DNA of 64,000 nt, from positions 39,627,836 through 39,691,835 of the forward strand of contig JARDVH010000084.1 of the NCBI GenBank assembly GCA_030324005.1, given 5' to 3'. Shown here one piece after another: positions 1-64,000 of the stretch; position 1 is the stretch's first letter, and every line of letters begins with the position of its first letter. This DNA comes from Negaprion brevirostris (lineage: Eukaryota). The translations under genes were made by a program, and so were the position numbers. The notes under the pieces were generated by a model. That model ran no database searches. It was not told where the DNA came from and saw nothing but the letters and a program-made list of their open reading frames with translations.

Positions 1-95
1 CACCTGATGAAGGCGCAGCTCTCCAAAAGCTAGTGGCTTTTGCTACCAAATAAACCTGTTGGACTTTAACCTGGGGTTGAGACTTCTTATTGTGT
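1..95 (+). mobile_element. Penelope-like element terminal fragment (family A) with decayed hammerhead motif
   Basis: CAC-CTGATGA-A-GGCGC..TCTCC-AAA-AGCT-A-GTG followed by aaataaacctgttggactttaacctgg, a tail that recurs near 8970, 29600, 31010, 37210 and 39175. Confidence 0.75.
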
Positions 96-309
96 AAAGC
101 ACATCAGCAAGGTATGAAAATTTAGTCAGGAGGATAACTTGGCAAGAGGGGTGGATAAATAGATGTAAATTTACTAAAAATCAGGTTCTAGCTCATAAAT
201 AACTCAGAATCTCGCCTTTATTCTCTGTTTCCTATCAATCAATTTCCTAACTGATCAATAAATTTACTTCACTTCTACGAGGCTTCAATTTTAGTTTATG
301 GTTTTTTTA

Positions 310-1040
310 GGAGGAACTTTATCAAAGTCCCTTCATCAAAGCCTTTTAGACATCCTTATAAATAACATCTATACACATTCCTCTGTCCACTATTTTGGTC
401 ATCTGTTAAAATTCAAATCTGTTTCATCAGGAATGATCTATCCTTTACAAATCCATATTAGCAGACTCTAATTTGCTCTAAGTGTTCCTGGAGTTCAGTC
501 ACCCTATCCTTCATTACAAACTCTAGTAACTTTCCAAAAGACATTAGGCCAACCTGCCTATAATACTTTATGTTTTCCACAATCACTTAAAAAGCAGTAA
601 TGTGCAACTTTTCAATTTAAAGGAAGAGTTCTCGAATCAAGAGAACTTTGGAAGATTATAGTTAGGATTTCTGCAATGTCCTCACCTATTTCCTTTAACA
701 TGCTGGGATGGAACCCATCTGGCAACATTATTTTCTCCATTATTATTTCATTTACAGTAACCTTCGTGTGTTCCCATCTCTAAATTCAACATTAGTTGGG
801 ATGTCTGTTAGACCATTTTGTTTCTCTACTGCACCATGTAACTATTCAGTGTGTCCACCATTCCTTATTTTTATTTATAATAGTTTTCAACTCACTATTG
901 CTGCTGTTGCATGATTGACAATTGTAATTTCATCCCTAAATAATTTAATGTTTTAGGTCTGCCCCTGATGAAGGGAAATTTAACTGTCCCTTACAAAAAG
1001 TGGTTGACTTGTCATACCGGTTTTATTTTTAATGGCTTGA
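310..1040 (-). mobile_element. Old CR1 LINE ORF2 fragment
   Basis: Reverse complement shows decayed RT motifs (gatgttatttataaggatgtctaaaaggctttgat, approximately DVIYxDxxKAFD). Confidence 0.6.
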
Positions 1041-1771
1041 TTTAATTGCTTTAATGTCTTTCCATGTTCTGAACTGACCACATCTGACTTGTCCTGCCAA
1101 ATGCTGGATGAGGCACACCATTACACTAATGGAACAGTTAAAGCACACATCTAACCCACCAAGAACTTCCACAACTGGCCTAGCAATTCCTATGGAGTGC
1201 AACAACTACATTCAAAAACATCTAACGCAGTTTTTTGTTCTCAGCTTCCACCCATTGCAACAAACGCTTTTATTTATCTTTCTTGGGGCCTTCAGTACAT
1301 TCAGAATGCAAGTAGGTATTTGAAGTGGATAAGAATCAGAGCAAAACTGAAGTCTAAAGGGAATCAACAACCTAAAGGGAGTTGCAAAACAATAGGTTGC
1401 AATCATCTCCATTTCAGGTCATTTACCCTCTAGTATGTTTGGTGGGGGGAGGGGAAGGGGAAATAAAATGCACACTTAAAATAAATCTGTGGGGCCCAGT
1501 AACAAGACTTGAAGAACCAATTCTGAAGACAAGAGTTGACACTTTGCTGTGCTTAGAGCTGGGAGACGGTATTTTTCTTATCTTTGGAAGGCTTTGACGG
1601 ATGTTTCTGGACTATGTTACTTTCTTTGACAACTTAATGATGTAGTATTAGCAATGTTTGGTGAATCCATAAAGGCACCACCCCCATCTCCCACGGCCAC
1701 ATTCACGACTAAAATATGTCTAAATGTGGAACTGTGCACACCCACACGCACACATATACATTATAGGGCTA

Positions 1772-1922
1772 AGGGTGTGACTTTCCATGAATCTTCCCAC
1801 AGCTTCACCATAATTTCAGCGGAAGAATTGTGGAAATGCCAGACAAATGCCATTTATGCTACCTTCCTGTGGTTTTTGCAGTTCTTCCAGCCAAGTTACG
1901 GGAAGCATACGGGAAAATCTCT
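1772..1922. mobile_element. Imperfect palindrome, MITE-like
   Basis: Ends gtgactttccatgaatcttccc / gggaagcatacgggaaaatctc and inner arms ggaagaattgtggaaatgcca / tggtttttgcagttcttcc are imperfect inverted repeats. Confidence 0.5.
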
Positions 1923-2509
1923 TCAGAAATTCACCATTTATGCAACTTATCCCTAAAGCAAAGGATTTAGTTTAAACAGTCCGACTGGTGTGCCATTTAA
2001 TAACACTAAATTCTTTCCATAAAATATTCAAATGTAAACATTCTCTGCCTGCTGACCCATGGAAAAGGCTCAGCTTGTTTTAGTTACAGTTTATCATTTT
2101 TCTCAAAGGAGCTACAGCTACAATATGGTCTTTCCATATGTTTGGTTAACTCTTTGATGACCGAGGTATTATTATTCTCTCACTTTTCAAACATTGTGTA
2201 TTCCCTGACTTTAATCTCCTCTCCTGCTTAAGACTTATTAGGAGTTCTCCAGGACATCACTCAGATAGCTTTGCTAAGTTCAGATAATGGATAGTGATCA
2301 GGATCCAGAACTCTCACTACCTTCTTTCCTTCATAGCCCAATATCAATGAGGCTATTTATAGTGCTCCTAATACCACCCTCCTCAGCAAACACCAGGGGG
2401 GATCGATTCTCCCAGCCCGCTGCGCTGCTTTTGTAGTGCAGTGAGTTGGGAGACTTAAGTGGAGGCCATTTCACGAACTTGATTTGATTTTTTAAAAATA
2501 AAATGATTG

Positions 2510-2810
2510 GCAATTGGAATTTGCTGATGACACCAAGATTGGTGGAATGGCAAATTGTGCAGAGGGTGTGGAGAGTCTGCAGAAGGATCTAGATAGGCTG
2601 GGCGAATGGGCCAGGAACTGGCAAANNNNNNNNNNNNNNNNNNNNNNNNNNNNNNNNNNNNNNNNNNNNNNNNNNNNNNNNNNNNNNNNNNNNNNNNNNN
2701 NNNNNNNNNNNNNNNNNNNNNNNNNGCCATGATCTTATTGAATGGCGGGGCAGGCTCGAAGGGCTTGATGGCCTACTCCTGCTCCTATTTCTTATGTTCT
2801 TACCTTCTTA
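2510..2810 (+). mobile_element. CR1 3' fragment spanning a gap
   Basis: FADDTKIGG...LQKDLDRLGEWARNWQ, then CR1 tail ctcctatttcttatgttctta. Confidence 0.85.
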
Positions 2811-3344
2811 TGAGAACAGACAGGATTGGGTCAGGAGCACAGAACTGGCTTTACCAGCTCGCGCAGCTTACTCCTTTCTACAAAAGGTATAAATTGCCTA
2901 TGCATGCAATGAGCACACGGGGTCCAAAGAAACAGACAGCTGACCATTCATACTTTGACCCTTGAAAAGGGTCATTACAATATTTAGGATTTGCTTCCAA
3001 CGTGGAAGGTTCTGCCTGGGGAGTGGGAAACTGGGCAATGCTGTGACTCAGCAGCTGCAAGAGGTAGGCCAGCAACATAACATCGGGGAACAAACCCTTG
3101 ATGATTGCTTGCAAGAAGCATATGTTATGGTGCTGCAGGAAGGAACAGAGCCCTCAGGTTTCAAATTCCTCCACAGTTTTTATTGATCCAAATATGGGAA
3201 AGGAGGGAGGATTTATCTGAGGGAAAGCAGCCAATTGAAGGAATGGTCTTATATTGTGGAAAAAAAGATGTCACGCCAGTGCCACTCTCATCAATAGTCA
3301 ATGGACTCAAAAGAAGAGCGAGTTTAGGGTGTGACATTTGAAGT

Positions 3345-5686
3345 ATGGTAGCCTGGTGGTTCTGTTAGTGAAGTAGCAAACCAGAGACCTAGACTAATGA
3401 CTTGGAAACATGAATGCAAATCCCACCACAACAGCTGGGGAACTTAAATCTAATTAAATACATCTGCAATTAAAAAATTAGTAGCAGTAGTGACATGAAG
3501 CTACCGGGTTGGCATTAGCTACCAATCTGGATCCCTAATGTCCATTAGGAAAGGAAATCTGATGTCCTTACCTGGTTTGGTCTACATTTGGCTTCAGATC
3601 CATAGCAATATGTTTGAATCCTAACTGCTGTTGAAAGTCAAGCCACTCAGTTATATTAGAACTGCGATGAAAAGTGTAAGAAGAAGAAAATAGGATGCAT
3701 CACCCAATGCTAAAGAGTGTATTCAGGCGGAGGATGTTCAATGTCCATCACCAATAGTAGCTTGGTAACACCACTAATGAATAAGATGGCTGCGTCCTGA
3801 TGAACAGACATGTTAGGCTGGGTCCACAGTGCATGATGACAGAACCAACGGAGGGAGAAACCTACATGAACTCATCCTTACCAATCTACCTGTCACAAAC
3901 GTGTCTATTCATGACAGTCTTTGTGGAGACCAAAGTTAAATCTTGACTCTAAAGCCATCACCATCTCCATGCAAACTACGGTAGATTCAGAACAGATCTA
4001 GCAGTTAATAGCTGGCATGTATGAAGCACTGTGTGCAATCAGCAGCAGAGGAATTGGTTTCCACCACAATCCGTAACCACACAGCCTGGCATCTTTCCCA
4101 CTCTACCATTACCATTAAGCAGGGGAATCAACCCTGCTTCATTGAAGAGTGTAGAAGTGCAAGTCAAGTATAGCTAAAATGAGGTGCCAACCTGGTGAAG
4201 CTACTGTACAGGACTACATGCATACTAAATGGTAGAAAAAGCATGATATAGGCAGAAATAAGCAGTCCCTCAACCAACAGATCAGGTGAAAACTCTACAA
4301 ACCTATTTACATCTAGTTGTGAAAAGCGGTGGACAATGAGGACGTTCCACAAACATCCCCATTCTGAATGATGGTACAGCCAAGTATATCAATGTAAAAG
4401 TCAATGCCAATACGTTTGCATTCGCCTCAGACAAATGGATGAACAATCACAGTCGCTTCCAAGAAGCATCATAGAAGCCATCCTTCAGTCAACTCAATTC
4501 ACTCCACATATCAAGAAATGTCTGTGTACACTGGGTATAGAAAGGTTTATGGGCCCTGGCAACATTCCAACTGGAATATTGAGGACTTGGGCTCCAGAAC
4601 TAGCCTGGCCTCCAGCCAAACTGTTCTAGGACAGTTACAACACTGGCTTCTGCCCAAAAATGTGGAAAATTGCCAAGTATGTCATGTCCACAAAAAGCAA
4701 GACAAATACAGCTCAGCGAATTGCTTCCTCATTCGGTATCCATCAATTACCAGCAAAGTGATGGAATATGTTATTGAAAGTGTTAGCAAGTGACAACTAC
4801 TTGTAAGTAACTTATGCGACTACACTCAGTCTAGGTTTCATTGGGATCATTCAGCTCCAGACCTCCAGGCCTTGATGAAAATATGGACAAAAGGGATGAA
4901 TTCTAGAGGTGTGAGGAGAAAGATTGCTCTTGACAGAAGAACATAGAAGCTAGAAACAGGAGTAGGCTATTCAGCCCTTCAAGTCTGTTCTCCCTTTCAC
5001 TTTGATCATGACTGATCATCGAATTCAATATCACGATCCCCTCTCCCCCCATATCCATTGGTCCCTTTAACTCCAAGAGCTATATCTAAATTCTTCTTGA
5101 AATCAGACAATGATTTGGCCTCAACTACTTTCTGTGGTAATGATTTCCACACATTCACCACCTTCTGGGTGAAGAAATTTCTGTTCACTTCAATTCTAAA
5201 TGTTTATCCCTTATCCTCAAACTATGGCCTCTAGTTCTGGACTCCCCCAGCATTGGGAACATTCTTTCCAAATCTACCCTCTCTAACCCTGTTAGAATTT
5301 TATAAGTTTCTATGAGATCCTCTCTCACTCTTCTAATCTCCAGTGAATATAATCCTAACCTACTTAATCTCTCCTCATATGACAGATCTGCCATCCCAGG
5401 AATCAGTCTGGAAAGCCATCAAGGCAGCATGTGACCAAGTGTGGCATCAAGGAGCCTTCGTAAAATTGAAGTCAACGGGAATCAGAAGGAATATTCTCCA
5501 CTCATCTAGGTCATACCTAACATGAAGCAAGATGATTGTTATTGGAGATACATCACTTCAGTCCCAGAACATTGATCCAGGTTCCTCAAGGTAATGTTCT
5601 AGGCCCAACCATCTTCAGCTGCTTCATAATGACCTTCCCTCCAACACAAGATCAGAAGTGGGGTTGTTCACTGATGATTGTACAGT
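3345..5686 (+). mobile_element. tRNA-headed CR1/L2-group LINE, decayed and internally deleted, interrupted by a CR1 at 4934-5417
   Basis: Head homologous to 11872, 30527 and 60750. RT motifs MGPGNIPTGILRTWAPELA, HKKQDK, IKAACDQVWHQG, PQGNVLGPTIFSCF..DLPS, FTDDCT. Confidence 0.85.
4934..5417 (-). mobile_element. CR1 3' end inserted into the LINE RT
   Basis: LSYEERLSRLGLYSLE..RGHSLRI..FFTQKVVNVWKSLP. The host resumes at ctcttgaca|catcaaggcagc. Confidence 0.9.
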
Positions 5687-7195
5687 AAAACACTCTTAAG
5701 AAATAATTATTGCAGTATCAAGATGCTTGATAAGCAAACATAACTGCAGGCAATGAGAATGTGTGCTCCAGAACATGCTGCTAGGTGCTACAGTTATGAG
5801 TCAGGGAATTGAAAATGCAATTTCACTTTTTTTTAGTTCCCTTATCTGTTATTAATGAGGCAACATAAATGCTTAAAGTCAAACCGTACACTGAAAAGGT
5901 TCTCCTTCATGCATATTTACCCTTCTTCTTTTACTGCGAACCCTAGTCTTGACAGCAACAAATAAGAGAATATTAAGAGCAATCTAACCCCAGTGTGTCA
6001 GGACTGTCGGGCTACTCACTCACTCCCAACCAAGTGACACACAGGGTTTTTGTGGAGTAGGCATAACAAGCAAAGCGTGGCAGATGCATTCGTCAGCTGG
6101 GAGTGAGACAAAATATAGTCTTTGCTGAATAGTTCAGGGCTCAGATCTGAGAGATCCTGGTTTTACAAAATGCTTGGTAAGTAAACAATTGCAAGCACTG
6201 AGGATGGGTGTTCCAGAATGTGCTACAGCTATGTGCTATAATTATTTTCAGTGCCTCGGGTTAAGGAACAGAGAAAATCAGCCAAAGCTTTATTCTGGTT
6301 GCTACTCCCCGTCAGAAATGTACATATGCACGTTTGGTGAGTTCAACAGCACCATCAGGTTTGACTCTATATTAAATCAAGGCTCACATGAACATTGTGT
6401 ATTTGCCAATATGATTTGAAGAAACATGAGTAACGTTGAATAAAGATCTTAGTTCTTTAATAAAAAATAAATTGTGGAGAGCAGACACAATGAATCCATC
6501 AATCAGGTTGGCAGGCTCCTTTCAATGGAGAACATGCTTAAATTTGTGAGATAGCAGCTTTGGATCATCATTCATTTAGTTTAGCTCCCATCAACTTATC
6601 AAACTTTGTAGTATTTTCAGTGCCAATGGGTTTCACACAAGCTTTAAAGAGGCACCAGGAATACCCATTTTATCTTTGTGGACTAATTCTAAAGCAAACT
6701 ACATGTATAATAAGATAAGCCACATTTAATTTACATCAACACTACTTCAAGATGATTTATGTCATGCAAGTAAACATGGCAACTGTTCTAGGAACAGAAA
6801 GTACTGCCAGCGATTGTTAATGGTACTTGATTATTGCATTAATTGCACCATTGTTGACTTCATTGTGCCAAGTCATGCTGTAGATTGTGTTTCGGACATT
6901 AATCTTAACCCTTCAATTGCTCCCTTTTCTTTTCATGGAAAGAAACATCAAGGAAAAGCAATGGTTCCAGGGAAAATACAGGTCACTTGCATCAATCATC
7001 TCCACTGTAACTTTGCAACAATGGACCTAATATTGTGATTGTACCAGATAAGGTAGAAGGTTGTTCCTTAGTGTAAGTAACAAAATGGCGTCTGGCTCAT
7101 AAAAAACTGTTTCATGAAATAACAGGCTACATCTTACACCCTCTGTCAAGTCCCAGGGAGCTTTACATTTCAGAAAGATTTGAGTTTAACTTTTT

Positions 7196-7700
7196 AAGTT
7201 TTAAGTTTATTTATTAATTTCACAAGCAGGCTTACATTGACACTGCATTGAAGTTACTGTGAAAATTGAATAAAAGCAAATTACTGTGGATGCTAGGATC
7301 TGAAACCAAAAAAGAAAACGCTGGAAAATCTCAGCAGGTCTAGCAGCGTCTGTAATCGCACTGAGTCCACATGACCCCTTTAGATCCTGGACTCGAAACG
7401 TCAGCTCTTTTCTCTCCTTACAGATGCTGCTAGACCTGCTGAGATTTTCTAGCATTTTCTGTTTTGGTTATGGTGAAAATCCCCTTGTTGCTACACTTTA
7501 GTACCTGTTCTGGTACACTGAGGGAGAATTTAGCATGGCCAATGCACCTGTGGGAGTAAACCAGAGCACCTGGAGAAAATCCAGGCTGACATGGGGAAAA
7601 CATGCAGATTCTGCACAGACAGCGACCCAAGCCAGGAATTGAACCTGGCGCTATGAGGCACTGTGCCACCATGCCACCCTACTGTGCCACTGTGCTGCCC
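7196..7700 (-). mobile_element. HE1-type V-SINE (tail type B) containing a Penelope insertion
   Basis: Reverse complement has head gggcagcacagtggcacagt, V-domain, and tail ...ttcacagtaacttc..gtaagcc..aataaataaactt. Confidence 0.85.
7267..7466. mobile_element. Penelope-like family B inverted terminal fragment
   Basis: Inverted arms ctggaaaatctcagcaggtctagcagcgtctgt / acagatgctgctagacctgctgagattttctag. TSD gttactgtgaaaat (7253-7266) / gttatggtgaaaat (7467-7480). Confidence 0.75.
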
Positions 7701-8330
7701 TGAATCACCAAATAAGATTTGGTAAACATACAATCAAAAACTTAATTATATTTATTTTGAATTTAAAATTGTTATCTTCAAAAAAGAAAAATACTTTGAT
7801 TTTTGTTGTGACGTAGAGTATTTCAGTATCATGCATTGTGAAAATAATGTGAATTTGTTAGATGCAGAGCTTAAATCTCAGCTGTGCTGTTGTCGACATA
7901 TTGTCAAATTTGTAACCTGAACATCTGCCCAGAAGGAAAAAGGGAGGAGTATCATAAGGTTCAGATTAGCTATCAAAAAGGACAAGGAGCAATTCAGAGT
8001 AAGAACAACTGGAGGATAGCCAATTTCAATGGGTGAGAACAGATCAGGCCCAGGGTAAATTAGAGTCAAACCTTTAATGAAACAATGAGTTGTATTTAAG
8101 GACGAGATAATTTGGATATAGGTAAAGTATAATTCCCACGAGGGGGAAAGATAGGACAGCCAAAGCTCTAACTCTCTGGATAATAAAAAAGGTAGAGATT
8201 AAGATGAAACAGAAAAAGGGCATACAAGAAAGATGTCAGGTTGATAATATAAATGATATCCAACTGAATACAGAAAGTTTGAAGGGGAAGTAGAAAACTA
8301 AATAAAAGAGGCAAAAAGAGAGTATTAAAG

Positions 8331-8723
8331 GGGTGGCACCATGGTTAGCTCTGCTGCCTCACAGTGCCAGGGACCCAGGTTTGATCTCAGCCTTGGGTGA
8401 CTGTGGAGTTTTCACGTTATACCTGTGCCTACGAGGATTTTCTCCAGGTTCTGAGGTTTCAGATTTTAATTCTTGCTATTAAATTAGTTTGATATCTTTA
8501 TAATATTTAAGATTTGCAATGTATTGATGTCATGGGAACAGAATGGATATTGTGCCTAACAAAGTCCAAAGGTGTGTAGGTTAGGTGGAGTAGCCATAGT
8601 AAATACAGAGGATTACGGGCATTGGGCAGAGTGGAGGGCCCATGTGGGATGTTCTTATGCAGAGGCAGTGCAGACTCGATGGGCCAAATGACCACCTTCT
8701 GCATTGTAGGGATTCCATGGTTC
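8331..8723 (+). mobile_element. HE1-type V-SINE (CR1-derived tail A) with about 110 bp of foreign filler
   Basis: Head gggtggcacc..ctgctgcctcacagtgccagggacccaggtttgat; tail gactcgatgggccaaatg..gcattgtagggattc. Confidence 0.85.
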
Positions 8724-8858
8724 GAAGAAGAGATTGGCAGCTGACATTAAAAGCGAATTTAAAAGTTCTCTATAAGCATATAAATAGTATGAGGGTAATA
8801 AGAGGATCGGTCAGGCATATTAAGGAGTATAAAGGGGTTCTATGGTTGGGAGATAGAG

Positions 8859-9031
8859 TTACGAGGTCTTACAACACCAGGTTAAAGTCCAACAGGTTTA
8901 TTTGGTAGCACAAGCTCCTTCTTCGCGATTCACTTAAAGATGGAGCGACACTCCGAAAGCTTGGGCTACCAAATAAACATTTGGACTTTAACCTGGTGTT
9001 GTGAGACTTCTTACTGTGCATTTCTACATCA
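8859..9031. mobile_element. Penelope family A inverted terminal pair
   Basis: acaacaccaggttaaagtccaacaggtttatttggtagc ... gctaccaaataaacatttggactttaacctggtgttgt; exact 12-bp TSD tgggagatagag at 8847-8858 and 9032-9043. Confidence 0.85.
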
Positions 9032-10729
9032 TGGGAGATAGAGGGCATGGCTGAGGTACTATATGATCTCTTTATTAAGGAAATAAGATGCATAATCACA
9101 ACGAAATGGGTGGTAATTGCAAGATTGGATGGGCTAAAATGTGAAACAACTATTAGAAAGGCTGGCTATACTTAAAGTTAATCAGTAGCCAGGATCAAAT
9201 AGGATGCATCCAAGAACACTTGAGGAAAGTAAGTCTGGAAATTGCAGAGACATTGGCTAAACTCCTCCAGTACTCCTTGGGCACAGGGGTGGTACCAGAG
9301 GATTGGAAAGTTGCAAACATTACATCCATGTTCAAAAAAAGGGTGCAGGACAAACACATCAACTGCAGGCCGGGCAGTTTAAACTCAGTGTGGGGAAACT
9401 TTTACAGATGATAATCTAGGACAAAGTTAAGTCACTGTGCAGGGCAAGGCGAAACAATAGTTATCAAAGTTTATGGGAACTTGGGCTTTACAACTAGAGG
9501 AAAAGGAAACAAAAGCAAAGGAGCTTTTGAAATTTTAGCGACTGAAATACTGCAGTCAATTCTGGACACCACTCTGTAAAAGGAATGTGAAGGTTGTAGA
9601 GAGGGTGCAGAAAAGACGTACAAGAATGTTACCAGAGATGAAAGCCTTCAGTTATGTGGATGGATTGGAGAAGCTGGGACTTTTCTCTTTAGAAAAGAGA
9701 AAGATGCAAATAGATTTGATACGAGTGTTCAAAATCACAAGTCAGCTGGACAGAATAGCGACCCATTCCTGTTGGCGGCAACATGGAGAACCAGAGGGCC
9801 CTTGTTTAAGGTGATGTCAGAAGAGACAAATCAAAGTGAGAGCACATTTAAAAGTTTGAAAAGATTAGATGGAACTCATGTTCACACACATTGCAGCATT
9901 GGCATTGGAAACAATAGATCCTCTCAGGGGGTGGCGGGATTTTACAGTCTTGCTCAGGTGAGACCGGAAATTTCTGCCCAAGGTCAACGGAGATTTCCAT
10001 TGTCAGACCCTCACCCCTGCTGAGATCCGGCCAGTGAGTCAATTTTTTCCATTAAGGTGCACGTCCCAGTGGCTGCTTTGTAACACCAGCAAAGAAATGG
10101 GTGTCAGAGGACAGGAAATATTGGGGAACTGAGAAAATTAGCTTAAAAATAAACAACATATGAGGGCTAGATTCTGAAATACATCCAAAATACATATTAT
10201 AGCATAATTTCAAATAACTTTGATGTGATTTTATTCAAAACTCAATCTTTAAAGTTAAACTTTGACAACTCCGTCATGTAGTTAGGTTTGATCATAAATA
10301 ATAGTGAGTCAATAAGCACACCTCCTGTGATTACTTTAAAAAAAAACACACATTTGCAATCCCCCTTGCCCAAATATAGCTTCAGTTTTTTAAAAATCTT
10401 CACAAAGGATGTACCATTTAAGTGATTACCTCAATTTAAATTGACATGCATCTCCTATTAAATGCATATGGTACCAATTGCAATGTCTTCCTCCTGCAAG
10501 CTTTCTGTCTCCAAGTGACCTGTGGTCAGGCATCTCCTGCTAGCATTCTGCAACAAGGTGTAAAATGAACAGTTGGGGTTACCACAACTCCTTCTCCGTT
10601 GGCCAATATTTTGGTTCCATTTCTTTCCCAGTGCCTGCACACTGAGCAGGAATGAAGAATTGGAGCAAGGGCAAATGTTTAATAGGAATAGATTTAAATA
10701 GCATGCATTAATAGAGAACATCAGAGATT

Positions 10730-11580
10730 CATGCATTGATAGGTTAAGTAAGTGAGGCAAAAAGTTGCAAATGGAGTATAATGTGGGAAAATGTGAAGTT
10801 GTTCATTTTGGAAGGGAGGTCAGAGTATTAGAACAGAGTATTATTTAAATGGAGAAAAACTGCAGAAAGCTGCAACACAAAGGGACTTGGGAGTACTTGT
10901 GCACAAAACATAGAAAGCTTGCACACAGGCACAGCTGGTAATCAGGAAGGCTGATGGGATGTTGGCCCTTGTTTCAAGGGGGTTGGGGTAAAAGAGTAGG
11001 GTAGTCTTGTTGCAACTGTACATGGTACTGGTGAGACCACAACTGGAGTACTGAGGGCAGTTTTACTCTCCTTATTTAAGGAAAGATGTTATTTCACTGG
11101 AGGCAGTTCAGGGAAGGTTCACCAGGATGGTGCAAAATGTGGAGGGATTGCCTTATGAGCAAAAGTTAAGCAGATTAGGACTCTACTCATTGGATTTTGA
11201 AGAATGGGAAGTGATCTTATTGAAACATATAGGATTCTTGAAGGGATTGCTATGGTACATGATGAGGAGATGTTCTCCTCATGGAAGAGAGCATAGCCTC
11301 AGAATAAAGAGGCACCAATTTAACAATGAGATGAGGAGGACTTTGCTCTTCGAAGGTTGTGAGTCTTTGGAACTCCATGCCTCAGACAGCTGTGCAGGCA
11401 GGGTCCTTTAAGTCTGAGATAGATGGAATTTTGATCAGTAAGAGCATGGAGAGTTACGGGGAAAGGACAGGAAAGTGGAAAGTGAGGAATGTTGGAGCAG
11501 CCACGTTCCTATTGAATGGTGGCACAGGCTTGAAGGCCCAAACAATCTGCGCTTGTTCTAATTTCTTATGGTCTTATGTA
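10730..11580 (+). mobile_element. CR1 3' portion
   Basis: MEYNVGKCEVVHFG, LPYEQKLSRLGLYSL, tail ttctaatttcttatggtcttatg. Confidence 0.9.
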
Positions 11581-11871
11581 ATGGGTAAGTTTTTGAAAAT
11601 TCAGAATCACACGATGCATGATTTTTGAAACATTTAATTTAATGGTTGGAAAATAATGGATAGCACGTCTGCATTTCTGATATCACATCAGGCAGAAAAG
11701 ACTTCTGATCAGGAGGGAGAAGGTTCAAGGTTACACTTGCCAATTCATGGAAATAGCTCTTTTACCCATTTGGCTGTTGACAGCTTATTCAGAAACGGTT
11801 ACAAAATAAATAGTGAAAGGATTAGGAACACTCCAGAATTTCCCCTGAACTTATGAAGTTATGAATTCAGG

Positions 11872-13297
11872 GGGAGGCAGTGGATGTCGTGGTATTACCA
11901 CTTAACCAGCAATCCAGAGAGACAGGGTTAATGCTCTGGGATATGGGTTCAAATTCCACCTTGGCAGCTGGTAGAATTTAAATTCAACTAACAAAAAATA
12001 TGAAATTAAAAGCTGGTCTCAGTAATAGTGAGCAGCAAACCATTGCCAATTGTCAGAAAAATCCATCTGGTTCACTAATGTCCTTTATGCTGTTCTTCCC
12101 TAGTCTCATCTGCATGTAACTCCAGACCCACAGTAATGTTGTTGACTCTTAAAATGCCCCCTGAGATGGCCTAGAAAACCACTCAGTTGTATCAAACAGC
12201 TGCAAAGACTAAAAGGAATGAAACTGCACAGATCACCCAGCACTAGAAATGACAATGGCATGCCCAGCCCCGTAGATTCCACAAAGCTCTCCATATTAAC
12301 GTCTGGAAGTTTGTGCCAAAATTGGGAGAGCTGTCCCATAGATCAATTAAGCAATAGCCTGACATAATCATGCTCATGTAATAATGCATTACAGATAATG
12401 TCCCAGAGACCATCTGTGCCATCCATGTGTATGTCCTGTCCCAATGGCAAGCCTGATCCAGCAGAGATAGCAACACGCTATATACAGTTAGGCAAGAGAT
12501 GCCCTGGCACTCCTTAATATTGACTCTGAACCCAATGAACTCTCATGGTAGCAGGTCAAACATGGGCAAGGAAACCTCCACCTGGTTACCATCTATCCTC
12601 AGCTGATAAATGAGTACTTCTTCACACTGAATATTATTTCAAGAAAGCACTGAGGATGGCAAGGACACAAAACATGCTCTGGGTGGGGAAGTGGGGGGAT
12701 GGGGTGTAGGGTCTTCAAAGTCCACCACCAGGAGTGACTTGGTCACATCACTTTAACCAAGTGGATGAGTTGTAAAGAACATAGCTGCTGGACTGTATTT
12801 GTGGAAGGTGTTGAGATAATCAGGATGAGGGAAAATCTACTTGACCTCGTCCTCACCAGTCTATGGGTCACAGGTGCATCTGTCCCTAAGAGTATTGGAC
12901 CACCACGCAGTTCTTTACATTGAGGATATCCTCCATTGTGTTATGCAGTACTACCACTGTGCAAAATGGGATTGATTTGGAACAGATGAAATAACTCAAA
13001 ACTAGGCATCCTTGAACTGCTATGGATTATTAGCAGTAGAATTGTATTCAACCACAATCTCACAGCCTGGTGTAGTCCCACTTCGTTACCATCAAGCCAG
13101 GGGATCAACCCTGGTTCAATGAAGAATGCAGGATGGCATGCTGGGTGCAACACCAGGCATACCTAAAATGAGGTGGCAACCCAGTGAAGCTACAACACAG
13201 GACTACCTGCATGCCAAGCAGCGGAAGCAGCATACGATAGACAGAGCTAAATGATTCCCACGGCCAGCGGATCAGACCAGAACTCTGTTGCACTGCC
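11872..13297 (+). mobile_element. tRNA-headed LINE, 5' part: head followed by APE endonuclease
   Basis: B-box GGTTCAAATTCC near 11946. From about 12295: INVWKFVPKLGELSHRSIKQ*PDIIML (APE N-terminus). Downstream sequence is homologous to 3850-4300. Confidence 0.85.
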
Positions 13298-13679
13298 AAT
13301 TGTGCACTAACTACTACAACAATTGGTTTCTCTAAGATAATTTATAGAAAAAGGTATGAGTAATGTTGGCAAAGTTTACAATAAAATGCAGCCTACCATT
13401 AAAGTACAGTACTCCATGTGAATTACATTGCAAATCTCTTTTACATGGTAGGAAATGCTCATTTCAATCGTCTAACTCCAAACCTTCATGGAGAGTGAAC
13501 ATTTCACATTGAGAAATGAGTGAAGATCCACTAAGTTCATGTTAGTCAAGAACTCAATCAAGAAGCTGCTCTGCTGACTCAGTGAGGATGGTGGCATTTC
13601 ATTCTTTATATCTGCTGAGACATTGAGGCATTGCAAAAAGTGTGTGGGGGCAACTAAAAGCAAAAACTATTCCTGGAAC

Positions 13680-13960
13680 TCTCTGGTGGCTCAGTTTGGA
13701 AGCACACTGTCTGGAATGGCTCAGTGCCACACAGAACAAGAAAATGTCCAAGCTTTTTCAGTCTGTATGAAGATGCCCGTTTTCAGCTCAAATGGTGCAA
13801 TTAGCCTCGGCCTGGAACATGCTCCTGATTACTAGTTGGTGACACCTGCTGGAAAATGCCTGTGTGAAGACTTTAAGGTCAGCAAAAGACTTGATGGTAG
13901 CTTGGCAACACTCGCTATCTAGTCTCATACATGAAGAATGGGCAAGTGTGGTAATACCTA
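13680..13960 (+). mobile_element. Ancient tRNA-headed SINE-like repeat (family unassigned)
   Basis: A-box-like tggctcagtttgg; body motifs cctgctggaaa and ctcatacatgaagaatgg recur in decayed form near 6130-6400, 19310-19450 and 57770-57890. Confidence 0.45.
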
Positions 13961-13985
13961 TAAAATTCTACCCTCTGTGATCTGG

Positions 13986-14324
13986 AAATCATAGAAACTC
14001 TACAGTGCAGAAGGAGGAGGCCATTTGGCCTATCAAGTCTGCATCGACAACAATCCCACCCAGGCCTTATCCCCACAGCCCCACATATTTACCCCACGAA
14101 TCCCTCTAACCTAGGCATCCTGGGACACTAAGGGACAATTTAGCATGGCCAATGCACCTGCACATCTTTGCACAGTGGGNNNNNNNNNNAGGGCACCCTG
14201 AGGAAACACATGCAGACGTGGGGAGAAAGTGCAAACTCCACAAAAGACAGTGACCCAAGCTGGGCATCAAACCCAGGTCCCTGGGGCTGTGAGGCAGCAA
14301 TGCTAACCACTGTGCCACCATACC
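13986..14324 (-). mobile_element. HE1-type V-SINE (tail A)
   Basis: Reverse complement ggtggcacagtggttagcattgctgcctcacag... ending gcactgtagagtttctatgatt. Confidence 0.9.
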
Positions 14325-15751
14325 ATCTTAAGCTAGTACTTTCAAAAGAGGAAGGCAGGAAAAGGGATATTTTCCTACCAAGCATGAAGAGGTTAACAAT
14401 TCAGTTGAATATTCAAAAGATAGAATGATTACCTGCTTACACTGATCTTCAACTCTCATCAGACAGGAGAGGTTTTACTGTTTCTTTTATACTCCCATTT
14501 AGAATATAAACACTGTCATTTAATATTAAAGACTGAAATAAACTGTTACTAGTTGTCAGATAGACCATTGCTTGCTCAGGTGTTGTGAGCAGTCTATGTG
14601 TATCACAAAGTGCATTTAAAAGGCAGCCAACTCCAGCTAAAGTTACAATGAAACAAATATAGACAGCCTTCATTAGCAGTAACTCGGCCAGATCAGCTAA
14701 ATGGTTCTTAATGTTAAGGTTTTACCATATGTCAGGATTTTGTTCTGGCTGGCAAACTGTTTAGTACTAGAGTGTTTGCATTCATTGATTTGCCAGGAAC
14801 AGTGTAAACAGCAATGTCTTGGAATTGAAAGTGTTTAGTTCTGGCAGCCATTTTGGGAAAGTCTATAAATAAGTGCATTTTGAAAATCCCTATCCATTTT
14901 AACAATGTAAGGTTGGCCCATGGCAACATAGAGAACTTGCATCNNNNNNNNNNTCAGGCCCAACTGTCCCATGCCAGTGTTTATGCTTCATACAAGCCTC
15001 TTCCCACCTCACTCGATCTCACCCAGTCAAAGTAACCTCTTTTTCTTCCTCACCTGGATTCCCCCTAAATATACCTAATGTCTTTGCCTCAATGACTCTT
15101 TGTAGTTGCAAGTTCCACAATTTCAACATTCATCAGGAAAGAAGCTTTTGGATTCATTAGTGACAAACTTATATTTACAACCCTGTGTTTTGGAACTTTC
15201 TGGTATCAGATATGTTTCGATGTTACAGCATTGATGCTTTTCAGTAGCTTTATCTTGCTGCAATTCTGGTTGATGACTTTTTTGAAAAAATTGTGAAAAA
15301 AGTAAGGACCAACAATTAGGATCTATGAACAAATAAGTGCCCATTTCTGCAACCATAAGGACCCATATTTCAACAGCAAGAAAATGTGCCAAAATGTACA
15401 CTATTTTCTGCTCCCCTTTCGCACAATTGACATGATAAATGTATAAGGACATTTACTGGATGGACATCCCTTTCTTTCATTGCATTAGGTAATCTCAAAG
15501 TCACAACAACTTTTGAAAATTTAACACCGTGCGTTATCTTTTCAATTACTTACATTACATTAACAAACACCATATTTAGAACAAGATTTGGATTTTTCAC
15601 CTCTGTTTCTTTTTAATTCAGCAATTCCCTCCTTCAAACGGCATAAGCAGGCTACTAATGCCACTTGAACCAATGGATAGTACATGCATAAGAAAAACGC
15701 AGGTCAAATTAGCAATCCATTTTCCTTCCCATCACAAAAGCAACATCAAAA

Positions 15752-16592
15752 ACAACTTATAGTTACTTAGCACAATGAAATGTCCCAAGGTACTTCACAG
15801 GAGCATCCAAGCCACACAAGGAGACATACCAGATGACCAAATGCTTAGTCAAAGAACTATGTTTTAAGGAGTGTCTTCAAGGAAGGAAGTGAGATGGAAA
15901 GGAAAAGAGCTGTCGGGAAGAAGTTCCAAAGCTTGGGGTCTAGGGAATTGAAGGCACAGCCATCAATGGTGGAAAGAAAAAAATGAGGACGCCCAAGAGG
16001 GCAGAATTAGATAAATGGAGATATCTCAGAAGCTTGTTGAGTGAGGGAAGATTATAGAGATAGCAAGGGGAAAGGCCACAAGGGGACAAGTTTGAAAACA
16101 AGGAGGAGAATTTTAAAATCAGGGTGTTGCTTGCCCAGGAGCCAATGTGGGTCAGCAAACACAGGGGTGATAGGGGAATGGCATTTACTGTGAGTCAAGA
16201 CTCAGACAGCAGATTACCTTAACTTTATGAAAGCTAGAATATGGGAGACCAACCAAGTGTGCGTTGGAATACTTGAGTTTAGAGCTAATGGAGGCATGAA
16301 TGAGGGTTTCAGCAGCAGATGAACTGAGACTGGGTAAAGTGAGACTGGGTGATGTTACAAAAGTGGAAACAGGTGCTCTTAGTGATGGGACAAATATGAG
16401 GTCAGAAGCTCAACTCAGGATAAAATGTGATATCAAATTTGTGAACAAATTGATTCAATCTCAGACTGTTGCTTTGGAAAGGGATGAAGTTGGTAGCTAG
16501 GCAATGAAGTTTGGAGTGAGGACCGAAAACAATGGCTTTGACCTTCCCAAAATGTAATTAGAGTAAACTTCTGCTCATGTAGTACTGGATCA
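15752..16592 (-). mobile_element. L2 LINE 3' portion
   Basis: Reverse-complement tail gtgaagtaccttgggacatttc; decayed ORF2 C-terminus (LHWL..F KILLLVFK-like); homologous to 47425-48770 and 54885-55120. Confidence 0.7.
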
Positions 16593-17555
16593 TCAGAGAG
16601 GGCATTTAGTTTCTGTTTGGCATTTTGCTTAAACTGCCTGGTTGTGATTGAAAAGTTAATTAGTGGGGAATCAAATTGGCACTTTCTTTATTTGACATCC
16701 TCCATGTTGTAACACACTTATACACCAACAGACCACAGGGAACCTAAACTGTATAGAGAAGATGCTTGACAGCACATGCTGCTATTTCTATTGTTATGCA
16801 ATTCATAAAGAAACCAACCACTGACTTCCCACCTCAACCATCTTAAAATATGATACACATCTGTGATGTTAGTCACGAGAAGGCTTTCTCTGTCACTCCT
16901 GTACAGGTTAAAAATCCCTCACAAACATACTTCATTCCTGTACCTAAAGCTTAAAGGCAAGAACTGACTAGGACAGAAATACCAACTGCACAGGCCCATA
17001 ATCCATTTGCTTTGTAAAATCCCAATTGAAAGCGCCAAAAATATCCATCATCATCTTGTGCAGGCTGTACTTAAGAAAAGATCACAAATCAAAAATGCTC
17101 TGTGTGTTTTTAGCTTTCAGATGGTTTAATATAATGTACCAGGTATAAATTTACAATTGAAATTGGATTATGTTGCTTACAGTGACTTGCTGGTGGGCAA
17201 TGATGCAAATACAAAAACAAATAAAATAACAGCTTATATAATTTTCCTGACCAAAAATAGAAGTGAAAGTTGCCTGTGGATTACCCAGCAAATTCTATCA
17301 GTAGTTCAGAAGGATAATTTCAAAGACAAGCCCTGAAGGTTATTTATGGCTCTTATAAAAATGTACCTCATAAGATTTCAGTTAACTTATTAACAACTAT
17401 AGCAGTGCTTTAGAAAGGAATTAGGCTTCAGCAACTTGACAAATTTTATATTTCAGTCAAACAAAAAAAGCATCTTTCTCTCTCTAAATATGATTGGCAG
17501 TCAAAGCTGATCGTTCCTGCAAAATGCCAATCATTTGTTTGAGGAATGAGAATCA

Positions 17556-17717
<162 letters not shown>

Positions 17718-19011
17718 TCAGGATCATGCTATAATGCTCAACCCACGTATATTAGATCACATTCAGGCCATAGTTTCATGTTTGAGTTAATACCTGAAAC
17801 ATATTAATGCCTGAAACAAACTCCAAACTCATATTCAATCTACATCCAGAACCTGAGAGGATTGCATAGTCCTGTTAAATCTGTATACATCAGACCCTCT
17901 GCTAGAACGACATTCATCCATCTAGACTGGACTTCTTCTTATGTACTGTCTCTGGTATCCTTACAAATAAAGTATTCTGCAGTTTATGCTTAATATTATT
18001 CTATTTTATTAAGCCCAGTTTCTTCATTAGAGAGGAAACTACACACATCCACAGGTCATCTGGAAGTTAAGCCTACACCACAGAATATTGGCAGTAGTTA
18101 ATGCACTTAGCAATAAATGGTAAAACATTCCATACTTCAGGTAAGGGTCATAGGTGGGATTCTCTGGCTGCGCTCGCCCCTAAATTGGAGAATCCCTCCC
18201 TCCCCCCTGTCAAAAGACCTTTACATCATCCGCCCCCCTGCCTGCTACAGTTCTCATGATGGGCAAGTTGGAGAATTCCTCCCACCTCCCAATTACTTCA
18301 GTATTTCAAACGATTATGGTTCCAGTAAGTGACATCCTTTGGTCTATCTCTTTCCTTTCTCTCACTTCCATTCTGTTCTGCAAGCTGCTCTATGAAGGGC
18401 TATTTTTGAGACAATACTGACAGGTGAGAAGTAAACAACAGCGATGTTTTTAACAATTATCCCCGTTGATAGAAACTTCAATAAATTCAAAGGCAGCTTT
18501 AGTATTCCGTCTCCGCTACAATTAGAATGTCACAGTCAATATTCAGAAAGGTCACTTGTTGAAAGTCTGCATTGTTGCCATATGTACTATCTCAAGAAAA
18601 AAATGTTATATTTGCACGCCTTGGAATTTCTTTGAATAGACTATTCAATGGTTAGAAGATTAGATATTTAAAATTTAAGGGGTATATTTTCTGCTTAGAA
18701 TTTAGAAGTTTTTTATAATTCTGGCTTTTGTCTGAACCAAAGGAAACAATAATGAATTTGAACATTGTTCAGAAAAAATATTAACATTTGAAAATACCAA
18801 TAAAAAGGGAAAGTTAACAACGAGTGCTTCCTCGTAATATTTAATATAGAAACCAAATTGCACTCCGTCCCTCACAGGGGAGGAAGTCCTGCCCTCTGGA
18901 TGTGCAGCCAGTCAATTTGGCTAGCACTGGTCCCAGTAATGCCAGGCAGGCAGTAGTGCCACTACCAGGATTGCAGGAGAAGGAAAAAAGGATCAAGGCC
19001 CATACAGGAGG

Positions 19012-19272
19012 TCTTGCTGCAGCTGTATAGGGCACTGGTGAGGCTGCAGCTGGAGTACTGTGTGCAGTTTTGGTTGCCACTCTTACGCAAGGATATTTTG
19101 GCCTTGGAGGGAGTGCAGAGGAGGTTTACTAGGCTGATACCGGAGTTGAGGGGGTTNNNNNNNNNNNNNNNNNNNNNNNNNNNNNNNNTGAGTAAGATAT
19201 TCTGTCAGAGAGTTGGTGTAAACTTGATGGGCTGAATGGCCTCTTCTGCACTGTAGCGATTCTATGATTCTC
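19012..19272 (+). mobile_element. CR1 3' fragment spanning a gap
   Basis: LLQLYRALVRLQLEYCVQFWLP..LEGVQRRFTRLIPELRG; tail gattctatgattc. Confidence 0.9.
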
Positions 19273-20889
19273 CATTACCTTCTCTTACTCTGTTGAACGC
19301 ATTGACTCCTTGTGTGCGAGCCTTGGACAACAGCAGGATATTTGAACGAAAGCCACCTAGCTGACCCTGCCCTCACCTACCACCACTTTTTCACTCTACA
19401 GTCAGGCACTGCTGGATAACAATCCTAAACAGCAAGCATGGCTAATTTTGTAGCATTTGGACAATGAAGGTGGATTCAACACAGTAGAGGTGACTTTGGA
19501 GATGGAAAATTTTTGAAAACTGCTCAATGGATTAGCTGCTCAACACCTCTACTTGATCTTACATAATATGGCTGCCCCAAAAAACGGCAACCCACTTCAC
19601 AGAGGTGGCTAGCCAATTAGGGTAATTCAGGTACTATTTAGGTGCCCCCTCCAAACTGGGGGCTGGAGCCTGGTATAACCTGCAGGTGGCTTTCTGGCCA
19701 TTACAGCCTTCCCTCAATGACCCAATCACAAAGCCTCTGGGATGAACAGGCCATAGCCACTAACAACCATATGGAGATTTTTCCCTTCCAGACCAATTGC
19801 TCTGACAGCCCTGGGCAGTCTGTATTTTTAAAATCTGCATCAAACTTCAGAGAATGCTTCCATGTTGAGGCATCTTCATTGTCCCTTTTTCCTTCAGCAC
19901 CTGTCTTTACTTCAGACTCTCTGATTGAGCCTCCCATCATCCTTATTCAGAGAACAAATATGGAGGCGGACTCTTAGTTAACCATCTCCTGGAAGATTCT
20001 TCCAGTTAGCTCACCTTGAGCCTGAGTGGATCAGGACTCGGAAATGGTCTGCCGATATCCTGACAGCAGCAAACTGCAATCTGACTGTCAATGACCAAAT
20101 TAGATTAAAGGTGGAAATTTCCTTGCATCCAGCTGCAGATTCAGGGCCATTTCTCTCTGCTGCACATCAATATTGCTCCAATTTCCTTGTTAATTTTTGA
20201 TTTAATATTCTGCAGCTAAGCTGAATCTCAATGAAAATTCATTGATCGAACCCTGACTCACAGTTGCAGTAAACTAAGCCAGACTGATAAAGCTTCCATC
20301 ACGTCTTCTTGATGCTATGGATGCTGCTTCTGTTCTACATTTTGCAAACCGTAATCAGAATTTCTCCTCATTCAGCACAAAATGCAACGTTGCAAGCAGC
20401 ACACAAGAAGTGGTGTTTAAGCCAAATAATTTCATTAAGAATTAAACATCTGCATAAACATTCATTTTCTAAAATGATCAAACTAGCCACAGGGGGACTG
20501 ACAACCTCCAGTAGCATGAAGCCAAATCTGTGAATATGCTTCCAAAGCAACGTAAAGGGTCATGTACATGTATCCAATCATTGTAGCAAGGTATATCATA
20601 AATAAGCATTGCAATATCCTATAGACACAGCCCTCATCATATTAATGTGCTTTTGATTCACTGGGATTCATTCATTAAATTCATGTTTTTAGATGGGTGG
20701 TATGGTGTTGGTTCATATCAAGAGGTTTACATCAATTATCCTCACTCGGTTTCTGATCACAACTGTAAGGGATTACTGAAGAGAAGGTGACTGCTACTCC
20801 CATGGAGAGAGATGAAAGAACAGGCATGGCATTTCGAGAACACTAATGAAGGCTCAGGGGCAGGTTGTCCACCTGCCTATTTTCATATG

Positions 20890-21280
20890 ATAGGGTCATA
20901 CAACACAGAAGGAAGCCATTCAGCCCTGAGTGCCCATATTGGCTCTTTGAAAGAGATATCCAATGAGTCAAATTCTCCAGCTCTAATCCCATTGATCTGC
21001 AATTCTGTTCCCTTTCAAATACTGGTTCAATTCTCTTGTGGAAGTTGCAACTGAGTCAGTTTCCATTCCTCTTTCAGGCAGTGTATTCCAATTTATAACA
21101 ATTCTGCATAAAAATAAATTATTTCTCCTCATATTCTTTTGCTAATTGACTAAAATCTACATCTTCTGATTAATGACACACGTCTGAATAGAAATGGTTT
21201 CTCCCAGCTTGCTCCATCAAAACCCCTGAATTTTCAACACTTCCATTAAATTCCCTCTTCACCTTCTCTTCCCTCAGGAG
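20890..21280 (-). mobile_element. Old CR1 3' tail
   Basis: cataacacagaaggaagccattcagccc.. is the reverse complement of the CR1 3' UTR. Confidence 0.65.
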
Positions 21281-21386
21281 ATATATGTGATGTGGTGGGG
21301 CCCAGCCAGTGAATGCCGAAGAGGAGAAAAAGTTTTTTTAAAATCTTACCACTATTCAAACAGTCTAAAGGTGGCAGACTACAGTC

Positions 21387-21535
21387 CCATTACTGTAACA
21401 TGACATTCTGCACCCTCTCCTTTCCTTCTCCTCTATGTACTCTATGAACAACATGCTTTATCAATATAGCATGCAAGAAACAATACTTTTCACTGTATGC
21501 CAATACCATGTGACAATAATAAATCAAATCAAAAT
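21387..21535 (+). mobile_element. Rex/Babar LINE 3' tail
   Basis: caagaaacaatacttttcactgt..gacaataataaatcaaatcaaa is the reverse complement of 36541-36660. Confidence 0.75.
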
Positions 21536-22051
21536 GATAATCTTCAACGCATGTTGCAGTATTCCAGATTCTCAGTGTACCCATCATGCTGTTGTCAATA
21601 GAAGCATGTATTTTGCATTAAATAATTTGACCCACACAACACCATTTTAGCCATTCACTGCTCAAAGCTAATAACACTAATAAAGAATAAAAACAAAGCC
21701 CTTTGAAGATAAAGATACAAACTCTCCAGCATACCAGGAATCACAACAGAGATGCTGAGAATACACACTTGAGCCAGCTTTCTTAGGCCGTGTATCTCCA
21801 ATATTTCCATTCTTAATGCAAAACTTACAGCTTTTGCTGTTTCCCATTTCATTTAAGGAAGACAAGCTGAATTTTTTAATAGCAAGTTTGCTTTTGGTTT
21901 TGAAATCTGGTATTGTTATAAGAAAGATCACAGACAATAAAAGGCCACTCCATCCATCAAAGCCCTTCCCTTCATTTCCTGTCACTCACATTAGAACCTG
22001 TAGTTCCATTTTGGATGGTTCTAATTTTTTTTTTACCTCTTCTATGCTTAA

Positions 22052-22210
22052 CATTTAAAATACATTTGGACAGGTACATAGATGGGAAACATTTAGAGGT
22101 GTGGGCCAAATGCAGGCAAATGGGACTAGTTCAATTTAGAAAACATGAACAGCATGAATGAGTTGGGCTGAAGGGCTTGTTTCTGTGCTGTATATCTCTA
22201 TGATCTATGG
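22052..22210 (+). mobile_element. CR1 3' tail
   Basis: catttaaaatacatttggacaggtac..gggctgaagggcttgtttctgtgctgtat. Confidence 0.8.
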
Positions 22211-22409
22211 TTTATTTGTTCCATGACTATGAGGAGCTAGCTCAACTGTGCAGGTTCTCCTTCAAATAATACAAGCACACTGGATTTCTACAGTGCAGCA
22301 TTTTGACTACTTCCTGGATAATGGCTCCAGACATTCAAAAAAATGTTCCAGTGGTCTAATAGCATGTTACCATTATAACTAAGCCGAGCCCCTTTTCATG
22401 TTGGCTATC

Positions 22410-22660
22410 AAAAGTGTTGTCTTTCAGATGTGATGTTCAGCCGCCCCTCTTAAGTGCTGTTAAAAGATCCAATTACATCAAACGAAGAGCAACAAAGCTC
22501 TTCTGGAGTCCTCGTCAACATTTATTCCTCATCAAATATCACCAACAGGATTATCTGCTCATTGATTTCAGAGCTGTTTACTCAACCATGTGTGCAAATT
22601 AGTGTGTTTTCTCTACATTATAGAAGTACTTAATTGGTTGTGAAGTGCTTTGGGTCATCT
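22410..22660 (+). mobile_element. DeuSINE (SacSINE1-like) decayed body
   Basis: gtgttgtctttcagatgtgatgtt..aaaagatcc..gaagagca..catttattcctcatcaaatatcacc; homologous to 47030-47375. Confidence 0.65.
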
Positions 22661-23289
22661 TCAGACTCACAAGAATCATAGAGTGGCAATGGCACAGAAG
22701 TAGGCCATTCGGCTCTCTGCATACGTAATTCAGTTAAATAAATGCAAATTTTTCTTCTTATTTTATTCTTTCATGAGATGTGATGTTGTTGGTCATTCCT
22801 TCTCTTAATTCAAAGTTCCCAGTGATGCCAAGTACAATGCACAAAATGAGGGATCTCTGCTCTTGAATCAAAGAATGGTGTCCATCCGCCTTATGTTGTC
22901 ATTCCCTGGGAAGAGTGAAGTGTCTCCATATACTACAGGGATCACTTGCGAACTGCCAGATGTAGCAGATGTGCCTTGTGATAGATGTGAAAGATTTGGT
23001 AGCATGTAAGTTTCATGTTGTGACAAGATGTTTTTCTATGGAAAGAACTAACTTTGCTCTAAATGTCCTAGCAGATTATCATGTAGCCATTTGAGTGGAA
23101 AAGTGGGGCAAAAAAGATGTCTCCTATGATATGTCCAGGGTGTGCTGGATTGAATTAAGGCAGATCCTGAGGTGACTATAGAAATATACAAAATGTTTCT
23201 GTACTTCCATGTTGCTGTAGTCAGATTAGTTTGATTTTTCATGAACTCAAGGAACTAAAATACATAAAGATGAAGAAAATCAATTGCCC

Positions 23290-23760
23290 CCTGTTAATGC
23301 ACCTGATATTGTTTGGCCCAGTTGCACCTTTTATTTAAGCAACTCTTCAATTTTTGTCCTACCTCCTTCAATTCCAAAACTCCTCTGAATTTGTTGCTAC
23401 CTGCAAATATGACTAACTTGCACTCAATTTCTGAATGAAAGTAGCAACAATGGCGGTTGGGACAGTATGTGTTGGGCACCACACTTAAGTTTTTTTTAAA
23501 AAAGACTTATCCTGAAATAACCCCACTAACTATTACCATTTCTAGCATTCAGCCAATTTTCAATCACCAGTCATTTTTAAGCTTCAATTCTCCAAAGTTT
23601 TGAAATTAACTAGGCTCCTTTTATGTGGAACCTATTAAATGCCATCTGGAAGGCATTTCAATGTATTCAATGCTGTAGGGTTTACCATAGTCTACTTAGG
23701 TTATCACTTCCTCCAAGAAATCAAGGAGGCTGGTCTGGCAAAGCTATGTTGACTGAAATT
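23290..23760 (-). mobile_element. Very old CR1 RT fragment
   Basis: Reverse complement gives ECKLVIFAGSNK (decayed KFADDTK) and ttccagatggcatttaataggttcc (FQxAFxxVP). Confidence 0.55.
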
Positions 23761-24230
23761 TATTAGATTTTACAGCAAGACGCCACATCACTGGCAGAAC
23801 GTCAGAAAATCTTGGCACTGGGGTTTACCAAAGGAAGTAGTTAATTCCTGTATTAAGTTTGTTTGAGGAAGATGGCCACTGTTGCCAGGCTTCATATGTA
23901 CACCTTCCTGAATATTATCAGAAACTTGCCTCATTTTTTCTTCCAATTAGTTAGGGGCCAAATAATCAAAATAGATTATCAAGCTAACATTAATTGACTT
24001 TACTTTTTAATTGACATTTCAGTTCTAAGGTGTTGCTCCATTTTGAATTAAAGAAATGTTACATAATTATTAGGCAACGTTCTCCCAATTTTATTCTCTC
24101 TAATGTTTTGTTCCCCTCACGCAGTGACATGTAATTGTCTTTCAAAAACAGAAAACATGTTTCAATTTGAAGGAACAAGAAAAGAATGAATCTTGAATGT
24201 TGACAGACAAAGATATGTTAATTTAACATT

Positions 24231-24339
24231 GGCCATGATTTTCTGGTTCCACCATGGGATCGGCGGACCATTCAAATCTCCATTGACTTCAGCGAGACTG
24301 GAAGATCCCACTGGTGCGAAGGGCTGGACAATCCCACCC
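24231..24339. mobile_element. MITE with 3-bp TSD (PIF/Harbinger-related)
   Basis: Ends GGCCATGATTTTCTGG / CTGGACAATCCCACCC with ATT on both sides. Related ends near 9930, 18153 and 43180. Confidence 0.6.
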
Positions 24340-25339
24340 ATTAACCTTTTTTAATTAGGTGGGAAAGCAGCTTGCTCAGTTTTTGCAAAGCAATTGGACC
24401 ATTACTCAGTTTTGCTTGCACCAATTTAGAGTTTTGTGATCTAATTATTTCTCCTTGCAAGCTATACATTCAAGCCACATCCTTTTAATTTCTTGTAAAT
24501 TATCCCTATATCCAGCAGAACCTAGATCTCAGCTGCTGATAGTGTAGTAGGGCAGCCGGCTCCAACACTGTTTGTAATTGGACCTAACCTCTCCATGGTC
24601 ACAATACAGTGCCATCACATTATCAACTTTCCTTCCCAACAATCACGTTTACATTTCACCTGGCAAAGAAAAGTGATAGGATAAGGGCATGAAAGTTACT
24701 CAAATTCTCTTCAGCACATATGTTACACTGCAGAAAAGTAAAACAAATATATTTGAAGGTGAAGTACTTTTAGAAATCACACAATCCACAGTAGGGAAAA
24801 AAATGCAATTTTTTCACTTTTTCCTATTCCACATTTAAGTTATATGACATCTGAAATTCTTATATCTCATATAGAGTCATACAATTCTCAAAGCAAATAA
24901 GGAAGGATACAAATAAATTACTGTGTTATTATCTACGGCCCCTGCATTTCATAGTTTTTATCAGTAACCAGAGCACTGTAATAAGGATAATTTGTTGTGC
25001 TAATTAAGTACATATTCTGCCACACTTCAAATGGCTCAAATCAAAACAAAATTACCTCAAAACAAAGCCTTGCACACCGATTTTGGGTTCCAAGTAACAT
25101 TTTTAACAGCAGAATCCAATAGCGGTGTTATGCACTGATGTTTCATGGAGACAATGGTGGAGTAATTAGGCTCAGTGGTGCTTGTTCTTTGGGTGCTTTG
25201 TGTTGCAAAATGCTATCCGAGGTGCATGCACACACTACTAACTTGAAGCGTACTGTCATTTTCTTGGTAAAGGGGATAGTGTGCACACCCTTAATGTCCA
25301 TTGGAGAATTCAAAGTAGGTACCTCAATTAGCATGCAAT

Positions 25340-25680
25340 GCTGATTTGACAGCAACCGTACCATTCTATATTCCCCAGCCAATGGAAATAATCTCTGTGT
25401 CTACTGTGTCAAGCCCCTTCAGGACCTTGTATGTATCAATGAAATCACATGTCACTCTTCTAAAATCCAAAAAGCATATGCGCAAATTACATAGCCTCCC
25501 ACCTCAGCTATTTAATCTAGTGGTCCTTTGCAGCACCATCTCAACATAAAATATTCTCCCTTAAAGATGGGAACAACAGTCCCACCAAAGTCAATTGGTG
25601 TAAGGTTTCCTTATTTTTGTACTCCAAGCTCGTTGCATAAAGGCCAACATATCATTTGCTTTCCTAATTGCTTTTGTGTG
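25340..25680 (-). mobile_element. Old CR1 3' fragment
   Basis: tcaagccccttcaggaccttgtatgtatcaatgaaatcac and aaggccaacat..ttcctaattgc are reverse complements of CR1 ORF2. Confidence 0.6.
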
Positions 25681-26630
25681 TTCCATGTACAAGTGCTGCA
25701 TCATGTTTGTGTCCACAAGTGTGTTGATGGATTGACTATCGTTCCTTGCTGGAAAGATGGGTGTCAAGCTCTGCTAAAATCTGTGTTAAGCTGCTAACCG
25801 ACTCATCCAGGACCCATAGGAGTTCTGACAGGTTTCCAAATGCAATAAAAATTTTGCTGTGGATATCGATCAGCCTACTTCTGTAATCTGGCTCCTCAGA
25901 GACTTCATGTGAGGCCTCTGCAGCAAAGCCCATGTGCAACCTAGCCGTCCAGTGAGCTTGCACCTGCACTATTCTTGTCCTCTATTCCTAGCTGCCCCAG
26001 ACTTGTTCCCAGTATCTCGCCATGTGCAGTTCACACCTCTTATGCTACCTTCCAAGACACATGCATTGTCAGTGTCTGAGCTCGTGACTGCGAGCCTGAA
26101 ATCATCATGTATTCATTATCACTGCATTCTTGGTCATCTTCCACTGACTGGCCTGGTTGTACTTTCTGGACATCTGAGACGAAAAAGATGCAAGGGTAAA
26201 GTTGTGATGAGAGAAAAGGGAAAGTATGAAGTACATGCAGTTTTTCCATCAGCAAACATTGTGGGATGAGGGGCAAGAAGATGTGAAGAAGAGGATTAAC
26301 AACAAGACCACCATCAACTTGAATGGATTAAACCCCATGGGTGGCCATGGCTTCAACAATGGCCTTTCCAATAATTGTAAGCAATGGGGGTTAGAACATG
26401 AAAATATGCCTATTCCTCTCCCAGTTAATTCCTGCTACTTCCACTCGTGCACCATCTCCTGCAAGAGAGAATATTACAGCAGTGAGTATCCTGGAATAGG
26501 TTTGTGTGCCATGACTGAGTAGCTGGTGATATATGTAAGCTGTGAGATGTGTGTGTTGCTTACAGCAGTGCTAACGGTGTGAGCATATCAATGTTATGTA
26601 TGAGTACTGATTGAAAGAGGCTGCTGTTTA

Positions 26631-26915
26631 GGGGTGGCACAACGGTTAACACTGCTGCCTCACAGCACCAGGGATCCAGGTTCGATTCTCAGCTTGGGTC
26701 ACTGATCGTGTGGATCTGCACATTCTCCCGTATCAATGTGGGTTTCCTCCAGGCGCTCCAATTTCCTCCCACAGTCCAAAAGATGTACTGGGTAGTTGCA
26801 TTGGCCATGCTAGATTCTCCCTCAGTGTACTCAAACAGGCGCCAGAGTGTGGCGACTAAAGGATTTTCACAGTGTTAATGTAAGCCTCCTTGTGGCACTA
26901 ATAAATAAGCCTAAA
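26631..26915 (+). mobile_element. HE1-type V-SINE (tail B)
   Basis: B-box GGTTCGATTCTC, V-domain, tail ttctccctcagtgtac..gtggcgacta..ctaataaataa. Confidence 0.9.
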
Positions 26916-29634
26916 CATAGGTGAGTGATCAGAATGTGGTGACTGGGGTAGTGGGTAAGGCTACTTGTTCAGTTGACAGCATATAACATTTTAAGATGCA
27001 TTCACTGACTTTGCAGCCATTACATTTCTTGCAGTACTGCATCCAGCTATTCATTGATAAATTCCTGTCACTGATCTCCTATTGCCTTCTCAACATGTGT
27101 CTGAAAGGCCTTTCTGTGTCTTCATGGACATTGATCATCTCTTGTCCTTTCCAGCTCCTCCACCAAGAGTGGTCTCAGAATGGTTGCAGGACATTCTGAA
27201 AGGAGAGGGTGAACAGCCAGTTGTCATGGTGCACATTGGGTACATGGGTTTAAACTAAAGATGAGGTTCTAAAAAGCAGAATATAGGGAGCTAGGAAGCA
27301 AATTGAAAAGTTGGACCTCAAAGGTAGTTATCTCAGGATCACTACCAGTGCCACATGCTAGTCAGAGTGGAACCAACAGGATATATAAGATGAACACATG
27401 GCTGAAAAGACGTTGTAAGGGGGAGGGTTTCAGATTCTTGGGACATAACGACTGGTTCTGGGGAAAGTGGAACCTGTACAAACTGGATGGGTTACACCTG
27501 GGCAGGACCAGGACTGATGTCCTTGGTGGGGAGTACTTGCTAGAGTGAAAGGTATTAAATTAATACGGCAGGGGCATAAGGTGTAAGGATTCAGAGCAGG
27601 AGGAATCAACAACAACAGAAAAAGACAACAAGGAGAATAATAAGTGATAGTTAGAGAACTCAAGGGATTGAGTCATATAAGAACACAGTAAAAAAAAATA
27701 GGAAAGGAACAAGGAACGTTAAAAGGACTACTTCAACACTAGGAGCATTCAAAATAAAATGGATGAAATAGTTGCGCAGATAGATGTAAAGGGGTATGAT
27801 ATAGTTGGATTACGGAGACATAGTTCCAAGGTGACCACATTGATACAATACTGAGGAATTATTAGCATGGATAATGTATAATCTCTATGGGTCGAGGTAA
27901 GAAACACCAAGGGGCAAAAAACATTCATGGGGCTGGTAGACAGACCACCAAACTTGTTGTAGTAATGTTGGGAAAAGCATTAGATAGGAAATCAGAGGTG
28001 CATGTGATAAAGAAACATCTGTGATTATGGGCAACTTTAATCTGTATGTAGATTGGCAAGGATAAATTAGTCATACACAAAAGAGGTGGAATTTCTGGAG
28101 TGCATACAGGATGATTTTCTGGAGCAATACTTTGAGGAAACAGCAAAGGAACAGGCCATCTTGGACTGGGTATTGTGCAGTGAGAAAGGATTAGTTGGCA
28201 ATATAGTTGTGAGAGCGCCCTTGGGGATGAATGACAATAATATGATAAGAATTCTTTATCAAGGTTGATAGTTAGGTAGTTGATTCTGAGACCTGGGTCC
28301 TGAATCTCAGTAAAGTTAACTATGGTATGAGGCTGAATTGGCCACAAGGGACTAAGAAACATTACTGAAAGTAAGGACAGGTAATGGCAGACATTCAAGG
28401 AGTTAATAGGCGAACTCGAAAAGTTGTTTATTCCTATTTGGCGCAAGAGTGGAAAGGGAACTGTGGCCAAACCATGGCTTACAAGGGAAATTAGAGGTAG
28501 TATTAGCTTCAAAGAAGGAGCATACAAATTGGTAAGAAAAAGCAATAGACTTGAGGATGGGAAGAGTTTAAAATTCAGCAAAGGCTGGCCAAGGAATTGA
28601 TGAAAAAGAGAAAAATAGAGGAACATATTTCTCCGACCTTGTCACCCCGAGTCAAGATCACACTGATCCTGAAGAATAGCATGCGGGTCTAAGAATCAAT
28701 TTCATGCCCAGTGCCAAAGAGTTTGTGAGCCATCTGGCCGCTTTCTAATGGCGCAAACTGGATCGCGCCCATGAAAGGCATGGGACCCATTAGCATGTTT
28801 AAAGTAGCATTTAAATATGCAAAACCTCTTCAAATTCCAGCACACGGAAGTCTCTGGCCTTTGGGCATGGTGCAACGGTGGCGTGAATCATTACTGATCT
28901 CCATGAGCAGAGACCTAGTGCGATGGTTAAGCCAAGGGGCTCAGAGGCCACAGAAGCCCCTGGGTATTCAGGGGCATGGCCAGACGGTGCTCGTTGGGCA
29001 CCTTGGATATGGCCAACGGACATCCTGGTGGTGTTAGCTGGAACTGCCAGTATGCAGGGACAGTGCATACAGTGTGGGGACTAATGATTGGGGGGGGGGT
29101 GAGGGGGGCAATGCAAAAAGGCAATGACAGGGAGACATGCAAGTGTGAATCTTGTTGAGCGTCATGATTGGGGGGAGATGCGTAATGTCAGGGTTCAGGC
29201 AGTGGAACCAATCAGGAGGGCCCCGATGCCCTAAGGCTGGCAACCTCTGTCAGGGAGGGGTTGGGGTATGTGTTGTCGATGAAGGGGTCCCAATGTCCGT
29301 GATGGGAGGGCAAGGGTCTCCCAGTGCACTGTGAGATCAGGGCATTCTTCCAAAACAGCGCCCGATCACTTTACAGCTGGACTCACCAGCGTGTTTAGGC
29401 TCCATCTCACACACACATACTTGAGTGTGAAACGTCTGTGATCCAGACTACACCAGGCAGACATCGCGGATCACCCTGATGTTCTAGCCGCTATGCCATC
29501 ATGGCCAATAACACCAGCATCAGCAAAGGCTTTCAACCAACACCTTAAAGCCTAGGCTGTGGGAAACTGTTGGTGATGACAGTTGGAAGTCTCACAACAC
29601 CGGGTTAAAGTCCAACAAGTTTATTTGATAGTAA

Positions 29635-29675
29635 ACCCACAAGCTTTCGGAATGCTGTTCCTTCGTCGGGTGAGT
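29635..29675 (-). ncRNA. Minimal type I hammerhead ribozyme motif in a Penelope fragment (about 29586-29680)
   Basis: ACUCAC-CCGACGA-A-GGAA(CAGCA)UUCC-GAA-AGCU-U-GUGGGU: 6-bp stem I, 4-bp stem II, palindromic loopless stem III. Confidence 0.65.
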
Positions 29676-30526
29676 GGAAAGTTAACAGACATCGGATTTG
29701 GAGTCCCCAGTGTGCCGATTGTTTAACACCTGTGCACATTTAATATAGTCCGCCAAAAAGCTGTGATATTGAAAGACAGTTGGAGAGTTCCAGACTGAGA
29801 TTGATAGATTTATTTTTTGTCGCCATGTATACTGAGGGATATGAAGCAAAAGGAGGAAAATGGAGTTCAGATGCAGATTTGTAATGATCCAGTTGAGTGG
29901 TAGAACATTCTCAGAAGGATGAACGGCCTCCTCTTATTCCCGCTGTTCCTATATATTGCAAATAACAAATGTCAGACCTGTTGCCAAGCCCACCACTGCT
30001 CTACCTACATCACACATTCTTGCTGCTAGCGGTATAATATTTGCTGATGGCAGCAAGTGATAATACAGAGGGAGATTGAATATGAGATTGAGAGCTTTCA
30101 AAAGATACCTGGGTCATGAGGTGGATTGGCGGAAAAATGACAGATTAATTTAAACATAGGCTTAGGCATGTTGCAACAAGTAACATGAACAGTTATACGG
30201 GTGCAGGCTCCTTAACAGTATTATACCTGAGGTCCAAATCTGAGTGCAGTTTTCTGAGATGTATAAGCAATTGCAGTTTTCAAATTCGATTACAAGTAAC
30301 TAGCAAATATCAATCACAATCACATTACGCTTGATCCATCATAACTCCCAAAGAAGAATGATATATTCAGTCTTCAGGTTGATATTATCATGATCCAGGC
30401 CACTCCTGTGTCGATAGATCACTCCCTTTTTCCTGTTACAAATGTCTGATTTAATGAGCTTAGCCCAGGATAATGACCATACTGCCTATCTGTGAAGACT
30501 CTTATAAGAAGACCTTTACTTTCATA

Positions 30527-30925
30527 GCAGAGACGATGGCCTAGTGGTATTATCGCTAGACTACTAATCCAGAAACTCAGCTAATCTTCTGGGACTCAGG
30601 TTCAAATCCTGCCGTGGCACGTGGTGAAATTTGAATTCACTAAAAAATTCTGGAATTAACAATCTACTGATGACCACGAAACCATTGTCAGAAAAACGCA
30701 TCTGGTTTAATGTGCTGTAGGGATGGAAATCTGCTATCTTTGCTTGGTCTGGCCTACATGTGACTCCAGAGCTACAGCAATGTGGTTGACTCTCAACTGC
30801 CCTCTGAAATGGCCCAGCAAGCCACTCCATTGTATTAATCACTACAAAGTCAAGGGCAACTTGGGATGAGCAAGAAATGCTGACCAGCCAGTGACGCCCA
30901 TACCCTACAAACAAATAAAAAAAAG
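30527..30925 (+). mobile_element. Complete tRNA-derived SINE: head of the tRNA-headed LINE plus a short 3' tail
   Basis: A-box TGGCCTAGTGG (30537), B-box GGTTCAAATCC (30599), shared body, tail caagggcaacttgggatgagcaagaaatgctg, A-rich end. Confidence 0.9.
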
Positions 30926-31001
30926 CTTGCTTGATTTTTAAACTTGGGTGATTATTGATCCTTTAGTGTCCGCCCCTCATCCAGGCCCAGCCTTAAAGGG
31001 G

Positions 31002-31048
31002 AGATACCAAATAAACCTGTTGGACTTTGACCTGGTGTTGTGAGACTT
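31002..31048 (+). mobile_element. Penelope family A micro-insertion
   Basis: taccaaataaacctgttggactttgacctggtgttgtgagactt between exact 10-bp repeats cttaaagggg (30992-31001, 31049-31058). Confidence 0.8.
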
Positions 31049-31193
31049 CTTAAAGGGGGGACAGCACTGAAGAAGCAGTGGGCCCCATAAATATTTAGCA
31101 AAATTAACCAAGGTGGCAAATTTAATCATTGCAGTTTTGTTAGGTAAGGTCAAAACAAAACTGCCATACAGCGCCCTTATTTGNNNNNNNNNN

Positions 31194-31562
31194 AGAATTC
31201 CATCACATTCCTGACTTGTGCCTTATGGATGGTGGACAGGCTTTGGGGAATCAAGAGGTGAGTTGCTCACTGAAGTATTCCTAGCCTCTGAACTACTTCC
31301 ATAGCCACTGTATTTATGCAGTGAGTCTAGCTGAGTCTCTGGTCAATGGTAACCCCAAGGTTAACAGTGGGAGATTCAGTGATGGTAAGACCATTAAATG
31401 TCAAGGGGTGGTGGTTAGAATGTCTATTATTGGTGATGATCATTGCCTGGCATTTGTGTGGCACACATGTTATTTGCCACTTGTCAGCCCAAGCCTGGAT
31501 ATTGTCCAGATCTTGTTGCATTTGAACATGGACTGATTCATTACCTGAGGAGTCATGAATGG
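31194..31562 (-). mobile_element. tRNA-headed LINE family, RT C-terminal fragment
   Basis: MQQDLDNIQAWADKWQITCVPHKCQAM..NLGVTIDQRL; homologous to 59862-60260. Confidence 0.75.
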
Positions 31563-32135
31563 CAGTGAATATTCTATCACAGTGTCTGTCACTGTGCCAC
31601 GCTCATGTAAACAGAAGAACTGGTGACTGGAGCACCATCTGAGGAATTGGTTCATTCCAATGTCTTTGAGAAGAAAGGAGGAACATGGGGAGTAAGAACT
31701 GACCAGGAAAAGTAATCAGTCCAAAAAAATATTTAAACAACAAACCAAATGAAATACTGCGATGAAATGCCATTCCATCTTATCAAGAGTCAAACCTCGT
31801 TACTTACTGTTGGTAAGTTCATCACTACGGTTGCACTTGGACAACAATGTATTTACTTTTTACAGAATTTTTGGCTGCAATATTGCATTGGGTCAATCTG
31901 CAGCAAAAATTCACATGTAAAATGGTCACAGCCATTCGTAGCTTAAGATGCACTTTAGGCACCTTAACTGGAAATGAACACTGACATTACTGAACTATGT
32001 AAATTGACATTCTGCACTTGTACCTTTGGAACATAGTGTCTGCCAGCGTGACACTGGGTCAGCCACTAACCCAGAGAGCCACAGCATGAACACTCCAGAA
32101 GCTTGCTAAAGCAGCAAAGCATCCAAGATACATCT

Positions 32136-32215
32136 TTTTTTATTTTTATTCATTCATGGAACATGAGCATCGCTGGCTGGCCAGCCTTTACTGCCCATCC
32201 CTAGTTGCCCTTGAG
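32136..32215 (-). mobile_element. 3' tail of the tRNA-headed LINE/SINE family
   Basis: Reverse complement tcaagggcaactagggatgggcagtaaaggctggccagccagcgatgctc..gaatgaataaaaa matches 30850-30925. Confidence 0.8.
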
Positions 32216-32459
32216 GATCTCCTGAAGGTTGTTTCAGGCTACTGGCAATTTTTGAAGCCAGGTTTTGGTTGAATACCAGCAGTTGTTGAGAAGGCATGAG
32301 CCTGCGGCTGCACCTGCTTTGACTTCATTGACTGCCCAGGGTCCGGGAAAAGACAGGCATGGTCACTACGGATGTTGCCATCCTGGCAACAACAGCAAGC
32401 AGGGCAGCAAGCGTCTGCGAGGGGAGGGAGTGAAAGCAAACAAAGGAACTAATGTCCAA

Positions 32460-32670
32460 GCAGGAAGGTGCTTCACAACAGCATGTGAGGAGGCTGTGCT
32501 TCAACTGGCTATCGCTGTCCTGTGTCATCTGCTGCACAGCAATTAATGCCAAAAGAACTCTGGAGGTAACGGTGAATCTCAACATCTACACCACTGGCCC
32601 ATCCCAGGCTGCAACAGATGACATCCATAACTTCTACCACTTTGTTGGCCACATTGCCATCATGTTAGGT
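32460..32670 (+). pseudogene. Harbinger (HARBI1-like) transposase N-terminal fossil
   Basis: QHVRRLCF...EVTVNLNIYTTGPSQAATDDIHNFYHFVGH resembles the HARBI1-family pattern (V/L)TxALxFYAxGSFQxxxGDxxxISQ. Confidence 0.6.
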
Positions 32671-32996
32671 GGTAGGTATCTTCTGCAAGGGGAGGTTATA
32701 TATCAGCCCAGATGTTGCAGTCACAGACATAGAGACAGTGTTTGCCACTGACATTGAAGAAAACTACCCACAAAGTTTGAGCAGGCTCCAGGGTGTCATT
32801 TTCCTGTACTCCAGCTTGACTTTCAACCTAGCACCCTCGATAGAGAATCTACGGCCTGTAGAAGTCTTCAAGCAAGCTGAGTAGCCAATCAGACTAAGGA
32901 ATTCTCAACATCAGCAAACCAGGAAGTAAGAAGCACAGATTATAATTTATTATTTAATCGTTTTATGGGAAGAGAAATAGATGTACAAGCAATTTA

Positions 32997-33310
32997 GGGG
33001 CGACAGGGTGGCACAGTGGTTAGCACTGCTGAATCACAGGGACCCGTGTTCAATTCCGGCCTCGGGTCACTGTGCGGAGTTTGCACGTTCTCCCCATATC
33101 TGTGTGGGTTTCCTTGGGGTGCTCCGATTTCCTCCCACACTTCAAAGATGTGCAGGTTAGATGGATTGGTCACGCTAAATTGACCCCAGTGTCAGGGGAT
33201 TAGCAAAGTAAATATATGAGGTGATGGGGATAAGATCTGGGTGGGATTGTGGTCAGTGCAGACTCGATGGGCGAACGGCTTCCTTCTGCACTGTAGGATT
33301 CTATGATTCT
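32997..33310 (+). mobile_element. HE1-type V-SINE (tail A)
   Basis: ggtggcacagtggttagcactgct...gcactgtaggattctatgattct. Confidence 0.9.
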
Positions 33311-36300
33311 AGGATTAGAAGCAGACAACACCTCAAACCTGTTCGCCATTTAATATGATCCTGGCTGATCTGTTGTAACTGCAACCTGGCCAAATGCAGA
33401 TAATTGGGAGTAGCCGGGAGATCATTATGACCGGCATGGACTGGTTGAGCTGAAAAGCTGTCTTGCTCTATGACTCAACCCTACGTTCCTGCCTAACCCT
33501 CGATACCTTTCATCCACTTGTTGATCAAGAGTCTATTTAACTCTGCCTTAAAAATGGTCAAAGACTCTGCTTACAGTGCCTTCTGAGGAAGAGAATTCCA
33601 AAGACACATGACCTTCTGAGGGAAAAGAAAATCTCATCTTGGTGTTAAATAGACAGCGCCTGACGTAGAAACAGTGAGCACTGGACCACTGTATTGGAGC
33701 ATATCCATACAAAGAGAATGAAGCTGTGTGATAGTATTTCAAACTCCACCCCTCACTTCATCATNNNNNNNNNNNNNNNNNNNNNNNNNNNNNNNNNNNN
33801 NNNNNNNNNNNNNNNNNNNNNNNNNNNNNNNNNNNNNNNNNNNNNNNNNNNNNNNNNNNNNNNNTGCACTCCAGTGCTCCAAAGCTGGACTCACTGGCAT
33901 GTTTAGACTCTGCCCCCCAGTACCAAACTCCCAGCTCCCCAAAAAAGTGACAGAGTGTAGGAGGATTGCATAGCAGAATGCATCTGACATCTGGCTCAGG
34001 TCACTCCATTATGACACTTAGTTCGTTTTTAGGAGAATTCCACCCACAGTACGAAAGTAAACCATTAGGGAACATAAAGATTGACTGTAAAAATTTCTAT
34101 AGATGTGTCAAGAGAAAAAAGTCAACAAAAGCGAATATAGGCTCCTTACAGTCAGATGCAGAGCAATTCATAGTGGGCAACAAAAAATGGTGAAGGAAAT
34201 AATTTGTATTTTGCTTCTGTCTTCACAAAGGAAGACATGAATAATGTATCCGAAGTTCTGAGAAACACAAGCTTTAGTGAGGGGCTGAAGAAAATCAGTG
34301 TTAGTAGAGAACTGGTTTCAGGGAAAGTAATGGGACTGAAAGCAGATAAATTTCCGGGGCCTGACAATCTTTATCCCAGAGTACTTAAGGAAGTGGCCCT
34401 AGAAATAGTAGAGTGAGTTTCCAAAATTCTTTGAATTCTGGAATGGCTCCTACAGATTGAGGGTTGCAAATGTAAGCCCGCTATTCAAAAAGAAAGGTAG
34501 AGACAAAACAGAGAACTCTAGGTCAGTGAGCCTAACTCGGTCATATGGAAGTTGCTACAATCCATTATTAAGGATTTCATAGTAGAGCATTTAGAAAGCA
34601 ACAGCATAATCAGACAAAGTCAGCATGGATTTACAAAGGAGAAATCGTGCTTGGCAAATTTACTGGAATTCTTTGAAGATGTAAGTAGTAGAGTTGACCA
34701 GGGAGAACAGGTGGATGTAGTTTATTTAGACTTTTGGAAGGTTTTAAACAAGGTCTTACATAACAGATTACTATTAAATGTTAAAGCACATAGGATTGAA
34801 TGTAGTGTCTCGAGATGGATAGCAGACAGGAAACAAAGAGTTAGAATGAATGAGTCTTTTTCAGATTGGCAGGCAGTGACTAGTGGGGTACCGCAGGAAT
34901 CTGTGCTAGAACCCCAACTGCTCATATATATTAATGATTTGGACAAGGGAACTAAATGTGTTACCTCTAAATTTGCAGCTGATATAAAGTTGGGTGAAAG
35001 GATGAGCTGTGAGGAGGATGCAGAGATGCTTCAGCGTGATTTGCACAGGCTGATTGAATGTGCATATGCATGGCAGATGCATTATAATGTGGATAAATGT
35101 GAGGTTGTCCATTTTGATAGCAAAAATAGAGAGACAGATTATTATTTGAATGGGTGTAAATTGAGAGAGGTGGATACTCAATGAGATCTTGGTGCCCTTC
35201 TACATCAGTCGTTGAAAACAAACATGCAGACACTGCGGGCAATAAAGAAAGCAAATGATACATTGGTCTCATTGTGAGAGGATTTGAGTATAGGAATAGG
35301 GATGTTTTATGGAATTGTACAGGGTGTTGATGAGGCCACAACTGGAATATTGTGCACAGTTCTGGTGCCCTTATATGAGGAAGGATATTTTTGCTATAGA
35401 GGGAGTACAGCGAGGGTTTACCAGGCTGATACCTGGGATGGTACGACTGTCATAGGAGGAGAGATTAAGTCAGTTAGGATCACGTGCCTTGAAGTTTAGA
35501 AGAGTGAGAGGGGATCTCATAGTAATTTGTAGGATTAGAGTGTAGATTCAGAAAGAATGTTCCTGATGGTGGGGGAGTCCTGAACTAGGGGTCACAGTTT
35601 TAAGATAAGGGATAATCCGTTTAGAACTGAAGTGAAGAGAAATTCCTTCACCCAGAGAGTAGTGAATCTGTTGAATACACTATCACACAAAGTAAATGAG
35701 GCCAAAATGTTGTGTGATTTCAAGAAGGGATTAGATATAGCTGTTAGAGCAGAAGAGATCAAGGGACATAAGGGGAAGGTGGAATCGGGATATTGAATTC
35801 AAAGATCAGCCATGATCATAATGAATGGCGGAGCAGGCTCCAAGGACCGAACGGCCTACTCTTGCTTCTATTTTCTACGTAAGAGCTCCCATGCAGCATC
35901 AGCAAACCTTGGTGCATTTCTCTATTCCACATTCAGTCTTTGTTGTTTGTTGCACAGAACTATTTCTGAGCTATGTTAGCACCTCCAGCAGTCACAATGC
36001 ACTTTCCCTTCAAGGGATGCAAATTGCTGAATTTAATTCATAGTGAGGAAGAGAAGAGTGGATCTAAGACTAGTATTTTAANNNNNNNNNNNNNNNNNNN
36101 NNNNNNNNNNNNNNNNNNNNNNNNNNNNNNNNNNNNNNNNNNNNNNNNNNNNNNNNNNNNNNNNNNNNNNNNNNNNNNNNNNNNNNNNNNNNNNNNNNNN
36201 NNNNNNNNNNNNNNNNNNNNNNNNNNNNNNNNNNNNNNNNNNNNNNNNNNNNNNNNNNNNNNNNNNNNNNNNNNNNATACAATTGTGCAAAGGCAGACTA

Positions 36301-36540
36301 AAAGATTGGATAGAATGTAAGGAACAGGAAAGAATGGCAAAAAGATCAAGAAGGAGTTAAAAATTTACATATGAGAGAAAGTGATTCAGAAATATGAAGA
36401 TGCTAGTTAAGAGTTTCTATACTTAAAAAAGTTAACCAAGTGAGCATTTGTCCTTTAGAAATTGAATCTGGGGAACTAATAATGGGAAATGGAGAAATGG
36501 CAGGTGAATTGAACAGGTGTTTTGCATCGGTCTTCACTGA

Positions 36541-37835
36541 TTTGATTTATTATTGTTATATGTATTAGTATATAATGAAAAGTATCGTTTCTTGCACGCT
36601 ATACAAAGCACACCGTTCATAGAGAAAGAAAGGAGACAGTGCAGATTGTCATGTTACAGTCATAGCTAGGGTGTATTGAAAGGTCAACTTAATGCGAGTT
36701 AGGTCCATTCAAAAGTCTGATGGCAGCATGGAAGATGTTCTTGAGTCGGTTGGTACATGTCCTTAGACTCTTTTTTTTCCCTACGGAAGAGTCGGTTGTC
36801 CTTGAGTCGGTTGGTACACCTCCTTAGACTTTTGTGTCCTTAGAATATGACCAGGATGCATGGGGTTCTTAATTATACTGGCTGCTTTTCCAAGGCAGCG
36901 GGAAGTATAGACAGTGTCAGTGAGTGAGAGACAGTTTTGAGTGATGGACTGGGCTTCATTCACAACCCTTTGTGGTTTCTTGCCATTTTGGATAGAGCAG
37001 GAGCCAAGCCAAGCTGTGATACAACCAGAAAAAATGCTTTCTATGGTGCATCTGTAAAAGTTGGTAAGGGTCAGAGCGGACATGCCAACTTTCATTAGTG
37101 TCCTGAGAAAGCAGAGGCATCGTTTGATTTTCTTAACGATAGTGTTGGCTACAGGGACCAGTAAGAAGTCTGAACACCAGGTTTAAGTCCAACCGATTTA
37201 TTTGATAGTTCGGTTGGACTTAAACCTGGCGTTGTCAGACTTCTTACTGTGTTTACCCCAGTCCAATGCCAGCACCTTTACATCATGACTACAGGGATCA
37301 GGACAGTTTGTTGGTGATCTGGATACCTAAAAACTTGATGCTCTCAACCATATCAACTTCCCCACCAGTGATGCAGACAGGGGCATGCCCTCCACTATGC
37401 TTCCTGAAATCGATGACTATCTCCTTCATTTTGTTGAATTGAGGGAGAGATTATTATTGTCACATCAGTTTTTTTGGATTTGCTATCTCTTTTCTGCACT
37501 CTGTCTTGTCATTGTTTGAGATCTGACCCACTGTGGTGGTGTCATTGGCAAACTAGTAAATTGTGTTGCAGAGGAATTTGACCACGCAGTCATAGGTTTA
37601 TAAGCAATATGGTAAGGTGCTAAGAACTCAGCCTTGAGGGCCACCAGTGTTGAGGATGATTGTGGAGGAGGTGTTTCTGCCTATCCTTACTGATTAGGGT
37701 CTGTGTGTTAGAAAGTTCAGGATCCAGTTGCCGCGGAGAGGAGGCCTAGCCCCAGGCCATGAAGTTTGGAGATGAATTTCTTAGGAATAATGGCATTGAA
37801 GACTGAGCTGTAGTCGATAAATAGGAGTCTGATAT
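36541..37835 (-). mobile_element. Rex1/Babar LINE 3' portion
   Basis: LTNFYRCTIESIFSGCITAW..QRVVNEAQSIT is the Rex1-type ORF C-terminus; (aatca)n tail at 36541. Confidence 0.85.
37162..37288. mobile_element. Penelope family A inverted pair inside Rex
   Basis: taagaagtctgaacaccaggtttaagtccaacc / ggttggacttaaacctggcgttgtcagacttctta. TSD ctacagggaccag (37149-37161) / ctacagggatcag (37289-37301). Confidence 0.8.
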
Positions 37836-39477
37836 ATAGGATTCAAGAAAATAGATTTCCAGAAATAGCTGTAAATCAGGATTTGGAAGTGAAGAGGAAA
37901 TTTGGGAAAACTACAATCACCAGGGAAGTGGTAATTAGCAAGTTGTTGGAACTGCAGGCAACAAGCTCCTGGGTCATGATGGACTTCATCCTTAGGCCTT
38001 AAAAAAAATGGCTGGTGATACAGTCGATGTGTTGCTTTTAACTTTCTAAAATTCCCTGGATTTGAGGAAGGTCCCAAAGAATTGGAAAATAGCAAATGTA
38101 AAATCAAAAAGGGAGGGGACAGAAAGCAGAAAACTACAGGCCAGATGGCTTAAAACCTGTCATAAGGAAAATGTTGGAAACTATTAACAAAAATGTCATG
38201 GCAAAAAACTGGGAAAAATTCACGGCGNNNNNNNNNNNNNNNNNNNNNNNNNNNNNNNNNNNNNNNNNNNNNNNNNNNNNNNNNNNNNNNNNNNNNNNNN
38301 NNNNNNNNNNNNNNNNNNNNNNNNNNNNNNNNNNNNNNNNNNNNNNNNNNNNNNNNNNNNNNNNNNNNNNNNNNNNNNNNNNNNNNNNNNNNNNNNNNNN
38401 NNNNNNNNNNNNNNNNNNNNNNNNNNNNNNNNNNNNNNNNNNNNNNNNNNNNNNNNNNNNNNNNNNNNNNNNNNNNNNNNNNNNNNNNNNNNNNNNNNNN
38501 NNNNNNNNNNNNNNNNNNNNNNNNNNNNNNNNNNNNNNNNNNNNNNNNNNNNNNNNNNNNNNNNAAAGTATGGTTGTAAAGTTTGCTGATGATACAAAGA
38601 GTGATAGAAAATTAAGTTGTGAAGCGGACATAAGGAGGGTACAAATGGACACAGAGAGGTTCAGCGAGTGAGTAAAGATCTGATAAATGGAGTATAATGT
38701 GGGAAAATGTGAAACTGTCCATTTTGGCAGGAAGAATAAAAAGGCAGCTGGATCTGGGTGCCCCAGTGCATGAATCACAAAAGATTAAGATGCAGGTACA
38801 ACAAGTAGTTAGGAAAATTAACAGAATGTTACATATTGTGGGGACAAATTGAATATAAAAGTAGGGAGCTTATGCTTCAGTTGTTCAAGACACTGGTGAG
38901 ACCATACAATGAGTACAGCATTGGTCTCCTTACTTAAGGATGTAAATGTAGTAGACGTAGTTCAGAGAAGGTTTAGTTAAGTAGTAATTGGAATGGGTGG
39001 ATTGTCTTATGAGGAGAGTGAGGACAAGCTGGGCTTGTATTCACTGGAGTTTAAAAGGTTAAGAAGCAACTTGATTGAAACATATAAACTCCTAAGGTAT
39101 CTTGACAGCATGGATGTGTAGAGGATGTTTTCTCTTGTGGAAGTATCTAGAATTAGGAGTCACTATTGGCTGGTGTAAACCTGTTGGACTTTAACCTGGT
39201 GTTGTGAGACTTCTTACTGTAAAAGTAAGGGGTCAGCCATTTAGAACAGAGATGAGAAGACAGATGGTAGTGAGTCTTTGAAATTCCTTTCCTCAAGCTT
39301 GAGACAGGTTCTCAATAAACAAGGGGGTTGAAAGGTCACCAGAAATAGGTGGCAGGTTACAGCCATCATCTTATTGAATGGCAGAGCAGACTCAAAGACT
39401 CAAGCGACCCTGTTCATAACTTGCATGTATATATTCAACTATTACTGATTCTACTTCTGGGCATAATGTTTTAACCT

Positions 39478-39612
39478 TTTCAGTTCTGATGAAAGATTCT
39501 TGACCTGAAACATTAACTCTGTTCATCTCTCCACAGATGCTGCCTGGCCTGCTAATTATTTCCAGCATTTTCTGTTTCATTCCAGATGTCCAGCATCATA
39601 GTGTTTTGTTTC
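39478..39612 (+). mobile_element. Penelope-like family B end with decayed hammerhead (39482-39518)
   Basis: AGTT-CTGATGA-A-AGATT(CTT)GACCT-GAA-ACAT-T-AACT, then ctccacagatgctgcctggcctgct..tccagcattttctg. Confidence 0.7.
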
Positions 39613-42578
39613 ATTATTAGAGGGAAAGAAAGATTGGGTTAAGAGGGAAACCGACAGAAAACAAAGAATAAAAACTGTAATTTTTAAAATCTAAAACAAG
39701 CTGAAGGAATGAAACTCTGCATTCTTAATTAGTTACTTTTTGGGCAAAAGGAATAGTTATTAACAATTATTACATCATTGTAGGGTACTTACCTTGTTAA
39801 TTCATGAAGTTTTCTGCAGCAAGTATAATGGGCAATTAATGTGCAATTGCAGCACCTTCATGAACCACACAGGCTGATTAAGGGCAAGATGCCATTTTCA
39901 TGCAGCTAACAACAAAGGAGCACAAATCACCAGCAATTTGAGGGAAGTTGAAATTCATGCACATTTCTTTCTTTTCGCATGTTCTTGGCTGACTAGCACA
40001 TTAATTATGATGTGCGTTACTCATACATTAGCCAGCAACATCTGAGCTCTGCAGAAATACAACTACAGAGTAGTCCAAAGATGCACTGGGGAACCAGGAC
40101 CCTCCCACCACTCCCAGAGGTTCCCAGGTAAGGATTTCAAGGAAATTGCCTGGGAAGTTCAATGCAATGGGCAATTGCCTTGCGCTGGGAACCAAAGCTG
40201 AAATGCGCTTTAAATCTGATTCTGACTGTCTTACATAATAGTTACCCATAAAATAAATTAAAACCACTTCTAGATTCTGAGTATCTGCGGTACTTGACCT
40301 CCCCAGACTCCCCACAGGCCCTTTGGGTGTCCCCCACACCACTACACCCGCATAAGACCCCATAGGAGCTCCCCGCTATACTTCAACTCCTTCCCTCCCC
40401 CTCACCTGCTGACCATGCCACCCCTATAACTGCAGGCACACACTTTCCACCTGACCCCCAACCACCCCCCTCTCCATTGACCAACCCCACCCACTTATGT
40501 TACAAACCTACCGTCTCCATGGATTGAAAGTGGTTGGACCTTTGAATTTACCTGGCTTGCAGCAGTTAGAGCAGTAAAAAAGGTGGTGTGGCCTCCTTAC
40601 ATTCGACTTTGCAGCCCTCAACTGAAGGCCTCAGGAGCATGCTGCCCAAAAAAGTTCTCATCAAACCTGGTCAGGCAAGGAGGTCAGGCAAGACCACTTG
40701 GATTTCGAGGTAGGAAACTAGAAGCAGAGTGTAAAACAAACTGCCACTTCACGGACATTCAGGTCCGTTGTTTTTCTCAGCTAAATCTGGCCCAATAACT
40801 CATTCACAGGCCCAAACTTTCACTTGGCATTAAGGATACTGTAAGTCTATATTTCCATTTGTGATGCTAACTTGCTTTATTCTTGGAACAAACTGTATGG
40901 CTTTCTTCAAACAAAGGAGACACAGAGTGAGCATAATTAATAAGAATTTCAGAAAATTTCTAAAACGGTTCCCAATATTTCACAGAAGCAAACCTTAATG
41001 AAATGTTAACAATCAAAAGAAGGCACTGTACTGAGAGTTCATGAATCACCAAGCACAGTTAATGAGAGGGTTGTTGAAAAAGAACCTAGAATTAACATAC
41101 TAAGACCTGAGAAGCATCCTTTGAAGAAAATTGTGTCACATTTAATCTGCATAATGGTCTAAATTTGGCATGTTATTCAGTAAAACAAGAGTCTGAAAAT
41201 GAACACCTTTTTTGTACCACTGTCAAAAATTATGTAGCACGCTATTGGATGTATTTTTGGGGTTAGTTAAGAGATTCATGACATAAAAATGGGAAATCTA
41301 AATTCTACAGTCTTATCAGGTCAGGTGGCAAAACAGAATTTCCATGCAATATTCCTCATTGACAATCATGATAAATTCTATTAAATATTCACTTGTAGGG
41401 CTAAATCTTACCAAAGAAAGTGCAGAGTGCCGTCTCTTCCTGAAAAACATGCCTGTTTTCTCTCCAGATCTTACTACACTGCCAAGAAAAATCAAGGGAG
41501 TGCAATTCACATCATCATGGGGGGGTCAGGGGAGGGCCTCAACACGCCAGCAAAATCTGGGTGCGCAGAGATTGGGTGCCATCTTTAAAGGGTACTCCAA
41601 TCATAACCTGAGTAAACCTCCCCCCCAACACAGAGGTCTTAGGGTCTTCTCCCACCCTGATCATTGATCCTCTCCCACCCCTCCCAACTTGCCCATTCTT
41701 CTCTCCCCCCCACAACCAAAGGCCATTGCCAGCATCCCCAGTTCCTCCATCCGCTCCTCCTGTCATCACCACATCTAAANNNNNNNNNNNNNNNNNNNNN
41801 NNNNNNNNNNNNNNNNNNNNNNNNNNNNNNNNNNNNNNNNNNNNNNNNNNNNNNNNNNNNNNNNNNNNNNNNNNNNNNNAAGGCCATTGCCAGCAGCACC
41901 AGTTCCTACATCCGCTCCTCCTGTCATCACCACATCTAACTGAATCATCTACCCCTCCCCTACTCTCCTCCCCAGCCGCCCATGAGGCTCCCTCTAGGGT
42001 CTGCCACTTGGTAGCTAGTGCCAGGGGAATTGCCAGGCTACTCTCCCCCGGGGTTGTACTTATCTCTGCATCCCTGGAGAGACCCCCACAACAGGATCAC
42101 GTCTAGGTGAACCTATTGTAAACCATGCCGGCGTGCAATTTCAGGCAATGGGTCAATGTCTGGTGAGGAGTGGATTATTTACATAAAAATCTATTCAAAT
42201 GCATGTAAAGCAGGTTTACACTCATTATGGGTGTGAACCTGATGATGTCGCCAGTGAGGGGGATTCAAAATTGCGAAGTAGCCGGCAAGAACTGCAACTT
42301 CCAGAATTTGAGCTCCCATTGGCACTTACACCAACAGCAAGCATGTGCTCAACATGCATCCCCACCCCCCGCCATTGTGTCACCTTTACCTTGGTCAACA
42401 GAAACTTCTGCACACATTTGTCCAAGATTATTTTGTAACAACATATTGCTTTATAACCATTCCAGACAATCTGAGGCTTTACTGCAGAAAATATTGTATT
42501 TTAACTTTACAATAATCAACTTGTAGTAACTGCAAACCCACAGGTTATTGAATGATTCTGTGTAAATCTTTTAAATTA

Positions 42579-42794
<216 letters not shown>

Positions 42795-44076
42795 TTATAT
42801 TTGTGGTCAACTTATTTTTAGCAGTTTGTGTTTGGCAAGTCTTTTAATGAGAAAATGCATAATGTCCTGTATACGTGGGGCAATGGTAAGAAGTTGCATG
42901 ACTGATTAATGCAGAATTTGACCTGGGATCAGGCTTATTACAGTTCTGAAACTTTGCAGTGAGAAAGCTGATGCTAATGTACTTGGAAAGACTGCCATTA
43001 CAGTCCCAAAGAAAATAATTGTAGCTAAAATATCAAATGTCTAACCTTATGGCCTTAAAACCAAGATGGTGCTGGAGCATGGCAACTTATTGGAAGCTGT
43101 GCCCTAATTTTATCTCTTATGCTTGTTCTATGCTTTTAAAAGTCTGCTCTTACTTTTTTGACAGGATTTTCCAGTTTTTGGGCGGGATTTTCCAGCCTCA
43201 CTCGCCCCATGTGTCTGCACTGCACCTTAAGCAGTAGAACACCTTAATCACAATGAAGAAGTATTCTGCTTCTATACTCCCCAGTCACTTGTTGTCCAAT
43301 GTAATCATGGGCAGAAAATAGCAGATTGGTGAGTTCAGAAGCAGAAACCTTGGCTGGTATGGGTGTACTTTCATTATAATAAGGACTCACCTTTATATAG
43401 CACCTGATCGATTCTCAAACACCCCTGCCAAGCTTCCAAACTATCCTCAATTACTATTACACTGATATTATGGAAATGCCAGTGAGGTTTAGATAAGTTA
43501 GCAGTCACAGAAACCTTCTCTTGGACATTTATCGTTTTTGCTGGAAGGAAACTGTCTTAATCTCAGTAATGACCGTCTAACTCTAAACATTACAGTGGAA
43601 TTTTGCTGCAGACCAATAAAAGGAAAATTATGCCAAAAATATTGTTAGAGTACAACTAATTACTGCTCTGTAGCATTTAAAAATATATTTTGGAACCTAT
43701 TTTGCTTTTCTCTGCAATTTCAACTTAAAATTAAGCTTCCTTTATTCCTTGTTCCAAGTTCATGATTATAGACCCTCACCACCTATGTACATGTGCATAC
43801 ATGCCCCTCCATGAAGGCTACTAAGCCTTCCTTGACACATGGAAGTAGGTATTTTATACCCAGACCTCTGTTGCTGTTGTTTTTAAACTGATCACTGGAA
43901 GGCAAGGGACGTAGACAGTGAATGATACAATTTCAGATTTTTCCTTTCTTCACTAAGCACAAGTACTTTAGATCCGCTGAGCATTCTTGCATCATATCCA
44001 AAGACACAAATTAGTTGCACAAGAAACTGTGCTAAAAACTTCATATTCTGACATCCAACAGGAGCATCAACCTACT

Positions 44077-44523
44077 GGGTGGCACAGTGGCACAGTGGTT
44101 AGCACTGTTGCCTCACAGTGCCAGGGACATGGATTCAATTCCAGCCACAGATGACTGTCTGTATGAAGTTTGCATGTTCTTCCCGTGTCTGCATGGGTTT
44201 CCTCCGGGAGCCTGGTTTCCTTCCATAGTCCAAAGATATGTAGGTTAGGGTGATTAACAGGTTATGNNNNNNNNNNNNNNNNNNNNNNNNNNNNNNNNNN
44301 NNNNNNNNNNNNNNNNNNNNNNNNNNNNNNNNNNNNNNNNNNNNNNNNNNNNNNNNNNNNNNNNNNCCGGGAGCCTGGTTTCCTTCCATAGTCCAAAGAT
44401 ATGTAGGTTAGGGGGATTAACAGGTTATGGGAATAGGGTCTGGGTGGGATGCTCTGTAAGAGAGTTGGTTCAGACTCAATGGACCAAATGGTCTCCTTCG
44501 GCACAGTAGGGATTCTATGATTC
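44077..44523 (+). mobile_element. HE1-type V-SINE (tail A) spanning a gap
   Basis: gggtggcacagtggcacagtggttagcact...gggattctatgattc. Confidence 0.9.
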
Positions 44524-45859
44524 GTTGACTGTGCAACTTGACTGACTTGACAGTGCATAAAAAAACTTTTAAAAAAAGTTTTCAGAAAATCCTGAGTAAT
44601 GCAGCAGCCACTTTGTGCAGCAGTTTGGCAACTAGCAGTGACAAACAAAGGAAAACAGTTTGCTGCAGCTGGTCATATTAAACTCCTTACAAAATCAGAA
44701 ATCCTTTTTTGAAAAGCAACCTTTAGGAAGCAGATAATTTTAAGGTTTAACCTTTGTGGCTTCACACATTTTCTCCTCAGGTGCTAAAGCTATAAAATAT
44801 TTGACAAATAGCCACTTTCTAACTGTAAAGTAAACTTATGACATTTAAAATTGACAGGATCACTTTGGTTTGGTAACCCTTTCAGACCAGGAATTCTTTT
44901 GCAACTTTCACTATAAATTATAGAGCAATGGACATATTTTGGTACAGTTTACTGAAATATTGGAAGGTGTGATCAGTTTTAACTCATTTGGCATTCTCAA
45001 AGTCAAGTACTCTTCTCTTTGTAGGCTTCCGAACTGCACGACATTAGAAACTGCAGCAAGTTGCCAGAACTGCCTAGTAGAGACAGAACTCCTTACTGCA
45101 TTGAAGTCTAGGCTCATTACACATGCCCTACTCTAACTATCTCCTTCCCAGGTTGTCCAAAGTTGCCATTGCCTATCCACTGATAGATTCTTTATCTTGC
45201 CTTCTCTCCTGCTCTTTTCAAATTTACCAATTCATGTATTGTAGCTGTGGTCCATTTCAAATAAAAGAAACATCCTCAAGTCAACTTATAAATAAATTGA
45301 GTTAATTTGGATCCATCAATAATTCACGTTTGTTAGATCAATTGAGCAAGTATTCTGCTAAAAACCTCAAGATTCTGTGGTAAATGTATTCCACAAATAA
45401 TCCAAACTGATTCCTGATCAGTGCTTAGTTAGATAATTAAAGCTGAGGCAACAACTGAGGTAACAGCTGTGTTACAGATAAGAGAGAAAATTTAGTTCAC
45501 GTTTCACTTCTGATTGCTATAATGGTTTACGCTGTAAAGTGTCTGTGCATAGACATCAGGTGAGGAAAAGACTGGGTCAATGAAAATGTTCTCTGCGCTT
45601 AAATAACCTGCTGACATCCAATATTTTGGCTCACACATGATGGATGGTCTCTTGGGTAAGGTGGAATGGACAGTATCGCTGTAATGGCTCAACATCAAGA
45701 ATCGCGGGCTGAATCCTCACCTGAGTGCTAAATGACCACACCTTTGAAGAGGGAATCAGAATTTCCTCCATAGCCGTGCCGAGAGGAGTTAATTGCTGCC
45801 ATGTTGTTCATACCACACAGGCCAAATCACTTAGGGAGGTCACAGAGAATTTATTAGAC

Positions 45860-46837
45860 TTTGTGACAAATTAAAATAGTGGCACAATGGATTCTTGTTT
45901 TATCCAGATCTGAAGTGTAGGCAAAGAACAGCAATCCAGAGAGATGTTTTTGTTCAGGGAGTCAGAGCTAAAATCGTTCAGAAGCATTCAGTGAACCCTG
46001 AATGTTTGTGAAACTCATTTACTTTATCAGATTGAAGAAGAAATGGTAAATGAGGGATAGTGAATCTAAAGGTCATTTTGAGGGTATCTTAGAGCAGGCT
46101 ACATCGTTGTGGAGATGAGTGAGGCTTAGGAAAGTTCCCAGGTTACAATTTTTTTGGATGTGTGGTGAGAAAGTTAGTTGTAGTTTGGACCTCATGTGAT
46201 TTGCCGCTTACTCAGAGATTACCTAAGTAAACAATTGATGGGCGCGCACTGTAGGCAAAGTGAAGAAAGTCAGATCTTCACCTTTCATTGTGTGGAATAT
46301 GCTGAAACTTAATCTCAGATAGAATTTTGTCAAGGATCAAAATTTTGAAGATTGTCTAGCTTGAAAAATCTAGTGATCCTTCACAAAGAACCTAGTGATC
46401 CTTCACAAAGTCTTGTGCCAGCGAAAGCAACCATCANNNNNNNNNNNNNNNNNGAAAAAAAACAAAACTAAGGACTGAGGAATCCAAAGCCAAGAGAAGG
46501 TAAATGAAAGTTTTATCTCCGAGAATAGCTGGTGCGGAGGAGATTTTCCCAGAGGAGCATGGCATACTTATGGATGGTCCTTATGGAAGTAAATAACTCC
46601 AAGACTGATATGTCTTATACGAAAGTACTTGGAGAATTAAGTATATCTGAGCATACAATATACATAGTTATGAACAATATTGTTAAGTTAATAGTGCTTG
46701 TTTTGTTTCATTATTTTATATACAATAAATTTTGATTTGTTAATGAAAAGGTGAAATCTTGTGATGTAGCTCCATAGGACATACAGGGTGTTCAGATTTC
46801 TCTTTAAATGTTAATGGTCCCTAATAGGATGGTAACA
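45860..46837 (+). mobile_element. Probable solo LTR (5' end uncertain)
   Basis: AATAAA, then gaaatcttgtg.., ending ggatggtaaca; similar 3' architecture at 52030-52070 plus 54756-54842. No TSD found. Confidence 0.4.
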
Positions 46838-47029
46838 ATACATTTTAGAGTTTGATCATACAGTATTAGGACAGTGCAAAGGAACCTTGGAGAAGTGTAA
46901 CTGATTCTGCCCTTCAGCACAGACATTACTCAGAATTTTAAAATTGGATCCTAGGCTATTCTACAGTTCTTAGAATTATCTTCTATTAAAAGAAGTGTCA
47001 AAAAAAAAGATTGGCCTGTATTTACATGC

Positions 47030-47375
47030 CACTGGGCATTTCGTAACACCATTACACTCAATGAAGTCTTTTTGTAGACTTGATAAAACTTTTCTTCTGA
47101 TGTTAATTGAGGGTTAAATCTAGGCCAGGTTAGCAGGGATAACTCTCCTGCTTTTCTTCAAAATTACACCATGGGACCTTTTATATCTACTTGAGCAGGC
47201 AGACTGAACTTTGGTTCAATGTCTCATCTGAAAGACAGCACCTCCAACAGTACTATTCTCCCTCAGTACTGTACTGCAGTGTCAGCCTTGATTACTGAAC
47301 TCAAACCTTGCAAATGGGATTTGAACCCAGTAACTTGTGATTCAGAGACAAATGGGCTACCAACTGAGCTTCAAC
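47030..47375 (-). mobile_element. DeuSINE (SacSINE1-like) with tRNA head
   Basis: Reverse complement: agctcagttggtag (A-box), gggttcaaatccc (B-box), Deu domain ggaggtgctgtctttcagatgagacatt. Confidence 0.8.
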
Positions 47376-47424
47376 TGACACACAACTGCAAAAAAAGCCA
47401 GTAAAAAAATCTTAAGGAAGTGCA

Positions 47425-48770
47425 ACAACTTGCACTCATAAACACTTTCAATGTTGTAAAACATCCCAAGGTACTTCACAAGAGCATAATCAGACAATAA
47501 ATTACATTGAGCTAAAGAAAGAGACATTGGAACAGGTTGACATATGTTTGGTGTTACGAGGCCAAGCCCCTTCATTTATGAAATTATGGTTTTTCAGCTT
47601 TCAACTTACCAGAAATCTTGCAAGTTTAACTGAGACAGAGCAAACTGCTTGAAATGCAATGCCATATTCCAGAGTGAAGATGAGAAATTGACAAATCACC
47701 CTCAGGGGAATGAGAAGAGGGAGACATTTTTTATAATCCTAATTCCTGTAGAAACTCATAACTGTCTAAGGAAGACATTAAGCTGGCAAAGTTCTGGATA
47801 TTGAAATAATGGCTGCCACAAACAGATGCACCAAAAAAACCCTTGAAAATACACAATGGGTGAAGTATTTCAAGGCAAGGTTGCCAAGCCACCCGCAAGT
47901 GTTGAAAGTGACATAAGCAGTGTCCAAAGATCTTCAGCAGAGGAAACAAACTGAGGGCTCTTTCTTTTGGAATGTGTGTGTTGTCGGTTCAAGAAGCCAA
48001 CTCTACAGAAACTTACCAGCAAACTGATATCTTGTAATAATTGCAACATCTTCTACATCTGAATGCATCCAAGATATCCAATATCCCTAAACTGGCCCCA
48101 ATATTTAAAATCCCTGCTTCAAGGGCAATTAAAGAATGGTTAACCTTTCATTTACCTTTTCCTATTAAACTCTAACTTCTCTTATTTCCAATGTGTGCAT
48201 GTATCCGTGTCCTGTTGACTGCATGAGTGCTAAATGCTTGTTGACATATTATTTCCTCTGGGTTTTAGGTATTAATAAATTTAGTCTTTCTTTGATTCAA
48301 AAAAACCTTGTTTCATTGATTCCTTTTTATTCACACCTTGAATAGTAAAATGCATTCCAAGTTGGAAAAGGCATATCCTTGTAAAAAATAAACTTAAACC
48401 TTTGTTGTGACCAACCAAGGAGATTGAATAGAGGGGAGCCAGTTCATCCCTTCTCACCTGGTTATAACATTAGTCATAGATATTAACCATTATCTTAAAG
48501 AAGGAGAGAGAGACGGAAGTGGACAGATTTGTGGAGAGAATTCCAGAGTTCATGGTCTCGATGGCTGAAGGCGCCAATCGTGGAGCAAAGGAAGTGGGGA
48601 ATGTCCAAAGGTCAGAATTGGAGGTTTACAGGGTGAAAGGAAATTACAGAGGCAGGGAGGTAGAACAACATGGATGGATGAAAATTTTTTTTAAAAAAAT
48701 CGAGGAACTACAGGTCAGCGAAACCATGGAGCCGTGAACAGGGCTTGGTGCAAGTCAGAACAGGGCAACA
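47425..48770 (-). mobile_element. L2 3' portion split by a solo LTR
   Basis: aaacatcccaaggtacttcaca..tttgg | ttagtcataga..gaattccagag is collinear with 15770-16160. Confidence 0.7.
47552..48469 (+). mobile_element. Solo LTR, 918 bp
   Basis: TGTTAC...ATAACA termini, 4-bp TSD TTGG/TTAG, AATAAA near 48275; cleanly interrupts the L2. Confidence 0.75.
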
Positions 48771-49929
48771 TAGCAAATTATTATTATTTGTATGCATCAT
48801 TGTGGGTGTGTATGGATTGGTAGATTGACAGAATTCCATTTGAAAAATACGCTGAAAACTGCTATGCCCAGCTCTATCAATGACTGTTCCCATTATAAAA
48901 GTTTACATACAATGTTCACCTTTAGGTGATGCAATGATAGGAATTTCCATTGTTACTATATTCTGCTGTTGCATCCCTGACATTTCCAAGGTTCAATCAT
49001 AAAATTTTGGGGTGTAGTTTCCACTTGGTGGCACTGTTTGATTTGGCGCAATTTACAGGAAATTGGCATAACTATGCAAAATATAGGAGATCCTTAAGCG
49101 GAAACTATTTCCAGTGCAAATTGAGTAACACAATCTTTTGTGTAAGGTGAAAAAACAGCACAACAGAATCAAGCTCTGCCCAAGAAACTGGCCAGGACCT
49201 GATGTGAATTGTGATTTTCCTCCAAGAACACTTGCTTGCAGGCCTTTGAGGGGGATCTAAACATTAAGTTGGTTCTTTTTGGGAACTAGGAAACTAAGAA
49301 ATACATTTTGAAACCTTTTTACTGGGGTGTATTTTCAGCAGGTGGGAATGGCAGCGGGGGCAGAGAACCTAGCGGGGAGCCCCAAAACAGCTTTCATACC
49401 AGTGGGATTTCACCGCTTGATTGCCTGTGCACCCCCCTCCCCCCCAACTTCCTCCACCACATCCGCCACCAATGACATAATGCTATATAAGGTCTTTTTA
49501 TATTTACTAAGGAACACACTACTGTACCCCAATGTAACTGAAAAAATGGCACAGTACATTTAATTTCAATAATTTATAAAATCAGTTAATTCACAGGTGC
49601 TGGACTGACATTGTAATTACAAATGCTTATATTCTTAGATTAATTCTTTCAGCTATGTTAATGCAAAAGTTACAACTCTTAAATGAAGGATTAATTGTTT
49701 AATTTTTTAAAATAGAAGTTAATGTTTTAAATGCTGCCAGATTGCACTGTTTCACGGCTGATTTTATGTTCTGTCATATGCAAATGAGTTTAAGTTGAAA
49801 CTTGAGGAAGGAAAATATACATTCTCAAGACTAAGACAATTTTGAGCACAATTTGCTCCTGAATTGCCAATTGCAGCCAAAGCGGAAACTGTTCTCAAGT
49901 TTCCTCCAAAGCGCAGGTATCAGGATTTG

Positions 49930-50230
49930 TACAATTCCCTTCCTCACAATAGCGCATTTCCATCTCCTCTCTTCTGGGCAAGACCTTACCACCTCCTGAA
50001 CAGGGCTCTTCTGCCCTCAATCCCAGATGAGATTTTTCACTTCTGAGTTGTATTTTCACCTCCCCAAGGATGGTTTTCTTGCTTTCCACCTGCTATGGTT
50101 TCTCTTCTCCTTCCTCTATTTTGCTCCCCTACTACTGAGGTGGTTTCCCATTTACCCCTCTGTTAGGTCTGTTGTGCCACTTCAGTGCTTCACATCTGCC
50201 GTGGTCTATCTATTGCTCAATCCTCCAAAC
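49930..50230 (+). mobile_element. Possible highly decayed Penelope ORF remnant
   Basis: PDEIFH..SELYF..KDGF and CFTSAVVY weakly resemble the Penelope RT-thumb to GIY-YIG linker. Confidence 0.35.
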
Positions 50231-51399
50231 CCACTGCATCTAAAAGGTTTATTTGGTCTTGACTCCTCGTGGGCACCAAAGAATCACATCTTACTTTTGC
50301 TAACTTGTGACTGTATTGGACAATGAAGAGGGTATCTATCTAAATTTATGCTGTGGGTGGCTTGCAGTGACATTACATCAGGCTTTGATTTTGCAATACA
50401 TCCACATTCTACTTAAACCTTTCTCAATCAATAACTTATTAGAGCATCACAAAAATATCCATGCAGTTGGTGGTTTATCAATGGAACTCAAGGTAATTGC
50501 TTGGTCAATAACTGCCAGTAATTTTAGATATCAGGCCAGACGTTGATTTTGTACTGTAGTGCAGTGATTCCAAAATGAATAAATGATTGCACATCAAGAT
50601 AAAATACTTGTAAATGGGGCAGGGAGAAACTTGTATACATTTTAGAATATACAGTTATGCCACTCCTCCCTAACAACCCAGTTGAGATTGTGTACTCAGT
50701 ATGTGCAGAATGGCAGCTGCAAACAATATAGTATCAGGGCATTAACGTGTATGATTCTTCCGTCCCAGTTTTCCTCACTCTTTACGTATTAGGGCTGAAT
50801 GTTCCAGTGTTTGGGAAAATCTGCCTGTGCATTTTTGCAGCTCATAAACTGTGCACACAATCCATGTGTGACATCACATGCCATTTTCACACCAGGGTTG
50901 GGTTGGCAGTGTAGTTTGTGAGTTGCGTTGGAGTGGGCAGCCTATGTCCGACCAGACAGTGTCCATCAGGATCTGCCTCTTGGTTGAATTGATTAGATAT
51001 GTGGGTGTGGGTGCAGACATGGTCCAGTTAGAAGGCTCAGCATGGTTCTCCAACACAGCTCTCAAGTGTTTTAAAGCCCCAAAAACCTCAGCCCTCATCT
51101 CCCATTCACACCGAATGCCAGACTACATATCTTCAGATTGCCCATGTCATCCCAAAACATGTTTATGCCGCCCATATATTTCCCATGTCCCCTCAGATCA
51201 CCCATGCACTTCTAAGATCTTATTTGCCCTCTATGCCCCCTTGCGGGGGAAGAATAAACATTTCACAATCTAAAAGTTTTTATACCATCGATTCTAAGAA
51301 AAATATGCATTTTACCATGTAAAAATATCTTGTAACACTTATAATCCTATGAGTTCCCTCAAGGTAGCTGTGAGAATATCAAAATCCACACTCTTTAAA

Positions 51400-54300
51400 T
51401 AATAGGGAAGAAAAGCTCCACCAAGATTTTGTGTGAAATCTGCAGGCAAAGCTTCTATTTTTCTAAAGAGACTGAGATTAACACTGAGATTGGAAACCAA
51501 AAAGTCTAGCTGAAATGATATAAAAAAAACAGAGCCATCAGATGTTGAGTCCAGTCGTGCAGTACAGGCAGACTAAAGACGACGGAGACCAGATCGAAAA
51601 GCAAAGAATGTACAAAGATAAAGTTGTTACAGCTGATTTTGTTACTTAATGAAAACATTGAGGGATCTATATCATCCAGGCCATCATGGGCAGAGCTGAG
51701 GAGGTTGTCCAGTCATGTGCCTTTTTGGAGACCATGCCCATGGAACTCTGGTTGGTTATGCACTGTGATCGCTGAGGATCAGGGTAGAATTTGGGAATTC
51801 TTCGGAAGGAAGGCAGAGTTTTGAAGGATTTTGTGATTGAGGTTAATGACCTATATACTGGATGCACAGCTGAGTCAACTTGTAAGATCTATCTTAACTA
51901 CATATGCCATTAAATGTGTAATTTATAATTTATAATTGACTGTAATTTTCCTGTTTATTGGCAAATTTGCATTTTAAATATAGGAAATTATCTAAGATAG
52001 TATTTGCTGTTTGCTTTGTTTTGACTCTTGTGTAATAAAATTTTTTTCAACTATGAAATCTTTGACTTGCACAGGATCAAACTTGCAAGGAAATTACGGA
52101 CAGGGGTAGGGAGGAAAGTTCCTCAAGTGCGTTTGGGAAAAATTTTGACTGCAGTACGTTTCCAGTGCCATGAGACAGGAGGCACTGAAGATCTGGTTCT
52201 TGAGGATGAGGTGGGCCAAGTGGATCAATTAACAATAGGAGAATATTTAGGGGACAAGTGATCATTGTTACATAAGGCTCAGACTGACAACGGAAAAGGA
52301 CAAAGAACAACCCAGAGTCAGAATAATTAACTGGGGGAAAGCCAACTTCAGTGGGGCAAGAATGGATCTGAGCCGTATAAATTGGAGTCAAGGATTGGCA
52401 GGAGAAACAGTAATTGAACAATGGGCTACCTTCAAAGAAAAGGTAACTCAGGCAGAGTCAAGGTATATTCTCTTGAAAGGGGCAGGTGGAGCAAACAAAT
52501 CCAGAACTCCCCAGATATCAAAGAAAGAGATTAAGATAAAGAAGAATAAGTGTGCCTATGACAGGTGTCAGATGGATAATATAACCAAGAATCAGACTGA
52601 ATATAGAAGGCAGCCAATATAGAAGGGAATCACAAATTATTCTTTAAGTATATAAGTAATAAAGGATGGTAGGAGGAATAGGGACAATTAGGTGCCAGAA
52701 AGAGAATTTACTCATAGAAGCAAGGGACATAACCAAGATATTAAATGAATAATTTGCCTTTACCAAGAAAGAGTACGCCATGTGGGACATGGTAAAGAGG
52801 AGGACATTTATACATTAGAAAGATTGACCATTGGTAAGTATTAGACAGGCTACCTGTCTTAATTAGGCACCACGACCAGATGAGATGCATTGGAAAGTGA
52901 GCGTGGAAATTGCAGAAGCTCAAACTTGAATTTTTCAGCCTCCTTTAGACTCAGGGGTGGTGCTGGAAAACTGGAGAGTTGCAGAAGTTATACCTTTCTT
53001 CAAAAAAGGATGCAAACATAAATGCAGAAACTACAGGCCAGTGGGTGGGAGTAGTGTGGGGGGTGTGTGTACTTTTAGAAACAATAATTTGGGACAGAAT
53101 TTGTAGTCACACAGACAAGTGCACTTGAATGAGGGGAGTCAGCTTGGATTTCTCAAGGGAAAATCATGCTTAACTTGCTGGATCTTTTTGAAGGGGTAAC
53201 TGAGTGGGTTGAGGGCAATGCAGCTGTACATACAAGAGGAATTTGATACAGTGGCACATAACAGGCATTTGAGCAAAGTTATAGCTCTTGGAATAAAAGG
53301 AGCAATAGCAANNNNNNNNNNNNNNNNNNNNNNNNNNNNNNNNNNNNNNNNNNNNNNNNNNNNNNNNNNNNNNNNNNNNNNNNNNNNNNNNNNNNNNNNN
53401 NNNNNNNNNNNNNNNNNNNNNNNNNNNNNNNNNNNNNNNNNNNNNNNNNNNNNNNNNNNNNNNNNNNNNNNNNNNNNNNNNNNNNNNNNNNNNNNNNNNN
53501 NNNNNNNNNNNNNNNNNNNNNNNNNNNNNNNNNNNNNNNNNNNNNNNNNNNNNNNNNNNNNNNNNNNNNNNNNNNNNNNNNNNNNNNNNNNNNNNNNNNN
53601 NNNNNNNNNNNNNNNNNNNNNNNNNNNNNNNNNNNNNNNNNNNNNNNNNNNNNNNNNNNNNNNNNNNNNNNNNNNNNNNNNNNNNNNNNNNACTTTCTCC
53701 TCCTCCATCTGCACCAGAAACTCCACCATACAATGATCACTCTCCCCAAGAGGATCCTTCACCACAATAGACTGGGACTTTTTTCTCTGGAGCACAGGAG
53801 GCTGCGGGGTGATCTTATAGAGGTCTATAAAATAACGAGGGACACAGATCAGATAGATAGTCATTACCTTTTCCAAAATTAGGGGAGTCTAAAACTGGAC
53901 AGCATAGGTTTAAGGTGAGTGGGGAGAGATACAGAAGCGGCCAGAGGAGCAATTTTTTCACATAGAGGGTGGTGAGTGTCTGGAACAAGTTGCCAGAGGT
54001 GGTAGTAGTAGAGGCAGGTACAATTTTGTCTTTCAAAAAGCATTTAGATAGGTACATGGGTACAATGGATATAGAGGGATATGGGCCAAATGCGGGCAGT
54101 TGGGATTAGCTTAGGGATTTTAAAAAAAGGCGCTATGGACAAGTTGAGTCGAAGGGCCTGTTTCCATGCTGTAAACCTTTAAACCTCTAAGTGTACAACA
54201 TCCCAGGCTACATAGAGTGTAACAACAGAGGTTACGTTGAACTTGTATAAGACACTAGTTCAGCCTTAGCTGGAGTATTGTGTTCAGTTCTGGGCACCAC

Positions 54301-54842
54301 ACTTAAGGAAGGATGTGAAGGTATTGAATAGAGTGCAGAAAGAATTTACTAGAATGGTTTCAGGGATGAGCGACTTTAATTATGAAGACATATTGGAGAA
54401 GTGTTCCATAGAGAAGAAAAGACTGAAAGGAAATTTGATATTCAAAATCATGGGGGGTATGGGCAGATCAGATAGGGAGAAACTATTCCTCTTCATGAAA
54501 GAATTGAGGATTAGAAACATTGGCAAAAGAAACAAAAACGTTATGAGAAATAACTTTTTCAGGCCGTGGGTGGTTTGGGTCTGGAATGCACTGCCTGAGA
54601 GTGCAGTAGAGGCAGGTTCAANNNNNNNNNNNNNNNNNNNNNNNNNNNNNNNNNNNNNNNNNNNNNNNNNNNNNNNNNNNNNNNNNNNNNNNNNNNNNNN
54701 NNNNNNNNNNNNNNNNNNNNNNNNNNNNNNNNNNNNNNNNNNNNNNNNNNNNNNNACCAGCCAATTGTCCATAAATCACTGGGATTTTAGATTTCTACAT
54801 CTTTCAAACAGAAAGTTACTGGCCTTGACCAGGATCATAACA
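51400..54842 (+). mobile_element. Probable LTR interrupted by a CR1
   Basis: aataaaa..tgaaatctttg at about 52035-52065 resumes at 54756 and ends ggatcataaca. Start not defined. Confidence 0.4.
52075..54620 (+). mobile_element. CR1 ORF2 (EN-RT-3'), containing a second CR1 piece at 53691-54190
   Basis: EDEVGQVDQLTIGEYLGD; GFLKGKSCLTCW; LNRVQKEFTRMVSGM..VWNALPESAVEAGS. Confidence 0.85.
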
Positions 54843-54884
54843 AAATTGTGGACTTGTAATAATTTCCTGTTCAGGATAGTGACA

Positions 54885-55120
54885 CAACAGCTGGCATTTA
54901 TATAGTGTGGTTAAGGTAGCAAAATGCCCCAATGCACTTCATAAAAGCCTAACGTGACATAAATGGGCACCAAGTCAAAGAAAGATATTTTATATCATAC
55001 CCGTAAAAAAAGATCTTAACAAACAGAGGAAGGTGAAAGCTTAGGAGGGGAGTTCCAGAACACAGAATCTATGCAAGCTAAGGTACATATGATGGGGCCC
55101 TGAGGAGGGGAAGAAACAAA
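54885..55120 (-). mobile_element. L2 3' tail, decayed
   Basis: gcatttatatagtg..aaaatgccccaatgcacttca; homologous to 15752 and 47425. Confidence 0.55.
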
Positions 55121-56382
55121 GAGGAAATGGTGTTTCCACATTGCTGGGACTTGCATGGAAATTTGATATCTCAAATCTCTACGCTCATAGATTCAAGTAA
55201 ATGCACAAAAATATTGATGACAATATCTATGAAACCCTAATAGCTTCTGCAAAAATTGGAGAAGGCGTCTTGTGTTCACAAGCATTGTGCAAGAAAGAAA
55301 TGTAAGCACAGCAAGAAAATGAAATGACACATGGCAAGGCATGACATTGTCTGCAGATCAAAATCCTAGAATCTATTAGAGCCAGTCTGGAAAGCAGAAC
55401 TATCCGATAATCTGGAATCTTTACTGGGTATAGGAATCTGTAACTTTCCTGTTACTTGATCATGAAGTGGATAAAGATCAAACAGATATTGAAAAGATGG
55501 TGAACATTGAAACTCTGCTCATTACCTATTCAGAAATCATTATGTCTGATGTGCTGATGGATACAAATATTAAAAATACAATATCTAATACATCAAAATA
55601 ATTGAGGCTTCCTTTAGAAATTTATTCCACAACAAAGAGCATACATAAACGGTAGAGATGGAAACCAACTTTTTTGGTGTACCATCATCTGGACAGGTTG
55701 ACTGCTGAGTAACCTCCCTGAGGTAAGACATAAGCTGGTGAATTTCATGAGATAAAACTGCTGAATACAATATGGGAAATTCAGCACAACTGTGTCAAGC
55801 ATGAGTTCCCATTGAAAATATATCTGAAAAGACTATTGAGTTGGCTGTTATGGATGGAGACGAAAGGTCCAGTATGGTGGGAATTTATGGCTTATGCTTC
55901 TGCATCTTGATTGTCAATGATTAAAGCAAAGGTTCTTTCTGACCAACAGAGCCACGGTTGGCCACATTGAAGAACAATTACAAGCACTTGTTGATCTTTT
56001 GACATTGATAAAGGTGGCTTCTGTCAATCACAGAATTTGCATTCTATAATAACCTTTACATTCAGTGGAACTTTCATTTAATACTAAAATGTCAGCTCTT
56101 TGTAATACAGTAGCAATTGTCTTTGTGATTTAACCTGTAGAAAAGAAATAAGGTCACAAAATGTACTGTTTTAAAAAGAAATGATCTGAATTAAATGCCG
56201 TGGCGCAGCATACTGGGCCATTAGTACATAGTAGCAAAGCAATGGAGCAGATAAACATGTTCAGATTTTGACTGCATAATGTGGAGACTTCATGTGTAGG
56301 CCAGATTATATTCACACAATTCAAAAGTTTGAAGAGTTCCACCTGGATCACAATTGCTCAGCTCCCATTAGCCATTTTTTAG

Positions 56383-56760
56383 AAGTTTATTTATTAGTGT
56401 CACAAGTAGGCTCACGTTAACACTGAAATGAAATTACTGTGAAAATTCCTAGTCACCACACTCCGGTCCCGTTTGGGTACACTGGGGGAGAATTTAGCAT
56501 GGCTAATGCACCTAACCAGCATGTTTTTCAGACTGTTGAAGGAAATCAGACAATGTCATGCCTTACCATGTATCATTTCATTGTCCTGCTGTGCTTACAT
56601 TCCTTACTTGCACAAAGCTTGTGAACACAAGGTACCTTCTGCAATTTTTGCAGAAACGATTAGGTTTGCATTGATATCATCAGTGACCCAAGCTGGGAAT
56701 CGACAGCAGGTTCCTGGCAGTGTGAGGCAGCAGTGCTAACTACTGTGCCACCATGCTGCC
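56383..56760 (-). mobile_element. HE1-type V-SINE (tail B) with a templated insert
   Basis: Head and tail intact; centre replaced by 56547-56677. Confidence 0.85.
56547..56677. repeat. Inverted copy of 55223-55353
   Basis: Ungapped reverse-complement match, 115/131 identical by manual count. Confidence 0.9.
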
Positions 56761-56961
56761 TAAGTCTGTGTACAAGTCACCTGCCCATTCAATTGTGTAC
56801 AAAATGGTTGTAAGCCAGGAGATTGGATTAAAAAGGTAAAACACTGCAGTGAATCTTTTGTTGCATCTGCTTTCAAACATATTATGCTGATGTAAATGAT
56901 CTAAAATGACAAAAACTACATGCTACATTTCTCCGCCTAAACAAAAAGGTTTAGCAAAGAA

Positions 56962-57395
56962 CGAAGAATAGTACAGCACAGCAATAGGCCCTTTGGCCCA
57001 CCAAGTCTGTGCCGACACAGATGCCTCTCTAATCTAATATTTTCTTTCCTCTACATGGTCCATATCCCTCTGTTCCCTGCCTATTCATGTATCTATCCAG
57101 ATGCCTCTTGAACGTTGATATCGAATTTGCTTCAACCATGTCCTCCAGCTGCGTGTTCAAGGCATTCACCATCTTTTGTGTGAAGAATGTGCCCCTTATA
57201 TCTCCTTTAAACTTTACCTCTTTCACTTTGAATCTATAGCCCCCAAGTAATTGACCCTTTGACCCTGGGAAAAAGATTTGGACTATCTACTTTATCCAAG
57301 CCTGTGATAATCTTATAAACCTCTACCAGGTCCCCCATCACCCTCCGACACTCCAATGAAAAGAATCCAAGTTTGCTTAATCTCTCACCAGACCA
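56962..57395 (-). mobile_element. CR1 3' end
   Basis: ERLSKLGFFSLECRRVMGDLVEVYKI; FKGDIRGTFFTQKMVNALN. Confidence 0.9.
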
Positions 57396-57521
57396 GACTG
57401 AGGAGCTGTAAATCATGTAAAACACCCCTCGGTCTATATGCACCCAAGAATGTTTTACATAAAATGAAAACGTATATTGTAAATATAGCCCGCAATGGCA
57501 GGTGTGGTGAGGCACTTCATG

Positions 57522-57620
57522 TAGTACTGAAAGACCATCAACCTGAAACGTTAATTCTTTTCCACTCCACTGATGCTGCCTGACCTGCTGAGTTTTTCCA
57601 GGTTTTTTTGTTCTTATTTC
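57522..57620 (+). mobile_element. Penelope-like family B end, decayed
   Basis: acctgaaacgttaattc..ctccactgatgctgcctgacctgctgagtttttcca. Confidence 0.7.
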
Positions 57621-59861
57621 ATGTACTTTCTTGAAAGGAGCTGATCTGTCTTGCATCTTGAATAATATCAAATTTTAAATATTATGTAATGTCCCTCACA
57701 AACTGAGCAAATAAAGAATATTTGTGGGGTAAAAAAATACAAACAATTTGATTTGTGGGAGAGGTTGGACTGGTGCTTAATACAGTGTTCAAGTGTCCAC
57801 ACACATGTATTCTTCCAGCTGGGGTCACTGGATAGTTACAATTAATGGTAAATACAGACCAGAGATTTTACTCCTGTCCCGTACAACCCCAAAGCAAACT
57901 TTATTGCACATGTGGCTGTTAACTACCTAATATGATGCTAAAAGGCACTAAGAAATTGCACTATTGTATCGTGAAACACTGTCTTACTATCCTTCATTCT
58001 GTGAATCCCGTTGCTAGCTGCTTTGTTGGGTCTCGCACCACACTGGAAGCCTGGTAACTCCCTGGAGGAAGAGTTTTAAAAAAACATTGCCGCAGGAGCG
58101 TATAAGACTGGTGTCTAATCAACACTGTACGGTATTGAGAGGGACCATGATGAAGGGGCAAAATCAAAAAGCTTTAGGAAAGGACTGTGCAATTAGGTTG
58201 AAGCATTCCAACAGGCAGGAGTCAGCTGTGAAGTAGTAAAAAACGTTCAACCAACAACTGCGCATTTATTCTTTTCTTCCTTCACTTTGGGACATTGTTT
58301 GACATTAAGAGCACTACATAACTGCGAGCTGCTCTTGTTTCTGTCGTGGTGCAGGAAGGGGCATGTGTGCTTTGCTGCTTTTTAACTCCTTAAGGTGGTG
58401 ATGGGATCAGTCCCAGCTGACAGGAAACCAAAGGGCAAAATAATAGACTGCATATACAAAAACACAAATGGCAAATTAATAAGCATAGAAACCCAGGAGC
58501 TGCCAATTGGAAGTGCAGAATCTTGTGGTGTCTATTACTCACATAAATGCCAGAACCTGGAGCCATTCTGACAAATATACTTGAAATGTTAACCACCTTT
58601 TGTCAAGCATCTCTTCTCAGATGCTGGCAGATTTAGTATTTTCTGTTTTTCTTTTGCATCATAATAATGTAGGCAGGGAGCAGGGAGCTGTCAGTATGCT
58701 CACACTCACAGCAACAGTTGAGGCCTTTTCTCAAAATAACACGGAGTGGGGAAAAAACAGAGGGGGACTAGTCCTCACATGAAAAATACAGCTGTCAGTT
58801 AGAAAATGCTCAGTGGCAAAATCCAGGTGCAATAGCTTGCTGCAGAAGAGGATGCCATCTCACCTTGTCTGCATAAGCAATGAACACATTCAGGTGTTTT
58901 TGTTTGCTACTGTGCGCTTTGCAAGGGTGATTAACGAAGCAGGCTGCAGGACAAAAGAGTATAAGGTCACCTTAGATCAATGGTGTGTGCTTAGCATAAA
59001 AGAGAAAAAATTTCAGCTGAGAATCTGGAGCTCTAACAGGAGAATAATGTGTACGTGCAATAGTATAAGTGGGGAGAAAACAAACTTGTTTCTGGATGGG
59101 AGCAAGTGCTCTTGTTCTGAAATGGGGCTGACTGCATAAATAAAACTTGGGCACTGCTATCAGACAGTATGACTGATATCTAGTATGTAGCTAAGCAAAA
59201 TTAAGTTCAGGACCACAACTCTGTTTTGATGATATCAAAATAAAATAATGAAGAACAGGATCGTTTCTAGGAGTAAAAAACATGTTATAATGAAAATATG
59301 CCAACCCCTCGGGGCATGAACAGTTCCTTAGTGAACTTATTCAAAGTATAGCCTTCAAGAGGCTGAAAATAGTGAATTGAGGCAGCATGTTCAAACTTCA
59401 GCCTGCTATATTACAATGTTTACTTAGATGAAATTTGCATCCCTGATTTCCTGCATATTGAGGGATGAAATTCTGCAGCAGCAGCCCAACTTGATTTGCC
59501 TTGTCAACATTCTGTGTTTCTGGTGGCCAGAAGGGACCTGGCTGGGCTTTCCAAGTTTTCCTGATTTGCATACTGTTTTTTGCACTCCCATTGTGGTTTG
59601 TGTGATGCGCTGCTAGCCTGGGCATGAACAGAATATGTGCAGATGTCATCTGAAGCAGCAGCTGCAGTTCCTGATTACTGAAAATTGATTCCTGCCGCTT
59701 CTTCCACTGAATTGTACGAGCTGTGAGGTGAGCCAGGAGTCTGCCAATCCCCGTGGTGGAAAGAGGACGGTTTGATTTCCTGAGGAGGGCCGGAGGTGCG
59801 AAGGTGGACGATGGCAAGGAAGCTACAATTTCTGCCGCTAGCTAGCACACCATCAGGGGCC

Positions 59862-60260
59862 CAGTGGTTGCAGCCCCAGGACATCAAGGTAACACCTCTG
59901 CAAAAGTGTCCGAACCACCTTCAGCTGCTTCGACACTGACCTTCCCGACGTCAGAAATGTCACTTGCTGACAATTCTACATTGTTCAGCTCTGTTCGCAC
60001 TATTCTCTGATAACGAAGCGGCACTGCCAGCATTTCAAGAGCCAGACATCATCCCGAAGTAGCAAAGAAAATGGCTGTGATGTTCACGCTCCACAAATTT
60101 CAGCCAATGAATATCTCACACCGGAGAATGCCCAGCCGATGCCTTTTGACCTTCAATGGCACTGCCATCAGAGACTCCAGACCAGTAACACTTTAGGGTC
60201 ATCACTGACCAGCCACATCAACACCATAGCTAACAGAGCAGGACAGAGGCAGGGAACAGG
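59862..60260 (+). mobile_element. Older RT fragment of the tRNA-headed LINE family
   Basis: ccccaggacatc..accaccttcagctgcttc..tgaccttccc matches 5560-5640. Confidence 0.65.
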
Positions 60261-60310
60261 TTGACTGTGTGCAGAGGTTACACCTTATTGGACCAGGTGA
60301 AACTGACTTA

Positions 60311-60627
60311 GGTGGCACGGTGGCACAGTGGTTAGCATTGCTACTTCACAGCTCCTGGGACCTGGGTTCGATTCCCAACTTGGGTCACTGTCTGCATTCG
60401 GGTTTCCTCCTGGTGCTCCGGTTTCCTCCCATAGTCCAAAGGTGTGTAGGTTAGGCTGATTGTCCATGATAAGTTGACCCTTAGTGTCCCAGGACGTGTA
60501 TGTTAGAGGGATTAGCAGGGTAAATGTGTGGGGTTACGGGAATAGGACCTGTGTGACACTGTTGTTCTGCAGACTCAATAGGCCGAATGGCCTCCTTCTG
60601 CACTGTAGGGTTTTTATGATTCTATGT
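60311..60627 (+). mobile_element. HE1-type V-SINE (tail A)
   Basis: ggtggcacggtggcacagtggttagc, B-box GGTTCGATTCCC, tail ggcctccttctgcactgtaggg. Confidence 0.9.
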
Positions 60628-60660
60628 TCTTTTTCCTATGTTCTTATCTTATATGATCCA

Positions 60661-60709
60661 TGGCATCCTGAAAGAAGCCAGTGGCATCCTGAAAGAAGCC
60701 AGTGGCATC
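60661..60709. repeat. 21-bp tandem repeat, 2.3 copies
   Basis: tggcatcctgaaagaagccag x2 plus tggcatc, exact. Confidence 0.9.
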
Positions 60710-60749
60710 AAGGATCTAGGTAGTATAGATGTAACTTCTCTGCACCAGA

Positions 60750-61050
60750 GACATGGTGATATAGTGGTGAAGTCACTTGATTACTATTTCAGAGGCCCAG
60801 GCGAAAGCTTTGAGGACACAGGTTCAAATCCCATCACAGCTGCTGGCGGAATTTGAATTCATTCTAGAATTGAAAGTTAGTCTCAGTAAAGATGACCATG
60901 AAAATATTGTTGATTGTCATAAGATCTCATGTGGTTCACTCATACCCTCCAAGGAAGGAAATCTGCCATGCTTACCCATGTGACTCCAGACCCATAGTAA
61001 CATAGTTAACTCTTAATTGCCCTCTGACATGGCCTAGCAAATCACTCAGT
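60750..61050 (+). mobile_element. tRNA-derived head and body of the LINE/SINE family
   Basis: tggtgatatagtgg, B-box GGTTCAAATCCC, body gtgactccagaccc..gccctctgacatggcctagcaaatcactcag. Confidence 0.8.
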
Positions 61051-61466
61051 AGTTTACTTGTGAGCAGAAAACTTGGAGAGGTGTTTAAAATGCAAACTGG
61101 GCGCAAGATCTATGCCCTTCTGTACTTGGTATACGCTTTGCATCACCAGTGCATGACAGAGGAATTCCAGTCCCTCCCTTGGGATGGTTACCAAATTGCA
61201 TTCATAAAGTCATTGGAGATAGTTGCCAATCAACCCACAACCCATTGCCCCCCCCGGCTAGATTGTGACATACGCAGTATACAAAGAAGACAAAATGATT
61301 GACCAAAGAAAGTATACCAGCATTACCATTGTGCCTGTAAATGTAACTGCTTCTTAAAAATATATTTATATGGGATGATATTTAGTTATTTACTGATGTT
61401 AAATGAGCTATTTGAATTACAACTGAAATTTCACCTTTGTGAATCACATCTATGCTTACATNNNNN

Positions 61467-61611
<145 letters not shown>

Positions 61612-62524
61612 TCACATTAAAGTATGGACATCCTCCATTTACAAAAAAAAGATGAGACCTCATTAAAAATACTCCGTCTTTCAATTAACCAAGTCAGGTA
61701 AATAATCCAATTGAAGATCAGCTCTAAAAGGGAGAAAGTTATCAACAACTGATCACTGATTCTTAAAGAGTGAGCTGGTTAATAAAAAATATGACATTAT
61801 ATGTAGAATAGTGGATACCATAAAATCTAATTGGAATTGTAATTCCAATGTAGAGAATTTTCGAAGTAAATAAAATGTTAGGTTGAATATTTTTCTTCTA
61901 GTTTTAAAGAAAAGTTAAACATAATAATGTTCCTGCCAGCAGACACTTGAATGATATATGACCACTGGGTCAAACATGTTTTGGGAGATAAATAAATCAC
62001 TTTCAGCACTCTTCAAATTTGCTGCACTATTATTAATGTTTAATACCTGCAGGAAAAGAAGCACACAGAAAAGTAAATCGGTAATGGGGCGCCGGATCTG
62101 AAGCCCCTAATTTGGGAACAGAAAACTGTGTAAGTTGGTCGTTCAATGTCAGTACATTGCAAGGTATTACACATCTCCAGATAGTTCCCGTAATCAATGT
62201 TGGTTCAACTAGCTCCGATCTTAAACACATTCAGGTTCTCTATCAATCACAGATTTAACATGCACAAACTTAGCTTAGTTATTTCAACATTTCTTCAGAA
62301 ATACTCTTCTAAGGGCAGGAATTATCCTGATCACAGCCCAGTGTCTTCCAGATGCACCACAGTACCCCCTTCCCTCCCACCTGCTGTCCCTCTGAAAACC
62401 CAAAGTTGTCAGGATGCCAACATGATCTCCAGGATTGTGATTTTCCAAGTCTTCCTGTACCCTCCCATGCCTGATGTTGAAACTCCGGCCCAATGGAATA
62501 GCTTTGGAGTCAGTCGGACTCTTT

Positions 62525-62648
62525 ATATGGGCTTGAAACGTTAGCTGTGTTTTTCTCTCTCCACAGATGCTGCCAGACCTGCTGAGTTAATCCAGCAGTT
62601 TCTGTTTTTATTTCAGATTTCCAGCATCTGCAGTATTTTGCTGTTTTG
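62525..62648 (+). mobile_element. Penelope-like family B end
   Basis: gaaacgttagct..ctccacagatgctgccagacctgctgag..ttcagatttccagcatctgcagtattttg. Confidence 0.75.
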
Positions 62649-62654
62649 TAAGAG

Positions 62655-63130
62655 AATAATCTGTTGTTGCGCCGAACATTGCTGAAGTCTTTGACGGAGT
62701 CCAACACTTTCAACCATGCTGCCATCATGCAATTCCTCATCAAAGCTGCATTCATAGACATCTAGTGTCCACTAAAATCGCTTCATCTGTTTCGTAGTTG
62801 TTCACTCATCCGTTAGCACTTCTTCATTTATTCCAAAGTTCATTGTTTCTTCTTCATATTGCTGATCTCCTTTACTCACCATCTAACCCTATCCACCGTT
62901 TTGCTGATGATTCTACTTCACGTTCATCAACTTACTTGCAGAGTATGCTCTCAGCATTCACAACTGCCAGTTTTCTTGAAACGCAATGGCTGAATCAATA
63001 CATGTTGATCTCTTTCAAAGCTGCCAACGGTACTAAATAAGTATTGTTTCATTACTTCAAAGACAAGTTTTTGTAAGAAATATAAAGAAACTACCACATG
63101 TCACCTTTAATGGCTCTAACATTAAGCTTT
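62655..63130 (+). mobile_element. Ancient non-LTR RT fossil (Jockey/CR1 group)
   Basis: VAPNIAEVFDGVQH (approximately LDIxKAFDxVWH) and LFLLHIADLL..SNPIHRFADDST (RT catalytic motif). Confidence 0.55.
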
Positions 63131-63179
63131 AATGATCTTAACCAGTTAATGACTGCAAACATAGCGCATAAAGGAAATT

Positions 63180-63470
63180 CAGTTTAAGTTTATTTATTAG
63201 TCACAAGTAGGCTTACATTAACACTGCAATGAAGTTACTGCGAAAATCCTCTAGTTGCCACACTCCAGTGCCTGTTCGGGTTTGACTGAGGGAAAATTTA
63301 GCACGGCCAATGCAGCTAACCAGCACATCTTTGCGAATGTGGGAGGAAACTGGAGTGCCCGGAGTAAACCCACACGGACACAGGGAGAGCGTGCTGACTC
63401 CACACAGGCAGTGTGGAATTGAACCCGGTCCCTGGTGCTGTGAGGCAGCAGTGCTAACCACAGTGCCACG
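63180..63470 (-). mobile_element. HE1-type V-SINE (tail B)
   Basis: Reverse complement gtggcactgtggttagcactgctgcctcacagcaccagggaccgggttcaattcc..ctaataaataaacttaaact. Confidence 0.9.
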
Positions 63471-64000
63471 TAACTTGGCTAACCAATGTGTTCAAACAGC
63501 GGACGAACAATTTCAGCCTTTTTTGTTTGTCCAGCCCATTATGATATCGCAGTGGTGATTCAATCACACATTTGAATGAAACAAAGATTATTTCAGCCGA
63601 GAGATGCTTTACGTGATTTTACCTTTGATACAAATCTACTTTTAAATTGCTTTGGCAGTTGAACAGGCTGAAATATAATACTGTTCTATATTTGTAGAAA
63701 CGAGAATCCTCCAAATGCGGTTCACTCCCATCTCCTCCCCAAACTCCAGCAAATGAAGTCTAAATTGCATACATTTTATTGTTACTTCAACCTGATCACA
63801 GCATAATTGAATGAGCTAGGTTTAGTAGGTATGCAAATTCAAATGGAAAGAGTATAAGTGCATGCTGGAAAAAATTGGGTGGAGGCATTCACTAATGATA
63901 CATTATACCACAAAAATTAGTGAACACTCAATAAATTGCAGGAACTTTATCCTGAACACGCAGCTGTATTTCTTTTTTAAATAAATTGCAGCTTTGAAGT

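Follow-up and report, generated by a model that had tools for sequence, protein, structure and literature searches.

Can a LINE that encodes its own copying enzyme serve as a template for RNA polymerase III (Pol III)? This question is raised by a stretch of 64,000 nucleotides of the Negaprion brevirostris genome (assembly GCA_030324005.1, contig JARDVH010000084.1, positions 39,627,836 to 39,691,835, forward strand), here called the window, whose own numbering is used below. A preliminary description of its letters had noted copies in which a tRNA-like head and a shared body run into endonuclease (EN) or reverse transcriptase (RT) sequence, with no ORF1 and no TTTT on the sense strand, and had suggested selection for full-length Pol III transcription. 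By sequence comparison, these copies are decayed members of an abundant 3.3-kb LINE of sharks and rays that encodes its own copying enzyme. The matches identify the family as one already published, the elasmobranch Zenon LINE (CR1 group; PMC13343379; here and below, cited papers are represented by the available parts of their texts). The best explanation overall, and in our judgment a probable one, combines the Zenon head-body-ORF anatomy with likely Pol III transcription of the whole unit.

Copies of the element in the window

The copy at 11872-13297 (plus strand), which belongs to an older subfamily, opens with a tRNA-like head (11872..11960) carrying an A-box-like motif at 11880-11892 and a B-box at 11946-11954; the 5' end of the family is fixed here. 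The conserved body core follows at 12062..12201. It includes a hairpin at 12161..12186, of putative function, whose 7-nt consensus loop is anticodon-loop-like and has decayed in this copy. The leader (12199..12297) then runs up to EN motif I; it begins with a conserved GCT (12199-12201), which the consensuses place in the EN frame, and contains an out-of-frame ATG at 12218-12220. Decayed coding sequence for the APE endonuclease and linker occupies 12298..13297, with the copy ending near nt 1475 of the 3299-nt unit.

In a second plus-strand copy, head and body (3345..3705) pass into late EN, linker and RT (3705..4935) because a deletion has removed about 440 nt that include the beginning of the ORF. 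Nested in this copy is a CR1 3' fragment foreign to the element (4941..5420, minus strand, 90% identical to the CR1 consensus), so that CR1 family was active after the copy had landed; the RT core of the element resumes at 5421..5686. Further members are a short derivative (30527..30925, plus) made of head, body, 20 nt of leader and then the last ∼75 nt of the LINE with an A tail; an RT C-terminal fragment of the younger subfamily (31194..31573, minus, 87% identical to consensus); a 3' tail fragment (32133..32215, minus); a very old RT fragment (59910..60256, plus); and an older-subfamily copy of head and body only (60750..61053, plus).

Other repeats share the window. A second tRNA-headed SINE, which may resemble V-SINE HE1 of sharks, is present in many copies (60302-60624, 13983-14328, 26632-26916, 33004-33311, 44078-44523, and 63182-63469). 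A short MITE-like element with terminal inverted repeats of ∼50 nt occurs as several copies and solo arms (8859-9018, 1-94, 29579-29672, 31005-31053, 37159-37208, and 39176-39220). ARAGORN calls a tRNA-Ser at 9658-9748, which overlaps a dispersed repeat matching 54284-54401 and is probably a false call. The 60-nt direct repeats around 100-N gaps at 41719-41939 and 44204-44429 are likely assembly artefacts.

The family consensus and its relatives

A query of head and body against the 2.69-Gb genome gave 9,903 first-look candidates, 40 of which were scored. For subfamily A, a majority sequence scripted from fetched loci (106 fragments at 83% identity at least) yielded a consensus of 3,299 nt with a single ORF of ∼979 codons and one CpG-type stop. 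The consensus of the older subfamily B, built from 4 to 29 copies per consensus window, is 3,286 nt long and has the same layout; its copies are 77% identical to it. The unit runs from the tRNA-like head with its A and B boxes through a conserved body of ∼150 nt into one ORF for EN and RT, followed by a short 3' UTR and an A tail. Head and body come before EN motif I (nt 443), and the consensus has the catalytic motifs of both the APE endonuclease and the RT in place. A profile search matched PF14529 on a sister copy of 11872-13297 with a score below the curated cutoff. At the 3' end of the family there is a poly-A tail, and an AATAAA lies near it. The heads of A and B are 84% identical, their body cores 95%, their leaders 84%, and their ORFs 91%; given the last figure, the two are not independent replicates. 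No intact copy was found in the loci examined, in which the longest stop-free stretch was 426 codons, and inspection by eye of copies that retain both ends revealed no target-site duplications.

In an RT tree of 54 rows, the element stood apart from the CR1 of this genome and grouped with L161 and P0001 at 98/94; these references are single-ORF relatives with no family name, and the tree holds no named Zenon RT. Close protein matches (53 to 77%) came only from short fragments of shark or ray type and from contigs, full-length relatives being ∼35 to 42% identical, and scans for related loci gave no match in viral contigs or in the first metagenome scan. The family name comes from the published consensuses. 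A 16-nt body motif matches the seven elasmobranch Zenon rows and no others (PMC13343379 supplement); by eye, the first ∼400 nt of Zenon from CarCar, HypSab, RhiTyp, ScyCan, and SquAca have the same head, body, and leader; and the elasmobranch Zenon-1 entries, at 3,244 to 3,314 nt, have no ORF1 and end in poly-A, as here (PMC13343379).

Some individual loci have peculiarities of their own. Copies at L045, L011, L244, and L262 begin just behind or beside the 3' tail of a further family member, which hints at clustered or tandem insertion. The copy at L022 has an insert of ∼100 nt in its leader (locus ∼1890-1990, consensus position ∼400), and its 5' flank (frame from locus 6) holds a stop-free stretch of 265 codons that reads like a retroviral envelope transmembrane region.

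A fixed 5' end at a tRNA-like head

Does the element begin at its head? Among 29 loci chosen by a leader/EN query, a single alignment reached the head in 13 and the body in 13, and began within the leader in 3. When the 29 upstream flanks (28 distinct loci) were compared, just one pair had sequence in common, of 75 nt. Since the loci are collinear from head to ORF and their upstream flanks are unshared, the element begins at the head and has no ORF1. Dozens of loci, from both subfamilies, have the head-ORF junction at exactly the same base, and contigs in three other sequencing runs bridge body and EN. The join of tRNA-like head and body to EN/RT proposed in the preliminary description, and the constancy of junction that it had offered as a check, are thus borne out at many independent loci.

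How tRNA-like is the head? A- and B-box-like motifs are plain in it and are kept across both subfamilies and the published consensuses of five elasmobranch species. The consensus head folds as a tRNA under relaxed ARAGORN, but default ARAGORN does not call it a tRNA, and Rfam searches of the window and of one young head plus body gave chance matches only. The term tRNA head therefore stands as far as the promoter boxes and the relaxed fold go, and not as a tRNA call at default settings.

Depletion of T runs on the sense strand

The shortest sequences reported to terminate Pol III are TTTT and TVTTT, and TTT alone is weak (PMC8466645). Are such runs rarer in this family than expected? Six sense-strand segments were counted (11872-13297, 3345-4940, 5421-5686, 31194-31562 on the minus strand, 30527-30925, and 60750-61050; 4,357 nt in total). 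They hold no run of four or more T (T4+) and 30 A4+ runs; mononucleotide shuffles of the same letters gave a mean of 12.0 T4+ runs and reached zero in 0 of 5,000. The preliminary reading by eye, no TTTT and many AAAA runs in ∼4.3 kb, holds for these segments, but the interval 3345-5686 as a whole contains a plus-strand TTTT at 5298, inside the CR1 insert. Counting also agreed with the single TTTT reported for the old copy at 59862-60300 (it lies at 60144) and with a CR1 at 34046-35880 rich in TTTT, where there are nine.

Consensus A has 0 T4+ runs against 4.6 expected and 5 T3+ runs against 23.4, and TTTVT, TVTTT, and TTVTT are each absent against about 4.7 to 4.9 expected. For consensus B the figures are 0 T4+ against 5.5 and 10 T3+ against 25.7, with 1 TTTVT, 1 TVTTT, and 3 TTVTT against about 5.3 to 5.5; an early B consensus with thin coverage had TTTT at two sites, both gone once more copies were added. 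For A, C, and G, both consensuses have about as many runs as expected or more, and the depletion is specific to T and to the strand. Under synonymous shuffles that keep codon usage, TTT occurs 3 times against 12.5 (P = 0.0005), and the Phe codons of consensus A are TTC and TTT in a ratio of 16:2. The absence of T4 alone is not significant under the codon-usage shuffle (0 versus 2.15, P = 0.093); it gives P = 0.034 under a third-position model and P = 0.105 under a dinucleotide shuffle. By itself, then, T4 absence is weak with TT or codon usage held fixed, and the depletion of TTT carries most of the signal.

Real copies of A contain 0.55 T4 runs per kb (78 in 142.6 kb), and simulated decay gave 0.55 from a T4-free master and 1.50 from a codon-shuffled one. 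Real B copies contain 1.01 per kb (44 in 43.7 kb), against 1.2 in the simulation and 2.39 from the shuffled master. The A rate equals that of simulated T4-free decay, and the masters were therefore T4-free; this is not a separate proof of selection. T4 recurs strongly at a single site, in 20 of 65 copies, where C-to-T and G-to-A changes are equal, as in CpG decay. The same-genome control consists of one family, CR1, which has 5 T4 runs in its consensus against 5.5 expected and 4.1 per kb in its copies. Among 80 metagenome LINE loci, several of them redundant, 79 hold at least two T4 runs, the exception being 744 nt long with 1.5 expected; head or body similarity was found in none of the 80. 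The close relative L161 has an AUG start, 15 T4 runs, and no detected head, so the T-run pattern looks derived in this lineage. In sum, the controls suggested in the preliminary description left A and B at zero and CR1 at expectation, and neither T4+ runs at the expected rate, nor family sequence upstream of the head, nor an ORF1 was found.

Avoidance of self-cleavage at a TTTT/AA endonuclease target was rejected by reasoning, because it would hit both strands and sense-strand A4 runs are normal.

What could keep T runs out of a LINE? We think it quite likely that Pol III would make the full-length RNA and that masters with an internal TTTT or TVTTT would have lost their 3' end and left no offspring. 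The strongest competitor is an ordinary Pol II LINE that has captured a SINE as its 5' UTR, whether as a Pol II promoter or as a passenger, and that avoids U-runs for another cause, such as innate RNA sensing, premature Pol II 3' processing, or slippage. Such an element would agree with LINEs being generally Pol II transcripts (PMC10886601, PMC5786205), with the AATAAA, with dinucleotide frequencies that are low for both TT (0.75) and TA (0.60), with the nonsignificance of T4 absence under codon-usage shuffles, and with a head that diverges faster between subfamilies than the ORF does. It fits less well with a 5' end fixed at the head, with A/B boxes kept across subfamilies and five species, with the depletion of interrupted terminators (TVTTT) as well, and with the T4 runs present in the CR1 of the same genome and in 79 of the 80 outside loci; moreover, a capped RNA would be scanned onto out-of-frame AUGs, and an in-frame AUG is absent. 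We consider this Pol II origin unlikely.

Translation start and the body

If Pol III does make the RNA, where would translation begin? The consensus A ORF reaches its first in-frame Met only at residue 295, beyond the EN domain, and its first 55 codons include no CTG, GTG, TTG, or ACG in that frame. The 11872-13297 copy indeed has no in-frame ATG before EN, as had been noted from its letters, the ATG at 12218-12220 being out of frame. The combination of a tRNA-type promoter, no T-runs, and no normal start codon points to a likely protein-coding Pol III RNA. Since such an RNA would carry no m7G cap, ribosome recruitment and the choice of a non-AUG start near the conserved GCU would probably fall to the body.

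Of the copies that could be scored, 15 of 22 young ones and 1 of 4 old ones have this GCT, 117 nt upstream of EN motif I, in frame with EN, as do both consensuses. A and B differ by 3-nt indels between GCT and EN and by a 1-nt indel just upstream of GCT. Inspection of the published rows by eye places GCT in the frame of the downstream leader in four species, up to the EN motif in the stingray row, but not in the visible stretch of the three spiny dogfish consensuses. Just upstream of GCT is a hairpin whose 7-nt loop, of anticodon-loop form, is predicted to be complementary to four bases from GCT. A pattern built around this hairpin, defined post hoc, had three matches, each within the first 330 nt, compared with 0.10 matches per shuffled element, and one further possible loop pairing lies within the body. 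The body core folds no more stably than its shuffles (z = −0.4), and Rfam gave no IRES match for the window or for one young head plus body. An IRES-like start at the GCU is a plausible hypothesis. Elsewhere in the element, some 150-nt windows of the consensus ORF fold far better than shuffles (z to −6.0), exceeding the body.

Is there a precedent for such a start? Type 6 (dicistrovirus IGR) IRESs use an anticodon-codon mimic to initiate without an AUG (PMC10275262, PMC12221177). They comprise ∼150 to 190 nt before a non-AUG start and have GCU at the start region, as the element here would, and a comparable pairing between a stem-loop and the start region is predicted here (PMC10275262, PMC12221177, PMC3894237). 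In the viral IRES, GCU is the first codon decoded after PKI, whereas here it is the predicted pairing partner; of the three-pseudoknot layout with SLIV/SLV and L1.1, the sequence here offers the predicted loop-GCU pairing and the further possible loop pairing, and Rfam gave no match. Such IRESs in non-LTR elements are a speculation of PMC3894237, which calls the promoter of these elements atypical Pol II "or pol III." By analogy, a pseudoknot like that of type 6 IRESs would be the likeliest means of ribosome recruitment and start, a suggestion that we make tentatively and with less than even confidence.

Alternatively, the RNA could be a Pol III product that is translated from the out-of-frame ATG, with frameshifting or reinitiation afterward and no factor-free IRES. 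An ATG 95 nt upstream of EN motif I is found in most aligned copies; of 53, 37 have it in one shared frame that is out of register with EN, and 8 have it in frame. The out-of-register frame stays open for ∼35 codons and closes shortly after EN motif I begins, and the Met of outside relatives lies 26 to 30 codons before that motif. However, inspection by eye revealed no canonical slippery heptamer, the letters of the ATG read Asn-Glu in the EN frame, where the ACG variants of three copies are silent, and between GCT and EN the two subfamilies differ by indels in multiples of three, with the 1-nt indel falling just upstream of GCT. A start at this ATG thus ranks as improbable, a little behind the Pol II origin.

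Short derivatives

In the short copies, head and body are joined to the last stretch of the LINE at varied breakpoints (consensus nt 288, 289, 296, 297, 316, 318, 336, and 382). The 316 join is a main loose end in 7 of 8 public runs examined, and neighbouring joins occur in the eighth. Derivatives of 300 to 400 nt are short and non-coding, as SINE2 elements are, but the 3.3-kb coding long form does not fit SINE2. Together with the 20 nt of LINE leader kept in the 30527 copy, the varied joins fit repeated internal deletion of a LINE already bearing the head, which is how we would interpret the SINE-like copies. The short-copy data would fit whether or not the head first came from an older SINE.

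That the long form is instead a non-autonomous chimera, or repeated SINE insertions beside truncated LINEs, with an ORF that was never translated, is largely refuted and very improbable: head plus body are ∼100-fold deeper than the EN region in public sequencing runs, so that chance adjacency is conceivable, and no intact copy was found, but the junction does not shift by a base, the ORF of the consensus stays open and keeps its catalytic motifs, and the body-EN join is found both in contigs of other runs and in the published consensuses.

Relation to known elements

Term searches of the main text of PMC13343379 found no mention of tRNA, Pol III, or a start codon, and promoter type, T-run avoidance, an AUG-less ORF, and short derivatives were not seen for Zenon in the available parts of that paper. 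Hagfish and coelacanth Zenon differ from the element here in having an unrelated 5' start and T4+ runs within 400 nt (PMC13343379 supplement). Butterfly Zenon has a single ORF, a poly-A tail, and internally deleted derivatives of 5' and 3' ends, as here; Persaeus carries the butterfly Zenon 5'-UTR sequence and, unlike the derivatives here, has no tRNA homology or Pol III promoter (PMC6740152). SacSINE1 and the DeuSINEs share the plan of tRNA head, conserved body, and LINE-shared tail; there, head and body sit on the SINE, whereas in shark Zenon they sit on the coding LINE itself. As stated in the available texts of PMC5499810, PMC5786205, and PMC5804259, no conserved body has been found in LINEs, and SINEs cannot encode protein. 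Non-SINE retroelements with small-RNA-derived Pol III promoters are known as TRIMp3 (Cassandra, Helenus, Ajax), but these are short non-coding LTR derivatives of 311 to 1,263 bp (PMC10886601), and the element here is 3.3 kb long and coding.

Four motifs from the body had no match in the full-text literature searched. The body may resemble salmonid SlmI/RSg-1. By eye it has no likeness to the Meta alignment, and UCON3 was set aside as its identity on a match of just 9 nt. Identity with Deu/SacSINE1 was rejected on its unlikeness, by eye, to the printed Deu alignment (PMC7245038 supplement), which stands in for SacSINE1 itself. A Pol III-type autonomous LINE in sharks has no description in the open full-text literature searched.

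A proposed life cycle and its implications

How might the pieces work together? The tRNA-type head with its A and B boxes would drive Pol III across the entire 3.3-kb unit, and a master copy gaining TTTT or TVTTT would yield a truncated RNA, lose its 3' end, and leave no offspring. The uncapped RNA would use its body to recruit ribosomes. Copies would insert by target-primed reverse transcription, which is established LINE biology, and internal deletions would give rise to SINE-like passengers retaining promoter and tail. Counting against such a cycle, Pol III processivity is thought to restrict SINEs to 100 to 700 bp (PMC10886601). We regard the complete chain as doubtful when taken as a whole, that is, an autonomous retrotransposon bypassing both Pol II and the cap through a Pol III unit, a tRNA-mimic pseudoknot, a factor-free IRES, and SINEs made by deletion, across sharks and rays.

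As the sequence of the family is already published, what is gained is a mechanism and not a new repeat. The divide between LINEs and SINEs assigns Pol II to coding elements and Pol III to short non-coding ones, and a 3.3-kb coding element that avoids Pol III terminators would break this rule. Two testable questions are opened, namely the natural length limit of Pol III transcripts and the translation of uncapped cellular RNA, and a cap-free start behind a compact Pol III promoter would make a useful expression part. If the proposal is true, elasmobranch Zenon would provide a natural Pol III mRNA bearing a factor-free IRES that is encoded in the chromosomes, and a LINE that yields SINEs directly, and with it a route for the origin of SINE heads and conserved bodies, which the available SINE literature calls unresolved.
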